A stretch of 64,000 nt of DNA, from NCBI GenBank assembly GCA_018062825.1, contig JAGORL010000001.1:314758-378757 (forward strand), written 5' to 3'. The notes under the pieces were generated by a model. It made no database searches. It was given only the letters and a program-made list of their open reading frames with translations, and was not told the DNA's origin. Origin of the DNA: Patescibacteria group bacterium. Lineage in GTDB: Bacteria; Patescibacteriota; Patescibacteriia; UBA9934. Numbering within the stretch: position 1 is the first letter of the stretch; every line of letters starts with the position of its first letter. This document shows positions 1 through 64,000 of this stretch, piece by piece. The position numbers were made by a program, and so were the translations under genes.

Positions 1-459
1 CGCCGCAATACAAAGGTAAACATTATGGCTCGCGAGGCGGGTATGACCGAGATCGTTGCTCGGCACCCATACGCCGGCGTACGCACGCCGAGGTGTTTAG
101 GATACTTTGTCATTGAGAACGCTGACGGCCGCTCAGCTCTAATTTTAGAAGAGCTGAACGCGGTAAACCTTAATCATGTTTTAGAGGGCAAAGCGCCTGC
201 CCCGGAGAACTTTGATTGGGAGACGTTTATGGACGCGCTGTACGAGTACATCGATAACTTGCATGAGAAGGCGGAGATACTGCACGGCGATCTATACGCT
301 CGTAATATCATGATTGATAAAGAAACAGGAGCGCCCTATGTGATTGACTTTGGCGAAGCAAAGAACCTCAGAAAGCTCTCAAAAGAGGAGCAGGAGCGCC
401 GAAAAAATGCCGAGTTTGCGCTCCTTGATGAGATATACGACAAGTTTGAAAATGCTTGA
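1..459 (+). CDS. Protein-kinase-like / aminoglycoside-phosphotransferase-like protein, C-terminal fragment. The ORF is open to the window start, so the N-terminus lies upstream.
   Basis: Contains a catalytic-loop motif HGDLYARNIMID followed by DFGEA (DFG), typical of the APH/ChoK/eukaryotic-like kinase fold. There is no stop codon upstream in frame back to position 1. Confidence 0.55.
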   Translation, partial: RRNTKVNIMAREAGMTEIVARHPYAGVRTPRCLGYFVIENADGRSALILEELNAVNLNHVLEGKAPAPENFDWETFMDALYEYIDNLHEKAEILHGDLYARNIMIDKETGAPYVIDFGEAKNLRKLSKEEQERRKNAEFALLDEIYDKFENA

Positions 460-517
460 CTTTTTAGCTAAATAATGCTATTTTATGGAACCAGGTTCAC
501 CAAATCGAGAGGCTCGC

Positions 518-718
518 ATGTCAGTCTTTTTGAACGAAAAGATTCGTAACGAGGCAAGACGCCTCGCGCTAGATCTCGCAAAGGAAGGCAAGGAAGTGGG
601 GGAGCTCGCCATCGGCGACGCAGCCCTGCAGATGACCGTTCGGCGGGAAGACCTCACTGTTGTCCTCGAGACCATCGAGGCGGGTGGAGCGTCCTATTAC
701 CTTGGAACGGCCAAGTGA
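518..718 (+). CDS. Hypothetical small protein (66 aa from the ATG at 518; an alternative start is at 485).
   Basis: GAGAGG lies 5 nt upstream of the ATG at 518. The ORF is followed by a perfect 11-bp-stem hairpin at 731-755 and a T-rich tail. Confidence 0.35.
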   Translation: MSVFLNEKIRNEARRLALDLAKEGKEVGELAIGDAALQMTVRREDLTVVLETIEAGGASYYLGTAK

Positions 719-730
719 GGCATCACAAGT

Positions 731-764
731 ACAACCAGCGCCAAGCGCTGGTTGTTTCATTTCG
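731..764 (+). terminator. Intrinsic terminator hairpin ACAACCAGCGC-caa-GCGCTGGTTGT followed by TTCATTTCG.
   Basis: Perfect 11-bp inverted repeat with a 3-nt loop, immediately 3' of the small ORF. Confidence 0.5.
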
Positions 765-1836
765 CCGTAACCAACGTGAAGTGAATTCTACCAAGTGTTT
801 GCCCACGATCATTCTCAACCGTGACGCGCCACGCCCCCGGCGTTAACCCGGATTTAAAAGTATAAGCACGATAACCATCTGAGCGGCCGCCGCGCACCAA
901 GAACTGCAAACGATCGCTCGTAACCCAGCGCCCATCCTCATTTTTATACTCCCATCGGTGATAAATAGTCGTGACAATGTTCGCTGGTGCAAAGATTGAA
1001 TTAAAAATATAGATCGCACCGTCCTCATCAAGGGTAAGCGTTTTCCCTGGAATGAGCTTTTCAATAAAAGTCTCACGCTCACTAATAAGCTGGTACGAAT
1101 CACCAACTCGTTCAACATTGTGATACACGCCAATGTCGCGAAGTGTAAGGGGTAGTGGTGGGATGAGGTTGAATAAGTAAAAGGTCGACATGGCTAAAAA
1201 CACACCCACAACACCCACATATATTTGGCCAGGAGCTTGGCGAATACGCGGTACAAACCTGCTCAGAAGCGCAGCAAGCGCAAGCGTGCCAAGCGTGCTG
1301 ATAACGCCACTAACCGCAAAGAGCCAGCCGGCTAGAGAGTTAAGCGCGTACGGAAGGAGGATGGAAAGATACGAAAAGAAAACAAAGCTATAGACCGTAA
1401 GCTGCACCGTAGGTCGAACAAAGATGTGACGAAAAACTTCTGATGAAATCATGATCGCCACAATAACCGCAAACAGTGGCCAACTTACAGCAAACGCTCC
1501 ACTAAACCAGTAAAACAAAAGCGCCGCACTCAACAAGGCTCCAAACGACAGCTGAATCGCAAGCGGCGCAGCAAAGCGTAGGTAGATCAAGATTGCGGGG
1601 TGCGCCTCTTTCTTGTGTGCATCAAACCAGTACAGGTACACCATGCTCGCTGCCGCTAGTACGAGGTAGCCAAAAAGTAGCTTGAGCGTTGTGGCAATCT
1701 GCAGCGCTTGAAAGGTGAAAATATCTCCCAAAAATCCAAACACCAAAAAGCCTGGAATCAAAATCTGCTCGTACTTTTTGTAGAGCGCTCGTAAATGCTT
1801 ATCAAGCTGAAGTTCTTGAAGCTTGGCGCGTATCAT
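757..1836 (-). CDS. DUF2914-family polytopic membrane protein with a C-terminal soluble domain.
   Basis: The N-terminal two-thirds is strongly hydrophobic and multi-helix, followed by a hydrophilic C-terminal domain. The start was chosen at the ATG (MIRAKLQ) downstream of the terminator at 1871-1913; the 5'-most listed start is a TTG inside that hairpin. Confidence 0.5.
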   Translation of the reverse strand: MIRAKLQELQLDKHLRALYKKYEQILIPGFLVFGFLGDIFTFQALQIATTLKLLFGYLVLAAASMVYLYWFDAHKKEAHPAILIYLRFAAPLAIQLSFGALLSAALLFYWFSGAFAVSWPLFAVIVAIMISSEVFRHIFVRPTVQLTVYSFVFFSYLSILLPYALNSLAGWLFAVSGVISTLGTLALAALLSRFVPRIRQAPGQIYVGVVGVFLAMSTFYLFNLIPPLPLTLRDIGVYHNVERVGDSYQLISERETFIEKLIPGKTLTLDEDGAIYIFNSIFAPANIVTTIYHRWEYKNEDGRWVTSDRLQFLVRGGRSDGYRAYTFKSGLTPGAWRVTVENDRGQTLGRIHFTLVTAK

Positions 1837-1870
1837 GCCGGTATCATAGCAAATAAAGGTGGGCTGATAT

Positions 1871-1913
1871 TTCAAAAATAAAAAAGCACAGACCAAAGTC
1901 CGTGCTTTTATTA
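1871..1913 (-). terminator. Intrinsic terminator (bidirectional-capable) after the META-domain gene.
   Basis: Minus-strand read: AAGCACgGAC-tttg-GTCtGTGCTT followed by TTTTTATTTTTG, directly after the TAA at 1914-1916. Confidence 0.7.
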
Positions 1914-2366
1914 TTAATCTGCCTGTACAAACACCATCGTTCCTTGATCATCTTGCAAAGTGAGCATGAGTGATCCCTCCTCTGAGATGACGTAGGCAAC
2001 AACGTTGCCAAGTTGCTCGGCGTAGGTTGCTTCTTGTGAGCCTTCGCAGTACATCTTGGTGCTAATAATTTCGCCAAAGCTGAGCGATGCGCCATCCATG
2101 GTGTAGTTGCCGCCCATCGTGTTGCAGTCAGTGCTGCTACCAAAACGACCGTCGGTTTCAAAGGTCAGAACAAAACGCTCTGGCTCGTTTGGTGTAAAGG
2201 CGCCTTCTGCAGCAAGGAGCGTGGTAGTCCATGTCCACGAGGTATCAGTAATAGCGATCATAGAGGTATCCGCTTGCTTCTCATTGTAGATGAAAGCGTT
2301 GAGTGCAAAGAAGCCCAGAAGAACTACCGCAACTACACCAATGAAAACAAGAAATATTTTTTGCAT
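1914..2366 (-). CDS. META-domain (HslJ-like, DUF306) protein with an N-terminal signal anchor.
   Basis: Hydrophobic N-terminus followed by a META-like region (TDGRFGSSTDCNTMGGNYT...). ATG start at 2364-2366; the listed 5'-most start at 2393 is GTG. Confidence 0.55.
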   Translation of the reverse strand: MQKIFLVFIGVVAVVLLGFFALNAFIYNEKQADTSMIAITDTSWTWTTTLLAAEGAFTPNEPERFVLTFETDGRFGSSTDCNTMGGNYTMDGASLSFGEIISTKMYCEGSQEATYAEQLGNVVAYVISEEGSLMLTLQDDQGTMVFVQAD

Positions 2367-2410
2367 AGCGAAAATAAAGAGTACTGCACTCACTATAGTC
2401 TATTAAAGAG

Positions 2411-2446
2411 AAGATCGACACCCCGGGCGCGGGATGTCGATCGTGG
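2411..2446 (-). terminator. Terminator hairpin, copy 1 of a duplicated 31-bp element AAGATCGACACCCCGGGCGCGGGATGTCGAT.
   Basis: GATCGACA/TGTCGATC stem with an inner CCCG/CGGG stem. The minus-strand read is followed by CTTCTCTTTAATA. Identical core recurs at 3197-3227. Confidence 0.65.
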
Positions 2447-2449
2447 TGA

Positions 2450-3067
2450 TCAGGCCTGAACGGCCTGTGCGTGGCTGTCTGCGGGGCGGGAAACCATCGT
2501 GTCCGCCCAGATGATGAACTTCTGGAGCTTGTCGCGCTGATCGGCGACCTCCTCCCGAGATGCGTACCCGAGTACTGGCAGGTATTCTTGCGGACCGACC
2601 AGGATCTGCTTCAGGTTCTCGACCGTATCGCAGATGACAAGGGCTTCTCGCACCTTGTCGATCAGCACGTCGCGCACATTGTCCGTCAGGGGCATGTGCT
2701 GTTGACCGCAGTCCGGGCAGGGCAGCGTGCTCGGGGTCAGACAGAGCTTGTCGCCGAGCTTGAGCAGAGCATCGACCCAGTTCTTCGGCGGGAGCGGATG
2801 GATGTACTCCATGAGTGCCGTGAACGCCTCGTGCGGATCATCGCTGAAGGTGTGGACGCGCATGGCTCGCGGCGCTGCGACCATCTGGTTCGGAACGCCA
2901 TTCGTCACGGTGAACGCTCCGATCACGAGGTCATCCTCGCCGTGAAGGACGGTCCAGTTGCCGTCCTCGAGCTTGGTGCCGATCGGGAGGATGACCGTCC
3001 CTTCCTCGGTGATCTCCACCGTGAGTGAGCGATTGCTGCTCATGATGCGATACGTCGCAAAGCGCAT
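2450..3067 (-). CDS. Hypothetical protein (205 aa), in a GC-rich islet.
   Basis: ATG start with GAGG upstream. ~65% GC against a ~49% background. Has its own terminator. No recognisable family. Confidence 0.5.
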   Translation of the reverse strand: MRFATYRIMSSNRSLTVEITEEGTVILPIGTKLEDGNWTVLHGEDDLVIGAFTVTNGVPNQMVAAPRAMRVHTFSDDPHEAFTALMEYIHPLPPKNWVDALLKLGDKLCLTPSTLPCPDCGQQHMPLTDNVRDVLIDKVREALVICDTVENLKQILVGPQEYLPVLGYASREEVADQRDKLQKFIIWADTMVSRPADSHAQAVQA

Positions 3068-3196
3068 GGGTGTACCTCGTACGTGAAGCTGAAAGCTACT
3101 AAATCAAGCGAACCATTCGCCTAAAACAGCAGTATTTCAACGAGGCAGACTAAACAAAAATCTGAAAAGAGTCAACCTCAACGCCTATAAAAACTA

Positions 3197-3232
3197 AAGA
3201 TCGACACCCCGGGCGCGGGATGTCGATTGTGG
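3197..3232 (-). terminator. Terminator hairpin, copy 2 of the duplicated 31-bp element.
   Basis: Same core as 2411-2441. The minus-strand read is followed by CTTTAGTTTTTATAGG. Confidence 0.65.
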
Positions 3233-3243
3233 CTCGCGGCCTT

Positions 3244-3525
3244 CTAGCCGAGGGCTGCGAGGAAGTCCTCGACCGCCTCGGGGTCGAGCGTGACCTGGAG
3301 CTCCTCCCGCAGCTCGCGGTCGAGGGTGGCGTCGGCGGTCTCGTTCGTGAGGATCGCGAGCTGGGCCTTGCCGCCCTGGACCTCGACCGTGCCGACGCAC
3401 TCGTCGTTGTCGAGGATCTGCCACACCCCGTCTTCGACCGACTGGCCGTGGGGGAACATGGCGGTGGTGCCATGCATCACGATCGTGAGCGTCTGGTCGC
3501 CGAGGGCCGCGAGGAATCCGCGCAT
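3244..3525 (-). CDS. Hypothetical acidic protein (93 aa from the ATG at 3525; the 5'-most start at 3588 is GTG), in a GC-rich islet.
   Basis: GGAGAAG lies 4-5 nt upstream of the ATG at 3525. GC-rich. Followed by terminator copy 2. Confidence 0.45.
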   Translation of the reverse strand: MRGFLAALGDQTLTIVMHGTTAMFPHGQSVEDGVWQILDNDECVGTVEVQGGKAQLAILTNETADATLDRELREELQVTLDPEAVEDFLAALG

Positions 3526-3712
3526 GACTTCTCCTGAAGGGGCGTCGATATGATCGACAGGGGCATCATCTGCGCAAACGTCGATCACCGACGCTAACGC
3601 AAAAGACCCGCTACGATAGCGGAAATACCCAGAAAAGTCAAGCTATTTCTGGAATACTAGCCCCTGTTTACAAAGCGCATCATCGCAGTCTTGCCATGCC
3701 ACAATGCGATTA

Positions 3713-3757
3713 ATGTAGCAATAAGAAGACCCCGTCTGCCTTGCGGCTGACGGGGTC
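3713..3757 (-). terminator. Intrinsic terminator after the beta-propeller gene.
   Basis: GACCCCGTC-(13 nt)-GACGGGGTC 9-bp stem. The minus-strand read is followed by TTCTTATTGC. Confidence 0.6.
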
Positions 3758-3801
3758 AGAGAGATCGGACAACCACGTGAGGTGATCGTCATGTGGTGCG
3801 G

Positions 3802-4971
3802 CTACGGCAGCGGATCGCCGCGGTCGTCCACCCGGATCTCGAAGATGACGAACGGCGACGGGTCCGGCACAGGGGATCCGACGAGCACGTCATCGACAGC
3901 ATGGTTCACCACGTAGGCGCGCTTCTTGTCCGGGTGAAGCGCGATCGTGGACGGCTGCACGAAGGAGACGTTGACGTTCTCCGGCTGAGTGATGCGATCG
4001 ATCTCGTAGGGGTCGAAGTCGCACTCGTTGAGGCCCGAGATGACGCTCACGGAGTTGTCGCCCGCGAGCACCGCGTACAGGTCACCGTTCTGCGCGAACG
4101 CCAGCCCATCGGGCAGGTCATTCAGGCCGTACTCGTACACGATCTCCGGGGTCTCGCCGAGATCGTTCAGTGGCACGCGGTAGATCTTGCCGGTCGCTCC
4201 GGGAGCGCCGGGGAAGGGCACCCCGCCCGTGAACGCGAAGTAAAGGTACTCGCGCTCCGGATCGAGCTTGATGCCGTTCATGCCCAGGCGCCCGCCTCCG
4301 AAGAAGCCGAGCAGCGGGTCCACGATGACCGGCACGGGCTCACCACCACCCGGGGGAACCATGAAGATGATGCCCTGGATGCTGTCCGTCACGTAGAGCT
4401 CGCCCGCCGGGCCGACGACGATCCCGTTCGGGACGGACGGCGGCAGGCCGGGAATGGGCGGCACCTCGATGAGCTGCGGGAAGGGCGTCGACGTGTGCAG
4501 CGACTGGGTCCAGGTGGGCCCGAAGCACGTGTCGACGATCGAGAACTTCACCACACCGAGCTGGGTGCTGTTCACGTACAGGTTGCCATCCGCGTCGAGC
4601 GCGGACTCGCTGAAGGCGTGCTCGAACAGGATGTTCTCGCCGTCGGCCTCGAGCGTGTCGATGAGGTCACCGTCGTTGAGATCGTAGACCCGAACCCAGG
4701 AGGCCGGTAGGCCGGCGGTCGGCGAGGCGGCCGGACCGGTCACGTACAGGAGCTCGCGGTCGTAGTCGACGACCACGCCTTCGGGCCATTCGTAGCCCGC
4801 CGGCATGGTGGCGAAGATCTCCGCCGAGCCGACGTTGCCCTGACCGTTGTTGTGACCACCGCCATGGCCACCACCGTGACCATGACCGTTGTTGTGACCA
4901 CCGGGTGGCCCGCCGTGGGCGAGCGTGGTGGTCGGAATGATGAGTAGAAGCGTGAACAACAGCTGACGCAA
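3802..4971 (-). CDS. Secreted beta-propeller protein (SMP-30/gluconolactonase/LRE-like or NHL-like repeats) with an N-terminal His/Gly-rich tract.
   Basis: Signal peptide MRQLLFTLLLIIPTTTLA. Then HGGPPGGHNNGHGHGGGHGGGHNNG (a putative metal-binding tract). Repeated ...LYVTDS.../...GDLYAV... blade-like motifs. TTG start with AGAGAGG upstream. ~65% GC. Confidence 0.5.
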   Translation of the reverse strand: MRQLLFTLLLIIPTTTLAHGGPPGGHNNGHGHGGGHGGGHNNGQGNVGSAEIFATMPAGYEWPEGVVVDYDRELLYVTGPAASPTAGLPASWVRVYDLNDGDLIDTLEADGENILFEHAFSESALDADGNLYVNSTQLGVVKFSIVDTCFGPTWTQSLHTSTPFPQLIEVPPIPGLPPSVPNGIVVGPAGELYVTDSIQGIIFMVPPGGGEPVPVIVDPLLGFFGGGRLGMNGIKLDPEREYLYFAFTGGVPFPGAPGATGKIYRVPLNDLGETPEIVYEYGLNDLPDGLAFAQNGDLYAVLAGDNSVSVISGLNECDFDPYEIDRITQPENVNVSFVQPSTIALHPDKKRAYVVNHAVDDVLVGSPVPDPSPFVIFEIRVDDRGDPLP

Positions 4972-5062
4972 CTCGAACCTCTCTGAACTAGCATCTATTG
5001 ATGCGCCTCGTTATGAGGCGGCGAATAGTATAGTGTTCAAAAACAAGATAGCCAAACGAGTA

Positions 5063-5590
5063 TTACACACCGGAGCTACTTTCCTTTGAAAGAAGCTGAG
5101 ACTTAATCGCTGATCCCCAGCGATACTGTCCAATCGATCCATCAGCCGGCACAACGCGGTGGCACGGGATAAGAACGGCAATGCGATTAGCGCCAACTGC
5201 GGTACCAACTGCGCGGTATGCGTGCGGCCTGCCAATGTTCTGAGCGATTTGCGCATACGTCCTGCGCTCACCGTACGGAATATGCAGAAGCTCCAACCAA
5301 ACGCTTTTTTGAAAAGCGGTACCGGTAGTAAAAAGGGGAATGCTGCGTTGATCGCCTTTATTCTTCAGTGCATCAAAGGCCACGAGGTGAAGGCGGTGCT
5401 CGCTCGCCACGAGAGCGGACTCGGGAAATAATAAAGATAATTCTCGGGTATGGTCGATATCAGGAATCTGGAAGGCAAGAAAGACAATCGCTCGATCGCT
5501 TGAAGCAATAAAAACCTCACCCTGTGCGGATGAGTAGCTTGCGTAGTACACACGATCAATCACCTCGTGATCATTAAGAAAAGAAGACAT
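5063..5590 (-). CDS. ogt: Methylated-DNA-[protein]-cysteine S-methyltransferase (O6-alkylguanine-DNA alkyltransferase).
   Basis: Active-site motif IPCHRVV (PCHR). The C-terminal HTH-like DNA-binding region is conserved. Start at the ATG at 5588-5590 (MSSFL); the listed 5617 start is TTG. Confidence 0.8.
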   Translation of the reverse strand: MSSFLNDHEVIDRVYYASYSSAQGEVFIASSDRAIVFLAFQIPDIDHTRELSLLFPESALVASEHRLHLVAFDALKNKGDQRSIPLFTTGTAFQKSVWLELLHIPYGERRTYAQIAQNIGRPHAYRAVGTAVGANRIAVLIPCHRVVPADGSIGQYRWGSAIKSQLLSKESSSGV

Positions 5591-5643
5591 AGATAAATAT
5601 AATCTGAGTGTAGGCAAAAAGGCGGAAAGGGGGAAGGGTAGGG

Positions 5644-5672
5644 TTGCTTAATGTGTAAAAATGATGTAGACT
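5644..5672 (+). promoter_or_regulatory. Sigma70-like promoter: TTGCTT, 17-nt spacer, TAGACT.
   Basis: Sits ~10 nt upstream of the DUF1003 ATG, giving a near-leaderless transcript. Confidence 0.4.
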
Positions 5673-5681
5673 ATTCCCCCT

Positions 5682-6101
5682 ATGGGTAAGACACTTTCAA
5701 TCATCGAGAGCCTGACGCGCTCCATCGGTTCTGTTGGATCGATCATCGCGCATACGTTCTTCTTCTTTATTGCATTTCTCATTGGCGCACTTGGTGTGAT
5801 TGATTGGGATACCGTCCTTTTAGTGCTAACAACCGCCGTTTCACTGGAAGCGATTTATTTGGCGATCTTTATTCAGATCACCGTGAATCAAAACACTGAA
5901 AGTTTGCGTGAGGTGGAGGTTGACGTTGATGAGATTCAAAAAGATATTGATGCGATCGAGCAGGATGTTGATGAAATTCAGATAGATGAAAAGGAGGAAG
6001 AGGTGCGTGATGCGCGCCAGCAGGAGGCGATTGACGACATCGGTGAGCGCTTACAGCGCCTTGTTGAAGATGTTTCCAAGCTTTCAAAGCGCGTGCAATA
6101 A
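5682..6101 (+). CDS. DUF1003-family membrane protein (two TM helices plus an acidic coiled coil).
   Basis: Hydrophobic segment FFFFIAFLIGALGVIDWDTVLLVLTTAVSLEAIYLAIFI followed by a charged DVDEIQ... repeat region. Confidence 0.5.
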   Translation: MGKTLSIIESLTRSIGSVGSIIAHTFFFFIAFLIGALGVIDWDTVLLVLTTAVSLEAIYLAIFIQITVNQNTESLREVEVDVDEIQKDIDAIEQDVDEIQIDEKEEEVRDARQQEAIDDIGERLQRLVEDVSKLSKRVQ

Positions 6102-6145
6102 GTAGGGTATTAAGGCTAATATTAGCTAATAATAGCCAAAAATCA

Positions 6146-6174
6146 TTGACAGATGTTGGAATAAATGCTATAGT
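6146..6174 (+). promoter_or_regulatory. Consensus sigma70 promoter: TTGACA, 17-nt spacer, TATAGT.
   Basis: Perfect -35 hexamer at 6146-6151, a 17-nt spacer, then TATAGT at 6169-6174. No ORF follows before the terminator at 6281. Confidence 0.55.
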
Positions 6175-6180
6175 ACAGGT

Positions 6181-6306
6181 GTTGATACTATAGATACGGT
6201 AGTTCCCAATTTCTTCCAAGTTACGTGAAGACACAATTCGGCACTTAACAGTTATTGAAAGCATTGACACAAATAAAAAATCGGACCGCTTGTGTCCGAT
6301 TTTTTG
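6181..6306 (+). ncRNA. Candidate small RNA (~125 nt) lying between the consensus promoter and an intrinsic terminator.
   Basis: Bounded by the promoter at 6146-6174 and the hairpin TCGGAC-cgcttgt-GTCCGA plus T7 at 6281-6306. There is no ORF of 60 aa or more on the + strand. Confidence 0.35.
6281..6306. terminator. Bidirectional intrinsic terminator AAAAAA-TCGGAC-cgcttgt-GTCCGA-TTTTTTG.
   Basis: An A-tract and a T-tract flank a 6-bp stem. It also sits directly 3' of the minus-strand gene 6309-6677. Confidence 0.75.
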
Positions 6307-6308
6307 TT

Positions 6309-6677
6309 TTATTTCTGCTTTGCTTTGTGCTTAGCAATGTTTTGCCGAATGCAGTAACGAGTAATGCGCTTGATAAGGCCAATCGGCAGCGGCTTATCGA
6401 GCGGAAACTGGATACTCCCCTTAGCTGTCTTGTACTTGGTGAGCGAACTTTTGAAGGCTACGAGTGCTGCACTACCTGGATACAGACCGATATGACCTTT
6501 GTACCCGGCGTAGTGAATGAGGTTACCGTGAAGCTTGAAAGTTGGAATGCCGTAACTGATGACCTCGGTCGCCGAAGGCGCAAGTGTACGGATGGTGACG
6601 CGCATTTTTTTCAAGAGGCGCTGAACAAGAATAGGATGCGCTGCGATGTATGTTTCAACACTCGCCACTGAGCGCAT
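6309..6677 (-). CDS. DUF1801 (YdhG-like) domain protein.
   Basis: Family-typical N-terminus (VETYIAAHP...LLKKMR..I...AP.ATEVISYGIPTFKLHGNLIHYAGYKGHIGLYP). Confidence 0.6.
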   Translation of the reverse strand: MRSVASVETYIAAHPILVQRLLKKMRVTIRTLAPSATEVISYGIPTFKLHGNLIHYAGYKGHIGLYPGSAALVAFKSSLTKYKTAKGSIQFPLDKPLPIGLIKRITRYCIRQNIAKHKAKQK

Positions 6678-6795
6678 ATGACTATTTCTTCTTCTTATCG
6701 GTCTTCTTTGGTTTCTTAACGTTCTTGCGTGCGTTCATGCCTTTGGCCATACATTGAGATAAATAATATAGTTGAAGTATAGCATTATGAGTGAA

Positions 6796-7635
6796 CTAAG
6801 CGTGATGTGCAAGATCGGCTTCGAGTAAATCAAGAATCTTCCCGTCAACGCTTTCATCAAACTTGCGAGCAAAAAGATTGTGACTACTACGCAGATACGT
6901 TGCATCTTGCAAGGTAAACGTGCGTGGTCGAAGTTTGATCGTGCCGTCTGGTACCCAGTCGATTGCCCGTAGGTCATCATTCACAAGCTGTGATTGATAC
7001 GACGTATTCATGATGACCGTTTGAAAGAAGCTTTCATCGGCAATGAAAGTATGGCGATAGAAGCGCTTGAAGCGTGTAACCTCAGGACTCGTTGCAAGAA
7101 ACTCGCAAAAACTTCGCGTTAAAATCATCCACTGATTACCAATATACGGCGTTGCTCTACGTAAGAACTTGCGCGTAAACGGCAGCTGCACAATACGCTG
7201 AGCAAACTCCAGATAATAATTTTGAAAACGACCAACAGTACCTGGACGTACCTTCTGTTGATCGATAACTTTCATGAAATCAGTGCCAGCGTGTTTGGTG
7301 AGGAAGGTGCGAATCTGGCGTTGTGATTTAAGTGGAAAATCCTGACCGCTTAAGTTAATAAAGAACTGCCAGCGTGGACTCATGGCAAGAAGTGCGGCAA
7401 TGCCTCTAAGCTGTGCATCAACAAGACTGTAACCACCCCACAAAGCGTTTTTACTTTCAATAAGTTGAGCATTCGGAAACGATGCTAAAAACGCCCCGAT
7501 CTCAGTACGCAGTGACTGGTCGGCGCGTTTATCAGTATGCACCACATAGAAGTTATCTGGGTGGTAAATAGCCTTAAAAAGACGTTTGAACTGTTTAGGG
7601 TAGCGGTGTACTAGGAGGAAATAGGCAATCATCAA
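6796..7635 (-). CDS. Glycosyltransferase family 14 (core-2/I-branching beta-1,6-GlcNAc-transferase-like).
   Basis: Matches the Branch-domain signature: YHPDNFYVVHTDK...LSGQDFPLKS... Confidence 0.6.
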   Translation of the reverse strand: MMIAYFLLVHRYPKQFKRLFKAIYHPDNFYVVHTDKRADQSLRTEIGAFLASFPNAQLIESKNALWGGYSLVDAQLRGIAALLAMSPRWQFFINLSGQDFPLKSQRQIRTFLTKHAGTDFMKVIDQQKVRPGTVGRFQNYYLEFAQRIVQLPFTRKFLRRATPYIGNQWMILTRSFCEFLATSPEVTRFKRFYRHTFIADESFFQTVIMNTSYQSQLVNDDLRAIDWVPDGTIKLRPRTFTLQDATYLRSSHNLFARKFDESVDGKILDLLEADLAHHA

Positions 7636-7667
7636 GTCACCGTACGCTTAGTTAGTGATAATAGCAA

Positions 7668-7706
7668 AGAAGTAAAATTCAAAACCCTGCCACGTGGCGG
7701 CAGGGT
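7668..7706 (-). terminator. Intrinsic terminator after gene 7715-8113.
   Basis: Minus-strand read: CCCTGCC-gccacgt-GGCAGGG followed by TTTTGAATTTTAC. Confidence 0.7.
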
Positions 7707-7714
7707 TGAGGCGA

Positions 7715-8113
7715 TTAGTGCACAAGGACCGCTGAGAGTTCGATCCGTAGGGTGGTGTAAACGCCGAACGGTAGGTCGAGCAAGGTGACGCCACCATGAG
7801 CGACGCCTCGATGCGTTGCATACTGGATGTACGAAGTGCCGTGCAGCCGGATGCGCCGCTCGTTGCGTTCGATGACACGATGGAGTGCAAGGGCTTCTCG
7901 CAGCTCAGACGCGTGGCCGCGCCAGTTGGTGATCACCTGTCCGCCGAGCCCGGTCGACACAACGCGTCGCTGTAGCGCCGCTTCATTCCGGTCAGGACTC
8001 AGGTAGAAGTCGAGTGCCCAGGGACTGTGATGGGGGAGCATGGGACCGATGAAGTCCGGGAAGGAGTAGTTGTATGCGGCCAGGAGACCGTCGTTGAAAG
8101 GACGTGGTGGCAT
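7715..8113 (-). CDS. Hypothetical protein (132 aa) in a GC-rich monocistronic islet.
   Basis: ATG start with AGGTG upstream. ~62% GC. Bracketed by its own terminator and by the cupin-gene terminator upstream. No family recognised. Confidence 0.5.
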   Translation of the reverse strand: MPPRPFNDGLLAAYNYSFPDFIGPMLPHHSPWALDFYLSPDRNEAALQRRVVSTGLGGQVITNWRGHASELREALALHRVIERNERRIRLHGTSYIQYATHRGVAHGGVTLLDLPFGVYTTLRIELSAVLVH

Positions 8114-8154
8114 GATTACACCTATGGTGCTCGCAGGAGCGAGGAGTAAAGATA

Positions 8155-8190
8155 ACGAAAAAACGACCGAACGTCAATCGTTCGGTCGTT
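8155..8190 (-). terminator. Intrinsic terminator after the cupin gene.
   Basis: Minus-strand read: ACGACCGAACG-attga-CGTTCGGTCGT followed by TTTTTTCG. Confidence 0.7.
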
Positions 8191-8211
8191 TAATGGTCAG
8201 TGTGTGTAACG

Positions 8212-8631
8212 TTACTCCGTAATGCTGCCGTCAAAGTGCTCTTCGTCGGCTTCTGCCTCAGCTTTTGTAGCATGTACCACGCCATCACGGTGATGCGGTG
8301 GCATGTAGAGCGTATAGAGCTTCATGCTCACACTCCCGGTATTAATAATGTTGTGCTTCACGCCAACAGGAACAATGATCACGCTGCCATCAGCAAGATC
8401 ATGCTCTACGCCGTTCAATACCGCTTTACCTGTACCTTGTTCAACGCGCAGAAATTGATCGACGTCATTATGCACCTCTTCTCCAATCTCTTCATGTGGT
8501 AAAAGTGCCATAAGTACCAATTGGCACTTCTTGTCGGTATACAAAACCTTGCGAAAGTTGGTATTAGCCAGAGCAAGTTCTTCAATATTAGCTACGTAGC
8601 CTTGCATAAGATATTTGTATTTAGCGCACAT
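8212..8631 (-). CDS. Cupin-domain protein.
   Basis: Cupin_2-like core with conserved His and Glu residues (HPHEEIGEEVH...G...H). Confidence 0.55.
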   Translation of the reverse strand: MCAKYKYLMQGYVANIEELALANTNFRKVLYTDKKCQLVLMALLPHEEIGEEVHNDVDQFLRVEQGTGKAVLNGVEHDLADGSVIIVPVGVKHNIINTGSVSMKLYTLYMPPHHRDGVVHATKAEAEADEEHFDGSITE

Positions 8632-8640
8632 TTTGTAGCA

Positions 8641-9321
8641 TTAGTACTCTGTCGGTATCGGTGTGGTTGCTGATCCTACGGTGTACTCTCCCCAAACACG
8701 TTTTGATCGTTCTTCAAAGGCAGCGCGAGCAGCAGGGAGTTTGGCAACAAGGATGGCGGGCAAAATCTTGTAAATCTGCTCAAGCACCTCCGGAGCTACT
8801 CCTTGCATGCTCCAAGAAAATCCTTCGGCATACATTGCGGCCACCTCATCATCAGTAATAGGAGGAAAGCCAGCGTTGTCGCGAAGTGCTGGTGTGATTT
8901 GAGCCTCCTCAAACGCTAAGTGCTCATCGATCAACGTTTTAAGTCCATGAAGCACTGCTTCTGCCTGCTCAGGGTGTGCTAGATCAGCAAATGCTGCATC
9001 CCCGCGTTCAAGTACCGGATCAATGTGATGATGCTGTTCGGTCAGTTGATCAAGTGCTGCGGCAAGATCAGCATGCTTACTACGAATATCAGGAAAGATA
9101 TTCGTATCTTCCATAGTGTGATGACCGTGGAGCGCTTGGCGATAGCTCGTATTCCACTCATTGCGTACATGCTCAGCGCGTGATGTATCGCCAGCCTTAA
9201 TCTGCTCCACCGCACGAATGAATCGCGCAATATCACGACGAAACGCATGGTGAGAACTAAGAAGCAGAGTAGCCATGGAGGCCGTACCGTCGTCATTTAA
9301 GAAGTTGGGAGCTAAAGGCAT
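8641..9321 (-). CDS. Hemerythrin-like (HHE cation-binding) domain protein.
   Basis: Motifs HH..EDTNIFP and further H...H pairs typical of the hemerythrin/HHE fold. Confidence 0.55.
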   Translation of the reverse strand: MPLAPNFLNDDGTASMATLLLSSHHAFRRDIARFIRAVEQIKAGDTSRAEHVRNEWNTSYRQALHGHHTMEDTNIFPDIRSKHADLAAALDQLTEQHHHIDPVLERGDAAFADLAHPEQAEAVLHGLKTLIDEHLAFEEAQITPALRDNAGFPPITDDEVAAMYAEGFSWSMQGVAPEVLEQIYKILPAILVAKLPAARAAFEERSKRVWGEYTVGSATTPIPTEY

Positions 9322-9334
9322 ATGCTGATCAAAT

Positions 9335-9712
9335 TTACTCTTTACGTAAAACCTTCTCCATCACTTTTCCTCTTGCCAGTTCATCGATCAACTTATCAAG
9401 GTAACGAATCTCACGCATAGTCGGCTCCTTAATATCCTCTACCCGAACGCCGCACACAACACCAGTAACTAAGCTGCGTAGGGGATTCATGCGCGGAGCT
9501 TTGGCAAAGAACGTTTCAAAGTCCGTTTGCTTCTTGATTTGAGACTCAAGTCCTTTCTGGGTATAGCCGGTGAGCCAACGAATAACCTGATCGACCTCAT
9601 CTTTGGTTCGGCCTTTGCGTTCTACCTTTGTAATATAAAGAGGATAGACGCTCGCAAAGCTTGTGGTGTAGATGCGATGTTTTTGTGGTGAACCGTTCTG
9701 ATCATTGCGCAT
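9335..9712 (-). CDS. DUF2200-family protein.
   Basis: Family-typical N-terminus ([37 protein letters not shown]). Confidence 0.55.
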
Positions 9713-9717
9713 AAAAT

Positions 9718-10035
9718 TTATTTTGTACTCTTCTTGCCCTTACGGTTCAAGATACCTTGGACCGACGGGCTAATCTTCTTGTCTGTTCTGTGAGTACAGC
9801 CAAGCCAGCAGCATGGTCGACGTTGCCCTTCTTTGAGTTCATCAATCATGCGTTCAACGTGTTCTTGCCTTGTTTCTACCTTCTTAACAAAAGTCACCCA
9901 ACAGATCCACTCATTACGAGCAAGGGGTGTAAGGCTCTCCCAGGCCGCGAGCGCGCCTTTGCTCTTCATGAGCGCTTGGCGGATATCGGGCGTGAGTTTA
10001 TGAGCAGTGCCGTTTGAAATAGTGGTGCTGAGCAT
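9718..10035 (-). CDS. YdeI/OmpD-associated family protein (DUF1905-like).
   Basis: C-terminal signature [12 protein letters not shown]. Confidence 0.55.
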
Positions 10036-10054
10036 AGGGTGACACTTAATATGA

Positions 10055-10240
10055 TCAAAGTGTTGCCAATTCTTTTTCGATCAATACAGAGGCTATTTGA
10101 AAAGCCTTAATTCTGCGAACAAGGAGCGTGTGCTGTGAAGAGCCCTCTTGTAAGCGTGGCTGCACTTTCTCGCACTTGCCAATAGTAGACATTATGGCGC
10201 GAAGCGCTTCTGATAACTCTTCTTGCGTAAAATTACTCAT
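10055..10240 (-). CDS. Hypothetical small protein (61 aa).
   Basis: ORF in the same orientation, 20 nt upstream of ydeI-like and tightly packed into the minus-strand run. No motif recognised. Confidence 0.3.
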   Translation of the reverse strand: MSNFTQEELSEALRAIMSTIGKCEKVQPRLQEGSSQHTLLVRRIKAFQIASVLIEKELATL

Positions 10241-10499
10241 ACTATTGTCTCATAAGAGAATAATGGTCGAGCTGCACTTGGAACAATCCTATGTTCACTT
10301 CGCCTCCTCTTTAATAAGTAGCAAAGATATCGCCATTTGGCGAGGTTTTTGCTCAGCGAGTTTTGCTCGCCGTGTCTAAGAGGCTGAGTTTGTTAACTTA
10401 AAGCCTGTTGAGTTCCAAGAGTTCTTAAAACGCGTGAGCTAGGGCAAATGCAAAAACACCTTGCAATGCAGGATGTTTTTAGTTGTATCGGGGTGTAGC

Positions 10500-10685
10500 T
10501 TAGGCTGCTTCAAATCGTGCCTTATTTTCAATCATCCACCTCTCCATGTCTTCTTTTGTCTTGCTCGAATCATGCATTACATCGGCATGAGCTTCCATAT
10601 AATGAGGCATGAGTGCTTTCATCCAATCCTCAAAAGTTTCACCAACTGCAGTCACTTCACAGAGATCACATTTCATTGTTTTCAT
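10500..10685 (-). CDS. DUF1059-family small metal-binding-like protein.
   Basis: MKTMKCDLCEVTAVGETFEDWMKALMPHYMEAH matches the DUF1059 pattern (Cys pair plus His). Confidence 0.55.
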   Translation of the reverse strand: MKTMKCDLCEVTAVGETFEDWMKALMPHYMEAHADVMHDSSKTKEDMERWMIENKARFEAA

Positions 10686-10718
10686 AATATAGCTTAGTAG
10701 TGAATAGTGCTTTGTCTG

Positions 10719-11195
10719 CTATTCAGCGATCGCTTTAAGTCGCTTGAGCGCCTCATTCCACATAGTGGTGAAGAGTTCTGCATACTCATCATTAACGTCT
10801 ATATCGACCTTTACCTCCGTTCCACCATCAACCTCGGTGAAGGTGTAGTTCTCAAACGCCGGAGCCCACTTTTTTGCTTCCTCGCTCGTTGTATCTTCAA
10901 TGCCATCTTTCACAATCCCCTGATGTTCAATGGAGATAAATTCGTACGGCTTATTTTCCGCAATGCGACCAACCATGCCGCCTTCACCAGATCCTTCAGG
11001 ATTTGGACCAAGGAATAATATTTTTGATCCCTTGCTCCAGTCGCCAACAAAATACGATCCAGGATTAAACGTACTCGCCCAATCACGATACGTTGCGTCA
11101 TCAAGCATGGTATGCCAGAGCTTTTCCTTTGGAGCTTGAATTACGATTGAAAAATGAAGTTTTTGCATAGTAAGGCCAGTATAGTCATCGATCAT
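10719..11195 (-). CDS. SRPBCC-superfamily protein, AHSA1 (activator of Hsp90 ATPase homolog)-like.
   Basis: Length and motif pattern of PF08327-like proteins (..IVIQAPKEKLWHTMLDD..YRDW...). Confidence 0.5.
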   Translation of the reverse strand: MIDDYTGLTMQKLHFSIVIQAPKEKLWHTMLDDATYRDWASTFNPGSYFVGDWSKGSKILFLGPNPEGSGEGGMVGRIAENKPYEFISIEHQGIVKDGIEDTTSEEAKKWAPAFENYTFTEVDGGTEVKVDIDVNDEYAELFTTMWNEALKRLKAIAE

Positions 11196-11278
11196 TGATG
11201 GTACAAGGCGCCGGCGTTATTCGCTTTCACGGCCTTAAACAGAAATCACACCGATGTGATTTCTGTCCTTAAGATAGA

Positions 11279-12040
11279 TTAAGCATGTGCGTCACAGTAT
11301 GCGTAGATAGCATCGCGCATAAACTCCGGCAAATCTTTGTGGTGTTTTTCAAAGTAAGCACGGAATCGGGCATCGCCTTGGTAGCCGATATACATGTCAG
11401 CGAGTCCTCGATACATTGTGAGATTGGGTTCGTAGAAAAACTTTAAGCTGTCATAGTGACGTTGTACAAGTGCCTGCACCTCGGGGCTATGTACCGGCTT
11501 ATCCATGTTCGCCACAATCTCATCCATTAAGGCTTCACCGTCTTTTTGCATCTGCATCTTTTCCTCAGCTGTAAGAGATTCGTACTTACCAACGGACTGT
11601 TTGTACTGATCTGTATCACCCCAACGTTCCTTTGCCTCTTTATTCCAGGCCTCCTGTTCTTCTTTTGAAAAACCTTCGTACAATTCATTGTCTTGCATAG
11701 TGTTTTCGTGAGCAATTTTCTTAATGGTTTTATCGATTGTTTTAAGTAAGCTGTTCATTCGCTTCTTCTTGAGCTCTATAAGTTTCCTGTGTTCAACAAG
11801 TGCTTTGCCAACATCAAAACTTTGATCATCAAGTATGTCCTTGATGCTTGCAAGAGGGAATTCTAGCTCGCGAAAGAACATGATTTGCTGCAGCCTTAAT
11901 AAGTCACCTTCATTGTATTGGCGATAACTATTCGCAGCACTACGACTCGGCTTTAATAATCCGATCTTGTCGTAATAGTGCAGGGTTCTCACTGTTACTT
12001 CCGCTAAGGTTGCTAGTTGCTGGATGTTATAAGTTTTCAT
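11279..12040 (-). CDS. MerR-family transcriptional regulator with a C-terminal TipAS-like antibiotic-recognition domain.
   Basis: N-terminal MerR HTH (YNIQQLATLAEVTVRTLHYYDKIGLL) with a C-terminal TipAS-like helical domain. Confidence 0.7.
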   Translation of the reverse strand: MKTYNIQQLATLAEVTVRTLHYYDKIGLLKPSRSAANSYRQYNEGDLLRLQQIMFFRELEFPLASIKDILDDQSFDVGKALVEHRKLIELKKKRMNSLLKTIDKTIKKIAHENTMQDNELYEGFSKEEQEAWNKEAKERWGDTDQYKQSVGKYESLTAEEKMQMQKDGEALMDEIVANMDKPVHSPEVQALVQRHYDSLKFFYEPNLTMYRGLADMYIGYQGDARFRAYFEKHHKDLPEFMRDAIYAYCDAHA

Positions 12041-12170
12041 AGTTTAATGCAGTGTCGACCTCACTTATTCCTAAGCATAAACTATCACGTAACGTTAGAG
12101 TCAAGTACTCTCAAAAGTAATGTTGAGCGAGGGTTAAATGAAAAGAAATCGCACCATGCAACGCATGATG

Positions 12171-12205
12171 TGATCTCTGGCTCCGATTGCTGAACGGTTC
12201 AGAGC
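12171..12205. repeat. Hairpin-containing repeat A (TCTCTGGCTCC...CTGAACGGTTCAGAGCC), related to repeat B at 13067-13105.
   Basis: Shares an identical TCTCTGGCTCC block and the palindromic CTG(A/G)ACG..TTCAGA with repeat B. The two repeats flank the SGNH hydrolase gene. Confidence 0.4.
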
Positions 12206-12224
12206 CGCAAAATGGATCTTATAA

Positions 12225-12959
12225 TTATTTGATTGGAAATGCGTCCAATTCTTTTGACATCAGAGAGAACCAGTCAGCGTATCCGGCGTCACTCGGATGG
12301 AATTTATCCTCTGCGTAAAGATGCGTAGGATCGAGGGCAAAAGGGTCGAGGGCACGCTCGCGTAGAAGATCGGTATAACGCACCGTTGCAGAATCATGGC
12401 GCGCTACTTCAGCTTTCATGATTTCTCGAATTTTGTATCCTCGTAGCGCAAAAATCCAGCGACTGCCGAAAGGGAAAAGGGGAACGGTGCCAATATCGCC
12501 CGTTGAGGTTACGAGCACGTAATCACCTTTTTCTTTTGCCTGCGCCATAAGTTCAGCAAAATCTTTTGCGAACTCATCATTATTCGTAAAGCGAATAGCA
12601 TCATTGCCTCCAATGTGAATCATCACCAAATCAAAATCAGTTTCTTTGATTTCCGATAACTGCTTAACGGCGTCTCGCATGCGTGCACCACTTACGGATG
12701 CATTCACGATATGAGCGTCCGGATATCGTTTCGCCGTGAGGCCTGCTGGCGAAAATTCAGGCGAGCTCGCTCCAACTCCCACGCCCGTGCTATCGCCAAG
12801 AACAAGAATTTTCAACGTAGCCTGAGGAAGAGGGCGAGAAAAGGGAATAGCACGATCAGAAAGCTCTGTGCCAATGCGGATGAATTGAGTCGTCCGAATA
12901 TATTGAAATAAGATAAACCCGATTCCCGCGACGAGAAGAAAGAACAAGAAAATGCGCAT
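12225..12959 (-). CDS. SGNH/GDSL-family hydrolase with an N-terminal membrane anchor.
   Basis: Block I LVLGDSTG, block III IHIGGNDA and block V DKFHPS. The ATG at 12959 has GAGG 4 nt upstream; the longer 13055 start is less likely. Confidence 0.65.
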   Translation of the reverse strand: MRIFLFFLLVAGIGFILFQYIRTTQFIRIGTELSDRAIPFSRPLPQATLKILVLGDSTGVGVGASSPEFSPAGLTAKRYPDAHIVNASVSGARMRDAVKQLSEIKETDFDLVMIHIGGNDAIRFTNNDEFAKDFAELMAQAKEKGDYVLVTSTGDIGTVPLFPFGSRWIFALRGYKIREIMKAEVARHDSATVRYTDLLRERALDPFALDPTHLYAEDKFHPSDAGYADWFSLMSKELDAFPIK

Positions 12960-13066
12960 ATGCCTCAGTCTAACAACGAGGTTCATATAAATCAACGAAC
13001 ATGATTCGTTGTGTGAGAATACGTAGTTTCCACAAAAGAAAAACCACCACATCACTGTGATGGCTT

Positions 13067-13105
13067 CTCTGGCTCCCTCTACTGGACGCGTTCAGAACTC
13101 TGAAT
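13067..13105. repeat. Hairpin-containing repeat B, lying at the GC transition into the AT-rich island.
   Basis: See repeat A. Followed by the inverted repeat CTGAAT-(9 nt)-ATTCAG at 13100-13120. Confidence 0.35.
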
Positions 13106-13133
13106 TGGCAGGTGATTCAGAAGGAGATTGAAT

Positions 13134-13730
13134 TTAGCGGGATGGCTTCCTACGCTTAATACCAGTTCTGTGTGGCTGCTTACCGTCGAATAATAGTTTA
13201 AGGGAATCTACGACCGAACCTGCTCCTAGGACAATAATGAGAACGCCGTCTATCTTTAGCTTTTCCTTCAAATCCCAGAAAAGCTCCTCAATCAGCTTTA
13301 CGCGTTTCACTAAATAGTCGGGATCAACCATGATCGGTGTATTTACTGGCCAAGAGTCTTTTTCAATAGTGTTGTGAGCTGTATTGAAATGTCCCACCCT
13401 GTTGTACCGAGCCGTCAAAACCTCTTTCGTAGTTGCTTTAATTTTCAGTATCTTCGCGTGATAGTGAAGACGCTGTTTCTCGGAAGGCAACAATCCGCAA
13501 AGAGTAAAAAGCGACGAGGTTTGATCATCTTGATCGAGAAGGTTACTCAATACGTTTACCGCGTCTCTGCTATAAACGTCTGCCATAGATAAGAGGAAAG
13601 CTCCGTGTTCCTTGGCGATCTTTTCTTTTTCATAGATATAGCTCAATACCCCAATGGTTTCTTTGAGTCTATTCAGGGAATCGTTGATGTGATCGGTTAT
13701 ATCCTTTGGACGGAGCTTAGCCTTCGGCAT
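13134..13730 (-). CDS. Hypothetical protein (198 aa), island cargo; contains a possible HEPN-like Rx5H motif (RYNRVGH).
   Basis: AT-rich ORF divergent from 13780-14910. No family recognised. The HEPN suggestion rests on the short motif only. Confidence 0.45.
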   Translation of the reverse strand: MPKAKLRPKDITDHINDSLNRLKETIGVLSYIYEKEKIAKEHGAFLLSMADVYSRDAVNVLSNLLDQDDQTSSLFTLCGLLPSEKQRLHYHAKILKIKATTKEVLTARYNRVGHFNTAHNTIEKDSWPVNTPIMVDPDYLVKRVKLIEELFWDLKEKLKIDGVLIIVLGAGSVVDSLKLLFDGKQPHRTGIKRRKPSR

Positions 13731-13779
13731 ATCTTCTTACTTTACTATTCTTTACTATATCGGGTAAAGTACGCTCATT

Positions 13780-14910
13780 GTGAGCGAAAATGATTCAGAG
13801 ATTAACTTCTTCATTGAAGATTCAAAGCTCTACACTCTTTGGGTTTATTCACGACCCGATTTTTATCCAAGAGAATATTTTGGAATTGGCGAAATCACTC
13901 CTGCACAATACGACCATAAGGCAATTTTTAACTTTCTTAGAATAAGGCTGAAGATGGCCGATGTTCAGTTCAAAAGCTTTAATGCCTACGGCGATAACGA
14001 CTACTCAAAGATGGCTCTCCCACCCACGGATGCTACGCTTAAGGGATGCGATGATAAGCAGAAAAAAGCTATCCTAGCGGCCTGCAAGAAGTTTCGATCT
14101 GAACCATTCGGGTTAAAAGAGATCGACCTTCTACTTCCTTACTATTACAGCTTGTTTGATTATTTTTACTGGCGACCGTCCTTAACATCTACAGAACTGG
14201 CGAAAATTAAAACTCACATAAACGAGTACATTGATTTGTTTCTGAATACGGAACTCTTCGTTTACAACAGAAACTATTTTATTTTCGAAAAACAAAAACA
14301 GGTATTCATTGAACGATTAAGAAAGATGTCCGCTATCGAAAATTTTGGCTCGAATTTTATTGTTAGCGAAACCGCTAAGGGATATGAAAAGACCGAATCA
14401 CAAAACGGTTTCCTCTTCATTCACACGCTATATGCCCTGCAGAAGCTAAACTATATTAGTGTAATACGATTGTGGCATGAACGAACGGATACAGGACACA
14501 CTTTCCATGCAAACATTGTAATTTTTGATACCTTAATCGAGGAAGTAAATAACAGCTACAAGAAGGACAATCCTAAAAACGTTATAGATAAATTTGATGA
14601 AAAGAAAGGCGTTCTAAAGTTCGCTGAGCAGGAGATAGAGCTTTCAAAGAAGGGCAAGCAGACTGATGCGGTTCTTTTAATGAAAACTCTCCTCAAAACT
14701 GAAGGCGACGACTGGAAACACAACGACGAAATATTAACTGATTGGGGCTATAACGACGATGATCAGAAGGGAGTAGCGAAAAACAAGGTCTATTATGCAG
14801 GCCAAAAGATAAATAATGCCGTGGAACTCAAAACAAAGATAGGCGATTTCATTGAGTGCAATACTTCAAAGGCTCGAATCAATCCCAAATATAGAAAAGT
14901 TGATGAATAA
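13780..14910 (+). CDS. Hypothetical protein (376 aa), island cargo.
   Basis: AT-rich ORF followed by a terminator at 14954-14982. No family recognised. Confidence 0.5.
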   Translation: MSENDSEINFFIEDSKLYTLWVYSRPDFYPREYFGIGEITPAQYDHKAIFNFLRIRLKMADVQFKSFNAYGDNDYSKMALPPTDATLKGCDDKQKKAILAACKKFRSEPFGLKEIDLLLPYYYSLFDYFYWRPSLTSTELAKIKTHINEYIDLFLNTELFVYNRNYFIFEKQKQVFIERLRKMSAIENFGSNFIVSETAKGYEKTESQNGFLFIHTLYALQKLNYISVIRLWHERTDTGHTFHANIVIFDTLIEEVNNSYKKDNPKNVIDKFDEKKGVLKFAEQEIELSKKGKQTDAVLLMKTLLKTEGDDWKHNDEILTDWGYNDDDQKGVAKNKVYYAGQKINNAVELKTKIGDFIECNTSKARINPKYRKVDE

Positions 14911-14953
14911 TATATAAACGTCCATCAACATTTACAAATGCCCTGACATTTAC

Positions 14954-14982
14954 CCTGTGGTCAAACCTCAGGGTTTTTGTTA
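14954..14982 (+). terminator. Intrinsic terminator CCCTG-tggtcaaacct-CAGGG followed by TTTTTGTT.
   Basis: 5-bp stem with a T-tract, 44 nt after the stop of gene 13780-14910. Confidence 0.55.
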
Positions 14983-15121
14983 TGCAGCATTTAACTCAAC
15001 AAAGAGAGCAAGACGTAATATCCGAATCAAAGGATGTTTCTCTCGAAGACGAGCGCAATCTCGTTGATTTCTTTGCATTGCTTTTAGCCGTTGATAAACG
15101 AGTAAATAACAAAGCGAATTT

Positions 15122-16255
15122 ATGATTGATACCGTCTGCCTCCTTATTCCCCTGAACCATGTCGTCTTTCTCGACAAAGCCAATAAAGAGATTCCTGATT
15201 GGGACTTACATTCTAAGACTGAGAACTATCAAAAGTTCGTCAGAAACCCTACAAAAAAGGATAAGGAAAGTGGCCTATATTTTCCACGGATTACACTCTA
15301 TCAAAGACGTTACCAGCGTGAAATCAATGTAAAAATAGAGTTCTCAGCTCCAAAGCTACTGTACGAAAATAATCTTGAAGAGCTAAAGGATTCCGACTTC
15401 GATAAGGTAATTGATCTATTACAGGATCGGCTCAAGCGCATGGGATTAAGGGTCTTCCGTAAGTTCTTAGTTGAAGCCGACGTTTCTTCGATCCATTACT
15501 CCAAAAATATCCTGCTTTCGGATGGCTATACGGCTAGTTATCTGATAGCAGAAATGAGCAAGATTGATCTAAGAAAGAGCTTCGATTTTGCCCGTGCTCG
15601 CTACATCAATGACGGTCAAAGCCTGTGCGCCCATACCTCATCTCACGAGCTAGTCATATACGACAAGGTAGCCGATTTGAATAAGGGCAAGAAAAGGGCA
15701 ATTGACCGAGATCGAACCCCGTATCAAACGAGTCTATTCGCCGACTTGAAGAACGCGAAGAAGCTGATAGAAATCTTGCGGTTTGAAATTCGGCTCGGTA
15801 AAAAAGAGAAAATTAAGAGCCTACTCCTGAAATTAGGTCATCAAAAAAAGGTTGCCTTTGCCGAGATGTTCAATACAAGGCTTAGCCAGCAGGTAGTAAC
15901 CCACTATTGGGAAAAGATTATCAGCGCAAAAACCAACGGTCTATTCATTATTCCACCAACACATAAAGACCTGTTACGAGAGATCTACCGAGTTCAACCA
16001 GAGGTCAAACCTAGCCGCGCGTTCTATCTAGTCGGCTTATCTGCATTAGCAAAGGACGGAAACGGTATACGAGAGCTGAGGAGTATCCTTACAGGCAAGA
16101 CAAACGCAAGGACTTGGTATCGGATAATCAAGGATCATCGTGATTTTTCCAAGGCTATTTCAGCAAGCAAAGTCAGAGATTGGGTTTATCAGATAGATCA
16201 ATCCCTAAAGAAGTATGAGCCACTAACACGTTCCACATACGAAATTGCTGTGTAA
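15122..16255 (+). CDS. Rep_trans-family rolling-circle replication initiation protein.
   Basis: Signature blocks ...SSHELVIYDK... (the RIYDK-like block) and ...EILRFEIRLGKK... (the R.E.EL block), as in pT181 RepC and ICE/phage Rep_trans proteins. Confidence 0.5.
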   Translation: MIDTVCLLIPLNHVVFLDKANKEIPDWDLHSKTENYQKFVRNPTKKDKESGLYFPRITLYQRRYQREINVKIEFSAPKLLYENNLEELKDSDFDKVIDLLQDRLKRMGLRVFRKFLVEADVSSIHYSKNILLSDGYTASYLIAEMSKIDLRKSFDFARARYINDGQSLCAHTSSHELVIYDKVADLNKGKKRAIDRDRTPYQTSLFADLKNAKKLIEILRFEIRLGKKEKIKSLLLKLGHQKKVAFAEMFNTRLSQQVVTHYWEKIISAKTNGLFIIPPTHKDLLREIYRVQPEVKPSRAFYLVGLSALAKDGNGIRELRSILTGKTNARTWYRIIKDHRDFSKAISASKVRDWVYQIDQSLKKYEPLTRSTYEIAV

Positions 16256-16285
16256 AGAAAAGTAAAGTATAATTATAACTACAAT

Positions 16286-16468
16286 ATGCACACGGAAGAA
16301 AGTAAATTCTATACATCTCAAGAACTTTCAAAAGTCTTGAAAGTCAATATCATGACCATTTATCGCTATATTAAGGCTGGCAAGTTACAGGCTTATAAAA
16401 TAGGCAAAGAATATCGAATTGCTGAAACTGAGTTTACAAGGTTTTTGAATGAAGCTAGCACCGAATAA
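16286..16468 (+). CDS. xis: Excisionase-family helix-turn-helix DNA-binding protein (HTH_17 / Xis-like).
   Basis: Classic pattern over 60 aa: YTSQELSKVLKVNIMTIYRYIKAGKLQAYKIGKEYRIAETEFTRFL. Confidence 0.7.
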   Translation: MHTEESKFYTSQELSKVLKVNIMTIYRYIKAGKLQAYKIGKEYRIAETEFTRFLNEASTE

Positions 16469-16471
16469 TCT

Positions 16472-17443
16472 ATGGAGGAAAAACTACGAGCAAAAAACAA
16501 CAGAACAACCTTCGTTAGAAGTGAAGAAGTCTTGGAATTGAAGAAAAAGATAGTATCAGGAGATCAGCTGACAAGCGATATTTATAACAAGACGATCTGG
16601 GGGAGGCTTGAAGACGTTACTGTGAAAATCCCTGAGGGGGTTGTTGATCTCCTATTCATCGATCCGCCGTACAACCTAAATAAGGACTTCGGCAATAATA
16701 AATTCCGTGAACTTTCAGGCGATGACTATCAAGTTGTTTTTGAAAAATGGCTACTATCAATAATGCACACCTTAAAGAAGAACGCCTCGGTGTATGTTTG
16801 TTGCGATTGGAAAAGTTCCCCAATGATCTTTAATGTTTTAGATAAGCATCTCAAAGTACGAAATCGCATTACTTGGGAACGCGAAAAAGGGAGGGGGGCT
16901 TTGAGTAATTGGAAGAATTGCTCAGAGGATATTTGGTTCGCTACAGTCTCTGATGATTATAAATTTAACGTTGAGGCCGTAAAACTAAAGAAAAAAGTCA
17001 TCGCACCATACAAAGAAAACGGTCTAGCAAAAGACTGGGCAGAAGAAAGTGACGGAAAATTTAGATTAACTCATCCTTCGAATCTTTGGACGGACATCAC
17101 TATTCCATTTTGGTCGATGCCAGAAAATACTGACCATCCTACACAAAAACCAGAAAAATTAGTCGCAAAAATACTGCTTGCTTCAACACATAAGGATGAT
17201 GTTGTACTCGATCCCTTTCTGGGATCAGGTACGACATCCGTTGTTGCAAAAAAATTAGGAAGGAAATATATCGGCATTGAAATGAACGAAGAATATTGCT
17301 GTCTCGCAGAAAAACGTATTGCTATGGTTGATAAGAATCCGACTATACAAGGGTATCTAGATGGGGTCTTCTGGGAAAGAAATTCTCTAATTGAACAAAA
17401 AGATTCCAACGGAAGCACGGCCTTTAATGCAACGCTTATATGA
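16472..17443 (+). CDS. Type II DNA methyltransferase, beta class (motif IV DPPY precedes motif I); probably an N6-adenine MTase, N4-cytosine not excluded.
   Basis: DLLFIDPPYN (motif IV) comes first, with DPFLGSGTT (motif I, FxGxG) near the C-terminus. This is the circularly permuted beta order of PF01555-type methylases. Confidence 0.8.
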   Translation: MEEKLRAKNNRTTFVRSEEVLELKKKIVSGDQLTSDIYNKTIWGRLEDVTVKIPEGVVDLLFIDPPYNLNKDFGNNKFRELSGDDYQVVFEKWLLSIMHTLKKNASVYVCCDWKSSPMIFNVLDKHLKVRNRITWEREKGRGALSNWKNCSEDIWFATVSDDYKFNVEAVKLKKKVIAPYKENGLAKDWAEESDGKFRLTHPSNLWTDITIPFWSMPENTDHPTQKPEKLVAKILLASTHKDDVVLDPFLGSGTTSVVAKKLGRKYIGIEMNEEYCCLAEKRIAMVDKNPTIQGYLDGVFWERNSLIEQKDSNGSTAFNATLI

Positions 17444-18603
17444 TCGATGATGAAGTGTTAGATTTGATAGCCTTTCTAAAGGCCAAAGATGGCATAGGCA
17501 ATAAAGCTTCTCTAATGAAGGCTGTGTTGGATCAATTTAGATTAACGAAAGATCGATCTGTTTACTACTCTGAACATCTTGCTATTCGTTTTAGCTCATC
17601 GGGATCAACGAGTTTTTCTAACACCGTACTCTCCCTATCAAATCTCCAGAAATTCGACGAACTTCCATTCTTGGTGTGTCTCGTCACTCCAAATACAAAT
17701 GTTATTTACCTAGCAAACTCAACATTCCTTATAAAAATTAGTCACAGTTCGCAACAATTACGGATCGACAATATCCGTGGAAGCTTCAACGGTTCAGATA
17801 TTTGCAAAGTATTTAATGACCTACCGAACTCACCCGAAAACTTTGAAAAGCTATTTGCCATTCATGAAGAATTGGGCTTTGCTGAGAATCTTCCCCGTCT
17901 CGTTGAAGCGACGACTGGTATTGTTCCTTCAGGGAAGAAGTTTGATGTTTCGAACGAAGGAAAAAAGATGATTTTATCAGCTCCCGAAAGAGCGGTCGAG
18001 TTCATCAACTCAAGTGAATACATCGAGTTAAAGACCCATCTAGACGAGATGGTTGCACGTTACAAAGATGAAATCCTGATTGCAGGATTCATTGAAAACG
18101 TAAATATACGAGGAAGAATAATCGAATACCTTATCGCAGGCGAAGACGAAGAATTACGAGCTACACTAGTTAGTGAACTACGCAAGGAAGGTAGCAAGGT
18201 CTCACGCTTCGCAACGAAAAACGACTTAGGCGATTATGTTCGCATTTTTGACAAATTTCATACCGCAACAGATGTTAAGACAAAAATCATGGTCTTAAAA
18301 TCAAATCCAAAAGCCTACAACATCGATAAAATTCTGCATTTTCTTACGCATGAAAAAAGTGTTTTCATGTTTTATTTCATTGGAATTGAGCCTAACAAGA
18401 TCGTCGCACAAGTGCTGGTTTCTGTGTTCCAAAAAGACCTACTCAGGTCAACCATTCTCTTGAAACATTGGGCTGGCAGAAACTCACGAGGTGTTACTCA
18501 ATTCGAAGGTGAAACTATCCATAAACTAATCCTCTCATCAAATAATGATATCGACCTTAAGGAAAGTAAAAAATTCCTCAGAGAGTTGATTGAGCTGGTT
18601 TGA
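17440..18603 (+). CDS. Putative cognate Type II restriction endonuclease (387 aa, no recognisable motif).
   Basis: The start overlaps the MTase stop (ATGA), which suggests co-transcription. Its size and position fit an R subunit. The sequence itself gives no family assignment. Confidence 0.4.
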   Translation: MIDDEVLDLIAFLKAKDGIGNKASLMKAVLDQFRLTKDRSVYYSEHLAIRFSSSGSTSFSNTVLSLSNLQKFDELPFLVCLVTPNTNVIYLANSTFLIKISHSSQQLRIDNIRGSFNGSDICKVFNDLPNSPENFEKLFAIHEELGFAENLPRLVEATTGIVPSGKKFDVSNEGKKMILSAPERAVEFINSSEYIELKTHLDEMVARYKDEILIAGFIENVNIRGRIIEYLIAGEDEELRATLVSELRKEGSKVSRFATKNDLGDYVRIFDKFHTATDVKTKIMVLKSNPKAYNIDKILHFLTHEKSVFMFYFIGIEPNKIVAQVLVSVFQKDLLRSTILLKHWAGRNSRGVTQFEGETIHKLILSSNNDIDLKESKKFLRELIELV

Positions 18604-18616
18604 ATTGGTCGTCCTT

Positions 18617-20175
18617 ATGAAAGCCGTAATTCTTGCTCGGGTTTCAACTGAAGAGCAGAAGGATGCAGGAAACTCTCTTCCTGCACAGATTGAGCGTATT
18701 CAATCTTACTGCCAAAGAAAAGGATTCGCCGTAGCAGAGGTATTTAGCTTTGATGAAAGCGCATATAAAACTAAACGTGATGAGTTCGATAAGATTTTAG
18801 AGTTCCTAGAAAAGACCACAGAAAAGATTGCAGTTTGTTTCGATAAAGTTGATAGGCTCTCACGCAACGTTTTTGATAAACGTGTTTCCACGCTCTACGA
18901 AAAGGCAGTCAACGATCAGATTGAGCTTCACTTTGTCTCAGACGGACAGATCATCAATAATCAAATGTCGGCCGTAGAAAAGTTTCAGTTCGGCATGAGC
19001 TTGGGATTGGCTAAATACTATTCAGATGCTATCAGCGATAACGTAGTACGGGCATTTGAACAAAAAAGACGTGATGGTGAAATTACTGGTCGCTGTCGGA
19101 TCGGCTACATCAATGCCCTTGACCCAATGGGCAATAAAACTGTCTCCCCCGATCCTGACAGATCGCACTTGGTAATAAAGATTTTCGAGATGTACGGTAC
19201 AGGCAATCACTCAATGAAGACTATTCTTGAAGACCTTACCAAAGCTGGGTTGCGAAGTAGGGATGGTTTTAAGCTCTCGAAAAGCAGTATTGAGAACATC
19301 CTACGGGAACCTTTTTATCACGGGATCGCTCGATCCAAGAAATATAATCAAGACTATCCGCACAAGTACGAACGGTTGATCAGTAAAGAGCTTTTTGACC
19401 GTTGCCAAAAAATCAGACTAACCAGAAAGAAGGAGCCATATAAAGCTCTCTCTAAAGATTTCATTTTCAAAGGCCTACTTCGTTGCCAAAACTGCAATTG
19501 CACGATGACCCCTGAAATCAAAAAGGGACGCTTTATTTACTATTCCTGTACCAACTCCAAGGGACAATGCAAGCGGGTCTATGTGCCAGAGAATCAGCTC
19601 CTAAAGCCCGTATACGACGTTCTGAGCCGTTTGTCTGGTATCTCAGAAGGAATACAGAACCTTCTCGTTACAGAGCTTCGTAAGACCACAGAAGCCGAGG
19701 TAGCCTTTCATCAGGCTCAGCTTGGACGTATTCGAAATGAGCAGGATCAGTTTACTAAGCGAAAGGACGCTTTGCTCGACTACCTTCTCGACCAGAGTAT
19801 TACTAAGGAATTACTAAGGATCAGTATGACAAGAAACTGCAAGAGATCATGGACAGGCTTCAGACCCTCAGCCTTGAATTAGAAGAACATTCACGGGCTG
19901 ACTATGATTATCAAACTACAGTAGCTACGGTACTTTCCCTTGCTCGTCGGGCAAAGGATATTTTCGATAGTTCTGAAAACCACGAAAAGAGAGCCTTTAT
20001 AAACTATCTCATTCAGAACCCAACCGTAGCAGGTAAGGAACTTGTCTTTAACCTCAGAAAGCCTTTTGATTTAGTGCTAAATCTTGCAGATGAACAAAAA
20101 AAGACGGTCAACGTTTCCGCTGATCGTCCTTCTTGGCTCGGGGGGTGGGGATCGAACCCACGGCCAATTGGTTAA
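18617..20175 (+). pseudogene. Large serine recombinase (resolvase/invertase N-domain plus recombinase and zinc-ribbon domains), frameshifted by an 11-bp tandem duplication at 19799-19820. The 3' end overlaps tRNA-Asn.
   Basis: N-terminus AVILARVSTEEQ (catalytic Ser). Central recombinase domain and a Cys-rich motif (CQNCNCTM...C). The reading frame switches to the +2 frame (ORF 19849-20175) exactly at the duplicated ATTACTAAGGA. Deleting one copy restores ...LDQSITKDQYDKKLQEIMDRLQTL... Confidence 0.75.
19799..19820 (+). repeat. Exact 11-bp tandem duplication (ATTACTAAGGA x2) that frameshifts the serine recombinase.
   Basis: Direct reading of the sequence: tATTACTAAGGAATTACTAAGGAtcag. Confidence 0.9.
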
Positions 20176-20208
20176 CAGCCAACTGCTCTGCCGCTGAGCT
20201 ACCCCCGA
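20134..20208 (-). tRNA. tRNA-Asn (anticodon GUU), 75 nt, with CCA encoded.
   Basis: Minus-strand read: UCGGGGG-UA-GCUC-AGCGGCA-GAGC-A-GUUGG-CUGUUAA-CCAAU-UGGCC-GUGGG-UUCGAUC-CCCAC-CCCCCGA-G-CCA. All stems pair. U1-A72 and G73 are as in bacterial tRNA-Asn. Confidence 0.9.
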
Positions 20209-20320
20209 ATATATTGGGTTGAATTGAACGGGGAAATAATACCCACATCCTAAAAAAATGACAAGTCGGTCCGCTATGGGCATGTGGGCAACGGATATAT
20301 GAAGAATGTCCATTATTTCA

Positions 20321-20349
20321 TTGACAAAATCTCAAAAATAGGGTATATT
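20321..20349 (+). promoter_or_regulatory. Consensus sigma70 promoter: TTGACA, 17-nt spacer, TATATT.
   Basis: Perfect -35 hexamer at 20321-20326 and -10 at 20344-20349. An RBS, GAGAGG, precedes the ATG at 20390. Confidence 0.6.
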
Positions 20350-20389
20350 CGTAACTCGCACTTTCGCGAGGATAGTTGAGAGGTACGCC

Positions 20390-20767
20390 ATGAGCAGCAG
20401 CCCTGCACTCCTGCCAGTCGCAAGCGACAAGAGCGGCGACGAACAGTCGGGAGTCACGACTCTCGACTTCCTCCTGAGCATCGACGGCACGAGCGCCGGC
20501 GTTCGTAGGCGTTACGAGAAGGAAGGATTCGGAAGCATCGTGACCACCTGGACGGGCTCCCTCGAAGAGTTCAGTCGGGCGTTCCTCACCGCTGTCAACG
20601 TGGACACCAAGGAGGTGCACATCATCCTCCAGCGCTGCACGTCACAGTACAAGCCGGGAACGATCGAGGGGCGCAGGATGGTCGGCGAAGCCACGTTCAT
20701 CATGTCCAACCGCATGTTCAACGAGGTCTACGACCGCGTCTGCCCGCCTCCCGAGGTCGCACACTGA
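20390..20767 (+). CDS. Hypothetical protein (125 aa) in a GC-rich islet, located across tRNA-Asn from the AT-rich island.
   Basis: Strong promoter, RBS and terminator. ~60% GC. No family recognised. Confidence 0.55.
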   Translation: MSSSPALLPVASDKSGDEQSGVTTLDFLLSIDGTSAGVRRRYEKEGFGSIVTTWTGSLEEFSRAFLTAVNVDTKEVHIILQRCTSQYKPGTIEGRRMVGEATFIMSNRMFNEVYDRVCPPPEVAH

Positions 20768-20784
20768 CGCACAACGCAGAGTCT

Positions 20785-20814
20785 GAGCCGCGCCCGGCCC
20801 AGGCTCTTTTGTTT
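20785..20814. terminator. Bidirectional terminator GAGCC-gcgcccggccca-GGCTC followed by TTTTGTTT.
   Basis: Lies between the convergent genes 20390-20767 (+) and 20813-21340 (-). Confidence 0.6.
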
Positions 20815-21340
20815 ATAAAGCTTCAGAAGTAGAGGTAAGGCTAGCGTAGGGGAAAAGAACACCAAAGTCTTCGCACCACAACACGACGGAGCCAAGATCG
20901 GCGCCTTCAGGAAGTTCGTAATTTTGATCGCCCTTATTGCCTTTAAGTGGCCCAAGGTCCACATAGTCGCCCAGGCTCTCAAGTGAACGACCAGGAACGG
21001 CGGCTGGTGAGAGATACACACGAACATCCGGTCCGTTAACTACCGAAAAGTTTTCAAAACGCAGATAGGTTTTGCCGTCAGGATAGCTAATAACCTTCGC
21101 ATCACCTTCACCGGTATGCAAAAGGTCAGCATCAACAAATGATCCAGTCGCAATAATGCTTGGTTCTGGGGCGATCATCTCGCCATTTTCATCAGCGATC
21201 ATCATTTCTTCAGAAACTGGCGGCAGCGCTTCATTCACCGTAGTTGATTGGAAGTACGTATAAAAACCAAAGAAATAGATGATAAGACCGGTGACCGTTA
21301 ACCCAAGTACAAGAAGCAGGATAAGGCGGAGATTTTTCAT
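20813..21340 (-). CDS. DM13-domain protein with an N-terminal TM anchor.
   Basis: DM13-like C-terminal region (YVDLGPLKGNKGDQNYELP). Start chosen at MKNLRLILLL. Confidence 0.5.
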   Translation of the reverse strand: MKNLRLILLLVLGLTVTGLIIYFFGFYTYFQSTTVNEALPPVSEEMMIADENGEMIAPEPSIIATGSFVDADLLHTGEGDAKVISYPDGKTYLRFENFSVVNGPDVRVYLSPAAVPGRSLESLGDYVDLGPLKGNKGDQNYELPEGADLGSVVLWCEDFGVLFPYASLTSTSEAL

Positions 21341-21458
21341 ATAAGGTAAGTATAAAGGGAAACGAAAAACCATGCACCTGTCAGCGATCGCTGCCAAGAG
21401 GTGCATGGTGTGGAGCTAATGCGCGGCGTAGTAACAAAAAATGCTGATAAGTAAAGAA

Positions 21459-21743
21459 TTATGCTCCCCAGAGTTCTTCAAGCTTGGCAGCAACCACCGC
21501 GGGCTCGCTCGTATAGATATAAAAAGTCTGCATAGCAATGAGGCTATACACCGTCACAAACAAGCCTGCTGGTACGGTTTTATGCTTGAGCCGCGGCGAA
21601 CGACTACGCACGGATTCAATCGGTCCAAGCACGATTTTGGTTACAAGTACAAGTTTTGCGATATCACGAAAAAGATCCTCTGCAGGATCGATCACCGTTG
21701 TGTGTCGGCTTGTAAATTTTGACCCAGCAAGATGTCGTGGCAT
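21459..21743 (-). CDS. Hypothetical small membrane protein (94 aa).
   Basis: ORF with one predicted TM helix. No confident family assignment. Confidence 0.3.
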   Translation of the reverse strand: MPRHLAGSKFTSRHTTVIDPAEDLFRDIAKLVLVTKIVLGPIESVRSRSPRLKHKTVPAGLFVTVYSLIAMQTFYIYTSEPAVVAAKLEELWGA

Positions 21744-21781
21744 GATATTTCTGTCATCCCGAACGAAGTGAGGGATCTCAT

Positions 21782-22084
21782 ATGAGGATTGAAAAACAGT
21801 ACTACGTATACATCATGACTAATGATCGTGGCAATGTCATGTATGTTGGCGTAACGAATAATCTGCTACGAAGAGTTGAGGAGCATAGGAGTGGCAAGGG
21901 ATCAGTATTTACCACAAAATACAAAGTCACCGTACTCGTACATTTTGAACAGGGAACAGATATTCACGGAGCATTATCGCGAGAGAAGGAAATTAAAAGC
22001 TGGCGTCGTCAAAAGAAAGACGACCTTGTGGTAAAAAGTAATCCAGAATGGCAAGATCTTTACCCGGCATTACGAGGAGCTTAA
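21782..22084 (+). CDS. GIY-YIG nuclease-family small protein (COG2827 / URI-domain type).
   Basis: YVYIMTNDRGNVMYVGVTNNLLRRVEEH matches the GIY-(10 aa)-YIG block with the conserved R and E. GAGGGA RBS. Confidence 0.7.
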   Translation: MRIEKQYYVYIMTNDRGNVMYVGVTNNLLRRVEEHRSGKGSVFTTKYKVTVLVHFEQGTDIHGALSREKEIKSWRRQKKDDLVVKSNPEWQDLYPALRGA

Positions 22085-22087
22085 GAA

Positions 22088-22120
22088 GAGATCCCTCCCT
22101 CGGCCGTAGCCCGGCCACGG
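22088..22120. repeat. REP-like 33-bp hairpin element, copy 1 (TCCCCTCGGCCGTAGCCCGGCCACGGGCGAGGC).
   Basis: ~10-bp imperfect stem CCTCGGCCGT/ACGGGCGAGG. A near-identical copy is at 36593-36625. Confidence 0.55.
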
Positions 22121-22183
22121 GCGAGGCGGCTGTGCCTCGGGATGACAGATACGGGAGAGTCGTGCATGATATTGATAATAGCT

Positions 22184-22636
22184 ATGCAATCAAAAGAAAC
22201 AACCGTCGCGCTTTACCTCAAGAGCCTCGCTCCTGAGCAAGCAGCCACTCTCAAGAAGGTACGCGCTTTTGTGAAGAAGCACCTACCAAAAGGGTATCAA
22301 GAAACCATGCAGTACGGCATGATCACGTATGTTGTGCCATTAAAAATGTACCCTGCTGGTTACCTTGGTAAGAAAGATGTAGCTTTGCCGTATGTATCAA
22401 TCGCGGCCCAGAAAAACTACAACGCCATTTATCTCTCAAACATGTATAGCGACAGTTCGCTCAAAAAGCGCTTTGACGCTGCCTACAAAGCAAGTGGCAA
22501 AAAACTTAATATGGGCAAGTCGTGCTTACGCTTTCAAACGATTGAAGACATTGCGCTTGAAGCTGTGGCGATCGCCGTTGCTACAAGTACACCACAAGCA
22601 ATCATACAAATGTACGAAAAGAGTCGGTCACGATAA
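22184..22636 (+). CDS. DUF1801 (YdhG-like) domain protein, second copy (alternative starts at 22142 and 22166).
   Basis: From MQSKETT, VALYLKSLAPEQAATLKKVRAFVKKHLP matches the DUF1801 N-terminal pattern. Paralogous to the gene at 6309-6677. Confidence 0.5.
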   Translation: MQSKETTVALYLKSLAPEQAATLKKVRAFVKKHLPKGYQETMQYGMITYVVPLKMYPAGYLGKKDVALPYVSIAAQKNYNAIYLSNMYSDSSLKKRFDAAYKASGKKLNMGKSCLRFQTIEDIALEAVAIAVATSTPQAIIQMYEKSRSR

Positions 22637-22668
22637 GAAAAGAAACGGCCTCGGCCGTTTCTTTGTTT

Positions 22669-23178
22669 CTAGTTCACCGCAACACGTAGCACCTTGTACG
22701 TCGCTTTACCTTGTGGAGTTTTCACGCTCACCTCATCACCAACGTGCGCACCAAGAAGCGCTTCACCAAGCGGTGATGATCGAGAGATGGTGCCGTGCGC
22801 CGGATTTGTTTCTTGCGAACCCACGATCGTAAAGGTTAATTCTTTAGTGTTCCACTGCACGGTAACGGTGGAACCAATATGCACCTTGCCATCATCAACA
22901 ACCTCAATGACAACCGCTTTTTTAATACGATCATCAAGTGAAAGAATCCGGCTATTCACTTGCCGTAATTTATTCTTTGCAACTTGATACGCAGCGTTCT
23001 CAGAAAGATCACCCATCTGAGACGTGCGGGCAACTTCATCTGCCCATTGTGGTCGTTCAACTTTGGTCAGGCGCTCAAGGTCACGCTGCATGGCAGCAAG
23101 TTTGGCTGGTGTTACTGAGTAATCAGTGCGTTCATCAAGAGCGCGCATGAGTTCAGATTTCCTGGTGGGAATTCGCAT
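22669..23178 (-). CDS. greA: Transcription elongation factor GreA.
   Basis: GDLSENAAY motif with an N-terminal coiled coil and a C-terminal FKBP-like domain (RVNSRILSLDDRI...). Confidence 0.85.
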   Translation of the reverse strand: MRIPTRKSELMRALDERTDYSVTPAKLAAMQRDLERLTKVERPQWADEVARTSQMGDLSENAAYQVAKNKLRQVNSRILSLDDRIKKAVVIEVVDDGKVHIGSTVTVQWNTKELTFTIVGSQETNPAHGTISRSSPLGEALLGAHVGDEVSVKTPQGKATYKVLRVAVN

Positions 23179-23179
23179 A

Positions 23180-24379
23180 TTACGAAGTACGAACGCCAGA
23201 GATAGTAACGCCCGAGCGAGTCAGTTCAAATGGAGTAGTAATACCGTGAAGAACACCGTGTTCGGCAACACTTTGCTCTAAAAAGATCACACCACGGTCT
23301 GGCGTATCTTCAGCAAGCTTGGAAGCGATATTTACAGGGTTACCCGCAATGTCAAAGCCACCACGATCAAGGGTAAAGATGAGCACTTCTCCGGAGCAGA
23401 CGCCAACGTTTGCCAAGAGTCCGTTATCAAGCGCAGCTTGGCGTAGAGAAAGTGCAGCCTCCAGTGCCTCAACCTTGCTCTCACAAGAAATGATACCTAA
23501 CCGACCGTCGGCTTTAATGATGGTGCACTTGTAGTTGCGCAGCGCGTTATGCATGAGTGCATTAGCGGCTACATTATTTACGAGCGTATTTAAAAGACTG
23601 TCAGCAGGTTTTTGAAAAACACGAAACAGAACGATCGTGGTTTCACGAACACGCGCCGTGTGCAGGGCGTGAACCGCGGCAGCATCATGCATGTCGAGCG
23701 TGCGGAGTGACACATGAAATGAGCGATCAAAGGGCGCTGGATAGAAAACGTCCTTACTCATGGCAGCGACAGTGGGGAAGTCAGTATGCTGTAAAACATG
23801 GTTCTCACCTCGTCGTTCCGAGAGCTTGAGGTGTTCAGGAAGTTCGGCATGGATAGTCTCGGAAACAATGACTTCACCAGCTTTCGATTCTTCTTCGGTA
23901 AACTCTTCAATCTCATCAGCCTCATCGCCATAGAGCCCGCCGCCAATCTCATACACATGGGCTTTGTGTAAGCCAATACCAACCTGCACTGCACAGCTGG
24001 CAATGCGGCGCTGCGCAGCAATCATGTGCGTAACAACGTCTTCAGATGGCGTGGTGGCGTCATAGAACATCTGGGTGTTGTCAGCAGCCCATACGCCCAT
24101 AGCTTGGCCTCCAATCGCCTTACCGTGAGCGTGAATGATCTCTTTAGGATCATTCACTAGCTTCATCACTTCAATCAGCGATTTGCCTTGACTGAGTTTT
24201 GAGAGGCCAGTGGAATCTGAACAAGCAATAATGCCATGCCGCTCATATGGCTTCAAAAGTGCGTCATGCGTAGCAAGGCCGCCATCACTTTCAACCCAGG
24301 CCTGAATGAGGTCGGTTGGAATTGGACCAGCAACATCTTGATTGAGGTCAAAAAAGGCAGGAATGATTGGTCGAGGCAT
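23180..24379 (-). CDS. Protein with two tandem, divergent class-III nucleotidyl-cyclase-homology-like domains (pseudo-heterodimer architecture); function unknown.
   Basis: Domain 1 has D-S-T-G-L-S, matching DxxGFT, and KAIGGQAM in place of KxIGDxxM. Domain 2 ends with GNPVNIASKL, matching GDxVNxA(S)R(L/M). The catalytic Asp residues are partly replaced. Ends 1 nt before the greA start. Confidence 0.35.
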   Translation of the reverse strand: MPRPIIPAFFDLNQDVAGPIPTDLIQAWVESDGGLATHDALLKPYERHGIIACSDSTGLSKLSQGKSLIEVMKLVNDPKEIIHAHGKAIGGQAMGVWAADNTQMFYDATTPSEDVVTHMIAAQRRIASCAVQVGIGLHKAHVYEIGGGLYGDEADEIEEFTEEESKAGEVIVSETIHAELPEHLKLSERRGENHVLQHTDFPTVAAMSKDVFYPAPFDRSFHVSLRTLDMHDAAAVHALHTARVRETTIVLFRVFQKPADSLLNTLVNNVAANALMHNALRNYKCTIIKADGRLGIISCESKVEALEAALSLRQAALDNGLLANVGVCSGEVLIFTLDRGGFDIAGNPVNIASKLAEDTPDRGVIFLEQSVAEHGVLHGITTPFELTRSGVTISGVRTS

Positions 24380-24460
24380 AATAATGGATGCATAGTAGCA
24401 AATAATAGAGATTGAGCCAGCAAACTAAAACCCCAGCGTTAATGCCGGGGTTTTATGTTT

Positions 24461-27400
24461 CTACTGCATGAGTCGACCTGGGCCAAGTGGGTCGTAACCG
24501 TACTTCACCTCAATGCCGTCATCGTAGCCATCACCATCTGTGTCACGTTTCCTAGGATCGGTTTGCATCATGAGCTCTGTTTGATCCCAGAGGCCATCGC
24601 CGTCGGTATCAATCTCGAGCATGAATGGTGCGGTACCTGGGCCAAGTGGATCATAGCCACTGCGCACTTCAAGACCGTCATCATAACCGTCATCGTCACT
24701 GTCAGTACTTGTTGGATCAGTACCCATGAGGCGCTCGATAGCGTCACGCAGGCCATCGCCGTCATAGTCGGCATTGAGAAGCGTTGGGTTGAGTCCAGGA
24801 CCAAGCGGATTGTAGCCATTGAGAAGCTCGATCTGGTCATTGTAACCATCGTCATCTGAGTCTGGGTTAGCAAGATCAAGACCAAGGAATGATTCTTCGT
24901 GATCAGCAACACCGTCTTCGTCGTAGTCGGTGGTGATAACGATGCGCTCAGGGAAGGAAAGATCAACGATCTTGTCACTACCAACCGCAAGGTGAGAATC
25001 ATGCCACAAGATGGTGTCTACCTTTGGCTGGCCCTCGTAGTACACAGCCATACCAATCTGGTGGTGCCACGAGGCTTCCATTGGGCGAACCGAGATGGTA
25101 ACGCTCAAGCAAGCACGTGGATCAACGTCGATCACAACGTCATCGTAGTCAAAGTCTGTTCCTTTGTCTTCAATGCCGTAGATCAGTGTTTCTCGCTCCG
25201 TACGAGTAACCGTAGCGTATTCAGAGAAGGCACTACGCTTGGTACCGTCCGGATTAATAATGTACAGGTCGTAGGTGATTGCCTGGTTGAGTGCTGCTCG
25301 GCGATACATGTGCTGCGCTGCGAGGAAATCCTCGTAGCCAGTGATGTCTGTGCCAAACGTGACGTCAAAGGTGTCTTGCGGGAACAGGGTGATCACATAG
25401 TCATACCACTCATCACCAAAGTTCGCTTCTGCGGCTTCCTCAGTTGCAAGCCAGCGCAGGGTGGCGGTTCCGGTATTGGCGCCATCGTCGGTAATAACGT
25501 AGACGCGCGGGCTTTCCGGGAACTTTACAAGAACCGAGTAAGCGCGAGGGAACATGAGTCCACCTGGAGTAGCTGCTGCAATGATTTCATCAGCAACGTA
25601 GGTGAAGGTACCGCAGCCATCTGAGTAACTTAGATAGGATTGCAAGTCAGGGAATGCGCGCAGCGTGCCGTCTTCTGTAATGAAGTACACAGCACTGTCA
25701 TCTTCGGTTCGTACAAACTGTTCGTTGCCATACTCAGGAATTTCTGGATCGGTAGGCGTCTCTGGGTCAGGAGTCACAGGTGAGGAACAGTCGGTAGTGG
25801 TATCTACCGTAATCGTATCGGTAAGTACCGTAGAGGTTGCGCCACTTGTGCTCTTGAACCGCACATACACCGTGCGGGTGCCGTCACCCGTATCAAGAAG
25901 GGTCCAGGGAACTGTCATGGTGTAAATCTTCTTGCCGTCGGTGCCGGTTGGGGTAGGGGCGTCCTCATCCGCCACGAAGGCTGTCCAAGTTGAGCCTGCA
26001 AATGAACTATCGTTTGAGATCGTCACCTCGCTGGCGTTCGAAGCCTTCAGGGTGAGGGTTGCTAGTGGATCAGGCGTACATGGGTCACCAAGGTCAATGA
26101 TAACCGAGGCGTTACTCGTTTGAACCGGAGAAGGTCCACCTCCGCCACCGCCTCCACCTCCGCCACCGCCTGAAGTGTCGTTATCAATAACGCTCACGGC
26201 CTCGTTGCTGATTGAGATGTCGTCATAATCAAGATCTGCTGAGGCGGCGGAATGGGTAAAGATAGTTGCTTCTGGTGAGCTTTCATCTGTTCCGTCGTCA
26301 ACCGCGGTAACTGTCACGGTTTGTGGCGTATCCCAGTTAAGTGCAGTGAAGACAAGCGACGTGTCATCTGCGGTAGCATCGGCATTCTCGGTGATAGTGA
26401 TGGTAACGTCTGCCGTCGGCTCTGTATCAAGAACAATCGTGTAGGTGTCGGTTGCGCCACCCTCAGTCACTTCTGAGGAAAGAGGGGAGACAGTCACTCC
26501 AGGCGTTGGTCCACCACCGGCGGCAGTGAAGTCGATACGTTCAACGACTGGACCGGCGCTAGTCTGGGTGTTGTTGTAAAGCGTAATGGCAATGTCTAGT
26601 GTATTTGTTGTAACAGCAGAGAAGCCATTAGCATGCGACCACTCGGACTCAGTCAGTCCTTCTACAAAAGCGCTATCCATTGGGCTGTTGCCGCTTTCTA
26701 CAGTGCCAAGTGAAATAGCGGCCTGCATGGTGTTGTCAGGTGAAGCAACCCAGATACCGGCATCATAGTAGTACCAATTACCATCAACGCCACCGTGATC
26801 TGCGGCAAGTCGAGAGGCGATCGTTTGCCAGCCGCCATCATGAACGACGAATGAATCGCGATCATCAAATGAGAAGCTGTAGTATGCGGCATTAACCTCA
26901 GCTGATGTGAAGTCAACGACATCCACCATAGAGATGCCGCTCCATGAGCTTACGTCTTCTTGACCAGCATCAGTGGTGACAACGGTGTAATACCTGGCGT
27001 ATGGGGAGTAATCTTCATCGAAGTGAAAAAGCGTCTCGTAAGTGGAATAGTACATGTCTGCTCCGCTGAATTCCGCAGAAAGAACGCCTGAGAACTGATG
27101 CTCGTCAGTAAGGGTGAGGTCGTCTATCCACTGTTCGCCAAGTCCTCCGGCATTCATTGAGGCGGTAAAGACACGTGTATCGTCACTAATGGCGATATCT
27201 GCAAGTCCGCCACCGATAACGGTATTTCCCGTCCAAAAACTCAGATCAAGCGGATCAATGACAAGTCCGTCAGCTAGTTCATCAAGTTCATTGAATATCA
27301 GTACTGCCTCAAAGATTGGATCGTACTCAATCACGTGTTCGTAGGAGAAGTAAAATGGCAGTTCAATGAGCGATGCTTCCACTGTTCCTCCAATCGGAGC

Positions 27401-30400
27401 AAGAGTGGTGGCGTCAAAACGTGCGATAGCAAAACCATTATTAACAACAACCCAAAACTCATCATTAATCGGCTCGTAAGTAAGGTAGCGAGCCTCCCAT
27501 GATCCCTGAGAAGGGTCATGCCCGCTAATAGTGAAGGCAAGCGACTGCGTATCGTCGATGGATCCATCGACAGGATCAATTAACATGAGTTCATTGGAGA
27601 AATACGTGGTAGCAACCATCTGATCAATATCAGCAAAATAGTAGATGCTATTGATGTCGGAGACAGGGTAGGTAGCAAAGAGTGTGCCAGTGGTGGCATT
27701 GTAAACATCAACTTCATCATACTGCTTGACCCACACACGCTCACGCACGGTATCAATGGCAAAATCAAAGCTTTCACCAAAAAGATCAACCTCAAGATCG
27801 ATAGCGTAGAGCTCGGTGTCTGTATCTGGATCAATGGCACTGAGCGATGCATTTTCAGAGAAGCTATAACCACGAAGTACCCAGAGCACACCGTCATTCG
27901 GGTTCACTTTAATGTCAGCGATCTGTGAACTACCCTCCCCGGCGCCACCTTCAAAAGTAGTATAGCCAGCTACTGTTAGCCCGACATCATCATTGGTAAG
28001 TTCAAGAAGGCCTGTTTCAAGTGACGTACAGAATATCTCCTCGAGAGTGCCGCCTGTATCAGGATATGGAGCCGCTTCACCTGGGTCAGCGCCAACGCTT
28101 GAAGCATCATCGAGCGTGGCATATTGATCGCCATCAATATACTGATGACAAGAGGGAAGGTGCTTTACTTCAGAAGTTACATCCTCATGCGCCCATTCGC
28201 TAGTGCTATCGAAGTCAAAAACAGCAGTCCCGCCATCATTGTCGGCGTTGATCATGAGGAGATCCGCAGGATCAAAGCCATTGTATCGAGTGTCCGCGGA
28301 CGTAGCGGCACCGAGGGTGACGGTGTACTCAATGCCCGCATCGTTGAGGAGGTCATTTTGACCGGTAACAGTGATCGTTTGCGCAACGTTCCAGTTAGCA
28401 GGGGTGAAGGTAAGTGATGACGGGCTCACTGTTCCCTCGGACGTATCTGTAGAGGAAACAGCAATGGTGACGTTGGCGGTTGGCGATCCTGACAGTACAA
28501 CATCAATTTCATGAGTACCTCCAGCCTCTGTTGTAGAGCCAAAATTTTGAATCGGTAAAATAAAACCAGGGTAGTTGAAGATAATCCCAGAAGTATTGCC
28601 ACTGTCGGCGCAGCCAATGTGACACTGAATATCTGTGCCACTTATTTGGTCAATATCTTGGATGTCAGCATGGTGAAGCATGACGGTGCCAAGTGGTTCA
28701 AAGTTTGCGGGCACGCCAGGCGTTGCGGATGCAAATTGAAGCTTCGGTGTAGGCGTATCATTTGCGATGCCCTTGGTTCGAAAATCACCATTCACCGTGA
28801 AGGTATCGCCTGCTGTTATAAGAAGTTCATTATCAGTATTCGTTTCCCAATAAACTTCAAAATCATTTACCTCGATATCGCCAGTGATGACGTGAGAAAC
28901 GGTAGACGGTCCATTAACGTTACGCTTCATGGATATGTAGCCACTCGTGGTATCAAATGTTGCCGAGGCACCCTTGCTCAAACTATCAGAAATAATAATG
29001 AGTCCGTCGCCGGCATCAAAGCTACCATCGGTAATAAGAAGACTACCGCCAATATCGAGCGTTTCACCGGTTCCAGGGCCGTTAGCTGATGCTGAGGCGT
29101 TATTCAGCTGAAGGCCAGGTAAGTAAGCGATGGTGTTGGCGTAGTCGAGCGTAAGCGTTGTTGCTCCGGAGATGCGAATCAAGCCGGTACCTCCAAAGCC
29201 GACTATCTGCCCAATATTTGCATCAAGCACAACGGTATCTCCGGAAACAGCAACAGTTCCGTCGTTAAGCGTTCCTCCATCCATCATGAAGGAATTTTCA
29301 ACGTTGACAGTATCTCCGGTACCGATATTGGTGGCACCAAAGCTTTTATCAATGTGAAAATCGTAGAGATCGATCGAGTTAACAACATCGATGTCAATTT
29401 GATTGTTACCATCAACGACAAGTGAACCGTTGTTGTGCATGAAAGTCGCGTCATCGCTTATGGATAATCCAGAGGTTCCAAACTGCGCAGAGATATACAT
29501 GGTCGCCGATGGCGCAGTGAATGCCGCGTCTCCCGACAATGTGACGTCACCATTGTTGAAATCAAGGTTTCCGGCGCCACCAGTAAAGGTACCGGTAGTC
29601 ATGGTAAGCGGTCCATCAAAAAGAACGGTGCCAGAGGATGGTCCTACTATTTCACGAGTGGAATCTACGATGAGTTCTGGCATTTGACCGTTGCCAACAA
29701 GCGTAATGTCACTCGCGCCATTTGTAACGTGAATCTGACCGCCACCTCCATCAAAAGTACTGGAATGGATGAGGTCGCCAGATGTAACTTCAAGAACAAT
29801 GTTGCAAAGGTTACCGTTCGTAAGGGTGAGCGTACCAAAGATGACCCACGTTGGGCCGTCACCAGATGACAAACAGTCAATGTCGGAATCCCAAGCAACC
29901 GTAATGCTATCGAATGTTGGATCGGGATTGATGAGCGATGTCCCGCCATTGCCATCAAAGATAATCGTGCCAGTATCAGGATCAAAGTTCACGAACTCAT
30001 CAACAGCTGTAATTGATTCTAATGTTAGATTACTTGTAGGTATAGTAAAACCGGCGGTGTCAGTGAGTACTAAGTCATGAATAATGGTGAGATTGCCGGC
30101 GTCACCAATGAATGTGCCGTCACTCATTATAAAATCATTATCAATTTGTACGGTGCCAGAAGACGGACCAAGGATGTTACGGTCAACACTTAAGTTTATA
30201 GTTGGCATGAAGCCACCAGGAACGAGGACAATATCGGTGCTGCCGGCAGTAATAGTAAGAGTGCCGCCATTGCTTTCACCGCCATCAAAGGTGGCAGTAT
30301 GTACAATCTCAGCTTGAGCCTCAATCGTACCGGTGCTGATATTGCCGTTTGTGAGCGTGAGTTCGCCAGTGACAATCAGGGTGTCGCCGCTTGAAACAAT

Positions 30401-31012
30401 AAGAAAAATGTTCGATCCGACCATGGCTAATTCCATGTCGTTAAAAGTCTCCGTAACGTTCACGTTCACGGTGCGATTTGCTGAGCCGTCAAACTCAAAC
30501 TTACCGCTATTATGATTGAATATGCCGCCCGCGGTATGGGTAAAGTTATTATCAATGAAAAATGTGCCCGAAGTTGAGGTAAACGTACCTCCAGCTAAAG
30601 TAAACGTACCATTGAGGTCAATATCTGTAGTGCCTCCAAGGAACGTTCCAGCATCCTGAGCAAAATTTCCACTACCAATAGTAAGTGTTGCACCAAGGCT
30701 ATTGGTAATAGTGCCCGAATACCCAGAGTTGATATCAATACCCTGAATGCTACCGGTAAAAGTAGCATCAATGGTGGCATCTTTTGAGGAAGTGCCATCA
30801 AAGGTAGCGACATCGCCAGCGCCTGGCTCGGTATCGCTGCTCCAGTTTGCGTCCTCGCTCCAGTTGTTGGTAGCGCCGCCACCATCCCAGGTGCGAACTG
30901 CGGCAAAAGCCCCAGTTGGAGCAAGGAGTACAAGGCCAAAGACAGCACCGAGCCCAGCGAGAATTGCGAGGCGAAGGGTGGGTAAAAGGCGGGGGGAGAA
31001 AGATGACATCAT
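24461..31012 (-). CDS. Giant secreted cell-surface repeat protein (2183 aa): N-terminal signal peptide, beta-helix-like Gly/Thr-rich repeats, two Calx-beta-like domains, a Gly12 run, and C-terminal thrombospondin type-3 calcium-binding repeats.
   Basis: Signal peptide ...LLAPTGAFAA. Calx-beta-like segments end ...INADNDGG and ...VIDNDTSGGGGGGGGGGGG. TSP3-like repeats include DSDDDGYNDQIELLNGYNPLGPG, DSDDDGYDDGLEV and DTDGDGYDDGIEV. AAGAGG RBS. Confidence 0.7.
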   Translation of the reverse strand: MMSSFSPRLLPTLRLAILAGLGAVFGLVLLAPTGAFAAVRTWDGGGATNNWSEDANWSSDTEPGAGDVATFDGTSSKDATIDATFTGSIQGIDINSGYSGTITNSLGATLTIGSGNFAQDAGTFLGGTTDIDLNGTFTLAGGTFTSTSGTFFIDNNFTHTAGGIFNHNSGKFEFDGSANRTVNVNVTETFNDMELAMVGSNIFLIVSSGDTLIVTGELTLTNGNISTGTIEAQAEIVHTATFDGGESNGGTLTITAGSTDIVLVPGGFMPTINLSVDRNILGPSSGTVQIDNDFIMSDGTFIGDAGNLTIIHDLVLTDTAGFTIPTSNLTLESITAVDEFVNFDPDTGTIIFDGNGGTSLINPDPTFDSITVAWDSDIDCLSSGDGPTWVIFGTLTLTNGNLCNIVLEVTSGDLIHSSTFDGGGGQIHVTNGASDITLVGNGQMPELIVDSTREIVGPSSGTVLFDGPLTMTTGTFTGGAGNLDFNNGDVTLSGDAAFTAPSATMYISAQFGTSGLSISDDATFMHNNGSLVVDGNNQIDIDVVNSIDLYDFHIDKSFGATNIGTGDTVNVENSFMMDGGTLNDGTVAVSGDTVVLDANIGQIVGFGGTGLIRISGATTLTLDYANTIAYLPGLQLNNASASANGPGTGETLDIGGSLLITDGSFDAGDGLIIISDSLSKGASATFDTTSGYISMKRNVNGPSTVSHVITGDIEVNDFEVYWETNTDNELLITAGDTFTVNGDFRTKGIANDTPTPKLQFASATPGVPANFEPLGTVMLHHADIQDIDQISGTDIQCHIGCADSGNTSGIIFNYPGFILPIQNFGSTTEAGGTHEIDVVLSGSPTANVTIAVSSTDTSEGTVSPSSLTFTPANWNVAQTITVTGQNDLLNDAGIEYTVTLGAATSADTRYNGFDPADLLMINADNDGGTAVFDFDSTSEWAHEDVTSEVKHLPSCHQYIDGDQYATLDDASSVGADPGEAAPYPDTGGTLEEIFCTSLETGLLELTNDDVGLTVAGYTTFEGGAGEGSSQIADIKVNPNDGVLWVLRGYSFSENASLSAIDPDTDTELYAIDLEVDLFGESFDFAIDTVRERVWVKQYDEVDVYNATTGTLFATYPVSDINSIYYFADIDQMVATTYFSNELMLIDPVDGSIDDTQSLAFTISGHDPSQGSWEARYLTYEPINDEFWVVVNNGFAIARFDATTLAPIGGTVEASLIELPFYFSYEHVIEYDPIFEAVLIFNELDELADGLVIDPLDLSFWTGNTVIGGGLADIAISDDTRVFTASMNAGGLGEQWIDDLTLTDEHQFSGVLSAEFSGADMYYSTYETLFHFDEDYSPYARYYTVVTTDAGQEDVSSWSGISMVDVVDFTSAEVNAAYYSFSFDDRDSFVVHDGGWQTIASRLAADHGGVDGNWYYYDAGIWVASPDNTMQAAISLGTVESGNSPMDSAFVEGLTESEWSHANGFSAVTTNTLDIAITLYNNTQTSAGPVVERIDFTAAGGGPTPGVTVSPLSSEVTEGGATDTYTIVLDTEPTADVTITITENADATADDTSLVFTALNWDTPQTVTVTAVDDGTDESSPEATIFTHSAASADLDYDDISISNEAVSVIDNDTSGGGGGGGGGGGGPSPVQTSNASVIIDLGDPCTPDPLATLTLKASNASEVTISNDSSFAGSTWTAFVADEDAPTPTGTDGKKIYTMTVPWTLLDTGDGTRTVYVRFKSTSGATSTVLTDTITVDTTTDCSSPVTPDPETPTDPEIPEYGNEQFVRTEDDSAVYFITEDGTLRAFPDLQSYLSYSDGCGTFTYVADEIIAAATPGGLMFPRAYSVLVKFPESPRVYVITDDGANTGTATLRWLATEEAAEANFGDEWYDYVITLFPQDTFDVTFGTDITGYEDFLAAQHMYRRAALNQAITYDLYIINPDGTKRSAFSEYATVTRTERETLIYGIEDKGTDFDYDDVVIDVDPRACLSVTISVRPMEASWHHQIGMAVYYEGQPKVDTILWHDSHLAVGSDKIVDLSFPERIVITTDYDEDGVADHEESFLGLDLANPDSDDDGYNDQIELLNGYNPLGPGLNPTLLNADYDGDGLRDAIERLMGTDPTSTDSDDDGYDDGLEVRSGYDPLGPGTAPFMLEIDTDGDGLWDQTELMMQTDPRKRDTDGDGYDDGIEVKYGYDPLGPGRLMQ

Positions 31013-31039
31013 AATGCCTCTTAGTATACGGCAGAAAAA

Positions 31040-31070
31040 TAAAAAAACCGGGGCTTTTCCCCAGTTTTTA
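31040..31070 (-). terminator. Intrinsic terminator after the cobW-like gene.
   Basis: Minus-strand read: CTGGGG-aaaag-CCCCGG followed by TTTTTTTATTTTT. Confidence 0.55.
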
Positions 31071-31079
31071 TTTGGATTT

Positions 31080-32024
31080 TTATTGCTCGCACTCGGTAAA
31101 GGCAGGTGTAAATTCAGCCGATGTGATATTTGTCCCGATTAGTACTAAATCACTGCGTTTTTCTTCATCTTCACGCCAAGGTCGATCAGGCAGAAGTTCA
31201 AAATCAAACTGCACACCTTGAAAAACAAACCGTTCAGCTCGATCAGCAATGAAGAAAACGCCCTTATACCGTAAGAGCCGATCACCATTAGCGACCAGGT
31301 GCTCGCCGATAAACCGAGATACCTTCGCTAGCTCAAGTGGCTTGGTGGTTTTCAAGTGAACAGAGGTGATGTCGCTGTGCTGGTGACCATGGCCCGTGAG
31401 TTTGGCGTGCGGGCGGTTTTCGAGCGCCGGTAGATCAGCGTCAAGAAGAATGGCGGGATCAATCGCGCCACGCACCGCCTCGGCGACTACGGCTGCGGGA
31501 TTAAGTTCCGCAACAAGTTCGCGAACGGTTGCGGCGGGGGAGGCATTCGGTGCATCAAGCTTGGTAATAATCACAACGTCGGCGGTTGCGATCTGTTGTT
31601 CAGCTTCAACCGTATCCAAAAGTCGCTGCGCAATCGTTGTGGCGTCTACAAGAGTAACAATGGCATCGAGTTGAAAGTGTTTCTCTAAACTCGGTCGATT
31701 TAAAAATGCCTTAGCAAGCGGCAGGGGATCAGCTAGACCGGTTGTTTCAATGATAACGCGTTCAAAGTCTTTATTGCTCGCCATGAGTGTCGCCATCGCT
31801 TGGGCAACGTCACCCATAGCTGCGCAGCATACGGCGCCACCACTGATTTCAACCATGCCATTTTGAGCGCCATCAAGAAGGGCGCCATCAATGCCGGCAT
31901 CACCAAACTCATTCACTACAACCGCAAACTTTCGCCCGGCGTTCTCTTTGAGGAGGCGATTGAGAAGAGTTGTTTTTCCAGCTCCGAGAAAGCCAGTGAG
32001 AATTGTGACGGGAATGCGTTTCAC
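31080..32024 (-). CDS. COG0523 (CobW/YjiA/ZigA-like) G3E-family GTPase metallochaperone.
   Basis: P-loop [16 protein letters not shown] Cys cluster ([11 protein letters not shown]) in the CxCC position. C-terminal CobW_C-like domain. Confidence 0.7.
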
Positions 32025-32057
32025 AGCTTTAATCTTTTAACTTTAATCTTGAATCAC

Positions 32058-33830
32058 TTACGACACCATCCGGAGCCACTGCTCCTCAAGTCTACCAATC
32101 TCTTCCGTAAGTTCAGTGAGGCGGCGGGATTTTTCCGGGGCGTAATCAGTAGGGTTCTCAAAAAAGTAGGCGAGGAGCTCACTTTTTTCTTTTTCAAGCG
32201 TTGCAATCTGCGCCTGTAGGCGATCAAGCGTCTTGCGGCGCTCTTTGGCGACCAGTCGCGCTTCCTGACGCGCTCGCAACTCTTCCTCAGATGCAGTATT
32301 TTGCGACGCAACGTCTACGCGTTGCTCCGCATGGTTGCGCTGCGCGACATCGGCCACGTACTCCTCATATGACCCAGTGTAATGCTTGAGCGTTCCGTTT
32401 CGTACTTCGTAAATTCTGTCAGCGAGGGCGTTTACAAAGGTACGAGCGTGGGAAATGAAGATCACTGTGCCGCCATATTCCTTCAAGGCAAGAGCAAGGG
32501 CTTCGGCGGTCTCAACGTCTAAGTGGTTAGTTGGCTCATCAAGCAAGAGAACACTATGTTCATGCAGAAGAATTCCAGCCAAGCACAGGCGCGCGCGTTC
32601 GCCACCAGAAAGGACGTTTGTGCGTTTCTCAAGATCGTCATTTCGAAAAAGAAAATTTCCCGCCATCATCAAGATTCGCTCGCCAGGAGCCTGAAGCGGC
32701 GCCATTCGAGTCAAATAACTCAACACGGTCTCGTCCGGAAGCAAGGTCGCATCAGTTTTCTGATCGTAGTAACCAATATCGGCTTTATGCCACCACTTCG
32801 CTTGTCCGCTAAGTTCCGGAATTCTGCCAGCAATCGTTTTGAGAAGCGTGGACTTACCCTGACCATTCTCACCGGCGATCACAACCTTTTCTCCACGTAT
32901 TACTTCAAACGTTATATTGTCACCAATAACTTTGTCGCCGTAACCGATGGTGAGTTTATCGCAACGAAGCGCTGTGCCGGCAATAAAGTGCGGCGTAGGA
33001 ATGGTGATACGAGTAGTGGCAAGATCGCTTTTCACCGCCGAAACTTGGGTACGCAGTTTAGCGATGTGCTTGATCTTGCTCTGCGCTCGTGAAGCTTGGC
33101 TTGCTTTAAAACGAAAACGGTCCACGAACGCTTGCTGATGGGCAATTTCTTTAGCGAGTTTTTTATTGGTACGACGCAAGAACTCTCGTTGCTCATCTTT
33201 GTACTCTAAATACTCTTCAACGCCGCCAGGGAATGTTGTTAGTTCACCGCGCTCAATTTCAAAGGTGGCATTACAAATATTCTGCAAAAACTCGCGGTCA
33301 TGCGCAGTCACTACAAAGCTACCGTTGTAGTCAGCTAAAAACTGCTCAAGCAAAAGAAGTGTTTGTAAATCAAGATAGTTAACAGGCTCGTCAAGAAGTA
33401 GGAGGGTAGGGTCTTGCAAGAGCATGGCTACAATCTTCAAGCGCATCTGATACCCACCAGAAAGTTCGCTTGGCTTTTTAGCAAGGTGCGCGAGCGTTAA
33501 TCCAAAGCGAGCAGCAAGTTTGCGAGTCTCCCAAGATGGTTTGCCGGACTTTTTTTCACAGTACTCCTCACAAGAAATGTCGCTCGGTAGTATTTCATGC
33601 TGAGCAACAAGGCCAAGCTGCGTCCATGGCAAGGTTTCAATCTCACCGCTATCGCGCTCTTCTAATCCCATCAGAATATTAAGAAGCGTTGATTTTCCAG
33701 CGCCATTTCGGCCGATCAAAGCGATCTTTTGGCCTTCTGAGATCGTGCAGGAGATATCCTCAAGAACCACCTGGCGTCCGTAGGTTTTGTGAAGATTATG
33801 GATGCTCAGGAGCGGTCGGGGCGTTGGCAT
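32058..33830 (-). CDS. ABC-F family ATPase (two ABC cassettes with an inter-domain linker and C-terminal coiled coil; Uup/EttA-like).
   Basis: Two Walker A motifs (GRNGAGKST; GENGQGKST) and two signature LSGG(E/Y) motifs. No TM domain. Start chosen at MPTPRPLLSIHNL. Confidence 0.8.
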   Translation of the reverse strand: MPTPRPLLSIHNLHKTYGRQVVLEDISCTISEGQKIALIGRNGAGKSTLLNILMGLEERDSGEIETLPWTQLGLVAQHEILPSDISCEEYCEKKSGKPSWETRKLAARFGLTLAHLAKKPSELSGGYQMRLKIVAMLLQDPTLLLLDEPVNYLDLQTLLLLEQFLADYNGSFVVTAHDREFLQNICNATFEIERGELTTFPGGVEEYLEYKDEQREFLRRTNKKLAKEIAHQQAFVDRFRFKASQASRAQSKIKHIAKLRTQVSAVKSDLATTRITIPTPHFIAGTALRCDKLTIGYGDKVIGDNITFEVIRGEKVVIAGENGQGKSTLLKTIAGRIPELSGQAKWWHKADIGYYDQKTDATLLPDETVLSYLTRMAPLQAPGERILMMAGNFLFRNDDLEKRTNVLSGGERARLCLAGILLHEHSVLLLDEPTNHLDVETAEALALALKEYGGTVIFISHARTFVNALADRIYEVRNGTLKHYTGSYEEYVADVAQRNHAEQRVDVASQNTASEEELRARQEARLVAKERRKTLDRLQAQIATLEKEKSELLAYFFENPTDYAPEKSRRLTELTEEIGRLEEQWLRMVS

Positions 33831-33936
33831 GATGGGGGAGTGTAGCAAGATCTTTACAAAGAGCCAAAAAAACATTAGTATACTGAGTTAAATCGCCTAC
33901 AATCCCTGTTGGCTGATTTGAACACTGGAGGAATCA

Positions 33937-34466
33937 TGGAGTTCTGGGTCATCGCTGCCGCGATCGCTACGATGGGCCTCGTGCTTGTCGTGTCGATCAC
34001 GATCGCTGCCGCCGCACTCATGTTCCTCTGGCGGCGGTTCACGGAAGGTGTCATGAGGGGTTTTGGCCTGGCGTACATGCCAATGCGGCAAGATTCCCCA
34101 CAGGAGCGAGCCTCGGCTCGGCTCGGTGAGGTGATGATTCCGCTGCGGCAAGAGTCTGCTGCGCCACGCCCAAGGACGGTGTCCCGTCTGGCTGGTGATC
34201 ACAAGCCTGCGCGCCCCCGGCTTGTGCCACAGGCGGTGGACGAAGACCGCACGAAGACGGTCGCCTTCTCACGCTACAACGCCGAAGACGACCAGGACAC
34301 CGAGAGCGACGAAGGTGGCCCGCGCAGCTGGAAGGCTGACGCGAACGACGGCCGTTCCAACATCTCGCTTGAAGGGGACATCACGCCCAGGCCCGCAGCC
34401 GGGCGCAAGGTGCTCCCGTTCACGCCCCCGACGAACTCCTTCCACGACCTGTTCCGGAGGAAGTGA
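33937..34466 (+). CDS. Hypothetical membrane-anchored protein (176 aa) in a GC-rich islet.
   Basis: GGAGG RBS 5 nt before the ATG. N-terminal TM helix followed by a low-complexity tail. Terminator at 34494-34530. Confidence 0.45.
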
Positions 34467-34493
34467 TTGCATTGCCCGCGCCCGGGAGATGCC

Positions 34494-34530
34494 AGGCCCC
34501 TCGTACTCAAGCGAGGGGTTTATTGTTTCT
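34494..34530 (+). terminator. Intrinsic terminator GCCCCTCG-tactcaag-CGAGGGG followed by TTTATTGTTTCT.
   Basis: Read directly from the sequence. Confidence 0.65.
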
Positions 34531-34585
34531 ATCGTGCACTTTACTCTTTTAACGTTACTCTTTAATCTACCCGCGGAGGTGCCCC

Positions 34586-35353
34586 ATGTCTGTTTGGCAT
34601 GCACGGTCAAAGTGCCCCGTGTGCGCAGGCACGGGGGAGAACGCCAGTTCGCCACTCAAGATCTGCGACGTCTGCTTGAGTCTTGGGTACATGTACAAGC
34701 CAAGCGCGGCCTTTCGAGAGCTCGGGCAAGCACTATGCGAGCGCCTGCGGTTTCTCGAGAAGACTACGCCGCCCTTGCCGATCGCGATTGTGATCGACGA
34801 AGTGACCGAGATCGATCGCCTCATTCGCGGCCTCGACGCCGAGACCGATCCGAACAGCACGATTATCGACTCACTCGCGAACGATATCCGCAACGGTCAG
34901 TTACGGCGCTATCTGCAGGAGCTCAAGAAGAAGCGCGATGAGGCGATCATCGACCTCCAGCTCCAGGTGGCGCTCCTGCCGCGTGAGCTCGGACAAGCGG
35001 TGATCCAAGCAGCACGCGGTCAGTACGCGGACGCCGAGCTCTTGTTTGCGAAGGCGCTACGCAAGTACGAGGAGGAAGCGGTGGTGCACTACCACTACGG
35101 CATGTACCTCATGTGCTACAAGCGCAAGTACAGGGAAGCACTCTGGCAACTGGAGAGCGCGGTACGCATCAATACACAAAGTCGAGCTGCTATTTACCTC
35201 GCCGCCGCCGACTGCGCGAGTGAAGTAGGTAGCCACAGCAAGGCTGAGATGTATTACGTGATGTGCACGATCGCTGATGACTTCGACGAACTCGACGAAG
35301 ACACGCAGCGTCGTGTCGAGTTCGTCGCTCGCGGCGACGGCATCGTCAACTAG
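34586..35353 (+). CDS. Hypothetical protein with an N-terminal zinc-ribbon (CPVC...CDVC) and a C-terminal TPR-like helical region, in a GC-rich islet.
   Basis: GGAGGTG RBS. CxxC-(18 aa)-CxxC arrangement. ~62% GC. Confidence 0.5.
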   Translation: MSVWHARSKCPVCAGTGENASSPLKICDVCLSLGYMYKPSAAFRELGQALCERLRFLEKTTPPLPIAIVIDEVTEIDRLIRGLDAETDPNSTIIDSLANDIRNGQLRRYLQELKKKRDEAIIDLQLQVALLPRELGQAVIQAARGQYADAELLFAKALRKYEEEAVVHYHYGMYLMCYKRKYREALWQLESAVRINTQSRAAIYLAAADCASEVGSHSKAEMYYVMCTIADDFDELDEDTQRRVEFVARGDGIVN

Positions 35354-35397
35354 TCCCTTGCATGTCGAAAGATGTGCGGGGACATTTTATTTAATGG

Positions 35398-36135
35398 TCA
35401 GCTCCTCGTGATGTGTAGCAGTCGTTGGCGCTCATGGAGTGGAAACTTCTCAATCGCGTAACGAACGGTGGTGCGAGGGAGTTGTGTCCCGTGTTTTTCA
35501 AGGAAGCTTTTGAGTCGTGGCATATCTCTTTTGCCAGCCTCACGCAGCATCCAGCCCACTGCTTTATGCGTTAAATCGCGCTTGTCGTTATGTACGTCGA
35601 GCGCGATTTCGTATATCTCATCCAAATGTCCGGCTTTAATGAACGCATACGTTGCGATGATTCCAATGCGGCGTAAGAAAAGCGGCTCACGATGCGCAAG
35701 AGCATTGGCTTCATAGCGACGATTTTGCAGAAGTAACCAGTCGCCAACAATTTTGTGCGCCGACACGTCAACTAAATCCCAGTTATTCAAACCAGGAAGC
35801 GTGACATACACATCAACGATTCGACGCCGCACATTTTCGTCCTTCGATTTTGCATACAAACGAACAAGGGCAATGGCCGCAAAAAGACGCGCTTCATGCC
35901 ATGGGGAAGTGAAGATCTCAAGAATCTCTTCCAAACTCAAAACAGGAAACTCTTTAAGAAGCGATCGAGTTTCTGGAACCGTTACGCCAAAAAAGCGATC
36001 ACCTTCGCCATACTGACCCTTGCCGGTCTTAAAGAACCGCGTCGCTTGCTCAGCCTTGATGGGGCTCCCAAGTGAAGCTAAGCGTTTTTCAACTGCGAGC
36101 CGTGTTGTTTTAGGAATATTGTTCATATATGTCAT
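35398..36135 (-). CDS. DNA alkylation repair protein (AlkD/AlkC-like HEAT-repeat glycosylase family).
   Basis: DNA_alkylation-family pattern (...FFKTGKGQYGEGDRFFGVTVPETR...WDLVD...). Start taken at MTYMN or MNNIP to avoid overlap with msrB. Confidence 0.6.
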   Translation of the reverse strand: MTYMNNIPKTTRLAVEKRLASLGSPIKAEQATRFFKTGKGQYGEGDRFFGVTVPETRSLLKEFPVLSLEEILEIFTSPWHEARLFAAIALVRLYAKSKDENVRRRIVDVYVTLPGLNNWDLVDVSAHKIVGDWLLLQNRRYEANALAHREPLFLRRIGIIATYAFIKAGHLDEIYEIALDVHNDKRDLTHKAVGWMLREAGKRDMPRLKSFLEKHGTQLPRTTVRYAIEKFPLHERQRLLHITRS

Positions 36136-36167
36136 CCCGAGACAGAGCCAGGGGTCCCTTACTTGCA

Positions 36168-36545
36168 CTAATCCTTCTTCGCGACAAACTCTAGGGCGGC
36201 GGAATTCATGCAATAGCGCAAACCGGTTGGCGCTGGACCATCTTCAAAGACGTGCCCAAGGTGTGCATCGCAGTTTTTGCAGATCACCTCAGTACGAATC
36301 ATGCCGCCCGCGGTATCAGTGACGGTTTTGATTGCATCCGGACTCGTTGCAGAAAAGAAGCTTGGCCAGCCAGTGCCAGATTCAAACTTTGTTTCAGAAG
36401 AGAAAAGGGGAGTGTTACAAACAATGCAGTGATACGTGCCTTTCTCATGGTGATCCCAGTACTTTCCGGACCAAGGCGCCTCAGTTCCTTTATTGAAGCA
36501 GACGTTGGCAGATTCCGGAGGTAGCTCGTTTGGCGATTTTTTCAT
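36168..36545 (-). CDS. msrB: Peptide-methionine (R)-S-oxide reductase MsrB.
   Basis: CxxC...CxxC zinc site (HCIVCNTPLF; CKNCDAHLGHVF) and the catalytic RYCMNSAAL motif. Alignment with E. coli MsrB supports a start at MKKSPNEL. The longer start at 36581 lies inside a perfect palindrome. Confidence 0.8.
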   Translation of the reverse strand: MKKSPNELPPESANVCFNKGTEAPWSGKYWDHHEKGTYHCIVCNTPLFSSETKFESGTGWPSFFSATSPDAIKTVTDTAGGMIRTEVICKNCDAHLGHVFEDGPAPTGLRYCMNSAALEFVAKKD

Positions 36546-36558
36546 ATACTTATAGATA

Positions 36559-36585
36559 GTATGCTGACTACTTGTCAGCATACTA
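36559..36585. promoter_or_regulatory. Perfect palindrome AGTATGCTGAC-tactt-GTCAGCATACT (11-bp arms) just 5' of msrB.
   Basis: Direct reading. Fits either an operator for a dimeric regulator or an RNA hairpin that sequesters the upstream ATG. Confidence 0.45.
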
Positions 36586-36592
36586 CTCCCCT

Positions 36593-36625
36593 CGGCCGTA
36601 GCCCAGCCACGGGCGAGGCCTACTT
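36593..36625. repeat. REP-like 33-bp hairpin element, copy 2.
   Basis: TCCCCTCGGCCGTAGCCCAGCCACGGGCGAGGC, 1 mismatch from copy 1 at 22088-22120. Confidence 0.55.
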
Positions 36626-36681
36626 ACTACTTTCCAGTCCTAACGTAGTCCGCTAGGACTAAGTGGACCCACCCCTGCACT

Positions 36682-37389
36682 ATGCTTTCTCAACTTGTTA
36701 TAGCTTATTTGGGCGGCGTTGTATCCGTGACCGCTCCATGCGTACTTCCGCTTTTACCGGCGATCATGGGCGCCGTTGCTCATGAAAACAAGAAGTACCC
36801 ATTATTTCTGGTGGGAGGTTTTTCAATATCGTTTGCTTCACTAGGGATTTTATTCGGTACGGTGGGTTATGCACTCGTGAAAGAACGTGAGGTGCTCATC
36901 ACGACTGCCGGCGTCGTCACGCTTCTTTTTGGCGTCATCTACCTTTTTCCCAAACTTTCAGAAAAGATGAGCGAGCCATTTGCGTATCTGACCGGTCGAC
37001 TCGCAAGTAAAGCACCACAAGCAAATGCTTTGCATGCGCCTTGGGAGGCCGCGCTCCTCGGAGCAACCCTTGGTGTGGTGTGGGCGCCATGCGCTGGCCC
37101 TGTGCTGGGTTCGATCTTGGCGCTTGCCACGGTGAGCGGGAACATTGCTCTAAGCGCCACGCTTATGATCATCTACGCCCTCGGCGCCGCTACGCCCATG
37201 TTGGCACTTGCTTACGGCGGCAAAACGCTCGCCACCCGCGTGCGCGGCTTTGCGAAGTACGCCCCAACCGCCCAGCGCCTCTTCGGTCTCGTGCTCATCA
37301 TCTCCTCGCTTTTCATTCTCTTTAATCTTTGGAAGCGACTTGAGATTCTCCTCACGCCATTCGCTCCCAATTGGATAACGGTGTTCTAG
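36682..37389 (+). CDS. ccdA: Cytochrome c-type biogenesis / thiol-disulfide transporter CcdA (DsbD-family membrane core).
   Basis: Six-TM protein with conserved Cys in TM1 (TAPCVLP) and TM4 (WAPCAGP). Confidence 0.75.
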   Translation: MLSQLVIAYLGGVVSVTAPCVLPLLPAIMGAVAHENKKYPLFLVGGFSISFASLGILFGTVGYALVKEREVLITTAGVVTLLFGVIYLFPKLSEKMSEPFAYLTGRLASKAPQANALHAPWEAALLGATLGVVWAPCAGPVLGSILALATVSGNIALSATLMIIYALGAATPMLALAYGGKTLATRVRGFAKYAPTAQRLFGLVLIISSLFILFNLWKRLEILLTPFAPNWITVF

Positions 37390-37418
37390 CAGGGTAAGCA
37401 TAGTCGAGAGAAGAATTG

Positions 37419-37462
37419 AAAAGAGCACGGACTTTTGGTCGCGTGCTCTTTCTTTAACACTT
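37419..37462. terminator. Bidirectional terminator AAGAGCACG-(12 nt)-CGTGCTCTT with T-rich tails on both strands.
   Basis: Lies between the convergent genes ccdA (+) and 37488-39047 (-). Followed by a TCTTTAACACTTTTTACTTTAAT tail. Confidence 0.65.
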
Positions 37463-37487
37463 TTTACTTTAATACCTTCACCTCAAA

Positions 37488-39047
37488 TTACTCTTCTCGT
37501 GCCTCGCCTTCGGTATACAGCACTGCTGGTTCAACCGGCATGATGTCGTAGCGTGGCTCTTGGTAGGAGTTGATGATGTCTTCAGCGAGCGGGATCACGA
37601 TAGCACTGCCGTAGATATAAGCATCTTCAGGAATGTTGATGATCGGGAAGCTGAGTGCCGGCACAAGGAGCATTTGCGAAACGTTGTTCTCATACGTCCA
37701 GTGAGGAACAAGGACGTCGGTTGGTGAACCAACGGTGATATCAATCACCTGGGCGCCCGTGTTGAGAATCTCTTCATCAGTTGGTAGGTAGCCGTACAAG
37801 CCACCGCGCTCGAGCAAGCGATCAACAACAGCGGCGTCGGTTGTAAGACTGTATGAAGAGGATGCTAGATCAGTTGGCAGGTTGATGTTCACGCCCGAAA
37901 CCTCGCCGAGCATAAGATTGATGGAGACATCAATGCCATAGCCGCTGCCCTCACTGTTGCGGACCTCCATACCGTCTACCACAAGTGGGTAAGTAACATT
38001 CATCCAGCTGCCAGCATATGGATCAGCAATGCGTACGGCTTCAGCAAGCGCCATGTACGCCTGCTCGTTCACGATTGGTGCGCCGTATGAGGATAGATCA
38101 ATGTTGTACTCATTAAGAAAATCATTTGCCATGGCGATGATTTCACCTTCAGCTGGCACGGCATTTAATCCACCTTGCTCATAGCTGCGAGTCCAGTAGT
38201 TGTAGTTTTGATTGATACTCACTGATCCAGATGCGAAATCAACGCTTACGTTGTAACCTTCGCCGTCTTGGCCCTGACTAGCGCCGAAGTAGGTGACTTC
38301 TAGCCCAGGGAATGCGCCAAGATCAACCGGTCCAAAATTAGCACTTGTTAATCCGTTAGCGTCCCCCGGAAGTGAGCCACGGCGGTACACGAGGCCGCTT
38401 TCGTTCAGCTCAAGATCGCCTTCATAGTTGTAGCGATAGTAGGTTGGAGTCCATGAGCCATCACCAGGGTAAGGCGCGATCATCATTGAATCAACAACCG
38501 CCCCATTAACAGCATTGTTAGCAGCCATCTTTTCTTCATCTGCTGAATAGCTCATGTCCATGCTAACCCCGCCACCACTTTGTGGACGCGCGCTGATAGT
38601 GCTTGGAGCAACGCTGGAAAGAAGTGAGGCGCCATCGGTCATCATTTCCGCTGTACCGGCAGCATTGCTGCCACCAAGAGATCCGAAAGCACCTGGCTTC
38701 ATGGATTCAATACTAATGTTGCCAACAAGACGCTTCATGCCAAAGTCACCAAGCGGCTTGCCACCCATGACGCTGTCATACAAGAACGGAACGCCAAGCA
38801 TGAAAACAAGTGCGCCACCAGCTGCTGCTGAAAAGAGGTAACCAAGCACCTGTGGAGCACGTGATGTCTTTTGTTCAGGCATATGAAGAAGTTTTTGTTT
38901 TAGAGTGAAGAGAAAGTTTTCATCGATCGTGACGCCGTCACGTGCGGTAACCATTTTTGCCACGATTGGCCGCAGTGATTCACGCTCAGCGGCAAGCGAT
39001 GGATCAGCCGCGAGGATATCGTCTAAGAGTTCATCAATAGAGGTCAT
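37488..39047 (-). CDS. Putative anti-sigma factor / membrane protein with a large extracytoplasmic domain.
   Basis: Its start overlaps the ECF sigma stop by 4 nt. Single TM helix (VLGYLFSAAAGGALVFMLGVPFLY). No catalytic motif. Confidence 0.5.
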   Translation of the reverse strand: MTSIDELLDDILAADPSLAAERESLRPIVAKMVTARDGVTIDENFLFTLKQKLLHMPEQKTSRAPQVLGYLFSAAAGGALVFMLGVPFLYDSVMGGKPLGDFGMKRLVGNISIESMKPGAFGSLGGSNAAGTAEMMTDGASLLSSVAPSTISARPQSGGGVSMDMSYSADEEKMAANNAVNGAVVDSMMIAPYPGDGSWTPTYYRYNYEGDLELNESGLVYRRGSLPGDANGLTSANFGPVDLGAFPGLEVTYFGASQGQDGEGYNVSVDFASGSVSINQNYNYWTRSYEQGGLNAVPAEGEIIAMANDFLNEYNIDLSSYGAPIVNEQAYMALAEAVRIADPYAGSWMNVTYPLVVDGMEVRNSEGSGYGIDVSINLMLGEVSGVNINLPTDLASSSYSLTTDAAVVDRLLERGGLYGYLPTDEEILNTGAQVIDITVGSPTDVLVPHWTYENNVSQMLLVPALSFPIINIPEDAYIYGSAIVIPLAEDIINSYQEPRYDIMPVEPAVLYTEGEAREE

Positions 39048-39598
39048 AGAGGAGGGAAGAGTGAGAGGAGAGTAAGAAGAAGTGATGTTTGCAAGGCTTT
39101 CACCGCTCGAGAGAAGAGCACCTTGCTGTTGCCTTCAGTTTTTCCGAGGCGCTCGGCAATCTCTTGGTGTGAGAGGCCAGCGATTACTCGTAGTTCCACC
39201 ACGAGCCGCTGAGATTCAGGGAGTTGTTGCAGCGCGTCATGCACTTGTTGCATGAGAATGCCGCGTTCCGTTTTTTCTTTCGTTGGATTTGTTTCTGGCA
39301 CATCGGCAAATTCAGGTAGGGGCACGGCTTTCTTTTTGCGGGTGTAGTCAATGAAAGTCCGTTCAGCGATTGTAAAGATCCACGCCGCCACGGAAATGTC
39401 CGTTGTGCCGCGGAATCCCGCAAAACCGGTCAGTACTTTTTCAAAGACATGCGAGGTAAGATCCTCGGCTGTTTCTTTATGACGCGTTTTGTACGAGAGA
39501 TAGCGTAAGACACGCACAGCAAATCGATCATAGAGTTGACCGAACGCTTGGCGGTCGCCGCCTTTTGCCTGCAGAGCTAGTTCAATATCGGTATGCAT
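39044..39598 (-). CDS. RNA polymerase ECF-type sigma-70 factor.
   Basis: Region 2 (...FGQLYDRF...VLRYL...) and region 4 HTH (LPESQRLVVELRVIAGLSHQEIAERLG). Confidence 0.8.
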   Translation of the reverse strand: MHTDIELALQAKGGDRQAFGQLYDRFAVRVLRYLSYKTRHKETAEDLTSHVFEKVLTGFAGFRGTTDISVAAWIFTIAERTFIDYTRKKKAVPLPEFADVPETNPTKEKTERGILMQQVHDALQQLPESQRLVVELRVIAGLSHQEIAERLGKTEGNSKVLFSRAVKALQTSLLLTLLSLFPPL

Positions 39599-39679
39599 AC
39601 CGTGGTGAGGTCCTCACAATAGAAAACGATTGAGCACCCCAATGGTAACATTTTGCGCTTTGGTCTACACTCGTGCCGT

Positions 39680-40594
39680 ATGTCAGCCCAAACCCCACTG
39701 AGCGTTACGAACGTAAAAAAGCACTTTAAGAAGAAGAATGGCTCTTGGCTTGAAGCGCTCAAAGGCGTCTCATTTACCGTCGAACCAGGCTCTATTCACG
39801 GACTGCTAGGTCCAAATGGCGCTGGCAAAACCACACTCCTGTCACTCATTTCAGGAATCGCCATGCCAACAGATGGTTCGATTGCGGTTTTCGGACTAGA
39901 TCCAGTAAAGGAAAGCGTGGCTGTGAAAAAGATGCTCGGCATCGTGCCACAGGAAATGGTTATTGAGCCGGCGTTCTCGGTGCAAGAAGTCTTGTACTAC
40001 TTTGGTGGCATGTACGGCATGAGCGCCGCGGATCTCAAAACTCGTATTCCTGAAGTGCTTGAAGATGTCGGCTTAACCGATAAGAAAGATGAGAAGGCTA
40101 TGCGTCTCTCGGGTGGTATGAAGCGCCGCCTCATGGTTGCAAAATCCATCATGGCCAAGCCAAGGCTACTCATCCTTGATGAGCCAAGTGCGGGCGTTGA
40201 CGTTGCACTTCGTATTAAGTTGTGGGAACTCGTGCGCCGCTTGAATAAAGAAGAGGGTACAACGGTTGTGTTCACGACACACTACTTGGAAGAGGCGGAG
40301 CGCCTGTGTGACCGCATTACCTTGATCGATCAAGGAGTAGTCGTTGCTGATGGTCGTTTGCAAGACATGTTGAATGACTTTGGTAAGCAACGTGTATCAT
40401 TCACACTTCATAAGAACGGTGTCGATCATGTCGCCGGCGCTGAGAAGATCGGTGAGGACTGGGTGGTAAAAACAGAAAACGGCGCCGTAACCCTCGCCGC
40501 TATCGCTAATCACTATACGGACAACTTGAAGTCTGCTCGTTTAGAGCGTGCCACCCTTGAAGAGATCTTCCTTGAACTAACCCACAACGTATGA
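39680..40594 (+). CDS. ABC transporter ATP-binding protein (ABC-2 type exporter ATPase).
   Basis: Walker A GPNGAGKTT, signature LSGGMKRR, and Walker B LLILDEP. Confidence 0.8.
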   Translation: MSAQTPLSVTNVKKHFKKKNGSWLEALKGVSFTVEPGSIHGLLGPNGAGKTTLLSLISGIAMPTDGSIAVFGLDPVKESVAVKKMLGIVPQEMVIEPAFSVQEVLYYFGGMYGMSAADLKTRIPEVLEDVGLTDKKDEKAMRLSGGMKRRLMVAKSIMAKPRLLILDEPSAGVDVALRIKLWELVRRLNKEEGTTVVFTTHYLEEAERLCDRITLIDQGVVVADGRLQDMLNDFGKQRVSFTLHKNGVDHVAGAEKIGEDWVVKTENGAVTLAAIANHYTDNLKSARLERATLEEIFLELTHNV

Positions 40595-41346
40595 AGCCGA
40601 TGATTGCGCTCTATGCGCGTGAAGTGAAGCGTTTTCAGAAACTCTGGCTTGATACGCTCATGAATCCGATCGTATCAGTCGGATTGTATCTGTTAATTTT
40701 CGGCGTTGTTGGTCAGGGGCAGGTACTTGAGAGCGGCATTCCTTTTGTTGCCTTCGTGTACGCTGGTCTTTTGGCAAACGTGGTAGTTAACGCTAGCTTT
40801 TCAAATCCTGGCTTTGCACTTGTTATTGCCAAGAACCTCGGCACCTTCGTCGATTTACGTTTAGCACCAATCCCACCACTGGGCGTGGCATTTGCCTATG
40901 CTTTTGCAGCGGTAACACGTTCGCTTATTACACTCGTTGTTGCCCTTGTGGTGACAGCACCGTTTGTGGCTGGCCTGGAAATGCATCACCCGCTTCTTTT
41001 GCTCGCAACGCTGATCGCCTCGGGATTACTTTTCGCGCTTCTTGGTTTCTCATTCGGTATGCGCGCGAAGAATTTCGAGTCGCTCACGTTCATCACCACG
41101 TTCGTCATGCAGCCGCTGACACTTCTCTCGGGTGTGTTTTATCCAGTTGCAAGCTTACCAGGCATTTGGGCAGATGTTGCACGGTTTAACCCAGTGCACC
41201 ACGTTATGAACCTGGTACGGTACAGCATCTTTGGTGTAGCGGAAACACCAATCGTGTATTCTATTGCCCTCATCGCAACGCTCTTAGTACTCGTAAGCGT
41301 GATGGCCTTCGTATTTGCTCGCCGAGGATTGCGAGCTGATGTTTAG
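40591..41346 (+). CDS. ABC-2 family transporter permease.
   Basis: Six predicted TM helices. Start overlaps the ATPase stop. Confidence 0.7.
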   Translation: MKPMIALYAREVKRFQKLWLDTLMNPIVSVGLYLLIFGVVGQGQVLESGIPFVAFVYAGLLANVVVNASFSNPGFALVIAKNLGTFVDLRLAPIPPLGVAFAYAFAAVTRSLITLVVALVVTAPFVAGLEMHHPLLLLATLIASGLLFALLGFSFGMRAKNFESLTFITTFVMQPLTLLSGVFYPVASLPGIWADVARFNPVHHVMNLVRYSIFGVAETPIVYSIALIATLLVLVSVMAFVFARRGLRADV

Positions 41347-42158
41347 AGCCCAGCGGCTTTGCGCATAATGCGATCAAGTAACCACGTTGGAACAAGCTTA
41401 GTGACAACAGGAATCCATGAGGCAGACGCCGGCGCCAGTAAACGGGCCGGCGTTTTTGCGTCTTCAACCGCTCGTACAATTGCCTCTACCACAGATGTAG
41501 TCGGGACTTCTTTGTTTGGCAGATCGCGTTCAAACTTCTTCAGTCGATCAAAATCAGCAGCGAAGCGCGACGTTGGCAGTAACCAGCGCCACTTGTTGGC
41601 GTACATGCGTTCATTAAAACCGGTGGCAATATAGCCAGGCTCAATCAGATGCACGCGAACGTTGTGCGGCCTCATCTCCATCCTGAGCGCATCGTGCATG
41701 GCTTCGAGAGCAAATTTGGTCATGTGATACGGGCCAAGATGCGGTAGGACGATTCTGCCAGCAACTGATGACAACGTAATAACTGCGCCGGCATTGTTTT
41801 GTAGTTGCCTAATAAACGCCTGCGTTAATCTCAGAGTTGAAAAAACGTTCACCTCAAACCCTGCTCGCACTATCTCAAGCGGCACTTCGCTCATTGGTCC
41901 GGATTCACCAACTGCGGCGTTATTGATAAGCACATCAAATGAATGATCAGAGAAAATGCGAGCCTCATCGCTTTCTTGTGTGATATCAAAAGCAGCAACC
42001 TGCAGTTTGATGTTTTCAGCTTCAGCAAGTAATCGCAACGCTTCCGCTTGTTCGGGTATATGCGCGGTAGCGACAACATGGTGACCGCGCTTGGCAAGGG
42101 CAAAGGCGGCATCTTTTCCAATACCACGTGCCGCACCAGTTATGAGAATAGAAGACAT
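41343..42158 (-). CDS. Short-chain dehydrogenase/reductase (SDR) family oxidoreductase.
   Basis: TGAARGIG cofactor motif and YxxxK (PYHMTK). Start chosen at MSSILITGA. Confidence 0.75.
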   Translation of the reverse strand: MSSILITGAARGIGKDAAFALAKRGHHVVATAHIPEQAEALRLLAEAENIKLQVAAFDITQESDEARIFSDHSFDVLINNAAVGESGPMSEVPLEIVRAGFEVNVFSTLRLTQAFIRQLQNNAGAVITLSSVAGRIVLPHLGPYHMTKFALEAMHDALRMEMRPHNVRVHLIEPGYIATGFNERMYANKWRWLLPTSRFAADFDRLKKFERDLPNKEVPTTSVVEAIVRAVEDAKTPARLLAPASASWIPVVTKLVPTWLLDRIMRKAAGL

Positions 42159-42175
42159 ATGGCCGCATTCTATCG

Positions 42176-42212
42176 TGAATAAAAAGAAACGGCACCCGTT
42201 ATGCACGGGTGC
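42176..42212 (-). terminator. Intrinsic terminator CGGCACCCG-tgcataa-CGGGTGCCG followed by TTTCTTTTTATT (minus-strand read).
   Basis: 9-bp stem. The loop contains the TAA of a candidate 57-aa ORF at 42199-42372. Confidence 0.55.
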
Positions 42213-42368
42213 CGGTGAGGCCGAGCTTGCGCAGTCGCAGGCGAGCTCGGATGGTAGCGGCGTCGATCATCATCTGAAATCCGAGGACCGTTTCCGGGCC
42301 AAGGGTGCAGACGGCAACGCCAAGGACTGCGGTGCGGCTAACGAGTGAAACCGTGCGCACGAAGTGGA

Positions 42369-43214
42369 TCATCGAACGAACCTCGCAAGTTCACGGGTGA
42401 TGCCACCCAAATACGGAGTCTGTGCGGTACAGCACAGAAAGTTGCGGCGCTGGAACACAGCCTTGCGCAGTTCATGCGGAGCCTGCTGCGCCATGATCAC
42501 GATGTCGGCCACGGCGAACGTTGGCAGATCGCTCTGCGCATCGCCGGCCGCGATCACGCTCACCTCTTCACGTCGATCTCCGCAGCGCTCAATGTAGCGC
42601 AGCAGAGCCTTGCCCTTGTCCGCGCCCTTCGGCACGAAGTCCACGCTGTACCGAGTGTTGAACTGGTCGACGAGGCCGACGATCTGCGGCAGGCGATCGT
42701 ACAAGAGGCGACGCACGTTCTTGTCGAACGTATCGGCGACGATGTGTGATGGACGAGCGAAGGAGAGCGTGAACTGCTTGCGGCGCGCCTGTGCGCCGTA
42801 GCGCGTGGCCACTTCGTGGTTCATGTACGTTCGCACCCCGTTCAGTGCCTCCACGGTGTGTGGGCGAACGTCAGGGCTCAGCGCGAGATCGCTGAACTGC
42901 GCGCCGCTGCGAACGAGCAGGCCGCAGCCGCTCTCGCTCACGATCGCATCCACCTGATCGCCACAGATCACTTCCGCGACGATCTTGCAGAACTCGTGAT
43001 CGCGTCCGCTGTTCAGCACAGCGTGCCCACCCGCAGTGCGCGCCTGGCGCAGGAGTGCGATGAACTGATCCACGAGTGCCGGGTTGCGCTCGGCAAACTG
43101 CACCACGTCATCTTCCGTGTACGCCCGATCATCATCGGTGCGAGACGGAATGAGTGTGCTATCGATGTCGAACGAGAAGTAGTGCCGACGCTGATCGGCG
43201 CGAGCAGTAGTCAT
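42369..43214 (-). CDS. HAD-superfamily hydrolase, subfamily IIB-like (Cof/SPP-type phosphatase), in a GC-rich islet.
   Basis: Motif I FDIDSTL and motif IV AAGDAQSDLPTF. ATG at 43212-43214 with GGAG upstream. ~62% GC. Confidence 0.6.
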   Translation of the reverse strand: MTTARADQRRHYFSFDIDSTLIPSRTDDDRAYTEDDVVQFAERNPALVDQFIALLRQARTAGGHAVLNSGRDHEFCKIVAEVICGDQVDAIVSESGCGLLVRSGAQFSDLALSPDVRPHTVEALNGVRTYMNHEVATRYGAQARRKQFTLSFARPSHIVADTFDKNVRRLLYDRLPQIVGLVDQFNTRYSVDFVPKGADKGKALLRYIERCGDRREEVSVIAAGDAQSDLPTFAVADIVIMAQQAPHELRKAVFQRRNFLCCTAQTPYLGGITRELARFVR

Positions 43215-43372
43215 GACAAGGTCTCCGGGTTGAGGGGAAAGAGCGACTTGGTAGCGTAGCAGAACCGCGCACCTCAGACAAGTACGTTTACCTAGAACGA
43301 AAAAGCACCCGAACGCAGGGGGCGGGGGTGCTTGAGAGCCGACGGATTCGGCTACGGCCGTGAGCGGGGAGC

Positions 43373-43690
43373 TTACGGCAGGACGATCTCGGGGGCGGAG
43401 ACCTTCAGGAGGATGTAGGGAGCGGCGCCGACAAGAGTGGTGACGATGATCCCCATGACATAGCGCCAAGAGGTGTCTCGATGCAGCTTCTCGCGACGCC
43501 ATGGGTCACCCCACCCCGCATGCTTCTGAGCCTTGAGGTAGTACGTGACGGCGTGACGCATGAGGTACGCATCGATCAGGGCGGTGGTCGCGATGGCGAT
43601 CAAGGTGATGACGCTGAGAGGATCGGTTGGCAAGACACGCTCCGTAACTAAGGGTGAAGGAACAGAGGAGTAGAGTAGCAGAAAAATCAA
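43373..43690 (-). CDS. Hypothetical small membrane protein (105 aa).
   Basis: ORF with two predicted TM helices in a GC-rich region. Weak support. Confidence 0.3.
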   Translation of the reverse strand: MIFLLLYSSVPSPLVTERVLPTDPLSVITLIAIATTALIDAYLMRHAVTYYLKAQKHAGWGDPWRREKLHRDTSWRYVMGIIVTTLVGAAPYILLKVSAPEIVLP

Positions 43691-43702
43691 ATAATTGCAA
43701 GA

Positions 43703-44272
43703 TTGCCACTAAATGATCGGCAGTCTATGATGAGCCATATGTCTTTTGAAAGTCTTGCGCTAGCGGAAGCGCTCGTAAAGAGCCGCATTGTTGGCACGCG
43801 TATCGGCTCAGAAAAGCCGCAGTGGCAGCATTCATGCGATGTCCGCGATAAGCTTGCCATGTACAAATACCCTCAAGAGGTGGTGCTTGCTGGCCTACTT
43901 CATGATGCCATTGAAGATGCTGGTGCTACCGCTTTAGAACTCCAAGAAATCGGGTGCTCCGATCGAACGCTTGAGTTGATCGATCTTGCTACCCACGACA
44001 GTGCAATAGAAGACAAGGATCACCGCTGGGCAAAAATGATGGTGCGTTTGGCTGATGCCAAGGATGCCGACGCTTGGGCGATCAAGCTCGCGGATCTCTT
44101 GAGTAATATGACCGACTGTGGAACTATGCCGACCGATCGCGCGCTCCTCATGATTGAGGTGAAGGCTGGGCTGATGCTCGCACTAGCCGCCCCCTTGATG
44201 GCTGATACGCCGCTTTATAAAGAACTCAAACGTCTCCGTGACCACGCCCTCTATGCCGCACCTCGACCTTAA
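43703..44272 (+). CDS. HD-domain metal-dependent phosphohydrolase (small HD protein).
   Basis: H...HD motif (LAGLLHDAIED) with downstream conserved D. An alternative start is at MSFESL. Confidence 0.6.
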   Translation: MPLNDRQSMMSHMSFESLALAEALVKSRIVGTRIGSEKPQWQHSCDVRDKLAMYKYPQEVVLAGLLHDAIEDAGATALELQEIGCSDRTLELIDLATHDSAIEDKDHRWAKMMVRLADAKDADAWAIKLADLLSNMTDCGTMPTDRALLMIEVKAGLMLALAAPLMADTPLYKELKRLRDHALYAAPRP

Positions 44273-44684
44273 CGCCAAGCAGTACCTCGTGCTCCTGCGT
44301 AGCCTCTCAACCGCTCGTCAGCTGACCGAACACATCGCAGACCTCACTGACGCTAAAACCGACGGTGAATACCAGGCACTCTTTGAACGCCTCATGGAGT
44401 CTGCGGATGACTTTGGCTTGTCGTACCCAACCAAGGAAAATGAGGAAACGCACTGGTCACATGAGCTACAAGAAGAAGTACATGATGATCTGCACGCTTA
44501 CGTTGACGCTGAGCTGAACGAATCAATCTCTCAAGACTTAGCGTTTGGCGAACATGCAGCTAGCTGCCAAGATGAAACGCACGAGAATGAAACGTGCCGT
44601 GGAGATTTGTTGAATCGTCGTGATGCTTGGCTTGCTAAGCTTGAGAAGCAATCACTCTTTGAGGCCTTGCAAGAAAAAGTATGA
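44238..44684 (+). CDS. Hypothetical acidic protein (148 aa).
   Basis: ORF overlapping the HD gene end. Translationally coupled (ATGA) to the next gene. Confidence 0.4.
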   Translation: MTTPSMPHLDLNAKQYLVLLRSLSTARQLTEHIADLTDAKTDGEYQALFERLMESADDFGLSYPTKENEETHWSHELQEEVHDDLHAYVDAELNESISQDLAFGEHAASCQDETHENETCRGDLLNRRDAWLAKLEKQSLFEALQEKV

Positions 44685-45697
44685 GTGAGGTAGATCGATC
44701 ACAAGCGGTCGGTTACGTTTCGCAAATTATTCGCGATGCTTTTGATTATCAGGATGAACCAGCAATCATTGTTGCTGACAATGAATCGGAGCTAGCGCGC
44801 GTGCTTGGCGAGGCTTATCATGCAGCGCTACCACAAGCGCACATGATTTGGTTTAAGAAAGAAGAGGCAGCACAAATTCGTGATGCACTTTTTGCTCTTC
44901 CGGAAAAAAGTCTCGTCGTGCTCGTGCAAACTAGTAGCTTCCGCCTTGATGACTTCCGGTTGCGTGTTGAGCTTTTTAAGCGATCATTAAAAGTGATTGA
45001 GCACCCGCATCTTGGTCGCATGAAAGATGCTGAGATCGACATCTATTTAAACGGACTTGAATACGATAAAGAATACTTGCGTGGCACCGGTGCTGAGCTT
45101 GCAGCGATTATCGATGCCTCAAGTGGGGGAGTGCTTGAATCACAATCAGGAGCCAAGTTGCATTACCCAGGTGCATTTGAGCCCGCCAAGTTAAACGTTG
45201 GTGATTACTCGCAAATGAAAAACATCGGTGGTCAATTTCCGATCGGCGAAGTATTTACTGAAGCGAAAGATGTTTTCGGTGTGAACGGAGAGGTCGACAT
45301 CTTTGCCTTTGGTGGCAACGATTTTCTGATACGTATTTTAGAAACACCTATTACGCTAGTGGTTGAAAATGGACTCGTGACACAAGTAAAGAACAGCACC
45401 CCTGATTTTGATGAAGTCATGAAAACGATTTCAACAAATGAGCGACCGCTTGTGCGTGAGCTCGGCCTTGGTCTGAATAAAGCCTTTGGTCGATCACACG
45501 CGGTGAGTGATGTTGGCACTTTTGAGCGTCAGTACGGTATTCACATGTCACTGGGTGAAAAGCACGCCATGTATAGCAAGGACGGTTTATCAAAGCGCGC
45601 CGGACGTTTTCACGTTGACGTGTTTATCGATGCCAAAAAACTCACCCTCGGGGAAACCGTGGTGTTTGAGAACGGAAAGTACACCAGTGAACGCTAA
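44681..45697 (+). CDS. Putative M29-family (aminopeptidase T/PepS-like) metallopeptidase-like protein.
   Basis: Loose match to the M29 block N.(I)P.GEVFT (NIGGQFPIGEVFTEA). Assignment is tentative. Confidence 0.35.
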   Translation: MSEVDRSQAVGYVSQIIRDAFDYQDEPAIIVADNESELARVLGEAYHAALPQAHMIWFKKEEAAQIRDALFALPEKSLVVLVQTSSFRLDDFRLRVELFKRSLKVIEHPHLGRMKDAEIDIYLNGLEYDKEYLRGTGAELAAIIDASSGGVLESQSGAKLHYPGAFEPAKLNVGDYSQMKNIGGQFPIGEVFTEAKDVFGVNGEVDIFAFGGNDFLIRILETPITLVVENGLVTQVKNSTPDFDEVMKTISTNERPLVRELGLGLNKAFGRSHAVSDVGTFERQYGIHMSLGEKHAMYSKDGLSKRAGRFHVDVFIDAKKLTLGETVVFENGKYTSER

Positions 45698-45840
45698 CGA
45701 TTCGAAATCTGAGAGATCTCAGGAGTCGAAGAATCGGTTGCTGTGATGTACGAAGTAGAGAAGGAGGTAACGCAGCCGGCGCCAACAAGTGCGAGAGCAG
45801 TGCCGACAAGCGCTGTGGATAAAAGTCGAGAGACAGGCAT
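45694..45840 (-). CDS. Candidate small lipoprotein (48 aa).
   Basis: Signal peptide with a lipobox (LVGAGC). Below the 60-aa ORF-track cutoff; found by manual translation. Confidence 0.3.
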   Translation of the reverse strand: MPVSRLLSTALVGTALALVGAGCVTSFSTSYITATDSSTPEISQISNR

Positions 45841-45857
45841 AATCCGCTAAATAGTGT

Positions 45858-45892
45858 ACTACAAACAAAAATCCCTCATGAAGCCGTGAGGG
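45858..45892 (-). terminator. Intrinsic terminator CCCTCA-cggcttca-TGAGGG followed by ATTTTTGTTTG (minus-strand read).
   Basis: Directly 3' of the small basic ORF at 45914-46048. Confidence 0.6.
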
Positions 45893-45913
45893 CTACCATG
45901 AAGGATTGCTTGT

Positions 45914-46048
45914 TTAGGCCTGAGCTTTTGCCTCCTGCTTAGCGAGACGCTTTGCCTTGTTCTTGCGGCGAGTAAAAGCAGCTTCTTTGCGCTTTACTGC
46001 AGTTCGGGAGTTTTGCTCCTTTCGAGAAAGTCGTTGGCGTGTTGGCAT
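45914..46048 (-). CDS. Candidate small basic protein (44 aa, MPTRQRLSRKEQNSRTAVKRKEAAFTRRKNKAKRLAKQEAKAQA).
   Basis: ATG start, highly basic, followed by its own terminator. Below the ORF-track cutoff. Possibly a ribosome- or nucleic-acid-associated small protein. Confidence 0.35.
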   Translation of the reverse strand: MPTRQRLSRKEQNSRTAVKRKEAAFTRRKNKAKRLAKQEAKAQA

Positions 46049-46102
46049 AGATTACGTAAATTCAGGAAGTAGTGTGCCAGAATAACAAAATTTGTCAAAC
46101 AT

Positions 46103-46378
46103 ATGCGAAATCTAGAACCAAAGTACAAAGGTTACCTCTTTATCTGCACCAATGTCCGTGATGATGGCCGAGAAAGCTGTGGAAAACGCGGCTCAGAAGA
46201 GGTTTTTGTGCAATTGAAAGAACAGGTCAAAGCCGCCATGCTTCCTATAAAGGTTGTGCGTAGCGGTTGCCTTGGCCACTGTGAACAAGGCATTACTGTC
46301 CTGAGCACCCTGCTTGGCACCTTTGGCGAGGTAACAATCGAGGATGTTGCGAAGATTATTGCGCTTCACCAGCTTTAA
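46103..46378 (+). CDS. Thioredoxin-like [2Fe-2S] ferredoxin-family protein.
   Basis: Cys pattern C(x4)C...C(x3)C (ICTNVRDDGRESCGKRG ... GCLGHCEQG), typical of NuoE/HoxF-like 2Fe-2S domains. Confidence 0.55.
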   Translation: MRNLEPKYKGYLFICTNVRDDGRESCGKRGSEEVFVQLKEQVKAAMLPIKVVRSGCLGHCEQGITVLSTLLGTFGEVTIEDVAKIIALHQL

Positions 46379-46451
46379 TCTTTCCTCTTTAATCCTTAAT
46401 CTCCCCAACACCCATTGACATATACCCTCAAATGCCCCAAAACAGACATAT

Positions 46452-47951
46452 ATGAATGTCACCGTTGCCAAGGGATCGCTCATGAAAGCGCAGTCTGAAG
46501 TCTTGGTGCTCCCAGTCTACAGTCTGACAAACGATGAAAAATCGTTGGCAAAACTGCCGGAAGCACATCAGCGTTTGGCGCAAAAGATGGCTAAGGCGCA
46601 AGAGTTTACCGGCGCTGTCGGTCAATCGCTCTTGTTGCCGGCGGTGCAGGATTCCGGTGCTGACGCGTTGCTGCTTGTTGGTTTTGGCGAACGACGTTCA
46701 AAAGATCTGACAAACGCCGTGCGTGAATGTGCGGGCGTGGCGGTTTCTCTCGCACGCAAGATGGGGCTACGAACAGTGGCGGTCGACTTTAGCGGCAAAG
46801 AGTTTAAAGAAGACGCGGTTGAAGCCTTTGTGCAAGCGGCTGATGCTGCTAACTATTCGTTTACAGTTTTTAAAAAGAAGATGGAGGACCGCAAGGTTGC
46901 TCAGATCGATCTTTTGGTAGCTGACGGCAAGGTGCTACCAAAGTTCCGCAAAGCTATCGAGCGCGCATTTATCGTTGCCGAAGGCGTTGCCCTTGCTCGC
47001 GACCTTGTGAACATGCCGGGCCAAGACATGACGCCAACGCGTCTTGCAGAAGCTGCGCAACAAGTGGCTGATGCTTCAGGTGGTGTGATCACCGTTACTA
47101 TTTTGGATAAAGATGAATGCGCTAAGCGCGGTATGGGCGCTTATCTCGCTGTCGCCCAGGGCGCCGATGAACCACCGAAGTTCATTCACCTGACCTACAC
47201 ATCGCCACGCCCAACAAAGCGTAGCTTGGCTGTGATAGGTAAGGGCGTCACTTTCGATTCCGGTGGTTTGTCCCTCAAGCCAGCTGACAGCATGATGACC
47301 ATGAAGTGCGACATGGCCGGCGCCGCCGCAGTGATCGGTTTGTTCTGCGCGCTTGCTCGTTTGAAGCCTCGCTTGAATGTGCACGGCGTTATTGCCGCCA
47401 CTGAGAACATGCCGTCCGGCAAAGCAATTCGCCCGGGTGACATTGTTCGCTCAGCTTCCGGAAAAACGATTGAGATTTTGAATACGGATGCTGAGGGTCG
47501 CCTCACGCTTGCTGATGCTTTGCATTACGTGCAAGAAGAGGTGAAGCCAGAAGCGATCGTGGATCTTGCTACGCTCACTGGCGCCTGTATGGTGGCGCTT
47601 GGTGAAGAGATCGCCGGCCTCATGACCAATACTCCGGCGCTTAGTAAGACAATGTTAAAGTCAGCTGAGCTTGCTGGTGAAAAGATGTGGGAGATGCCGC
47701 TTGAAAAGCGCTACCGATCACTGATCATTTCCGACGTTGCTGATTTGCGAAACATCGCCACGAGCCGTTACGGCGGCACGCTCACCGCTGGCCTCTTTGT
47801 GCAGGAGTTCGTTAACGCTGATATGCCATGGGCTCACCTTGATATCGCTGGCCCAGCCTTTGCCGAGCGACCGATGTCGTCCTATCTTGGAAAGGGTGGC
47901 ACCGGCTTTGGTGTCAAAACCTTGGTGGAGTGGCTAAAAGCCATCGAGTAA
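46452..47951 (+). CDS. pepA: Leucyl aminopeptidase (M17 family).
   Basis: NTDAEGRL signature with conserved K, D and E metal ligands (VGKGVTFDSGG). Confidence 0.9.
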   Translation: MNVTVAKGSLMKAQSEVLVLPVYSLTNDEKSLAKLPEAHQRLAQKMAKAQEFTGAVGQSLLLPAVQDSGADALLLVGFGERRSKDLTNAVRECAGVAVSLARKMGLRTVAVDFSGKEFKEDAVEAFVQAADAANYSFTVFKKKMEDRKVAQIDLLVADGKVLPKFRKAIERAFIVAEGVALARDLVNMPGQDMTPTRLAEAAQQVADASGGVITVTILDKDECAKRGMGAYLAVAQGADEPPKFIHLTYTSPRPTKRSLAVIGKGVTFDSGGLSLKPADSMMTMKCDMAGAAAVIGLFCALARLKPRLNVHGVIAATENMPSGKAIRPGDIVRSASGKTIEILNTDAEGRLTLADALHYVQEEVKPEAIVDLATLTGACMVALGEEIAGLMTNTPALSKTMLKSAELAGEKMWEMPLEKRYRSLIISDVADLRNIATSRYGGTLTAGLFVQEFVNADMPWAHLDIAGPAFAERPMSSYLGKGGTGFGVKTLVEWLKAIE

Positions 47952-47983
47952 TAGCACTAAAATGAGCGAAGAAAGAAGTAAAA

Positions 47984-48017
47984 CAGCCTTGACCCGAGGC
48001 TGTTTTTATGTTAGCAT
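47984..48017 (+). promoter_or_regulatory. pepA terminator (CAGCC-ttgacccga-GGCTG followed by TTTTT) whose loop and tail double as a sigma70-like promoter (TTGACC, 17-nt spacer, TAGCAT) for gene 48096.
   Basis: Direct reading. The -35 hexamer sits in the hairpin loop. Confidence 0.45.
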
Positions 48018-48095
48018 CGACTGTTACTTATTTGTATTGCACTTTCCATCTGGTACGGCAGATCCGTACACATCTTCATAAGGCCCAGGTGCCTG

Positions 48096-48938
48096 ATGAG
48101 CGTAAAGATGACGATCAACGTGAATGAAATCCTGGCTCAGCTCGGCGATGTTCAGAGCCTCGTCGCCACTCTCGCCAAGCAGGGACTGCCCGACGAGTTC
48201 TACGAACGGGTGCAGAACGACTCCCAGTTCCGGAAGAAGTTCATCACCTGGGCGCAGAAGCAGCTCAACTCCACCGGCCGTCTCGTTGCTCCCGACCCAG
48301 ACCACAATCCGTTCATGCTGAGCGTCGAGGAACAGATCTCTCGTCTGCGGCGCGCGAATGACGAGGAGGGCTGGGGAATCTCGGAGAAGATCCTCCAGAG
48401 CCTAGAGAAGAGCGCTCCGGAGTGGCCAAAGGGTCGCCTCGCGTTCCGCAGCTTCCGGATTCGCTTCGGGGAGGGGGTTGAGGGCATTACCCTGACGTTC
48501 AACTTGCACGTCAAACACATCGGATCAGTCTTCAAGAATGTGAATGTCCGAGGAGGGGAGCTCATCTCGAAGGGAGGGTGGATTTACTTGATATCCGGTA
48601 GCCACACGCATCAGCCGGTCATCGAGTGGGTCACCTTCGATCTTCTTGCTCACCGCACGCATGAACGCATCAAGGACGTGCAGGGACTGGAGTCGCTGGC
48701 GGACGAACTTCTCGTCTTCGTGTGGCTGTTTCTGGAATACATCGAGAAGATCGATTACGAGGAGAATCCTGCTCTGTTCGGGGCAGGTTACGACTTCTAC
48801 CATCATCATGTTACACCGTACATCGATTGGAAACGCGGTACTCGTGGGCGCCCCGGTACCCTGAGGATCGATATGAAGAACAGTGCGCGCAGGCTCAGTC
48901 GCTGGTGGCGCTACTCGATTCCTGCTCTTAGGAGCTAG
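48096..48938 (+). CDS. Hypothetical protein, paralog A of a two-member family (280 aa), in a GC-rich islet.
   Basis: Shares the blocks DPDhNPF, APEWPKGRLAFRSFRIRFGEG, HQPVIEWVTFDL, ADELLVFVWLF and FGAGYD with gene 55027-55761. Has its own terminator. Confidence 0.55.
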   Translation: MSVKMTINVNEILAQLGDVQSLVATLAKQGLPDEFYERVQNDSQFRKKFITWAQKQLNSTGRLVAPDPDHNPFMLSVEEQISRLRRANDEEGWGISEKILQSLEKSAPEWPKGRLAFRSFRIRFGEGVEGITLTFNLHVKHIGSVFKNVNVRGGELISKGGWIYLISGSHTHQPVIEWVTFDLLAHRTHERIKDVQGLESLADELLVFVWLFLEYIEKIDYEENPALFGAGYDFYHHHVTPYIDWKRGTRGRPGTLRIDMKNSARRLSRWWRYSIPALRS

Positions 48939-48955
48939 TCCAAGAAGCGCACGCT

Positions 48956-48994
48956 CACAGCCTCTGACTTCGGTCGGGGGCTGTTTCTTTTGGG
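48956..48994 (+). terminator. Intrinsic terminator CAGCCTCTGAC-ttcg-GTCGGGGGCTG followed by TTTCTTTTGGG.
   Basis: Near-identical to the terminator at 55815-55853, with a compensatory G:C to A:T stem change. Confidence 0.75.
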
Positions 48995-49091
48995 AAGAGT
49001 ATTGAGATAATGGGTGGTAGAGTGTAAAAGAAAAACATACGCCTGAAGCCACTTTAATCTTTTATCTTTACTCTTTAACCTTTAACCTCCT

Positions 49092-49388
49092 ATGCCCAAA
49101 CTCGTCCGCGACAATATCCCCGATATCATTACCGCTAAAGGCGAGCACTTTGTGTCGCACGTTGCTGACGACGCTGAGTATTGGCAGAGATTGAAAGAGA
49201 AGCTTGCAGAAGAAGTGGGGGAGTTTCAGAAAGATGAGAATGAAAGCGAGCTGGCTGATATTTTAGAAGTGATCGACGCCATTGTGGCGTATAAGAAATT
49301 CGATCAGGCCTCGATCGCGGTAGTCAAAGCGAAGAAGTTCGCTGAGCGTGGGGGATTTGCAAAGCGGATTGTGCTTGATGAGCACTAG
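49092..49388 (+). CDS. MazG-like / HisE-like all-alpha nucleotide pyrophosphohydrolase.
   Basis: KLVRDNIPDII...EYW..LKEKLAEEVGEF...ELADILEVIDAI matches the small NTP-PPase family. Confidence 0.55.
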   Translation: MPKLVRDNIPDIITAKGEHFVSHVADDAEYWQRLKEKLAEEVGEFQKDENESELADILEVIDAIVAYKKFDQASIAVVKAKKFAERGGFAKRIVLDEH

Positions 49389-49429
49389 TCAGTGGGGAGT
49401 AGAAAGTCGGCAGTAGTATGAGTGATAAC

Positions 49430-49475
49430 CAAAAAGAGCACCGGCTCAACGCCGCGTGCTCTTTCTTTAAAACTT
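49430..49475. terminator. Bidirectional terminator AAGAGCAC-(14 nt)-GTGCTCTT flanked by A- and T-tracts.
   Basis: Lies between convergent genes. Followed by a TCTTTAAAACTTTTAACTTTAAT tail. Confidence 0.65.
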
Positions 49476-49502
49476 TTAACTTTAATACTTTAACCTCCCA
49501 CT

Positions 49503-50027
49503 CTACGCCTTCCCAAGCGTGCTCTCACCTGGCTCCCACTCCATTGGGCAGAGTTCGCCGCTTTGAAGCGCCTTGATCACACGAACCACTTCCTTCACTG
49601 ATCGACCAACCGAGCCTGAGGAAACAACGCTATAACGAACGTTGCTGTCTGGATCGATGATGAACAAGCCGCGCTCAGCCAAGCCTTCATCCTCATTCAA
49701 AACCCCGTACGCACGGCTAACGCGGTGTGTGGTATCCGCAAGGACTGGATAGGTAACGTCAGCAAGATCACGTTCAAACCATGCCTTGTGACTCCACTCG
49801 GAATCCGTAGAAGCCGAGAGAACCTTTACTCCAAGATCATGCAATTCTGCCTCATGCTTGGCAAAGCCCTTGAGCTCTGTTGGACAAACAAAGGTAAAGT
49901 CACGTGGATAAAAGAAAAACACTAACCAGCTGCCCTTATAGTCGCTAAGACTTACTTTTACGAAGTCGCCCTTATGGTACGCAACAACATTAGAAAAATC
50001 TGGAGCAGGTTTACCGATAATAACCAT
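49503..50027 (-). CDS. Typical 2-Cys peroxiredoxin (AhpC/TSA family).
   Basis: Peroxidatic Cys in FTFVCPTE. Resolving Cys in GELCPMEWEPG (matching the EVCPAGW motif). Start at MVIIGKPAPDF. Confidence 0.85.
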   Translation of the reverse strand: MVIIGKPAPDFSNVVAYHKGDFVKVSLSDYKGSWLVFFFYPRDFTFVCPTELKGFAKHEAELHDLGVKVLSASTDSEWSHKAWFERDLADVTYPVLADTTHRVSRAYGVLNEDEGLAERGLFIIDPDSNVRYSVVSSGSVGRSVKEVVRVIKALQSGELCPMEWEPGESTLGKA

Positions 50028-50129
50028 AGACAAGCAATAAAGAATTTGCCTGAACATAGTAACAAGCGGTGACTAAGTCGCAAGGTAGGCTGTTGACCAA
50101 GGTCGGTAAAAAACGTACTTTACGTTCGT

Positions 50130-51293
50130 ATGAAAAAAGCGCTCACCTACGCCATTCCCGTTATTTCCGCAGTTGTCGTCTTTGGGGCGATCATGATTAT
50201 TCGTAACAATCAGATGGATAAAGCCATGGGCGGTTTATGGCCAACGCTTGATGGGGGAGTGTACGAGCAAGCCGTAAAGGTCGGAAAGTTGCAGTACCTT
50301 GTTCCGCCAAATGAGGTTGTGGATGGTGGTGTACAGGCAGAGGATCTTCCAGCGCTCAATGAGCCAACGTTTGGTTCAATCGCGGCTGAGGATGAAAAGC
50401 TCGCTGATGACGTTAGCGGTATTGTTGTCACTTCCGGTTCAGAGGCGCGATTCTACTCCTTCCAAATTCTCAACTGGCATTACGCAGTGAATGATGTGAT
50501 CGGTGGCAAGAATGTTGCCGTAACGTATTCGCCACTTTCTGGTTCCGTAGCAGTTTATGATCGTGGCGACATGCAGCTTCAGGCATCAGCCAAGCTCTAC
50601 AACAACATCATGTTGTTAACAGACGGTTCAGATAGTTTGTGGAATCAATTGAACGGTCAGCGCGTTGTTGGTGAATCTGTTGGTGAGGTTTTGGTAAGCC
50701 AACCGTTTGCTGTCATGACCTGGGCAAGCTTTAAGGCCGCATACCCACAAGGTCAAGCGCTTTCAACTGAAACCGGTCATGTACGCGCGTACGGCATTCA
50801 TCCATACGGAAGTTACGATAATGCATCATCAGTCTATTTCCCATTAAACCACTTGGACTCCAGTCAGCCACTGAAGGCGATCATGCACGCGGTAGCAAAT
50901 GGCGGCACCACGGTTCTCGTGCCAGACGTCCAGGTCTTTGCAAATAACGCGCTCAACCTTGAAGTCGGCGATCTGCCGGTCATGGGTCGCTTCATGGATG
51001 GCGATGCCGTACGTTTCTTTGATCGTCGTGTTGAAGGCGTAACCTTAACGTTTAGCGTCTCCTCAGGTGGCGTTGTAACGGATGACCAAACCGGTTCGGT
51101 TTGGAACGGTGAAGGTGAGGCAGTCAGTGGCGAGTATCGTGGCGTGCGCTTAACGCAAGTTGTTAGCATGCGCTCATTCGCCTTTGCCGCTTTGGCCATG
51201 TATCCTCAAGCAGAAGTTATCGGTGCCGTGACAGGTGAGGCGGCTGCGGAGGCTGACGTCCCAGCTGAACCAATTGAAATCAATGTCGAATAA
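50130..51293 (+). CDS. DUF3179-family protein with an N-terminal membrane anchor.
   Basis: TM anchor followed by NDVIGGKNVAVTYSPLSGSVAVYDR, which resembles the DUF3179 core. Assignment tentative. Confidence 0.4.
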   Translation: MKKALTYAIPVISAVVVFGAIMIIRNNQMDKAMGGLWPTLDGGVYEQAVKVGKLQYLVPPNEVVDGGVQAEDLPALNEPTFGSIAAEDEKLADDVSGIVVTSGSEARFYSFQILNWHYAVNDVIGGKNVAVTYSPLSGSVAVYDRGDMQLQASAKLYNNIMLLTDGSDSLWNQLNGQRVVGESVGEVLVSQPFAVMTWASFKAAYPQGQALSTETGHVRAYGIHPYGSYDNASSVYFPLNHLDSSQPLKAIMHAVANGGTTVLVPDVQVFANNALNLEVGDLPVMGRFMDGDAVRFFDRRVEGVTLTFSVSSGGVVTDDQTGSVWNGEGEAVSGEYRGVRLTQVVSMRSFAFAALAMYPQAEVIGAVTGEAAAEADVPAEPIEINVE

Positions 51294-51960
51294 CGCCGGA
51301 TCACTTTTTATTGTCGCAACCCCGATTGGCAACCTCGGTGATATTTCGTTTCGCGCAAAAGAGGTGCTCGGGAGTGTTGATCAGGTGTTGTGTGAGGATA
51401 CGCGCGTAACCGCTCGCCTCATGGCAGCGCTTGAAATTCGCCCTTCACTACAATCGTTCCACGAACACACTGATCCCATGAAGCGCCGCGCGCTTGTAGA
51501 GATGATCCTAGAAGGAAAGTCGCTCGCGCTCGTAACCGATGCTGGTACACCAGCTATTTCAGACCCCGGCGGCGCCCTTGTTGCTGATTGCGTGAAGGCC
51601 GGGATCAAGGTTCTGCCAATCCCTGGCGCTTCCGCCGTCATCGCGGCACTGTCTGTCAGCGGCTTCATGTTTGATCGGTTTACCTTTGTTGGCTTTCCAC
51701 CACACAAGAAAGGCCGAGAAACCTTCTTCCGTGAGCTCGAGCGTCTGGATCACGTGATTGTCTTGTACGAATCCACGCACCGTATTGAAAAAACGCTCAC
51801 CTCACTTGCTGCGCTCAATCGTCCACTGGTTGTTTGTCGTGAACTTACTAAGTTGCACGAAACAATCTATCGCGGTTCAGCACAAGAAATCATGCAGCAA
51901 TTGAGTCAGACAAGTAGTAAAGGAGAGTTTGTGATCGTCGTCGGTAATGCAATAGCATAA
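51283..51960 (+). CDS. rsmI: 16S rRNA (cytidine1402-2'-O)-methyltransferase RsmI.
   Basis: Tetrapyrrole-methylase fold: LFIVATPIGNLGDISFRA...CEDTR. Start overlaps the previous stop (ATGTCGAATAA). Confidence 0.85.
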   Translation: MSNNAGSLFIVATPIGNLGDISFRAKEVLGSVDQVLCEDTRVTARLMAALEIRPSLQSFHEHTDPMKRRALVEMILEGKSLALVTDAGTPAISDPGGALVADCVKAGIKVLPIPGASAVIAALSVSGFMFDRFTFVGFPPHKKGRETFFRELERLDHVIVLYESTHRIEKTLTSLAALNRPLVVCRELTKLHETIYRGSAQEIMQQLSQTSSKGEFVIVVGNAIA

Positions 51961-52005
51961 CGTCTTTAACACTTTTCACTTTAATACTTTAATCTCACCC
52001 CTCCT

Positions 52006-53460
52006 GTGCCAACCCGCTACATAACCGCCTCAATTCCGTACGTAAACGCCGTGCCGCACATCGGTCACGCGCTTGAGTTCGTGCAAGTTGATTTCTTGTT
52101 GCGCTACTACCGCGCACAAGGCGAGAATGTTCGCGGTCAGTTTGGTAGCGACGACAACTCGCTCAAGAACGTGCGAGCCGCTCAGGCAGCGGGGGAGGAG
52201 ACTGAGGCGTACGTAGCTCGTCACTCGCAGGTTTTCAAAGAGCTGCAAGAGCTTCTCGGTTTGTCATTTGATGATTTTATTCGTACCCGTGAGGATCGCC
52301 ACATGCGTGGCGCGCAAAAGTTGTGGTCACTCATGAAGCCTGAGGACGTCTACAAGAAGTCATACCAAGGTTTGTATTGCGTGGGTTGTGAGGCTTTTTA
52401 TAATGAAGCCGATCTTGTTGAGGGTTTGTGTCCAGTGCACAAGAAGGCGCTTGAAACCGTTACTGAGGAAAACTATTTCTTCCGTTTGTCGAGTTATCAA
52501 AAACAACTTGAAGAACTTGTTGCATCAGACAAAATCAAAGTCTGGCCAGAGAATCGCAAGAATGAAATGCTTGCTTTTATTCGTCGTGGCTTAGAAGATT
52601 TCAGCATCTCTCGTTCGGTTGAACGCGCGGAGCACTGGGGCGTGCCAGTACCAAACGATCCATCACAAGTTATGTACGTTTGGGTTGATGCCTTGTCCAA
52701 CTACATCAACGCTCTTGGGTTTGCTGACGACGATAAAGCGTACGATACCTTCTGGAAGAATGCGGATGTCCGTACACATGTGCTTGGTAAAGACATTTCG
52801 CGCTTTCATGTTATTTACTGGCCAGCTTTCTTGCTCTCCGCCGGTCAGCCACTCCCAACAGAAATCTTTGTGCACGGCTTTTTGACCGTTGATGGTCAGA
52901 AGATGAGTAAGTCACTTGGGAACGTTATTGCTCCAGCTGATCTTGTTGCTGACTTTGGCGTGGAGGCTGTGCGCTACGCACTGCTTCGCGAGCTTCCACT
53001 AAGTAACGATGGCGATATTGGTAAGGCGCGTATGGAAGAGCGTTACGCTGAGCTTGCTAATAACCTCGGGAACCTCGTGGGTCGCGTGGCTGCCATGGCA
53101 AACAAGTACTTTGAAGGTGCGGTAGACGATATTGCTTTTCATGATGCTGACGCATTGACCGCTAAGCTCAAAGAGGCCGTGGCTCGCTACGACTTCCGAA
53201 CGTACATAGAGCTTGTCTGGTCAGTCGTTGATGCCGCCAACCATAAGATTGATGTTGAAGCGCCATTTAAGACCGCCAAAACTGATCTCGCTGCGTGCAA
53301 AAAGACCTTGTCAGAACTTGCTGGCATGATTCGCTTCATTGCGGAGGCGCTCAAGCCGGTCATTCCAAACGCTGCCGCTGAAATCAGTAAACGGTATACT
53401 GGAGAAAAACTCACCCACGGCGAGCCACTTTTCCCTCGCCGCGATCAAGAAAAAGTCTAG
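52006..53460 (+). CDS. metG: Methionine--tRNA ligase (short form without the C-terminal tRNA-binding extension).
   Basis: HIGH motif (PHIGHAL), zinc knuckle (CVGCEAF...CPVH) and KMSKS. GTG start. Confidence 0.9.
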   Translation: MPTRYITASIPYVNAVPHIGHALEFVQVDFLLRYYRAQGENVRGQFGSDDNSLKNVRAAQAAGEETEAYVARHSQVFKELQELLGLSFDDFIRTREDRHMRGAQKLWSLMKPEDVYKKSYQGLYCVGCEAFYNEADLVEGLCPVHKKALETVTEENYFFRLSSYQKQLEELVASDKIKVWPENRKNEMLAFIRRGLEDFSISRSVERAEHWGVPVPNDPSQVMYVWVDALSNYINALGFADDDKAYDTFWKNADVRTHVLGKDISRFHVIYWPAFLLSAGQPLPTEIFVHGFLTVDGQKMSKSLGNVIAPADLVADFGVEAVRYALLRELPLSNDGDIGKARMEERYAELANNLGNLVGRVAAMANKYFEGAVDDIAFHDADALTAKLKEAVARYDFRTYIELVWSVVDAANHKIDVEAPFKTAKTDLAACKKTLSELAGMIRFIAEALKPVIPNAAAEISKRYTGEKLTHGEPLFPRRDQEKV

Positions 53461-53463
53461 CCT

Positions 53464-53955
53464 ATGTTCGCACTCCAGCCTTGGCATATTGATCTCATCA
53501 TTGGCTTCATCGGCCTTGTGTTTGTGATTTTAGGCATGCGGGCTGGTGGTGTGCGGGCGATCGGGAGTCTAATCAGTCTCATTGTCAGTATTCTTGTTGG
53601 AATATTTGGCATCATGGCGCTTGAGGAGTGGACGGGCATGGATCTGACAAGTAACCCGATCATCCTCGTGCTCGTCTTTGTGCTGCTCTCGGTTATCACA
53701 AGTAAGCTCGCGCAACTCATAATCAACGCAATGGATTTGGTGCGCCGCGCCATGTCTATCATTCCTTTTGTAAACTTAGCGAACAGTCTGGCAGGTGGCG
53801 TTGTCGGTATCTTTAAAACACTGCTACTCATTGCGTTGATCGCCTACGTCTCCGTTTACTGGCTGCCAGCAACTGCGGAATACCGCAAGGCAATCCTGCA
53901 GTCACAGACCATCTCCTTTGGCGTCGATTCACTCGACGGCATCAAGGTTTTCTAA
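53464..53955 (+). CDS. cvpA: CvpA-family membrane protein.
   Basis: Four-TM small protein of the CvpA (colicin V production) type. Confidence 0.6.
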   Translation: MFALQPWHIDLIIGFIGLVFVILGMRAGGVRAIGSLISLIVSILVGIFGIMALEEWTGMDLTSNPIILVLVFVLLSVITSKLAQLIINAMDLVRRAMSIIPFVNLANSLAGGVVGIFKTLLLIALIAYVSVYWLPATAEYRKAILQSQTISFGVDSLDGIKVF

Positions 53956-53958
53956 ACT

Positions 53959-54828
53959 ATGTTCGAACTGATTGATACGCATTGTCACGTCCATTTTCAA
54001 GCCTACAAAGAAGATATGGACGCGGTTGTTGAGCGCGCACTAAAAAGTAGCGTTGGCATGATTACGGTTGGCACGCAATCAACCACAAGCGCTAACGGTA
54101 TTAAGCTTGCGGAGCGTTATGATGGCGTGTGGGCCGCCGTTGGTCTGCACCCCAATCATTTGCATGCGCAAGAATTTGAAGATGAGAATGAGTTGCCACC
54201 GGGCGTTACGGCCGATCAACATGATTCGGTAAAAGTAAAAACTCGTGCCGAGCGCTTTGATCCGGAGTATTACCGACCACTTGTGGTGCATCCTAAGGTG
54301 GTAGCAGTGGGGGAGTTTGGTTTGGATTACTACCGCTTGCCACCAAACGTGGACATTGAAACCTTGAAGGCTGATCAGATGGAATCGGTGCGCACGCAGC
54401 TCACCTTTGCAAGCGATGCTGGCAAACCGGTTGTGATTCATTGCCGAGATGCGCACGCTGATCAGGCTCGTTTACTAAGAGAAGAGATCGATCGTGGTGG
54501 CTTAAAGCGCCGCGGCGTCGTGCACTGTTTCACCGGCACTGATGCCGAGGCCTCTGCCTACCGTGATATCGGCTTTTACGTTTCCTTCACCGGCATCGTG
54601 GCTTTTGGCAAGAACGTCATGGAAGCCGCCAAAAACGTCCCGCTGGAACAGATGTTGATTGAAACCGATTCCCCATACCTCACCCCGCCTCCACACCGGG
54701 GCAAGCGCAATGAACCAAGCTATGTTCGTTTCGTTGCCGAAAAGATCGCTGAAATAAAAGGCATACCTGTTGCTAAGGTTGCAGAAGTGACCACGGAAAA
54801 TGCTGTCAGATTGTTTGGGTTGGCGTAG
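53959..54828 (+). CDS. tatD: TatD-family metal-dependent hydrolase (DNase).
   Basis: N-terminal IDTHCHV. Conserved His and Glu residues. C-terminal IETDSPYL. Confidence 0.85.
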   Translation: MFELIDTHCHVHFQAYKEDMDAVVERALKSSVGMITVGTQSTTSANGIKLAERYDGVWAAVGLHPNHLHAQEFEDENELPPGVTADQHDSVKVKTRAERFDPEYYRPLVVHPKVVAVGEFGLDYYRLPPNVDIETLKADQMESVRTQLTFASDAGKPVVIHCRDAHADQARLLREEIDRGGLKRRGVVHCFTGTDAEASAYRDIGFYVSFTGIVAFGKNVMEAAKNVPLEQMLIETDSPYLTPPPHRGKRNEPSYVRFVAEKIAEIKGIPVAKVAEVTTENAVRLFGLA

Positions 54829-55026
54829 TAAATAATGGCTAATATTACAAAAGATCCGTTGACAAAACGGCAATTTTATGATACTTTTACACGTCGTACT
54901 TTATAAACGGTGATGTGTTAAAAGTGGCATTTTGAGGCTCAAAGGTGGGCTTTAAGACGCCGCTTTTAACAGTTGGTGTGCTTGTAACGGGAATAGACCC
55001 GCATCAAGTTCACTAGCGGCACCAAA

Positions 55027-55761
55027 TTGGGTATGCCCATGGCAAACCTCATTGATGCACGGGTCGAGCAAGATGTTGAGACCACGAGTCTCAGCACCTC
55101 TGACCCCGACAAGAATCCTTTCGAACAGTCGGTGACTGAGCAGATCGTGTCGCTCATTCGGGCGATCGACAAAGGAGGATGGGATATCTCGATCGAAGAC
55201 ATTGAGCGCCTCATCAAGACCGCTCCCGCGTGGCCGAAGGGTCGCCTCGCGTTTCGTTCGCTTCGTATCCGTTTCGGACATGGTGAGATGGGAGTCGCCC
55301 AAACCTTCGATCGACACGTTAAAATGATCAAGAAAGTCTTTCATGAGGGGCTCACGTATCTTGATGTTCTTCCAACGGTTAAGGCGCCGCACTATAGAGA
55401 CCTTACAAGACGCCTGCGTCTGTCGGTGGGTAATCAAACGCACAAGCCCACGATTGAGTGGATCTTGGTCGACATTGGGGCGAATCAAGAGCGGGAAGAG
55501 CTCACGGATGCTCATTTCATGCAAGGGCTTGCTGATGAACTACTTGTCTTTACGTGGATGTTTCCAAGCTACCTCAGGCGGATTACCCTCAACGACCTCG
55601 AGTACCCGATGCTGGTCGCTGCTGGTTACGAGAATTATGTCGATAATGAGCCTGACCCTTGGGTTGGGACGGTGCTTATCGACTATTCGGACAAAGTCAT
55701 ACTGTTCGACGACTTGATTGGTGGCTCGGAGATGTCGATACCGGTTGAAATCACGCAGTAA
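55027..55761 (+). CDS. Hypothetical protein, paralog B (244 aa), in a GC-rich islet.
   Basis: See paralog A at 48096-48938. Has its own conserved terminator. Confidence 0.55.
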   Translation: MGMPMANLIDARVEQDVETTSLSTSDPDKNPFEQSVTEQIVSLIRAIDKGGWDISIEDIERLIKTAPAWPKGRLAFRSLRIRFGHGEMGVAQTFDRHVKMIKKVFHEGLTYLDVLPTVKAPHYRDLTRRLRLSVGNQTHKPTIEWILVDIGANQEREELTDAHFMQGLADELLVFTWMFPSYLRRITLNDLEYPMLVAAGYENYVDNEPDPWVGTVLIDYSDKVILFDDLIGGSEMSIPVEITQ

Positions 55762-55814
55762 TCAAGTTGTGCTCGAGAACTCTTGAGACTAGCTATTCGT
55801 TTCTCGTGTCACGC

Positions 55815-55853
55815 CTCACAACCTCCGACTTCGGTCGGGGGTTGTTTCTTTTG
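55815..55853 (+). terminator. Intrinsic terminator CAACCTCCGAC-ttcg-GTCGGGGGTTG followed by TTTCTTTTGGG.
   Basis: Paralogous to 48956-48994. Confidence 0.75.
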
Positions 55854-55979
55854 GGAAAAAGATTAAAGATTAAAGTGGAAAGATGAAAGGGATGAAAGAA
55901 GCGTAAGGTAAGGTCTACTATTTCGATAAGCGCCTTTACTTTCACTCTGAAAGACGTTACGATTAGTTGTCGTTTCGCA

Positions 55980-56330
55980 TAGGGTGAACGACGCGTAAAC
56001 CCGCCCGTGTTTGTTACGGAGTCAGAAGTGCCTTCCTCGGATAAGCCCACCCATACCGCGCCCCCGCGCAGCTTCACGCCACTCGTGCCGCCGCCCAATC
56101 ACCTCGGTCCTCGTACCGAGCTCGGAGCGCCACTGCGCTTGAGTGGCGACACGCTCGTTCCGCCCGGAACGCGCTGCATCCCGCTCGCTGCCCTTGCTGA
56201 GGATCTGAACCTCGGGGGCGACATCACGTTCGTTCATCTGAGGGCGCGCCGCGACAGGTAGTTCGTACCGCGCCTCACAGTGTTTCTTTCGTACCCCCGC
56301 TAGCGCAAGCCGGCGGGGGATTTCTTTACT
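55980..56330 (+). other. GC-rich ~350-bp terminator-bounded segment of unknown nature: either a structured ncRNA or a degraded/small GC-rich gene (ORF 56007-56261 encodes a Pro-rich 84-aa product).
   Basis: ~66% GC. Nested hairpins (GAGCG-CCACT...AGTGG-CG..CGCTC; GTTCC-gccc-GGAAC). Ends with the terminator CCCCCGC-(12 nt)-GCGGGGG followed by ATTTCTTT at 56283-56325. Confidence 0.3.
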
Positions 56331-56395
56331 CCCACCTCGGCCTGCCCCCTTTCCGCCCTTCCGCCATTCCCACTTTCCGCCTACAATTCACCCAT

Positions 56396-59374
56396 ATGCT
56401 CGATACCGCACCCTTTCTTGAAGGCTTGAATAAAGAACAGGCAGCAGCCGTTCAGCATGGGAGTGGTCCACTCATGATCATTGCCGGCGCCGGTACCGGA
56501 AAAACGCAGGTAATCACGCGCCGTATTGCCTGGCTCATTGCCACCGAGGCCGCTAAGAGCGATGAAATTTTAGCGCTCACGTTTACGGAGAAGGCGGCAA
56601 ATGAAATGGAGGAGCGTGTTGATCGATTATTGCCACTTGGCTACTTAGATTTGAACATTAGTACCTTCCACGCCTTTTGTGAAAAGGTGCTCCATGCCCA
56701 TGGCATGCACATTGGCTTACCGGAAGATTTTAAAGTACTTACTGAGGTCGAGGCTTGGCTACTCATGCGCCGACACTTAAAGCGTTTTCAGTTGGACTAT
56801 TTCAGACCTCGTGGTAACCCAACGAAATTCATCAAGGCGATGCTTACCCATTTCTCGCGCGCCAAAGATGAAGGTATTACACCGGATGCGTACTTAGCGT
56901 TCGTTGAAGACCTAGTTGCTAAAAAGAGCGGGGGAGCGCCCGAGGCTTTTGCGGCTATGGCGGATGAAGACAAGTTAGAGATGCAAAAGTGGCAGGAACT
57001 TGCCGGCGCGTACGCCATGTATGAAAAGATCTTGCTTGAACAAGGCATGATTGATTTTGGCGGACTGCTTTTATACGTGAAGCAATTATTTACCGAGCGA
57101 CCAAATGTACTTGCGGAGTATCGCAAGAAGTTTGTCCATGTCATCGTGGACGAATTTCAAGATACGAACACCATTCAGTACGACATCGTGAAGCTCTTGG
57201 CCTCACCTCGTAACAACATCACGATCGTTGGTGATGATGACCAAGCCATTTATCGTTTCCGTGGTGCCGCACTCGCCAACATTCTGCAGTTCCGTTCAGA
57301 TTTCCCAGATACAGCGCGTGTTGTTCTTACGCAAAACTATCGCAGCGGCCAAAAGGTGCTTGATGCCTCGTACGGACTCATCGTGAACAACAATCCACAT
57401 CGCCTAGAGGCGTCAGAGGGTATCTCAAAGCAGTTGCAGTCAAACGTGGAGCATGAAGGTTTTGTGCATCACGTGCAAGCCAAAACGCTAGAGGAAGAGA
57501 TTGAGGCCGTAGTGCAAGAGATGACAACGCGTGTTGTCACGGGCGACGCCACCTGGCAAGACTTCGCACTTCTTTCACGTTCTAATGATGCCACTGAGCC
57601 TTTCCTTGAAGCCTTTGATCGTAACGGTATTCCGTTTCGATTTGTGGCGCTCTCGGGTTTGTACAGCAAACCGATCATCTTAGATGCGCTAGCTTGGATG
57701 CGTGCGGTGAGTGATCCGCATAACGGCACGGCGCTCTATCGTGTTTTAGCGCACCCGACTCTCGGACTTGTTGAAAAGGATCTCATGGAGCTTCTGCACT
57801 TTAGCCGTAAGAAGGGCTACGGGTTGCATACCGCCATGCGTAAGGCTATGGAATCAACGGCACTCTCCATGGAAGCTAAGACGCGCATCATGGATCTTGA
57901 GCAGCTTTTGCATGGTCTTCGTGAGCGAGTCACGCGTCGCCCAGTAACTGAGATGTTTGTGCGCATCATCAAGGAGACTGGTCTTTTGGATCAGCTGCAA
58001 GAGCTTCCAGAGCCTGAACAAGAAGAGATCTTTGGGTACCTCGATGCCTTCATGAATCGTTTGAAGCGTTACGTCGTTGCTAATCCTGATCACAAAGAGT
58101 TGAGGCACTTCCTGGAGGAGTTTGATGCGGAGCGTGAAGCTGGCGAAGGGGGGAGTTTACGTAAAGACGATGAAGAAGGGCCTGACGTTGTGAACGTGCT
58201 AACCGTGCACGCCGCTAAGGGCTTGGAGTTTCGTTACGTGTTCGTCGTGAACTTGATTGAGCAACGCTTCCCGTCTACTGCACGTTCAGAGGCACTACCG
58301 TTGCCGCCAGGCCTGTCGCGGGCGGTAAAGGAACTTGATGACCATGTAGCTGAAGAGCGCCGCTTATTCTACGTAGCGATGACCCGCGCGAAAGAGGGCC
58401 TGTTCTTGATGAGCGCTGAGGACTATGGCGGCACACGTGCCCGTAAGCCATCGCGCTTCTTGAAGGAGATCGGCTTTGAAGCGGGGGATAAGAAGGGAGA
58501 GAAGGCGGAGAAAAAGAAAAAGCCGGCCGGCGCCGATCTATCCGCGGCACCAGCTACTCCCACCTCCACCGTCCCACCTCCACCCTCCCCATACAAACTT
58601 CCTAAGCGTTTCTCGTTCTCGCAAATCGCCGCTTTTGACTCTTGCCCACAGCAGTACAAATACGCGCATATTCTTAAGGTACCAACGCTCGGTCGTTTTC
58701 AATTGAGCTTTGGTCACAGCATGCACGGCGTGTTAGATAAATTCATGCGCCGCATCCTTGATCAGCAAACTGCTCAACAAGTCGATCTTTTTGGCGCCAA
58801 ACAGACCAAAGTGGAATTGCCGGCGCTTGCTGAGGTGCTGCAAAACTACCAAGAGAAGTTTATTGATGAGTGGTACGAATCAGAAGAGCAACGTGATGAA
58901 TACAAAGAGCTCGGTCGTAAGTCGCTCATGCAGATCTACGCTGATACCGAGCGAGAACTACCAAAGCCTCGTTACCTTGAACAAGACTTCACCCTCAAGA
59001 TTCAAGACATTCTCATGAAAGGCCGTATTGACCGCATTGATGAAGTGGAGGGCGGCTACGAAATTATCGATTACAAAACCGGTACACCGAAAACCTCGCT
59101 TGATACTGCCGCCAAACGTCAGTTGATCATTTACGCTCTCGCAGCTGAAGAATGTTTTGATCCACCGCTAAACGTTGTGCGCGTTACGTACCACTACCTC
59201 ACCGACAACTCCAAAGTCAGCTTCGCGCCCTCGCAGAAAGAGAAGGACTCTATCAAGCAGTTGATCATCAATTGTGTGACTCGTATGCGTGAGAGTGACT
59301 TTACTGCAACCCCGGACCTGATGACCTGTAAGTACTGTGACTTTAAAGAGATCTGTCCGTTCGCTAAAACCTAA
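56396..59374 (+). CDS. UvrD/PcrA-family ATP-dependent DNA helicase fused to a C-terminal PD-(D/E)XK (RecB/Cas4-like) nuclease domain with a Cys cluster.
   Basis: Helicase motif I (GAGTGKT) and motifs II-VI (VDEFQDT; TVHAAKGLEF). C-terminus has DRID...EIIDYKTG (D...ExK) and Cys residues at FDSCPQQ and CKYCDFKEICP. Confidence 0.8.
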   Translation: MLDTAPFLEGLNKEQAAAVQHGSGPLMIIAGAGTGKTQVITRRIAWLIATEAAKSDEILALTFTEKAANEMEERVDRLLPLGYLDLNISTFHAFCEKVLHAHGMHIGLPEDFKVLTEVEAWLLMRRHLKRFQLDYFRPRGNPTKFIKAMLTHFSRAKDEGITPDAYLAFVEDLVAKKSGGAPEAFAAMADEDKLEMQKWQELAGAYAMYEKILLEQGMIDFGGLLLYVKQLFTERPNVLAEYRKKFVHVIVDEFQDTNTIQYDIVKLLASPRNNITIVGDDDQAIYRFRGAALANILQFRSDFPDTARVVLTQNYRSGQKVLDASYGLIVNNNPHRLEASEGISKQLQSNVEHEGFVHHVQAKTLEEEIEAVVQEMTTRVVTGDATWQDFALLSRSNDATEPFLEAFDRNGIPFRFVALSGLYSKPIILDALAWMRAVSDPHNGTALYRVLAHPTLGLVEKDLMELLHFSRKKGYGLHTAMRKAMESTALSMEAKTRIMDLEQLLHGLRERVTRRPVTEMFVRIIKETGLLDQLQELPEPEQEEIFGYLDAFMNRLKRYVVANPDHKELRHFLEEFDAEREAGEGGSLRKDDEEGPDVVNVLTVHAAKGLEFRYVFVVNLIEQRFPSTARSEALPLPPGLSRAVKELDDHVAEERRLFYVAMTRAKEGLFLMSAEDYGGTRARKPSRFLKEIGFEAGDKKGEKAEKKKKPAGADLSAAPATPTSTVPPPPSPYKLPKRFSFSQIAAFDSCPQQYKYAHILKVPTLGRFQLSFGHSMHGVLDKFMRRILDQQTAQQVDLFGAKQTKVELPALAEVLQNYQEKFIDEWYESEEQRDEYKELGRKSLMQIYADTERELPKPRYLEQDFTLKIQDILMKGRIDRIDEVEGGYEIIDYKTGTPKTSLDTAAKRQLIIYALAAEECFDPPLNVVRVTYHYLTDNSKVSFAPSQKEKDSIKQLIINCVTRMRESDFTATPDLMTCKYCDFKEICPFAKT

Positions 59375-59378
59375 TCCT

Positions 59379-59750
59379 ATGGTCTTTATAGATAAGCGCA
59401 AGCCTCGTAAGTTCACGGGCTTAACCGGCGTGAATCACTTGCTCACGGGCGCCATGGGTCGTCACGGCATCATGAAACGCGTGGAGACGTCACAGATCGT
59501 GCGTGAGGCAGAAGTGCTCCTTACTGAACTGTCTGCTGCTCCGCAAACGGAGTGGCGTGTAGCAAGTTACGTGGAGGGTACTCTTACTATTGCGTGCGCA
59601 TCACCGGCGGTAGTTGAGGTAGTGGATGCAGTGGGGGAGGCGCTAGCTCGGGCTCTTGAAGAATCTTTTCCACACATCACCGTCACGGTTCTACCCCGAT
59701 TTTCACCAAAGGAAGCTCGGCAGGGGTATACTGGAGATGTTGGAGTATGA
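59379..59750 (+). CDS. Hypothetical protein, possibly DUF721/DciA-like (124 aa).
   Basis: Size and position are right. Family assignment is weak. Confidence 0.3.
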   Translation: MVFIDKRKPRKFTGLTGVNHLLTGAMGRHGIMKRVETSQIVREAEVLLTELSAAPQTEWRVASYVEGTLTIACASPAVVEVVDAVGEALARALEESFPHITVTVLPRFSPKEARQGYTGDVGV

Positions 59751-60169
59751 ATCTACGTCACTACCTCTTCATTATCGCGCTTGGTGGGCTAGCATCACTT
59801 GCTGCCTTTTGTGTCACGCTGCTCATGATCAACCCGCTCACCGCTGGGCTCGTTGGTTTTATTGCCTTTTACATCACCCTGTTCTTCAGCATTCTCGGCT
59901 TCTTCACTTTTTTGGGTACGCTTATTCGTATGGCTCGCACCGGCGATGACTCTGAAAAAGCCATGAATACCGCGGTTGCGCGTTCCTTGCGTCAGGCCAT
60001 CTTTCTGGCGGCCTTTGTGCTAGCGCTTCTTGCGCTGACAAACGCCGGCGTCATGGGCCTGCCAACACTCCTGTTCTGTATCGGTCTTGTTGGCGCCTTG
60101 GAATACGCGTTTCTTACCTTTGCTGAACGAGATTCAAGCGTGCAGGCTGGGCGTGATCAGAGGGGATAA
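59747..60169 (+). CDS. Hypothetical membrane protein (140 aa, 4 TM).
   Basis: Hydrophobic-helix pattern. Overlaps the previous gene's stop. Confidence 0.45.
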   Translation: MNLRHYLFIIALGGLASLAAFCVTLLMINPLTAGLVGFIAFYITLFFSILGFFTFLGTLIRMARTGDDSEKAMNTAVARSLRQAIFLAAFVLALLALTNAGVMGLPTLLFCIGLVGALEYAFLTFAERDSSVQAGRDQRG

Positions 60170-60218
60170 CTCGCCTTGTTGGTGCCCTCTGCTCGTGGTG
60201 AAATGCCACGAGAACTGT

Positions 60219-61274
60219 ATGCTCAATCGCTTCTTTGGCCAATTTTCAAAAGATGTTGCTATCGATCTTGGCACATCAAATACCCGCGTTTTTGTAAAAG
60301 AACGCGGTATTGTGATGCATGAGCCATCTGTTGTTGCTATTAACAATCGCACCAACCACATTTTGGCAGTCGGTCGCACCGCCAAAGATATGGCTGGCCG
60401 CACGCCGCCGCATATCAACATCATCCGTCCGCTTACAAAGGGCGTTATCTCTGACTTTGAAGTCACCGAGAAGATGATGAAGTACTTCGTGGATAAAGTG
60501 CACGAGGAAACCTTTAACGTTGTCCCGCGTCCTCGTATTGTGATGACAGTTCCTATGGAGATCACGGAAGTAGAGCGCAAAGCTGTGGAGGATGCCGCGC
60601 TTGCAAGTGGTGCTCGTGAAGTTTTTCTTGTTGAAAGTCCTCTTGCGTCAGCTATCGGCGCCGGCTTACCGGTTGAAGAGAGCGTGGGGAGTTTGATCGT
60701 TGACATTGGTGGCGGCACCACACAAATTGCTGTGGTGTCACTTGGTGGCATTGTCACCTGGAAATCACTCACTGTTGCTAGCGACGAAATGACCAAGAGT
60801 ATTTCTCAATATGCACGCGACGTTTTCAACCTGCTCGTGGGTGAACGTGTTGCTGAGGAAGTAAAGTGGCGTATTGGTAGTACAACCGATCTTGGTACGG
60901 GTTATGAAATGGAGATGCGCGGTCGTCATTTGCTAACCGGCTTGCCTCGTCAGATCATTATTCACGAGGGGCAGATTCGTGAGGCCATGTATCGTCAGGT
61001 CCAGCAAATAACAGAGAACATCAAAGCAACCCTTGAGGTAACGCCCCCGGAACTTGTTGCAGACATCTATGAGCGCGGCCTCGTGCTTGTTGGTGGTGGT
61101 TCACTCTTGCGCGGCATCGATCGAACCATTCAGCGCGAAACCGATATCCCAGTTCGCGTTGCGGAAGACCCAACAACCGCCGGTGTTCGTGGCGCGGGCA
61201 AGCTCCTTGATCAAGAAGCCTTACTCAAAGACGTCGCTCTTCCAGCTACCGGAGCCGATGCCGCTCGTCGTTAA
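60219..61274 (+). CDS. mreB: Rod-shape-determining protein MreB (actin homolog).
   Basis: Starts at the ATG at 60219 (MLNRFFG), then DLGTSNTRVFV (phosphate 1) and conserved actin-fold motifs (DIGGGTT...VLVGGGSLL). Confidence 0.9.
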   Translation: MLNRFFGQFSKDVAIDLGTSNTRVFVKERGIVMHEPSVVAINNRTNHILAVGRTAKDMAGRTPPHINIIRPLTKGVISDFEVTEKMMKYFVDKVHEETFNVVPRPRIVMTVPMEITEVERKAVEDAALASGAREVFLVESPLASAIGAGLPVEESVGSLIVDIGGGTTQIAVVSLGGIVTWKSLTVASDEMTKSISQYARDVFNLLVGERVAEEVKWRIGSTTDLGTGYEMEMRGRHLLTGLPRQIIIHEGQIREAMYRQVQQITENIKATLEVTPPELVADIYERGLVLVGGGSLLRGIDRTIQRETDIPVRVAEDPTTAGVRGAGKLLDQEALLKDVALPATGADAARR

Positions 61275-61283
61275 TAAGAGCCT

Positions 61284-62087
61284 ATGGCGCGTTCGTGGCG
61301 TTTTACCGATGCACAAAAGCGCTCATTGCAAATCGGAGCCTTATTTGTTGGGCTCGTGTGTATCTATTTCATTTTACGCGCTGTACCGCTCACAAGCGTG
61401 CCTCTTTTGCGTTTTGAAGCCATGCTTGCGCAGTTTGGCGCCACCGCACGTCGCACGGTGAGTCGCGTAGTGATTAATGAAGGGTCGCTGAATGCGCGTT
61501 ACGAAATGTGTGAAGCCGATCGGGCGCAGCTTGTGGCAGAGAGTATTGAGCTAGCCACACTACGCGCAGAGGTTGATCAGTGGCGTGCCCTTGTTGCCTA
61601 CACGGAGCGTTCTGGAGAGGAGGGCATCGCCGCCAAAGTGGTGCGCCGTTCGGTTGAAGGCAGTGCCATGCGCGTGACGCTTGATCGAGGGAGTGAAGAT
61701 GGCGTGACGGTTGGTAGAGCAGTGATCGTTGGCGACGGTCTCTTTTTTGGAACGATCATAGGTACCGCTAACCATACAAGCGTTGTTGAGCTTGTAGTAA
61801 GTACGCAAAGCAGTGTCCCGGCCTCTCTTTTGAGTAAGGAGAGCACAATCGGTGTAGTTGAAGGCCGAGAGGGTGCGCTTCTATCTTTAGAGTTTGTGCC
61901 ACAAGATGCAGATATTGTGGCTGGCGACATTATTGCCACAAGCGGTCTTGAGGGCCGCTATCCATCCGGCTTAGCGCTCGGGATTGTAACGGATGTCACA
62001 ACCGACGCCCGCACCCCATTCAAGCGCGCTTTCATTGAGATGCTCTACGACCCGCTGTCACAGACCCAGGTAATGATCTTGCCATAG
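61284..62087 (+). CDS. mreC: Rod-shape-determining protein MreC.
   Basis: Position after mreB. N-terminal TM and coiled coil, then a C-terminal beta domain (GDIIATSGLEGRYPSGLALG). Confidence 0.8.
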   Translation: MARSWRFTDAQKRSLQIGALFVGLVCIYFILRAVPLTSVPLLRFEAMLAQFGATARRTVSRVVINEGSLNARYEMCEADRAQLVAESIELATLRAEVDQWRALVAYTERSGEEGIAAKVVRRSVEGSAMRVTLDRGSEDGVTVGRAVIVGDGLFFGTIIGTANHTSVVELVVSTQSSVPASLLSKESTIGVVEGREGALLSLEFVPQDADIVAGDIIATSGLEGRYPSGLALGIVTDVTTDARTPFKRAFIEMLYDPLSQTQVMILP

Positions 62088-62088
62088 T

Positions 62089-62571
62089 ATGGCGTTTGGC
62101 GTTCTCTTGGCGATCGTCTTTATTCTCACCCACGTGGCTAATGAAGCGATTGTGTCCGCTTTGCCATATCCGTGGGGTCTGATTAGCTTAACTACTGTTG
62201 TTGGTTGCTATGTAGCCTACAGAACGCAGGCGCTCTATGCAGCCGTCTATCTTGGAATGGCGGCTTTTGTGCAGATAACGTCGCTCCACATTCTTGGGAG
62301 CTTTCCGTATCTTGGAGCAGCGCTGGCGGTCTATCTCACGGCCACCTTTGTTTTTGCAAAGCGTTCGCTTATTGCCTATATCGGCATTGCTGCCGCCGGC
62401 TGTCTCACACAGGCTTTGGTTGCTTCAATGCTCGAGCCAAGCTATAGTGGAGTGAGTCAGCTACTACTACGGTTTATTCTTACGTTTTTCATTGCGATCA
62501 CCTTTGGTATCGCGATGGATGCGCTACTACGTCGTTTCGGTCGATCATTCATGACACGCGGACAATTATGA
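62089..62571 (+). CDS. mreD: Rod-shape-determining protein MreD.
   Basis: Small polytopic membrane protein between mreC and mrdA. Stop overlaps the next start (ATGA). Confidence 0.7.
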   Translation: MAFGVLLAIVFILTHVANEAIVSALPYPWGLISLTTVVGCYVAYRTQALYAAVYLGMAAFVQITSLHILGSFPYLGAALAVYLTATFVFAKRSLIAYIGIAAAGCLTQALVASMLEPSYSGVSQLLLRFILTFFIAITFGIAMDALLRRFGRSFMTRGQL

Positions 62572-64000
62572 GTCCACATGACCCAATCGGACCTTTTGGT
62601 CTAGCACAAACAGGTGATGACTGGGCAGTAAACGCCGAGTCTGGCTTAGATGCGGGGGAGATGATGCTCTCAGGAAGAGCGATCGAAAATAAACGGTCGG
62701 TTACTGCGCCGCTTACGCTGTGGCGCCGCCGCTTTGGCAGTATTCTTATCGGGCTATTTGTCGTTGGTGTTCTTGGTCGCAGTGCCTATTTGCAGGTAGC
62801 GCGCGGTGAGGAGCTGCGTTTAATCGCAGAGAATAACCGTACCCGAGCCGTAGCTTTGCCGGCACAGCGGGGCATTATTACCGATAGGAACGGCATCGTG
62901 CTTGCGGAGAACTTGCCAGCATTTCGTTTGCTTGCTTGGCCGCGTGAGTTAGGAAGTCAGGACGACGGTGGCTTCGGGTTGTTATTAGCTGCTGCAGATT
63001 TATTTGATGAAGACGTGGGGGAGTTTGCCCAGAAGGTAGCGCTGGCTCAATCGCAAGATGAATCGGTGCTGCTTATTGATAACGCCGACTATGAAGCAGC
63101 CATGTCGTTTCTCGCAAACGAGGCGCAGTACCCTGGGCTCGTGGTCGAGCTTGGTCAAGAGCGCGGGTACTTCACGACCGACATTCCAACGCTCTCACAT
63201 ATTCTTGGCTACATCGGTCCGATTGCCTCAGAAGAGTATGCTGCGCTTCAAGAGGACGGATATCGTCGCTTTGACAGTGTAGGTAAGCAAGGCGTTGAGG
63301 ATTCATTTGAAAAAGAGTTGCGCGGTATCTTTGGCAGCACGGTGTATGAGGTAGATGCGCAAGGTAGAGCGGTACGCGCCATTTCAACCACGCTTCCTGT
63401 ACACGGCACAGATCTCACGCTTGCCATTGATGCTCGCCTGCAAGCGTATGTTGAGCAGGTACTTGCTGAGCACTTAGCGGATAACCCGGTACAGCGTGCC
63501 GCGGTTGTAGCAATGGACCCAGTTACTGGAGAGGTGCTCGCCCTTGTTTCCTACCCGTCCTTTGACGCTAACCTCTTTGCGCGTGGTATTAGTCAGGCGG
63601 ATTACACGGCGCTCATTGAAGATGAGAATACACCACTCTTTGCTCGCGCGTTTGCGGGTGAATATCCAAGTGGTTCGGTTATCAAGCCAACCTTTGCCGC
63701 CGCCGCTTTAGCAGAAGGCGTTGTCACACCCGCAACCACCTTTACTTCCGTTGGCGGTCTATGGCTCGGAGACCGCTTCTTTCCTGACTGGAAGCCAGGG
63801 GGCCATGGCATAACAAATGTCTATCACGCTATCGCTGACTCGGTGAACACCTACTTCTACATGATCGGTGGTGGCAATGAGGCCTTCCCGGGCATGGGAC
63901 TTGATACGCTCATGAGGTATGCCAAGCTGTTTGGTTACGGTGAGCAGTCAGGACTCTTGATCCCAAGTGAGGCCGATGGCTTCTTGCCAAGCAAGGAATG
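62568..64000 (+). CDS. mrdA: Penicillin-binding protein 2 (peptidoglycan D,D-transpeptidase MrdA), N-terminal ~477 aa. Runs off the window end.
   Basis: N-terminal TM. PBP dimerisation domain (RGIITDRNG..LA). SxxK active site (GSVIKP) near the end of the window. No stop before 64000. Confidence 0.8.
   Translation, partial: MSPHDPIGPFGLAQTGDDWAVNAESGLDAGEMMLSGRAIENKRSVTAPLTLWRRRFGSILIGLFVVGVLGRSAYLQVARGEELRLIAENNRTRAVALPAQRGIITDRNGIVLAENLPAFRLLAWPRELGSQDDGGFGLLLAAADLFDEDVGEFAQKVALAQSQDESVLLIDNADYEAAMSFLANEAQYPGLVVELGQERGYFTTDIPTLSHILGYIGPIASEEYAALQEDGYRRFDSVGKQGVEDSFEKELRGIFGSTVYEVDAQGRAVRAISTTLPVHGTDLTLAIDARLQAYVEQVLAEHLADNPVQRAAVVAMDPVTGEVLALVSYPSFDANLFARGISQADYTALIEDENTPLFARAFAGEYPSGSVIKPTFAAAALAEGVVTPATTFTSVGGLWLGDRFFPDWKPGGHGITNVYHAIADSVNTYFYMIGGGNEAFPGMGLDTLMRYAKLFGYGEQSGLLIPSEADGFLPSKE

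What the first reader, a model, noticed from the sequence alone, without database searches (positions are those of the whole stretch)
13100..20208. AT-rich integrative element abutting tRNA-Asn, with the recombinase stop codon in the tRNA anticodon loop
A ~7-kb block of ~40% GC interrupts a ~49% GC chromosome. It carries a Rep_trans initiator, an Xis-family HTH, a Type II R-M pair and a large serine recombinase.

The recombinase ORF runs into the 3' half of tRNA-Asn(GUU), which lies on the opposite strand. Its TAA (20173-20175) falls exactly in the anticodon loop. This is the arrangement expected when the element carries the tRNA 3' half and the integrative crossover occurs in the anticodon loop, which here contains the palindromes CCAATTGG and GTTAAC.

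The left boundary is not resolved. It probably lies near 13.06-13.13 kb, where GC drops and where repeat B plus an inverted repeat CTGAAT-(9 nt)-ATTCAG sit.
Basis: partly seen in the sequence, partly recalled or inferred. Interest (0 to 1): 0.75.

Follow-up and report, generated by a model that had tools for sequence, protein, structure and literature searches.

The report
Serine-integrase element at tRNA-Asn 3' end
A 7.1-kb mobile element sits at the very 3' end of a tRNA-Asn gene in a Patescibacteria genome; its serine integrase gene spans the element's own attachment site, so integrating swaps the enzyme's last 29-36 residues, an arrangement shared by hundreds of related elements and not found described in the papers searched.

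Summary
Window 13070-20139 has 40.5% GC against 50.8% in the rest of the window. It carries a Rep_trans-fold initiator, an excisionase-type HTH, a Type II restriction-modification pair and a large serine recombinase (LSR). The LSR reading frame runs antisense into tRNA-Asn and stops at the TAA in the anticodon loop.

The proposed mechanism is wrong. Crossover is not in the anticodon loop, and the element does not carry the tRNA 3' half. It lies in a 4-6-nt block, TGGCTC, at 13070-13075 and 20134-20139. This block is the antisense of tRNA nucleotides 71-76. attP lies inside the LSR gene. Integration leaves the conserved C-terminal tail coding segment orphaned at the left end (13070-13159) and fuses the LSR to antisense-tRNA codons.

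Supporting evidence:
- About 55 of 80 related genomic loci show the same LSR-tRNA overlap.
- Orphan tails were found in about 30 of them.
- Seventeen loci have both junctions resolved.
- One circular 9.55-kb contig carries the intact full-length gene.
- A relative exists in cultured Legionella adelaidensis.

The window's copy is probably immobile, because an 11-bp tandem duplication (19799-19820) frameshifts the LSR. Remnants of an older element lie at 12178-13069.

The parts
12152..12170 (-). Terminator-like hairpin immediately left of the older, degenerate attL. It may be the ancestral terminator of the tRNA gene (B arm).
   Evidence: CATCATGCGTTGCATGGTG followed by a T-rich tail.
12178..12217 (+). 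Degenerate second P' (tail-coding) site carrying a 1-nt deletion. It is the left end of an older, decayed element.
   Evidence: An nhmmer model of P' built without the window gives E=0.0033. See also the alignment and repeat family D6.
12225..13055 (-). GDSL-family lipase gene lying between the two P' sites. It is probably surviving cargo of the older element.
   Evidence: Pfam PF13472 at E=2.7e-19. GC of 12178-13069 is 0.465.
13034..13069 (+). Probable remnant of the 3' end (P arm) of an older LSR gene. It consists of an A-run, a hairpin and TCTC, and reads KRKTTTSL*WLL.
   Evidence: The stretch AAAACCACCA-CAT is shared with the P arm of circular contig L207. Legionella has the same arrangement. 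This is an inference.
13070..13075 (+). attL core TGGCTC, the block of identity with attR.
13070..13159 (+). Orphan C-terminal tail segment of the LSR gene (P' arm plus tail), reading WLPLLDAFRTLNWQVIQKEIEFSGMASYA*. It is in frame with the LSR only in the circular form.
   Evidence: nhmmer E=4e-17.
13134..13730 (-). 198-aa ORF of unknown function (variable cargo).
   Evidence: No family hits. A homologue was found in only 1 of 67 loci.
13780..14910 (+). 376-aa ORF of unknown function, shared by a minority of the elements.
   Evidence: tblastn hits in 8 of 67 loci and in circular contig L207.
15122..16255 (+). Core gene: Rep_trans-fold rolling-circle initiator or relaxase-like protein.
16286..16468 (+). 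Core gene: HTH_17 / excisionase-family protein, the candidate recombination directionality factor.
   Evidence: PF12728 at E=2e-13 and TIGR01764 at E=5e-12. Present in 64 of 67 loci, always just upstream of the cargo and LSR.
16472..17443 (+). Cargo: Type II N6/N4 DNA methyltransferase.
   Evidence: PF01555 at E=5e-45. PADLOC MTase_II at E=7e-63.
17440..18603 (+). Cargo: Type II restriction endonuclease.
   Evidence: PADLOC REase_II PDLC03461 at E=1e-149 over its full length. The pair is shared with L007.
18617..20175 (+). Large serine recombinase gene. It is frameshifted and, in the integrated state, ends in 13 antisense-tRNA codons plus TAA.
19799..19820 (+). 11-bp tandem duplication (ATTACTAAGGA x2) that frameshifts the LSR.
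   Evidence: Removing one copy restores a 515-aa protein that is 90% identical to P0001 over its full length.
20108..20123 (-). Terminator-like hairpin plus T-run directly downstream of the tRNA 3' end, encoded inside the LSR reading frame. It looks like a replacement terminator for the tRNA.
   Evidence: The same hairpin design is seen in L007, L014, L022 and L207.
20134..20139 (+). attR core TGGCTC, the antisense of tRNA nt 76-71. The crossover lies within it. The inferred central dinucleotide is TC at 20138-20139.
20134..20208 (-). tRNA-Asn(GTT), the target gene. It is intact.
   Evidence: It is 75/76 identical to the tRNA at the empty site in L158.

Best explanation
Window 13070-20139 is an integrated 7.1-kb rolling-circle-type mobile element of a large Patescibacteria family. 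The family's core is a Rep_trans-fold protein, an HTH_17 excisionase-like protein and a large serine recombinase (LSR).

Shown:
- The element's attP lies inside the 3' end of the LSR gene.
- attB is the extreme 3' end of a tRNA gene, here tRNA-Asn.
- Strand exchange lies within GCT(C/G). In the window this is TGGCTC, the antisense of tRNA nt 71-76.
- The tRNA body stays host-derived. The element re-supplies the discriminator base and CCA.
- The LSR gene is split. Its conserved tail coding segment, 29 codons here and typically 36, is left as an orphan at attL (13070-13159).
- The truncated gene reads on through antisense tRNA until the first stop, which here is the TAA in the anticodon loop.

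Inferred:
- Only the circular form makes full-length LSR, so the C-terminal swap acts as a built-in marker or switch of integration state.
- The P arm supplies a substitute terminator for the tRNA.
- Excision uses the HTH_17 protein as directionality factor.
- The Rep_trans-like protein replicates or mobilises the circle.
- This particular copy is immobilised by an 11-bp duplication in the LSR.
- It was inserted next to the remains of an older element at 12178-13069.
For: 1. Tail sequence at the left end. The tail of homologue P0004 (L002 3388-3455) and window 13070-13110 are the same sequence type. A P' model built without the window hits 13070-13143 at E=4e-17.

2. tRNA overlap in relatives. 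About 55 of 80 loci from GTDB species genomes, found with the LSR, have the LSR 3' end overlapping an opposite-strand tRNA. Most are Asn. Others are Asp, Gln, His, Tyr and Leu.

3. Orphan tails. Tail-coding fragments sit 5-10 kb upstream on the same strand in about 30 loci. They are typically 36 aa with a conserved stop.

4. Junction pairs. Across 17 attL/attR pairs the common identity block is only GCT(C/G). Host-side arms at attL are hairpin plus T-run, i.e. tRNA terminators, as they are at empty sites. The dyad symmetry of the reconstructed attP peaks right after GCT.

5. Selection on the tail. Tail codons 10-28 differ between pairs at codon positions 1/2/3 by 0.42/0.28/0.58. pN/pS is 0.47, against 0.74-0.78 in the other frames. 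The orphan is therefore under protein-level selection.

6. Circular form. Contig L207 has a 30-nt terminal overlap, and a 607-codon frame closes across the join. It carries Rep, Xis and an LSR with the in-frame tail, and has no tRNA.

7. Homologue termini. Of 119 top homologues, 57 end in antisense-tRNA peptide, 31 stop just after WLxx, and 19 carry the full tail.

8. Element boundaries. Rep and Xis lie inside the predicted attL-attR in all 16 other loci with both junctions resolved, and hit 64 of 67 loci.

9. Cultured relative. Legionella adelaidensis has the same architecture.

10. Composition. z = -7.
Against: - No orthologous empty site from a close relative of this genome was recovered. 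The attB for this particular genome is therefore reconstructed, not observed.
- The exact central dinucleotide rests on a modest symmetry signal: 8.4 of 24 complementary positions against roughly 3.5-7.9 at the other offsets tried.
- Circularity of L207 rests on a k-1 terminal overlap, which a tandem repeat could also produce.
- No experiment shows that the tail matters for activity or directionality.
- The window's left arm is not a clean host flank, so its history (tandem accretion) is inferred.
- The frameshift could be an assembly error.
Confidence: 0.82

Rival explanations
1. The element carries the 3' half of tRNA-Asn, and the serine integrase exchanges strands in the anticodon loop (CCAATTGG / GTTAAC), so the stop codon marks the crossover.
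For: The TAA does lie in the anticodon loop. In many relatives the ORF also ends 40-43 nt into the tRNA.
Against: - No displaced tRNA 3' half or fragment of 13 nt or more exists anywhere in the 64 kb.
- attL matches attP from TGGCTC onward, not from the anticodon loop.
- Stop positions in relatives range from 4 codons to 64 nt into the tRNA.
- The tRNA is 75/76 identical to that of an unoccupied site.
Confidence: 0.03
2. The architecture is as described, but the C-terminal swap has no function. attP simply overlaps the end of the gene for compactness, and the tail is dispensable.
For: - Integrated copies end in arbitrary peptides, or just after WLxx, yet remain otherwise intact.
- The AF2 tail is only moderately confident, pLDDT about 73.
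Against: The tail is conserved in sequence, length and stop position across elements whose LSRs are only about 60% identical. It shows a coding-type substitution pattern beyond the roughly 27-bp att half-site.
Confidence: 0.3
3. The block is a small prophage, for example an inovirus-like element with a Rep_trans initiator, rather than a plasmid-like integrative element.
For: The size is 7 kb, the Rep is of rolling-circle type, and the element sits next to a tRNA. Inoviruses with serine recombinases and CPR hosts have been reported (PMC6813254).
Against: - No morphogenesis ATPase (pI/Zot) or coat-like hits in Pfam or PHROGs.
- Only 2 weak relatives of the LSR occur in 2.9 million IMG/VR contigs.
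- Annotated phage records match at 36% identity or less.
Confidence: 0.07
4. The compositional block is native DNA, and the LSR-tRNA overlap is an annotation accident with no mobility.
For: The LSR here is frameshifted. No empty orthologous site was found.
Against: Composition gives z = -7. The junction architecture is conserved in dozens of unrelated genomes, and a circular form exists.
Confidence: 0.02

Closest known systems
Phage and ICE large serine integrases (phiC31, Bxb1, A118, SPbeta SprA, TndX, CcrAB)
   Same: - Same domain set: Resolvase, Recombinase and a zinc ribbon with a coiled-coil insertion.
- Short non-identical attP and attB that share only a few bases around the crossover.
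- A separate small protein is the likely directionality factor.
   Different: - The target is the 3' end of tRNA genes. [quoted passage not shown] From my own knowledge, which I did not check here, characterised serine integrases insert into protein-coding genes or intergenic sites.
- attP lies inside the integrase ORF, so integration changes the protein.
- Sequence identity to anything in annotated phage or plasmid records is 36% or less.
Myxococcus phage Mx8 integrase (attP within the int gene; the intP and intX gene names are from my own recollection)
   Same: attP lies within the int coding sequence. Integration creates a recombinant gene with a new 3' end and altered integrase properties (PMC6070905). 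That the target is a tRNA gene 3' end is my own recollection, not checked.
   Different: Mx8 Int is, from my own knowledge, a tyrosine recombinase and is unrelated in sequence and chemistry. It is a single phage rather than a broad clade of small plasmid-like elements.
Actinomycete integrative and conjugative elements (pSAM2, SLP1, pMEA300)
   Same: They are small (10-17 kb) elements integrated in tRNA genes, carrying int, xis and a replication initiator. They excise to a circular form (PMC2440964).
   Different: AICEs use tyrosine integrases with long att identity that duplicates the tRNA 3' part. They also carry an FtsK-like transfer protein, and no transfer gene was identified here.
SSV1-type archaeal integrases
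   Same: From my own knowledge, not checked here: the integrase gene contains attP and is partitioned on integration into a tRNA gene.
   Different: These are tyrosine recombinases of archaeal viruses. The int gene is split into two large parts and inactivated, rather than swapping a short tail.
Rep_trans family initiators (RepD/RepDE of pT181-type plasmids, RepSTK1) and, from my own knowledge, MOB_T relaxases
   Different: There is no detectable sequence match to Pfam Rep_trans. The protein has an extra helical C-terminal half of about 150 aa. The catalytic tyrosine was not assigned.

Membership tests
Large serine recombinase (serine integrase) | N-terminal resolvase catalytic domain containing the serine nucleophile | tested here: met
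   PF00239 at E=6e-22. The ARVSTEEQ motif is present, and R8, V9 and S10 are invariant in 30 homologues.
Large serine recombinase (serine integrase) | Recombinase domain plus a zinc-ribbon domain with an inserted coiled coil | tested here: met
   PF07508 at E=1.5e-15 and PF13408 at E=5e-10. The AF2 model of homologue P0043 has long helices at 365-446 between zinc-ribbon strands.
Large serine recombinase (serine integrase) | attP and attB differ and share only a short core around a 2-bp crossover | tested here: met
   The identity block between attL and attR is 4-10 nt, with GCT(C/G) common to all 17 loci. The cleavage position itself was not determined.
Large serine recombinase (serine integrase) | Recombination activity and RDF-dependent excision | not testable with these tools
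   Only indirect evidence is available: a circular contig and the conserved adjacent HTH_17 gene.
Classical tRNA-integrating island (tyrosine integrase; the element duplicates the tRNA 3' part) | A tyrosine integrase, and direct repeats of roughly 15 nt or more of tRNA sequence at both ends | tested here: not met
   The element has no tyrosine recombinase. No tRNA fragment of 13 nt or more occurs elsewhere in the window.
Rep_trans rolling-circle initiators (PF02486) | Sequence match to the family profile | tested here: not met
   No Pfam hit even at E<=10. No NCBIfam or PHROG hit.
Rep_trans rolling-circle initiators (PF02486) | The Rep_trans (TBP-like pseudo-dimer) fold | tested here: met
Rep_trans rolling-circle initiators (PF02486) | A catalytic tyrosine, and nicking at an origin | not tested
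   Invariant Y180, D181 and K182 are noted in alignment A4, but they were not mapped onto the active site. No origin was identified.
Type II restriction-modification system | Adjacent methyltransferase and endonuclease genes that match Type II models | tested here: met
   MTase_II at E=7e-63 and REase_II PDLC03461 at E=1e-149. The genes overlap by 4 nt.
Integrase genes containing attP (Mx8-type C-terminal swap) | attP inside the int ORF, with integration replacing the C-terminus | tested here: met
   This is an analogy only: Mx8 Int is, from my own knowledge, a tyrosine recombinase, so this element is not a member of that family.
Inovirus prophage | A pI/Zot-like morphogenesis ATPase and small coat proteins | tested here: not met
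   No such hits in Pfam or PHROGs. The LSR family is almost absent from IMG/VR.

The most novel reading that the evidence does not exclude
A widespread clade of large serine integrases has specialised on the last few nucleotides of tRNA genes. It has more than 1700 homologues, covers most Patescibacteria lineages, and has outliers in Legionella and in gut contigs. These enzymes carry their attP inside their own coding sequence. Integration and excision therefore reversibly exchange a conserved two-helix C-terminal tail of about 36 aa for junk peptide. This would be a hard-wired, DNA-encoded switch that reports integration state to the recombinase and probably controls its directionality or expression. 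The element also rebuilds the tRNA's discriminator and CCA end and, in one subfamily, its terminator.
Probability: 0.45. Interest if true: 0.8.

Novelty: new variant of a known kind. Interest (0 to 1): 0.66.

Why it matters
- Target class. I did not find any report of a serine integrase that uses a tRNA gene as attB. This clade uses the tRNA 3' end systematically and has retargeted among at least six tRNA species. That offers a natural series for studying how LSRs evolve new attB specificity on a highly conserved, universally present target, which matters for LSR-based genome engineering.

- Self-modifying recombinase. Having attP inside the recombinase gene produces a recombinase that alters itself. 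This parallels Mx8 Int but uses the other recombinase chemistry, which makes the old question of how serine integrases set directionality approachable from a new angle.

- Genetics of Patescibacteria. These elements look like a dominant small mobile-element type in Patescibacteria, where plasmids and genetic tools are almost unknown. An integrating vector based on them is conceivable.

- A culturable test case. The relative in Legionella adelaidensis gives a system that can be grown and tested.

- Annotation. The C-terminal 'WLRGxDSNPRP' extensions on hundreds of database proteins are antisense tRNA, not real protein sequence features.

Tried and rejected
- Search for a displaced tRNA half or a long direct repeat within the window. 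None was found.
- Exact-protein look-ups of the flanking host genes, to find an empty orthologous site. The 125-aa right-flank protein occurs only on a 964-nt contig that breaks inside the tRNA. The GDSL ORF as I delimited it is not on record.
- Exact 44-nt tRNA pattern in JGI metagenomes. There were no hits. A degenerate 30-nt pattern gave 112 empty tRNA sites, mostly from unrelated phyla. Only L158 has a near-identical tRNA, and its flanks are not homologous to the window's.
- IMG/VR scan for the LSR. It found essentially nothing, so the prophage idea was dropped.
- Sequence-based assignment of the 377-aa protein to Rep_trans. This failed, and only the fold search worked.
- The left arm of attL (13034-13069) as a clean host flank. 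I rejected this in favour of a decayed LSR 3' end, because it resembles the P arms of L207 and because Legionella shows the same layout. This remains an inference.
- L206 as a circular contig. Its gene order looks circularly permuted, but there is no terminal overlap, so I did not count it.
- Literature searches. None returned a description of tRNA-targeting serine integrases or of this family. The library holds open-access papers only, so this absence is weak evidence.


Full report
**1. What is in the window**

ARAGORN and Rfam find one tRNA, tRNA-Asn(GTT), at 20134-20208 on the minus strand. To its left is a compositionally foreign block.
- GC of 13070-20133 is 0.405 against 0.508 for the rest of the window. 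That is 7 sd below 172 host 7-kb windows.
- Its tetranucleotide profile correlates at 0.26 with host DNA, whereas host windows give at least 0.71.

Gene content, left to right:
- a 198-aa ORF and a 376-aa ORF with no family match;
- a 377-aa ORF (15122-16255);
- an HTH_17 / excisionase-family protein at 16286-16468 (PF12728; TIGR01764 at E=5e-12);
- a Type II methyltransferase at 16472-17443 and endonuclease at 17440-18603 (PADLOC E=7e-63 and 1e-149);
- a large serine recombinase (LSR) with Resolvase, Recombinase and Zn_ribbon_recom domains.

**2. The recombinase is broken here**

The LSR is not one ORF. An 11-bp tandem duplication (ATTACTAAGGA twice, 19799-19820) shifts the frame. This gives ORFs 18590-19882 and 19849-20175. 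The likely true start is the ATG at 18617.

Removing one copy of the duplication restores a 515-aa protein that is 90% identical over its full length to a metagenomic protein, P0001. The NCBI protein for this locus (P0005, 421 aa, 'Patescibacteria group bacterium') carries the truncation.

**3. Where the element really ends**

No copy of any part of the tRNA exists elsewhere in the 64 kb. The best match is 12 nt, at chance level. This argues against an element-borne tRNA half.

The clue came from the C-termini of homologues. Of 119 close homologues:
- 57 end in a peptide such as WLRGWGSNPRPID, which is a translation of antisense tRNA (TGG = CCA; DSN/GSN = the T-loop);
- 31 stop just after WLxx;
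- 19 continue after WL with a different, conserved tail (LxDxFRTxNW...).

The DNA encoding that tail in P0004 (L002 3388-3455) is the same sequence type as window 13070-13110. Read in frame, window 13070-13159 gives WLPLLDAFRTLNWQVIQKEIEFSGMASYA*.

The last ~30 codons of a full-length LSR gene therefore sit, as an orphan, 7 kb upstream of the gene. The two junctions share only TGGCTC, at 13070-13075 and 20134-20139. That block is the antisense of GAGCCA, tRNA nucleotides 71-76.

**4. Comparative test**

A scan of one genome per GTDB species found 313 stretches encoding relatives of the LSR. I analysed the best 80, almost all Patescibacteria.
- In about 55 of them the LSR 3' end overlaps an opposite-strand tRNA. 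It is mostly Asn(GTT), but also Asp, Gln, His, Tyr and Leu.
- The stop falls anywhere from 4 codons to about 64 nt into the tRNA. The anticodon-loop TAA is therefore incidental: it is the first stop in that frame of tRNA-Asn.
- In about 30 loci an orphan tail fragment lies 5-10 kb upstream on the same strand. It is typically 36 codons, WLPLVDKFRTANWxxIKSELQFSGILGLFPxLSLQN*, with a conserved stop.

For 17 loci both junctions could be written out.
- attL is host hairpin plus T-run, then xxGCTCC, then tail DNA.
- attR is the LSR with a GTCC motif, then TGGCTCC, then antisense tRNA.
- The host-side arms look like tRNA terminators, as do the flanks of 112 unoccupied tRNA sites recovered from metagenomes.
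- One of those unoccupied sites, L158, has a tRNA 75/76 identical to the window's.
- The identity block common to all 17 pairs is just GCT(C/G).
- The dyad symmetry of the reconstructed attP peaks immediately after GCT: 8.4 of 24 complementary positions, against roughly 3.5-7.9 at the other offsets tried.

I infer a TC overlap (TG in one tRNA-Gln site) at tRNA positions 72-71. This is an inference, not a measurement.

In at least six loci the host side of attL reads TTG, CTG or GGG where attR reads TGG. There the ancestral gene lacked an encoded CCA and the element supplies one.

The Rep and Xis genes hit 64 of 67 loci. In all 16 other loci with both junctions resolved they lie inside the predicted attL-attR, in the same order. 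Cargo varies, and the R-M pair is shared only with L007.

**5. The tail is a real protein segment, and circles exist**

Across 24 orphan tails, codons 10-28 lie beyond any plausible att half-site.
- They differ between pairs at codon positions 1/2/3 by 0.42/0.28/0.58.
- pN/pS is 0.47 in frame, against 0.74-0.78 out of frame.
- A segment that is untranslatable in the integrated state is thus under coding selection. That implies regular passage through a form in which it is joined to the LSR.

Such a form was found. Contig L207 (Logan SRR16214425, 9580 nt) has a 30-nt terminal overlap, and a 607-codon frame closes across the join. It carries the 376-aa-like gene, Rep, Xis and an LSR with the tail in frame, and it has no tRNA.

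In-frame tails also occur in chromosomal tandem arrays (L002, L057). An AF2 model of a full-length homologue predicts the tail as two helices at 499-506 and 510-523, with pLDDT about 73.

**6. Other features of the junctions**

In the window and its subfamily the last 13 or so extra codons of the P arm (KKTVNVSADRPS) encode, on the tRNA strand, a hairpin plus T-run immediately after the CCA: 20123-20108, flagged. Similar hairpins are seen in L007, L014, L022 and L207. I read this as a replacement terminator for the tRNA, which is an inference.

Left of the element there is a second, degenerate P' site at 12178-12217, carrying a 1-nt deletion (nhmmer E=0.0033). It is preceded by a terminator-like hairpin at 12152-12170.
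- The 36 nt left of 13070 resemble an LSR P arm: AAAACCACCA..., reading KRKTTTSL*WLL.
- The stretch 10.05-13.07 kb is also compositionally atypical.
- The simplest reading is tandem accretion. The present element inserted next to an older one, of which only P', a GDSL lipase gene and the last few codons of its LSR survive.

Legionella adelaidensis shows exactly that layout. A 108-nt copy of the LSR 3' end (36 codons, 92% identical at the protein level) is fused in frame to a tail 12.4 kb upstream of an intact LSR. That LSR overlaps tRNA-Asn at TGGCTCC.

**7. Mechanism, with status of each step**

Shown by sequence comparison:
- attP lies inside the LSR gene;
- attB is the tRNA 3' end;
- the crossover lies within GCT(C/G);
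- the tRNA body is retained, and the discriminator and CCA are supplied by the element;
- the LSR C-terminus is exchanged;
- a circular form exists;
- the core of the element is Rep, Xis and LSR.

Inferred:
- the identity of the overlap dinucleotide;
- the HTH_17 protein as directionality factor;
- rolling-circle replication or mobilisation by the Rep_trans-fold protein;
- the terminator role of the P arm;
- a regulatory meaning for the tail swap;
- inactivity of this copy.

**8. Comparison with known systems**

The enzyme is a bona fide large serine recombinase by domain content. The closest functional parallel to the gene-spanning attP is phage Mx8. There attP lies within int, and integration creates a new 3' end with altered properties (PMC6070905). 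From my own knowledge, Mx8 Int is a tyrosine recombinase.

The element as a whole resembles actinomycete integrative elements, with int, xis and rep in tRNA genes. Those use tyrosine integrases. [quoted passage not shown]

Seven literature searches found no description of tRNA-targeting serine integrases or of this family. The library is open-access only. Annotated phage and plasmid records hold nothing closer than 36% identity, and IMG/VR holds almost no relatives.

**9. Verdict**

- The window's copy is an ordinary, probably dead, member of the family.
- The family's architecture is a new variant of serine-integrase biology. It would interest mobile-element and recombinase specialists, and it is testable in a culturable relative.

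Noticed in passing
Loci L003-L082: The tRNA targets of this LSR clade are Asn, Asp, His and Tyr, plus Gln and Leu. The first four are exactly the four GUN-anticodon (queuosine) tRNAs. It is not clear whether this reflects shared acceptor or T-arm sequence, or chance.
   Followed up: no
L208 3001-4546 and L210 26396-26600 (Legionella adelaidensis NCTC12735, NZ_LR134433.1): A cultured gammaproteobacterium carries a 36%-identical LSR ending ...RPKWLPGQDLNL* inside tRNA-Asn. A 108-nt copy of the LSR 3' end fused to a tail lies 12.4 kb upstream. The island carries AbiE toxin-antitoxin genes, an Eco57I-like methylase, a helicase and a tyrosine recombinase.
   Followed up: partly
L207 (Logan SRR16214425_863, 9580 nt): Circular contig with a 30-nt terminal overlap. 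It represents the episomal form of a related element. Its cargo is a ResIII helicase and an 8xMP protein.
   Followed up: partly
Window 8641-10035 (minus strand): The hemerythrin, DUF2200 and OmdA genes here have counterparts immediately to the right of the tRNA-side junction in the contig of the 90%-identical LSR P0001. This suggests rearrangement or inversion around the tRNA locus between relatives.
   Followed up: no
Window 10051-12177: GC is 0.427 and tetranucleotide r to host is 0.54. The stretch includes a MerR-family regulator at 11279-12040. It is probably older island material beyond the degenerate attL.
   Followed up: partly
Window 4001-5000, 34001-35000 and 42001-44000: These are GC-rich patches (0.656, 0.619 and 0.57-0.60) in a genome of about 0.51 GC. 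The first overlaps an NHL-repeat ORF at 3802-4971.
   Followed up: no
L209 (MT837677.1, human faecal 'Bacteriophage sp.', 6.4 kb): A 36%-identical LSR sits immediately upstream of an opposite-strand tRNA-Leu(CAG). The architecture therefore also occurs in gut-associated small elements that are labelled as phage.
   Followed up: partly
Database proteins P0001-P0120: Hundreds of deposited 'recombinase family protein' sequences carry C-terminal extensions such as WLRGxDSNPRPID. These are translations of antisense tRNA. It is a systematic annotation feature of this family.
   Followed up: yes

Follow-up and report, generated by a model that had tools for sequence, protein, structure and literature searches.

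Firmicutes integrative mobilizable elements (IMEs) and small islands combine a serine recombinase, an excisionase-type HTH protein and a Rep_trans-type initiator or relaxase. Pipolins and phage satellites are integrative elements that carry restriction-modification (R-M) systems or defence islands. HEPN domains often serve as toxins in toxin-antitoxin systems (PMC3710099). Among the HEPN families, AbiU2 is listed as one that keeps the Rx4-6H motif and that occurs in R-M operons (Anantharaman et al. 2013, PMC3710099). Its founding member, AbiUii, is encoded together with AbiUi in the two-gene AbiU locus of Lactococcus lactis. AbiUii is the only tested AbiU2 protein; it conferred no resistance and lowered that of AbiUi (PMC13064643).

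The locus studied here belongs to a 64,000-nucleotide stretch of DNA from a Patescibacteria group bacterium, hereafter called the window. It contains an element that spans about 7 kb (from about 13.07 to 20.14 kb), the features of which are listed in Table 1. The island has a GC content of about 0.38-0.44, as compared to about 0.5 around it, and the low-GC stretch ends at the tRNA-Asn gene. Two genes, named A and B, have start codons that face apart across a short spacer. An earlier note, made from the sequence of this DNA, had singled them out as a pair of cargo genes and as a candidate novel defence or anti-defence system. Both reading frames called in that note were borne out, and we count A and B as real genes because each has many homologues. 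The full-length GTG start of B is backed by homologues that cover 97-100% of the protein. In line with the note, no family was recognized by direct search, with no match at E<=0.001 for A or B in Pfam, PADLOC, PHROGs or NCBIfam. The setting that it had described, an R-M neighbour on a tRNA-adjacent island, was likewise found again: a type II R-M pair and a large serine recombinase stand beside tRNA-Asn.

Table 1. Features of the integrative element and of its target tRNA gene, with positions in the window.
Feature	Positions	Strand	Remarks
Left-end (attL-like) motif	13072-13108	+	GCTCCCTCTACTGGACGCGTTCAGAACTCTGAATTGG, 37 nt
Gene A	13134-13730	-	198 aa, ATG start; only gene in the left cargo slot of the element
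A/B divergent spacer	13731-13779	no strand	49 bp
Gene B	13780-14910	+	376 aa, GTG start; conserved backbone gene
Conserved non-coding block linked to B	14911-14981	+	Ends at the ATG of the 47-aa ORF
47-aa ORF (S)	14982-15125	+	Overlaps the start of C by ATGA
Protein C, 377 aa	15122-16255	+	Backbone; possibly (weak resemblance) a Rep_trans-like initiator or relaxase
HTH_17 / excisionase-like protein (H), 60 aa	16286-16468	+	PHROG match and homologues at the same position
Type II R-M cargo	16472-18603	+	Pfam and PADLOC matches
N6/N4 DNA methyltransferase	16472-17443	+	Pfam N6_N4_Mtase 4.6e-45; PADLOC MTase_II 6.8e-63
Restriction endonuclease	17440-18603	+	PADLOC REase_II 1.1e-149
Large serine recombinase	18590-20175	+	Pfam Resolvase, Recombinase, Zn_ribbon_recom
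tRNA-Asn (GTT)	20134-20208	-	ARAGORN; integration target, right end of the element

From left to right, the element consists of the left-end motif, variable minus-strand cargo, B, the non-coding block, the 47-aa ORF, C, the HTH_17 gene, the R-M genes and the recombinase with the tRNA. In 11 distinct loci, B is followed by a small ORF, a C homologue, HTH_17, cargo and a large serine recombinase. With the tRNA after the recombinase, this succession recurs in L008, L009, L011, L012, L013, L015, L018, L031, L033 and L034. A small ORF of 48-55 aa was called at the position of S in related elements, and C is kept beside B in the 11 distinct loci. In the window and in L008, L009, L011, L012, L013 and L034 (seven loci), the recombinase ORF runs at its 3′ end into the 3′ end of the tRNA gene. 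The tRNA concerned is that for Asn, Asp or His. In the window, an 11-bp tandem duplication (19799-19820) breaks the recombinase into two frames. Removal of one repeat copy gives a single ORF of 525 aa, and the homologues are single ORFs of 490-510 aa. H matched PHROG excisionase and DNA-binding families (E 6e-9 to 3e-6), and its homologues at the same position are annotated PF12728 HTH_17.

The left-end motif also bounds the left cargo on its outer side in L008, L009, L013, L015, L018, L025 and L033, a match being defined by at most 11 mismatches in 37. It is preceded by TGGCTC, and the same core is present at 20134-20139, at the 3′ end of tRNA-Asn. No long direct repeat is shared by the tRNA end of the elements and their left side, which is to be expected of serine recombinases. 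Because long direct repeats are absent, we infer the ends of the element from the shared motif, so that they are putative and motif-defined. A second copy of the left-end motif is visible at about 12177-12215.

Two bays accommodate cargo. The left bay, from the motif to B, holds 0-6.8 kb of variable, unrelated minus-strand genes. It contains only gene A in the window, and elsewhere type IIG R-M and copper-resistance genes, DUF2779, DUF3800, Peptidase_M78 or nothing. The second bay separates HTH_17 from the recombinase; in eight of nine elements it is occupied by an R-M system, which differs from one element to the next. B is also found in a second architecture, in Saccharibacteria and Paceibacterota, where the genes that follow it encode a ParB-methyltransferase and a second methyltransferase, then a small HTH protein and a protein of about 490 aa. 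Since B has the same place throughout a family of integrative elements, it is, as judged from gene order, not cargo; it is the backbone gene that comes first in this tRNA-integrating family. The description of both A and B as cargo is therefore retained for A, which occupies the left cargo slot, and is abandoned for B. In addition, A and B are not the only genes of the island outside mobility and R-M, as the earlier note had it: the 47-aa and 377-aa ORFs are also without a family match, and 16286-16468 codes for H, an HTH_17/excisionase-like protein.

Protein C gave nothing significant in the Pfam, PADLOC, PHROGs and NCBIfam scans, no PDB match by profile and no plasmid match. The alignment of C homologues shows the motifs MIDT, EFSxPKLLyxNN, HxSKNI, YDK and RFEIRL. 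Pfam Rep_trans (PF02486) was matched by one of ten homologues, at E 0.015 and below the cut-off; the resemblance of the motifs was judged by eye. C may be a rolling-circle initiator or a relaxase of a Rep_trans-like kind.

The element resembles Firmicutes-type IMEs and islands by its integrase beside the target, its Xis-like HTH protein, its candidate Rep_trans-like protein, its cargo bays and its tRNA target. In contrast to these, B, the 47-aa ORF and C belong to no detectable family, the recombinase ORF itself extends into the 3′ end of the tRNA gene, an R-M system nearly always fills the space between HTH and recombinase and the hosts are Patescibacteria. With pipolins and phage satellites the element shares a compact backbone and exchangeable bays with R-M and Abi-type genes, but it has no PolB, capsid or packaging genes and no tyrosine integrase. 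The element proteins searched had no counterpart in the IMG/VR, phage and plasmid collections. In the literature searched, no description of such elements in Patescibacteria or Saccharibacteria was found. Overall, the element is an integrative island with defence cargo, of a kind already known, and its backbone proteins match no described family.

We then considered gene A. The earlier note had guessed at a HEPN protein from the sequence RYNRVGH, which corresponds to residues 108-114 of A; R108-x5-H114 fits the Rx4-6H spacing. An identical database entry for A carries the label Patescibacteria group bacterium. A search with the single sequence of A found two relatives, and RNxxVAHFNT is common to all three proteins. 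A profile made from these three sequences collected 54 proteins of 189-224 aa (E 1e-45 to 1e-89), a number to be read as a lower bound, the family having at least 54 members. R108 and H114 are invariant across the 54 homologues, and so are D51, Y53, S54, R55, S72 and S73. Pfam HEPN_AbiU2 (PF18734) was matched by 30 of the 54 members at E<=0.01. Two of them, P0127 (28.4 bits) and P0137 (27.8 bits), exceed the gathering threshold of 26.8 bits. These two proteins are 36-40% identical to A over nearly the full length (E 4e-31 and 5e-37). The HEPN guess thus gained ground through the invariant R108 and H114 and through the HEPN_AbiU2 matches of the relatives. In contrast to these relatives, the window protein itself is too divergent for a direct match to the HEPN_AbiU2 model and has no Pfam HEPN match even at E<=10.

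The AlphaFold model of A is all-helical (pLDDT 82.8), its least confident part being the motif region 113-117. With this model, a Foldseek search of the PDB gave nothing significant, HEPN structures appearing at E 1.2-1.8 among generic helical bundles. The A-family profile had no match among PDB sequences. Searches of the family against PADLOC returned scattered noise, and A itself had no PADLOC match. Neither A nor P0127 had a plasmid match (tblastn), and A had none in the IMG/VR scan. A resembles AbiUii in its size of about 190 aa, the all-helical architecture of its model and its R-x5-H motif, and like AbiU2 genes in R-M operons it stands beside an R-M system (PMC3710099). We predict that A is a solo HEPN protein of the AbiU2 branch, that is, a divergent new member of the known HEPN_AbiU2 family. 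Taken alone, gene A is a modest result, which extends the AbiU2 branch of HEPN into Patescibacteria.

Relatives of A adjoin R-M systems of types I, III and IIG, a ThsB-like TIR gene (ThsB_TIR) and an SLFN-type helicase; DUF2779, DUF3800 and RelB/ParE genes are further neighbours. Since the relatives adjoin R-M and other defence genes, it is reasonable to describe A as defence-type cargo. No neighbour is constant, and those of the A family differ in every locus examined. For instance, the two 161-aa proteins encoded upstream of A relatives in L001 and L037 are unrelated, and the DUF5677 neighbour has no relationship to A. A fixed partner for A was rejected on these grounds, the neighbour genes being unrelated from locus to locus. 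The neighbours of A in the window are the left-end motif and B. As compared to the two-gene AbiU locus, A is therefore solo: no AbiUi-type partner was seen among the neighbour genes, with no PADLOC Abi match. In contrast to MntA-HepT, A has no MNT antitoxin and no fixed partner; no ORF for a minimal nucleotidyltransferase (MNT) lies beside A in the window or beside its relatives in the related loci. The structural matches to HepT/HEPN mentioned above are not significant either.

A shares with AbiV, AbiD/F, AbiJ and HepT the predicted Rx4-6H RNase chemistry and the location on a mobile or defence island beside R-M (PMC3710099). A is probably an RNase toxin or an abortive-infection-type cargo gene. 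As accessory cargo, placed in the left bay with the left-end motif on one side and B on the other, it would act as a metal-independent RNase. In analogy with other HEPN proteins, a dimer would form the active site from R108-x5-H114 and, once triggered, would cut host or invader RNA. The outcome may be an abortive-infection-type protection, or A may serve as an addiction-type toxin backing up the R-M system of the element. Given that AbiUii lowered phage resistance and did not confer it (PMC13064643), RNase activity and a defence role are to be taken as predictions for A. This behaviour of AbiUii would also fit a different role, in which A is an addiction-type toxin stabilizing the element, or a modulator like the lactococcal protein, and not an antiphage effector. 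HEPN domains are frequent as toxins of toxin-antitoxin systems (PMC3710099), and A relatives occur near RelB/ParE pairs. However, no antitoxin-like partner is conserved, the neighbours vary in every locus and the window has no MNT-type gene, so that we regard such a role as rather unlikely. Abortive-infection-type or RNase-toxin cargo remains our preferred description of A.

The relationship between A and B was examined in other genomes. No A homologue was detected by tblastn in the 27 loci fetched for a B homologue. A homologues are absent from the 11 distinct B-S-C loci and from about ten loci of the second architecture. Reciprocally, B is absent from six distinct A-family contexts. Overall, A and B did not co-occur in any of the 38 fetched loci, part of which were judged by gene tables. 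Because A is never found with B in the other fetched loci, nor B with A, we consider A as cargo and B as backbone, with no pair between them. A two-gene defence or anti-defence system co-regulated from the 49-bp spacer would agree with the adjacency and divergence of the two genes, with the similar TAAAGT boxes before both start codons and with the R-M module that both adjoin on a mobile island. Yet the tblastn search of the 27 B loci and the A-family loci show each gene without the other, and in other elements the slot of A holds unrelated genes or nothing; such a system is highly improbable. The novel pair proposed in the earlier note is thus not upheld, since its conservation in other genomes, the check for which the note had called, was not seen among the fetched loci. 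Nothing in the analysis points to an anti-defence function for A or for B. It is likely that A and B are unrelated neighbours in one integrative element, A being HEPN cargo and B a backbone gene.

Homologues of B number more than 130, with lengths of about 370-395 aa. Among 22 genome loci with B, 21 are labelled Patescibacteria, in several classes; the host labels are Nomura-, Kaiser- and Saccharibacteria, Peribacteria, Paceibacterota, Gracilibacteria, Uhrbacteria and Minisyncoccia. When 99 homologues were scanned singly against Pfam, no recurrent family appeared. B had no match in plasmids or phages (tblastn) and none in the IMG/VR scan, and the profiles of B and C had no match among PDB sequences. 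The model of B was obtained with high confidence (pLDDT 93.1, pTM 0.87). In this model, a helical N-terminal part precedes an alpha/beta middle domain, and the C-terminal domain has the order beta3-alpha-beta2; two helix-plus-beta-hairpin regions are also present. The C-terminal part of about 110 aa is by far the most conserved, and the N-terminal part is variable. The structure searches that the earlier note had suggested gave, for B as for A, no significant match in the PDB; the best match of B was ALBA1, at E 0.056 over about 108 columns. For B they also gave nothing below E 0.01 in BFVD.

An OmpR/PhoB-type winged helix was considered for the C-terminus of B and was rejected at the sequence level, Trans_reg_C being matched by 0 of 99 members. 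With hhalign, the C-terminal domain of B aligned to the PhoB/OmpR C-terminal domains with a probability below 1%. OmpR/PhoB entries are absent from the best 50 Foldseek PDB matches of B. The sole resemblance to OmpR/PhoB is the beta3-alpha3/4-beta2 order in the model. B is not basic, with a pI of 6.7 overall and of 7.9 for the C-terminal domain.

We then looked at the non-coding sequences around B. The TAAAGT boxes, which are -10-like, lie 8-9 nt upstream of the start codons of both A and B. In L009, L012 and the type-2 loci, AGTAAAGT / TGGTAAAAT boxes are found 6-9 nt before the start of B. The location of the -10-like boxes so close to the start codons suggests that the transcripts of A and B may be leaderless. 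On the 3′ side of B, the conserved block contains CAACATTTACAAA (14926-14938), a hairpin (14953-14973) and a T-run. With a -10-like box before the start and a hairpin and T-run after the stop, B appears to be its own transcription unit. RNAalifold applied to the B-S spacer gave no pairs, loop indels misaligning the arms, and single-sequence folds gave the hairpin. The block is kept 3′ of B in both element architectures; the stem sequences differ and the pairing is maintained. In 558 kb of fetched DNA, 12 of the 14 matches to the CAACATTTACAAA motif were located directly after the stop codon of B, in both architectures. Because the second architecture, which has no C, also has the block after B, the block goes with B and not with C.

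The juxtaposition of a very conserved domain and a very conserved DNA block suggests sequence-specific recognition. As a low-confidence guess, B would bind DNA at the adjacent block and act there as a regulator or an initiator. DNA binding is guessed here from the order of secondary structures in the model and from the co-conserved DNA block. The C-terminal 110 residues or so would bind the cis block or the promoter spacer. B would thereby control the downstream operon, which encodes the 47-aa ORF, the Rep-like protein, the excisionase-like HTH protein, the R-M system and the recombinase. Alternatively, B may start replication at the cis block.

The latter possibility can be stated more precisely: B would be the replication initiator of the element, the block after its stop codon would be the origin, and C would be a relaxase or an accessory factor. 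The association of the block with B in the architecture lacking C would be accounted for, as would the composition of the block, which is AT-rich and combines a repeated CATTTAC with the hairpin. The two helix-plus-beta-hairpin regions of the model are also in line with an initiator. However, B resembles no Rep family and no solved initiator, no clear iteron array was seen, and a hairpin followed by a T-run resembles an ordinary intrinsic terminator. We hold this specific assignment of B, block and C to be a minor possibility.

One may also think of B not as a DNA-binding regulator but as a protein for anti-defence, establishment or exclusion, made first when the element enters a new cell. Its gene is monocistronic, possibly leaderless and at the edge of the element; the protein joins a variable N-terminal part to a constant C-terminal part and, as noted, is not basic. 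Furthermore, B is common to two element types that both carry DNA methyltransferases. Such a function is improbable, as neither a PADLOC model nor a BFVD viral protein was matched, and co-conservation with the adjacent DNA block is more easily explained by DNA recognition. We therefore favour the guess of a DNA-binding B that acts on the neighbouring block.

Overall, the element family and its backbone gene B are a more interesting object than A. We tentatively propose, with less than even confidence, that B and its cis block are the signature module of an undescribed mobile-element family that spans Patescibacteria in at least two architectures and moves R-M and Abi genes among these hosts, which are reduced and episymbiotic. 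In this proposal, B would have a new fold and would be a master regulator or a replication initiator. Gene exchange in Patescibacteria is little known: the genomes are tiny, few members are cultured and mobile elements carrying defence genes are barely described. The locus reveals a recurrent and compact element that targets tRNA genes with a serine recombinase. Since almost every copy examined carries a different R-M system, the element would be well suited to ferrying R-M and HEPN genes. Genetic tools for Patescibacteria might be derived from its integrase, its attachment sites and its regulator.

Among the elements that carry B, the 376-aa backbone protein encoded divergently from the HEPN_AbiU2-type cargo protein A, the bay that separates the HTH_17 gene from the serine recombinase proved variable. 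Using the window and loci L009, L011, L012, L013, L031, L033 and L034 for comparison, an R-M system was found in this bay in eight of nine elements, and the system differed from element to element. The contents included type II, Dcm+HpaII, MvaI/BcnI, type III and type IIG-like systems, as well as a PLD-SNF2 plus MmeI-like arrangement.

Features of the element in the window
Feature	Position	Strand	Description
Left-end motif, second and weaker copy	12177-12215		about 890 bp left of the copy at 13072-13108
TAAAGT boxes	13731-13779	both	8-9 nt 5′ of the start codons of A (-) and B (+)
Conserved non-coding block	14911-14981		3′ of the B stop codon; equivalent position in L008-L034
C, 377-aa backbone protein	15122-16255		motifs MIDT, EFSxPKLL, YDK, RFEIRL
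R-M bay	16472-18603		between HTH_17 gene and recombinase
Serine recombinase	18590-20175		two frames; break from an 11-bp tandem duplication at 19799-19820

The 11-bp unit that occurs twice within the serine recombinase gene is ATTACTAAGGA. When one copy of ATTACTAAGGA was deleted in silico, a single ORF of 525 aa resembling the homologous recombinases was regained. The frame split may have immobilised the element of the window, or the duplication may be an assembly error. The recombinase ORF enters the 3′ end of the tRNA gene by 12-40 nt at all loci where that end is visible (window 20134-20175, L008, L009, L011, L012, L013 and L034); the target is a tRNA-Asn, tRNA-Asp or tRNA-His gene.

At the opposite side of the element, because of the second copy of the left-end motif, the GDSL-lipase gene (12225-13055) lies between two such sites. 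This outer copy could be what is left of a previous insertion, or it could mark the element's true outer end. Elsewhere in the window, a stretch with a GC content of 0.66 and long ORFs on either strand (3793-4971), an ORF of 2183 aa (24461-31012) and a further GC spike of 0.62 (34001-35000) were observed.

As judged from its sequence motifs, C is reminiscent of Rep_trans/gpII-type initiators. A Pfam Rep_trans match was obtained with only one of ten C homologues (E 0.015), and searches of the PDB and of plasmids with C gave no match. The C homologue of a Peribacteria MAG (L018, 1523-2605) contains five in-frame stop codons under table 11; it may be a pseudogene, or stop codons may be recoded in that lineage.

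Upstream of B, the positions of the TAAAGT boxes suggest that A and B have back-to-back promoters giving leaderless mRNAs. Downstream of its stop codon, the non-coding block consists, in order, of CAACATTTACAAA, a hairpin whose stems covary, and a T-run touching the next ATG. The block could serve as a terminator, as an operator or as an origin.

This block is kept in a second architecture of B elements, found in Saccharibacteria and Paceibacterota (L016, L017, L019-L024, L026 and L027). There, B is followed by a ParB_N-methyltransferase and a second methyltransferase, then by an HTH protein (about 125 aa), an ORF of 69 aa and an uncharacterised protein of about 490 aa, with a serine recombinase close by at some loci. 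Finally, a B homologue with 29% identity was found on a contig binned as Gammaproteobacteria (L032, 6074-7207), near a serine recombinase and a tRNA-Ala gene. Its presence there could reflect misbinning or transfer beyond Patescibacteria.

What the first reader, a model, noticed from the sequence alone, without database searches (positions are those of the whole stretch)
19799..19820. Serine recombinase inactivated by an exact 11-bp tandem duplication
ATTACTAAGGA occurs twice in tandem at 19799-19820. Removing one copy fuses ORF 18590-19882 to ORF 19849-20175 into one ~520-aa large serine recombinase (...LDQSITKDQYDKKLQEIMDRLQTLSLELEEH...).

As the sequence stands, the integrase is a pseudogene and the island is probably locked in place. 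Alternatively, a slipped-strand duplication or deletion could act as an on/off switch for excision.
Basis: seen in the sequence. Interest (0 to 1): 0.7.

Follow-up and report, generated by a model that had tools for sequence, protein, structure and literature searches.

The report
Frameshifted serine integrase beside tRNA-Asn
An exact 11-base tandem duplication breaks the reading frame of the integrase gene of a small mobile island beside a tRNA-Asn gene in a Patescibacteria genome, which is ordinary gene decay; the more interesting point is that this whole integrase family sits on the 3' ends of tRNA genes, which is unusual for serine integrases.

Summary
ATTACTAAGGA occurs twice in exact tandem at 19799-19820. 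Deleting one copy restores a 515-aa large serine recombinase (LSR) that aligns end to end with hundreds of intact 500-530-aa homologues. Against a 79%-identical intact gene, the 11 bases are the only internal indel. The break falls at the tip of the coiled-coil hairpin, so the second coiled-coil helix and a conserved C-terminal subdomain are lost. None of 81 related loci has a frame break. The codons after the break still look constrained (dN/dS about 0.05). A second public assembly record carries the same two-copy allele. I read this as a real, recent, lineage-private frameshift: ordinary integrase decay, not a designed switch.

The context is more interesting. The island has a Rep_trans-like protein, an excisionase-like HTH protein, a Type II R-M cargo and the LSR. 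It abuts tRNA-Asn(GTT), and the LSR ORF runs 42 nt into the tRNA, with its stop codon on the complement of the anticodon loop. In 52 of 81 related loci a convergent tRNA overlaps the LSR end in this way, and five carry a 15-24-nt direct repeat of the tRNA 3' end bounding a 3.8-9.7-kb island. The window has no such distal repeat, so its left boundary is unresolved.

The parts
19799..19809 (+). Copy 1 of the 11-bp unit ATTACTAAGGA; read as I-T-K in the N-terminal frame
   Evidence: absent from the aligned intact homologue L001
19810..19820 (+). Copy 2 of the 11-bp unit; read as I-T-K(D) in the original C-terminal frame
18617..19882 (+). Truncated LSR ORF as it stands: 421 aa (397 native residues + 24 out-of-frame), identical to NCBI MBP9827865.1. 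It keeps the catalytic domain, the recombinase domain, the zinc ribbon and the first coiled-coil helix.
19807..20175 (+). C-terminal remainder of the LSR in its original frame (open from 19807; the ORF call starts at ATG 19849). It holds the second coiled-coil helix (residues 397-440), the conserved C-terminal subdomain (442-492) and a disordered tail.
20134..20208 (-). Intact tRNA-Asn(GTT). Its 3' 42 nt are overlapped by the end of the LSR ORF. The LSR stop TAA (20173-20175) is the complement of U35-U36-A37 of the anticodon loop.
   Evidence: ARAGORN; Rfam tRNA 69.3 bits; sequence
20134..20152 (.). Inferred island-borne att core: the tRNA 3' segment from the CCA end to the T-loop. This is by analogy with the 15-24-nt direct repeats in L014, L015, L024, L048 and L067; no second copy exists in the window.
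   Evidence: relatives; absence in the window. Inferred, not shown.
16286..16468 (+). 60-aa excisionase-family HTH protein (HTH_17), a candidate directionality factor or regulator; conserved in 66 of 81 related loci
   Evidence: TIGR01764 46 bits against a 28.8 cutoff; PHROG excisionase hits
15122..16255 (+). 377-aa conserved core protein with a rolling-circle replication initiator (Rep_trans/RepD-like) fold; conserved in 66 of 81 related loci
16472..17443 (+). Type II DNA methyltransferase (N6_N4_Mtase), cargo
17440..18603 (+). Type II restriction endonuclease, cargo; it occupies the HTH-LSR cargo slot seen in relatives
   Evidence: PADLOC PDLC03461 E 1e-149, full length
13780..14910 (+). 376-aa protein of unknown function shared with a few related islands (7 loci); probably island DNA

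Best explanation
A genuine, evolutionarily recent 11-bp tandem duplication, most simply a replication-slippage or misalignment event, was inserted after codon 397 of the large serine recombinase of a small integrative element. The element consists of a Rep_trans-like protein, an excisionase-like HTH protein, Type II R-M cargo and the LSR, and it sits at the 3' end of tRNA-Asn in a Patescibacteria genome. The shift of +2 nt terminates the protein after 24 aberrant residues, exactly at the tip of the coiled-coil hairpin. This removes the second coiled-coil helix and about 95 further conserved residues. The coiled coil governs synapsis and directionality in LSRs, and truncations in the zinc-ribbon region abolish DNA binding. 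The product is therefore most likely unable to carry out controlled excision, so the element is effectively fixed; its R-M cargo and the tRNA it reconstitutes remain intact. Shown: the duplication, the frame break, continuity of the repaired protein, position in the fold, privacy to this lineage, recency. Inferred: loss of activity, immobility of the island, the slippage mechanism.
For: Exact tandem 11-mer. It is the only internal indel against a 79%-identical intact gene. The repaired protein covers homologues end to end and keeps all 60 family-invariant residues, including S10 and the four zinc-ribbon cysteines. Pfam architecture is Resolvase + Recombinase + Zn_ribbon_recom. The AF2 model (pLDDT 78) has the coiled-coil helices at 359-391 and 397-440 with the tip at 392-396, and Foldseek matches the SPbeta, Bxb1, PhiC31 and LI integrases. 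None of 81 related loci has a frame break. Downstream of the break, dN is 0.073 against 0.061 upstream and dN/dS is about 0.05, so there is no relaxed selection yet. The same allele is in a second assembly record. There is no LSR paralogue in the window. Coiled-coil and zinc-ribbon roles come from PMC3783163 and PMC5499577.
Against: No read-level data could be examined, and the two public records may derive from the same sample. A clean coiled-coil deletion of LI integrase keeps DNA binding and promiscuous recombination, so complete loss of function is not proven. A trans-acting LSR elsewhere in the genome cannot be excluded from a 64-kb window. The island's distal boundary is undefined, so 'locked' cannot be verified directly.
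Confidence: 0.78

Rival explanations
1. Assembly or sequencing artefact: the true sequence has one copy and the integrase is intact.
For: The source is a metagenome-assembled genome and no reads are available. Neither the one-copy nor the two-copy allele was found in JGI metagenome contigs, so there is no confirmation from a demonstrably independent sample.
Against: The two-copy allele is present, with 100% identity over 1,156 bp, in a differently built assembly (a 1.2-kb contig of GCA_020054605.1 against a 406-kb MAG contig). By general knowledge, an exact 11-bp non-homopolymer tandem duplication in unique coding sequence is not a typical short-read or long-read error mode.
Confidence: 0.09
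2. Reversible slipped-strand on/off switch: the population toggles between one and two copies to control excision of the island.
For: By general knowledge, perfect tandem duplications can revert precisely by slippage. The gene shows no other lesion and no relaxed selection, which is also what a reversible state would look like.
Against: There are only two copies of a complex 11-mer, not a multi-unit tract. No relative has a repeat, an indel or a frame break at this site (0 of 81). Both available records show the two-copy state. No distal att site could be found for excision to use.
Confidence: 0.04
3. The gene still yields a functional recombinase, either by +1 ribosomal frameshifting between 19810 and 19880 or by non-covalent assembly of the 421-aa N-fragment with a 108-aa C-fragment restarted at ATG 19849. 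The break is in a surface loop at the coiled-coil tip.
For: The split lies in the hairpin loop. An in-frame ATG lies 28 nt downstream, preceded by aagag. The C-terminal codons are still conserved.
Against: No recognisable frameshift motif or strong Shine-Dalgarno sequence is present. A restart at M409 would lose residues 398-408 of the second helix. No family member is organised as two genes. Conservation downstream is explained equally well by recency.
Confidence: 0.04

Closest known systems
Large serine recombinases / serine integrases (Listeria A118/LI Int 4KIS, SPbeta SprA, Bxb1, PhiC31)
   Same: Same domain order: Resolvase catalytic domain with S10, recombinase domain, four-cysteine zinc ribbon, and a coiled-coil hairpin inserted in the zinc-ribbon domain. 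Foldseek E values are 1e-18 to 1e-13 against full-length LSR structures. An excisionase-like small protein is encoded nearby.
   Different: Only 12-17% identity to solved LSRs, and sequence search reaches only the catalytic domain. There is an extra conserved C-terminal subdomain (residues 442-492). The gene's 3' end overlaps a tRNA gene, whereas characterised LSRs target protein-coding or intergenic sites. This copy is frameshifted.
tRNA-gene-targeting genomic islands of tyrosine integrases (Williams 2002 sublocation classes; Islander/TIGER)
   Same: The integrase gene is at the island edge next to the 3' end of an intact tRNA. The island carries a replacement tRNA 3' segment. A displaced 15-24-nt copy sits at the far end in relatives, with identity ending in the T-loop. 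The islands have lower GC than their flanks.
   Different: The recombinase is a serine integrase, not a tyrosine integrase. No tyrosine recombinase is present in the att-bounded relatives examined. Mageeney et al. 2020 found tRNA/tmRNA use by only 14 of 297 S-Int islands and called it previously unreported and in need of experimental proof (PMC7192596).
Integrase pseudogenes in degenerate prophages and islands
   Same: A single frameshift truncates the integrase while the cargo (here an R-M system) stays intact, which is the usual first step of domestication or immobilisation.
   Different: Here the lesion is demonstrably young: it is the sole defect and purifying-selection signatures are retained downstream.
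Integrative mobilizable elements with Rep_trans-type initiators/relaxases (streptococcal IMEs, PMC5357655 title and abstract)
   Different: Different host phylum and no sequence-level Pfam match. The catalytic tyrosine, the origin and any mobilisation function were not tested.

Membership tests
Large serine recombinase (serine integrase) | N-terminal Resolvase catalytic domain with the nucleophilic serine | tested here: met
   PF00239 77.4 bits, residues 3-155; R8, S10 and other residues invariant in 120 sequences
Large serine recombinase (serine integrase) | Recombinase domain followed by a four-cysteine zinc-ribbon domain | tested here: met
   PF07508 59 bits and PF13408 39.4 bits; C290, C293, C311 and C318 invariant
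Large serine recombinase (serine integrase) | Coiled-coil hairpin inserted in the zinc-ribbon domain | tested here: met
   Met for the repaired protein: AF2 helices 359-391 and 397-440 and fold matches to LSR structures. In the sequence as it stands the hairpin is cut at its tip.
Large serine recombinase (serine integrase) | Uninterrupted reading frame encoding all domains | tested here: not met
   The 11-bp duplication shifts the frame after K397, with a stop at 19880-19882
Large serine recombinase (serine integrase) | Catalyses attP x attB recombination | not testable with these tools
   Needs a recombination assay
tRNA-targeting integrative island | Integrase gene adjacent to the 3' end of an intact tRNA gene | tested here: met
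   tRNA-Asn at 20134-20208 (-) overlaps the LSR end by 42 nt. The same geometry is seen in 52 of 81 relatives and in Legionella and Neochlamydia homologues.
tRNA-targeting integrative island | Direct repeat of the tRNA 3' segment at the distal end (attL/attR pair) | tested here: not met
   The window has no repeat of 12 nt or more and no local alignment above shuffle background, and lacks the conserved distal arm motif. The feature is met in relatives L014, L015, L024, L048 and L067.
tRNA-targeting integrative island | Composition distinct from the flanks, with cargo genes | tested here: met
   GC is 0.39-0.44 over about 10-20 kb of the window against about 0.49-0.50 in the flanks; Type II R-M cargo
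Slipped-strand phase-variable (contingency) locus | Multi-unit simple-sequence tract in the coding region or promoter | tested here: not met
   Exactly two copies of a complex 11-mer
Slipped-strand phase-variable (contingency) locus | Copy-number polymorphism within or between populations, or the tract conserved in orthologues | tested here: not met
   Both records have two copies. 0 of 81 orthologous loci have the repeat or a frame break. Read-level heterogeneity could not be tested.
Rep_trans rolling-circle initiator (for the 377-aa core protein) | Rep_trans fold | tested here: met
   [not shown]
Rep_trans rolling-circle initiator (for the 377-aa core protein) | Catalytic tyrosine and a cognate double-strand origin | not tested
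   No residue-level superposition or origin search was done; there is no Pfam hit

The most novel reading that the evidence does not exclude
The broken gene is a decaying member of a very large and, as far as my literature searches found, uncharacterised clade of serine integrases that target the 3' end or T-loop of tRNA genes. The targets are mostly tRNA-Asn, with Asp, Gln, His, Glu, Leu and Tyr also seen. The clade occurs across Patescibacteria and reaches Legionella and Chlamydiae. In this clade the attP core lies inside the 3' end of the integrase gene, so integration can swap the last codons of the protein for ones templated by the host tRNA, and the stop codon is often the complement of the anticodon loop. 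These would be minimal Rep_trans + Xis-like + LSR islands that ferry R-M systems between ultra-small bacteria. They would also be the first systematic, testable case of tRNA targeting by LSRs.
Probability: 0.55. Interest if true: 0.6.

Novelty: new member of a known kind. Interest (0 to 1): 0.33.

Why it matters
The lesion itself matters little. It is one more integrase pseudogene, useful mainly as an annotation correction: MBP9827865.1 is the N-terminal 77% of a frameshifted 515-aa LSR. It also marks this island as probably immobile.

The context could matter more. Serine integrases are prized genome-engineering tools, and their natural targets are thought to be protein-coding or intergenic sites. 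A huge clade that instead uses conserved tRNA 3' ends would widen the known target range. More than 1,700 homologues are 60% or more identical in Patescibacteria alone. Such a clade would offer integrases with attB sites already present in many genomes. It would also provide a natural vehicle and landing site for genetics in Patescibacteria, which are hard to manipulate.

Tried and rejected
(1) I searched the window for a displaced tRNA 3' fragment or distal att site using exact k-mers of 12 nt or more, Smith-Waterman alignment against shuffles, and the L015/L024 arm motif with 3 mismatches. Nothing was found, so the left boundary of the island is unresolved.

(2) Two scans of JGI metagenome contigs found nothing: one for either allele (gapped pattern) and one for the 29-nt two-copy junction. 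I therefore have no independent-sample confirmation and no one-copy allele of this population.

(3) An exact look-up of P0005 on contigs found nothing. The C-terminal fragment look-up did yield the second record, L082.

(4) Sequence search of the PDB reached only the catalytic domain, so mapping the coiled coil needed a structure prediction.

(5) I tried to use shared accessory genes (DUF2200, OmdA, hemerythrin) as synteny anchors to the P0001 contig. Their order and orientation differ, so they were not informative.

(6) I hoped the faecal 'Bacteriophage sp.' contigs would be excised attP circles. They are integrated copies next to tRNA-Glu and tRNA-Leu.

(7) Programmed frameshifting was considered and rejected for lack of any motif.

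(8) Pfam, PHROGs and NCBIfam gave nothing for the 377-aa, 376-aa and 198-aa proteins.

Full report
**1. The observation**

Positions 19799-19809 and 19810-19820 are two exact, adjacent copies of ATTACTAAGGA (TRF: period 11, 2.0 copies, 100% match).
- The 11-mer occurs nowhere else in the window on either strand.
- The flanking bases do not extend the repeat.
- Only 1.7% of 300 Markov-simulated 64-kb windows contain any exact tandem duplication with a unit of 11-14 nt.
- It is the only long exact duplication in the window whose unit is not a multiple of three.

Deleting one copy yields one ORF. It is 524 aa from TTG 18590, or 515 aa from ATG 18617, which is the start shared by all homologues.

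**2. The gene is a frameshifted large serine recombinase (LSR)**

The repaired protein has Resolvase (77 bits), Recombinase (59 bits) and Zn_ribbon_recom (39 bits) domains. A search of 5.8 billion proteins returned 1,752 hits among the candidates scored. The best 120 are nearly all 497-547 aa, cover 94-100% of the query at 60-90% identity, and those that carry names are mostly from Patescibacteria.
- All 60 invariant columns of a 120-sequence alignment are kept, including R8, S10 and the four zinc-ribbon cysteines.
- At the nucleotide level, the 11 bases are the only internal indel across about 1.55 kb against the intact gene in L001 (79% identity).
- The only truncated protein among the listed hits is P0005 (421 aa, 100% identical). 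This is NCBI's own call for this locus, MBP9827865.1, from a 406,338-bp Patescibacteria contig.

**3. Where the break falls**

An AlphaFold2 model built from 120 sequences (pLDDT 78) has the canonical LSR layout. The coiled-coil hairpin is formed by helices 359-391 and 397-440, with its tip at 392-396 (DQSIT). Foldseek's best PDB hits are full-length SPbeta, Bxb1 and PhiC31 integrases and the Listeria LI integrase C-terminal domain (E 1e-18 to 1e-13).

The frame shifts after K397, exactly at the hairpin tip. The product keeps 397 native residues, adds 24 aberrant ones, and lacks three things:
- the second coiled-coil helix;
- a family-conserved subdomain (442-492);
- the C-terminal tail.

In the LI integrase the coiled coil mediates site selectivity and directionality. 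A clean coiled-coil deletion still binds att sites and recombines promiscuously, whereas truncations in the zinc-ribbon region lose DNA binding (PMC3783163; PMC5499577). Loss of controlled integrase function is therefore likely, but it is inferred, not shown.

**4. Real, recent and private to this lineage**

- A 1,156-bp contig of a separate assembly (GCA_020054605.1, JAHZTR011240134.1) is 100% identical to window 19506-20661 and contains both copies. This argues against a one-off assembly error, although the two records may share a sample.
- None of 81 related loci (80 GTDB genomes plus L001) shows a frame break in its LSR.
- Against L001, dN is 0.061 upstream of the break and 0.073 downstream. 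Downstream dN/dS is about 0.05, so there is no relaxation yet.
- The window contains no LSR paralogue.
- Two scans of JGI metagenomes found neither allele.

I conclude that this is a young frameshift mutation. The switch idea lacks every defining feature of a contingency locus: there is no multi-unit tract, no conservation of a repeat in orthologues and no observed polymorphism.

**5. The element it belongs to**

Upstream of the LSR, on the same strand, lie:
- a 376-aa protein of unknown function (13780-14910);
- a 377-aa protein (15122-16255);
- a 60-aa excisionase-family HTH protein (16286-16468; TIGR01764, 46 bits);
- a Type II methyltransferase (16472-17443);
- a Type II restriction enzyme (17440-18603; PADLOC E 1e-149).

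**6. The tRNA overlap (noticed in passing, and the most interesting result)**

The LSR ORF ends 42 nt inside a convergent, intact tRNA-Asn(GTT) at 20134-20208. Its stop codon TAA (20173-20175) is the complement of U35-U36-A37. The conserved C-terminal peptide DRPSWLxGxxSNPRP is thus the translated complement of the acceptor and T arms, and it is predicted to be disordered.

Of the 81 related loci:
- 52 have a convergent tRNA overlapping the LSR end: 42 Asn, 5 Gln, 3 His, 2 Asp. The overlap is stereotyped, mostly exactly 42 nt, otherwise about 57-66 nt.
- 9 more are cut by a contig end within 80 nt.
- Several of the remaining loci have a tRNA 3' half followed by a group I intron (5 of the 7 scanned). 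Such introns are a known feature of Patescibacteria tRNA-Asn and tRNA-Asp genes (PMC13011429).

In L014, L015, L024, L048 and L067, an exact 15-24-nt direct repeat of the tRNA 3' segment lies upstream. It runs from the CCA end to the T-loop and bounds a lower-GC island of 3.8-9.7 kb. In L014 the distal copy is preceded by a terminator-like hairpin. The ORFs examined in L014, L015 and L024 include no tyrosine recombinase, and the HTH-LSR slot holds Type III or Eco57I-like R-M genes or Ddl.

Relatives at 31-36% identity show the same arrangement: faecal contigs with tRNA-Glu and tRNA-Leu, a Legionella adelaidensis replicon with tRNA-Asn (30-nt overlap), and Neochlamydia pS13 with tRNA-Tyr.

The inference is that these are integrative elements whose LSR recombines in or near the tRNA T-loop, with the attP core inside the integrase gene's own 3' end.

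On the literature: Mageeney et al. [quoted passage not shown] The Durrant et al. 2022 LSR census does not mention tRNA. My other searches found no description of this clade.

**7. What remains open for the window**

No distal att repeat, no displaced tRNA fragment and no conserved distal arm could be found within the 20 kb upstream or anywhere else in the window. The left boundary of the island is therefore undefined. This absence is not unusual, since only 5 of the 52 tRNA-adjacent relatives show a repeat within 10 kb. Together with the broken integrase, it fits an element that can no longer excise.

**8. Verdict**

The lesion is an ordinary, young integrase frameshift; it is neither a switch nor a new mechanism. 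The interest score is low to moderate, and it rests mainly on the family context rather than on the duplication.

Noticed in passing
window 20134-20208 (-) with LSR end 20134-20175; loci L002-L081, L083-L086: Family-wide overlap of the LSR 3' end with a convergent tRNA 3' end. It is seen in 52 of 81 loci (42 Asn-GTT, others Gln, His and Asp), and the overlap is mostly exactly 42 nt, with the stop codon on the complement of the anticodon loop. It is also seen in 31-36%-identical relatives in faecal contigs, Legionella adelaidensis and Neochlamydia. tRNA targeting by large serine integrases is regarded as essentially unreported (PMC7192596).
   Followed up: yes
L014:1806-1824, L015:3783-3797, L024:2409-2432, L048:5287-5302, L067:2956-2974: Exact 15-24-nt direct repeats of the tRNA 3' segment (CCA end to T-loop) bound low-GC islands of 3.8-9.7 kb. 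This places the likely crossover in or near the T-loop and the attP core inside the integrase ORF. L015, L024 and L022 share a conserved distal arm, CTCGACTAAAA.
   Followed up: partly
L026:11543-11823, L063:4755-5013, L069:7139-7428, L007:11549-11790, L042:6464-6734 (all minus strand): Group I introns (Rfam RF00028, 55-88 bits) interrupt the tRNA next to the LSR, which is why ARAGORN misses those tRNAs. Introns in Patescibacteria tRNA-Asn and tRNA-Asp genes were described in mSystems 2026 (PMC13011429), but that paper does not mention the adjacent recombinase islands.
   Followed up: partly
window 16472-18603 (+): A complete Type II restriction-modification pair (MTase plus a 387-aa REase, PADLOC E 1e-149) sits in the cargo slot between the HTH and LSR genes. 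Relatives carry Type III or Eco57I-like R-M genes or D-Ala-D-Ala ligase in the same slot.
   Followed up: partly
[not shown]
   Followed up: partly
L047, L052, L055, L071, L023, L041 (LSR 3' ends): In these loci the LSR ORF diverges from tRNA-like sequence right after TGGCTC and continues into a conserved non-tRNA coding extension. L055 also has a second LSR, 30% identical, beside a tRNA-Asn 8 kb downstream. Possible explanations are tandem islands, other targets or a different crossover position.
   Followed up: no
many loci, e.g. L003, L004, L022, L027, L028, L030, L036, L050, L062, L065, L076, L080 and L001: Contigs often end within about 100 nt of the LSR/tRNA junction. This is what assembly breaks at a junction that varies within a population would look like.
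   Followed up: no
window 26135-26171, inside ORF 24461-31012 (-): An exact in-frame 18-bp tandem duplication (TCCACCTCCGCCACCGCC, 2.1 copies) lies inside a giant 2,183-aa ORF. A similar proline/glycine-type repeat is at 58557-58589.
   Followed up: no
window 3000-5000 and 42000-44000: Local GC peaks (0.62 and 0.58, against a background of about 0.50). The 3-5 kb block contains overlapping long ORFs on both strands, one with an NHL repeat.
   Followed up: no
window 8641-10035 (-) compared with the P0001 contig: The accessory genes hemerythrin, DUF2200 and OmdA lie left of the island here, but right of the tRNA in the 90%-related P0001 contig. They are in a different order and orientation, so the neighbourhood of this tRNA is rearranged between relatives.
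   Followed up: no
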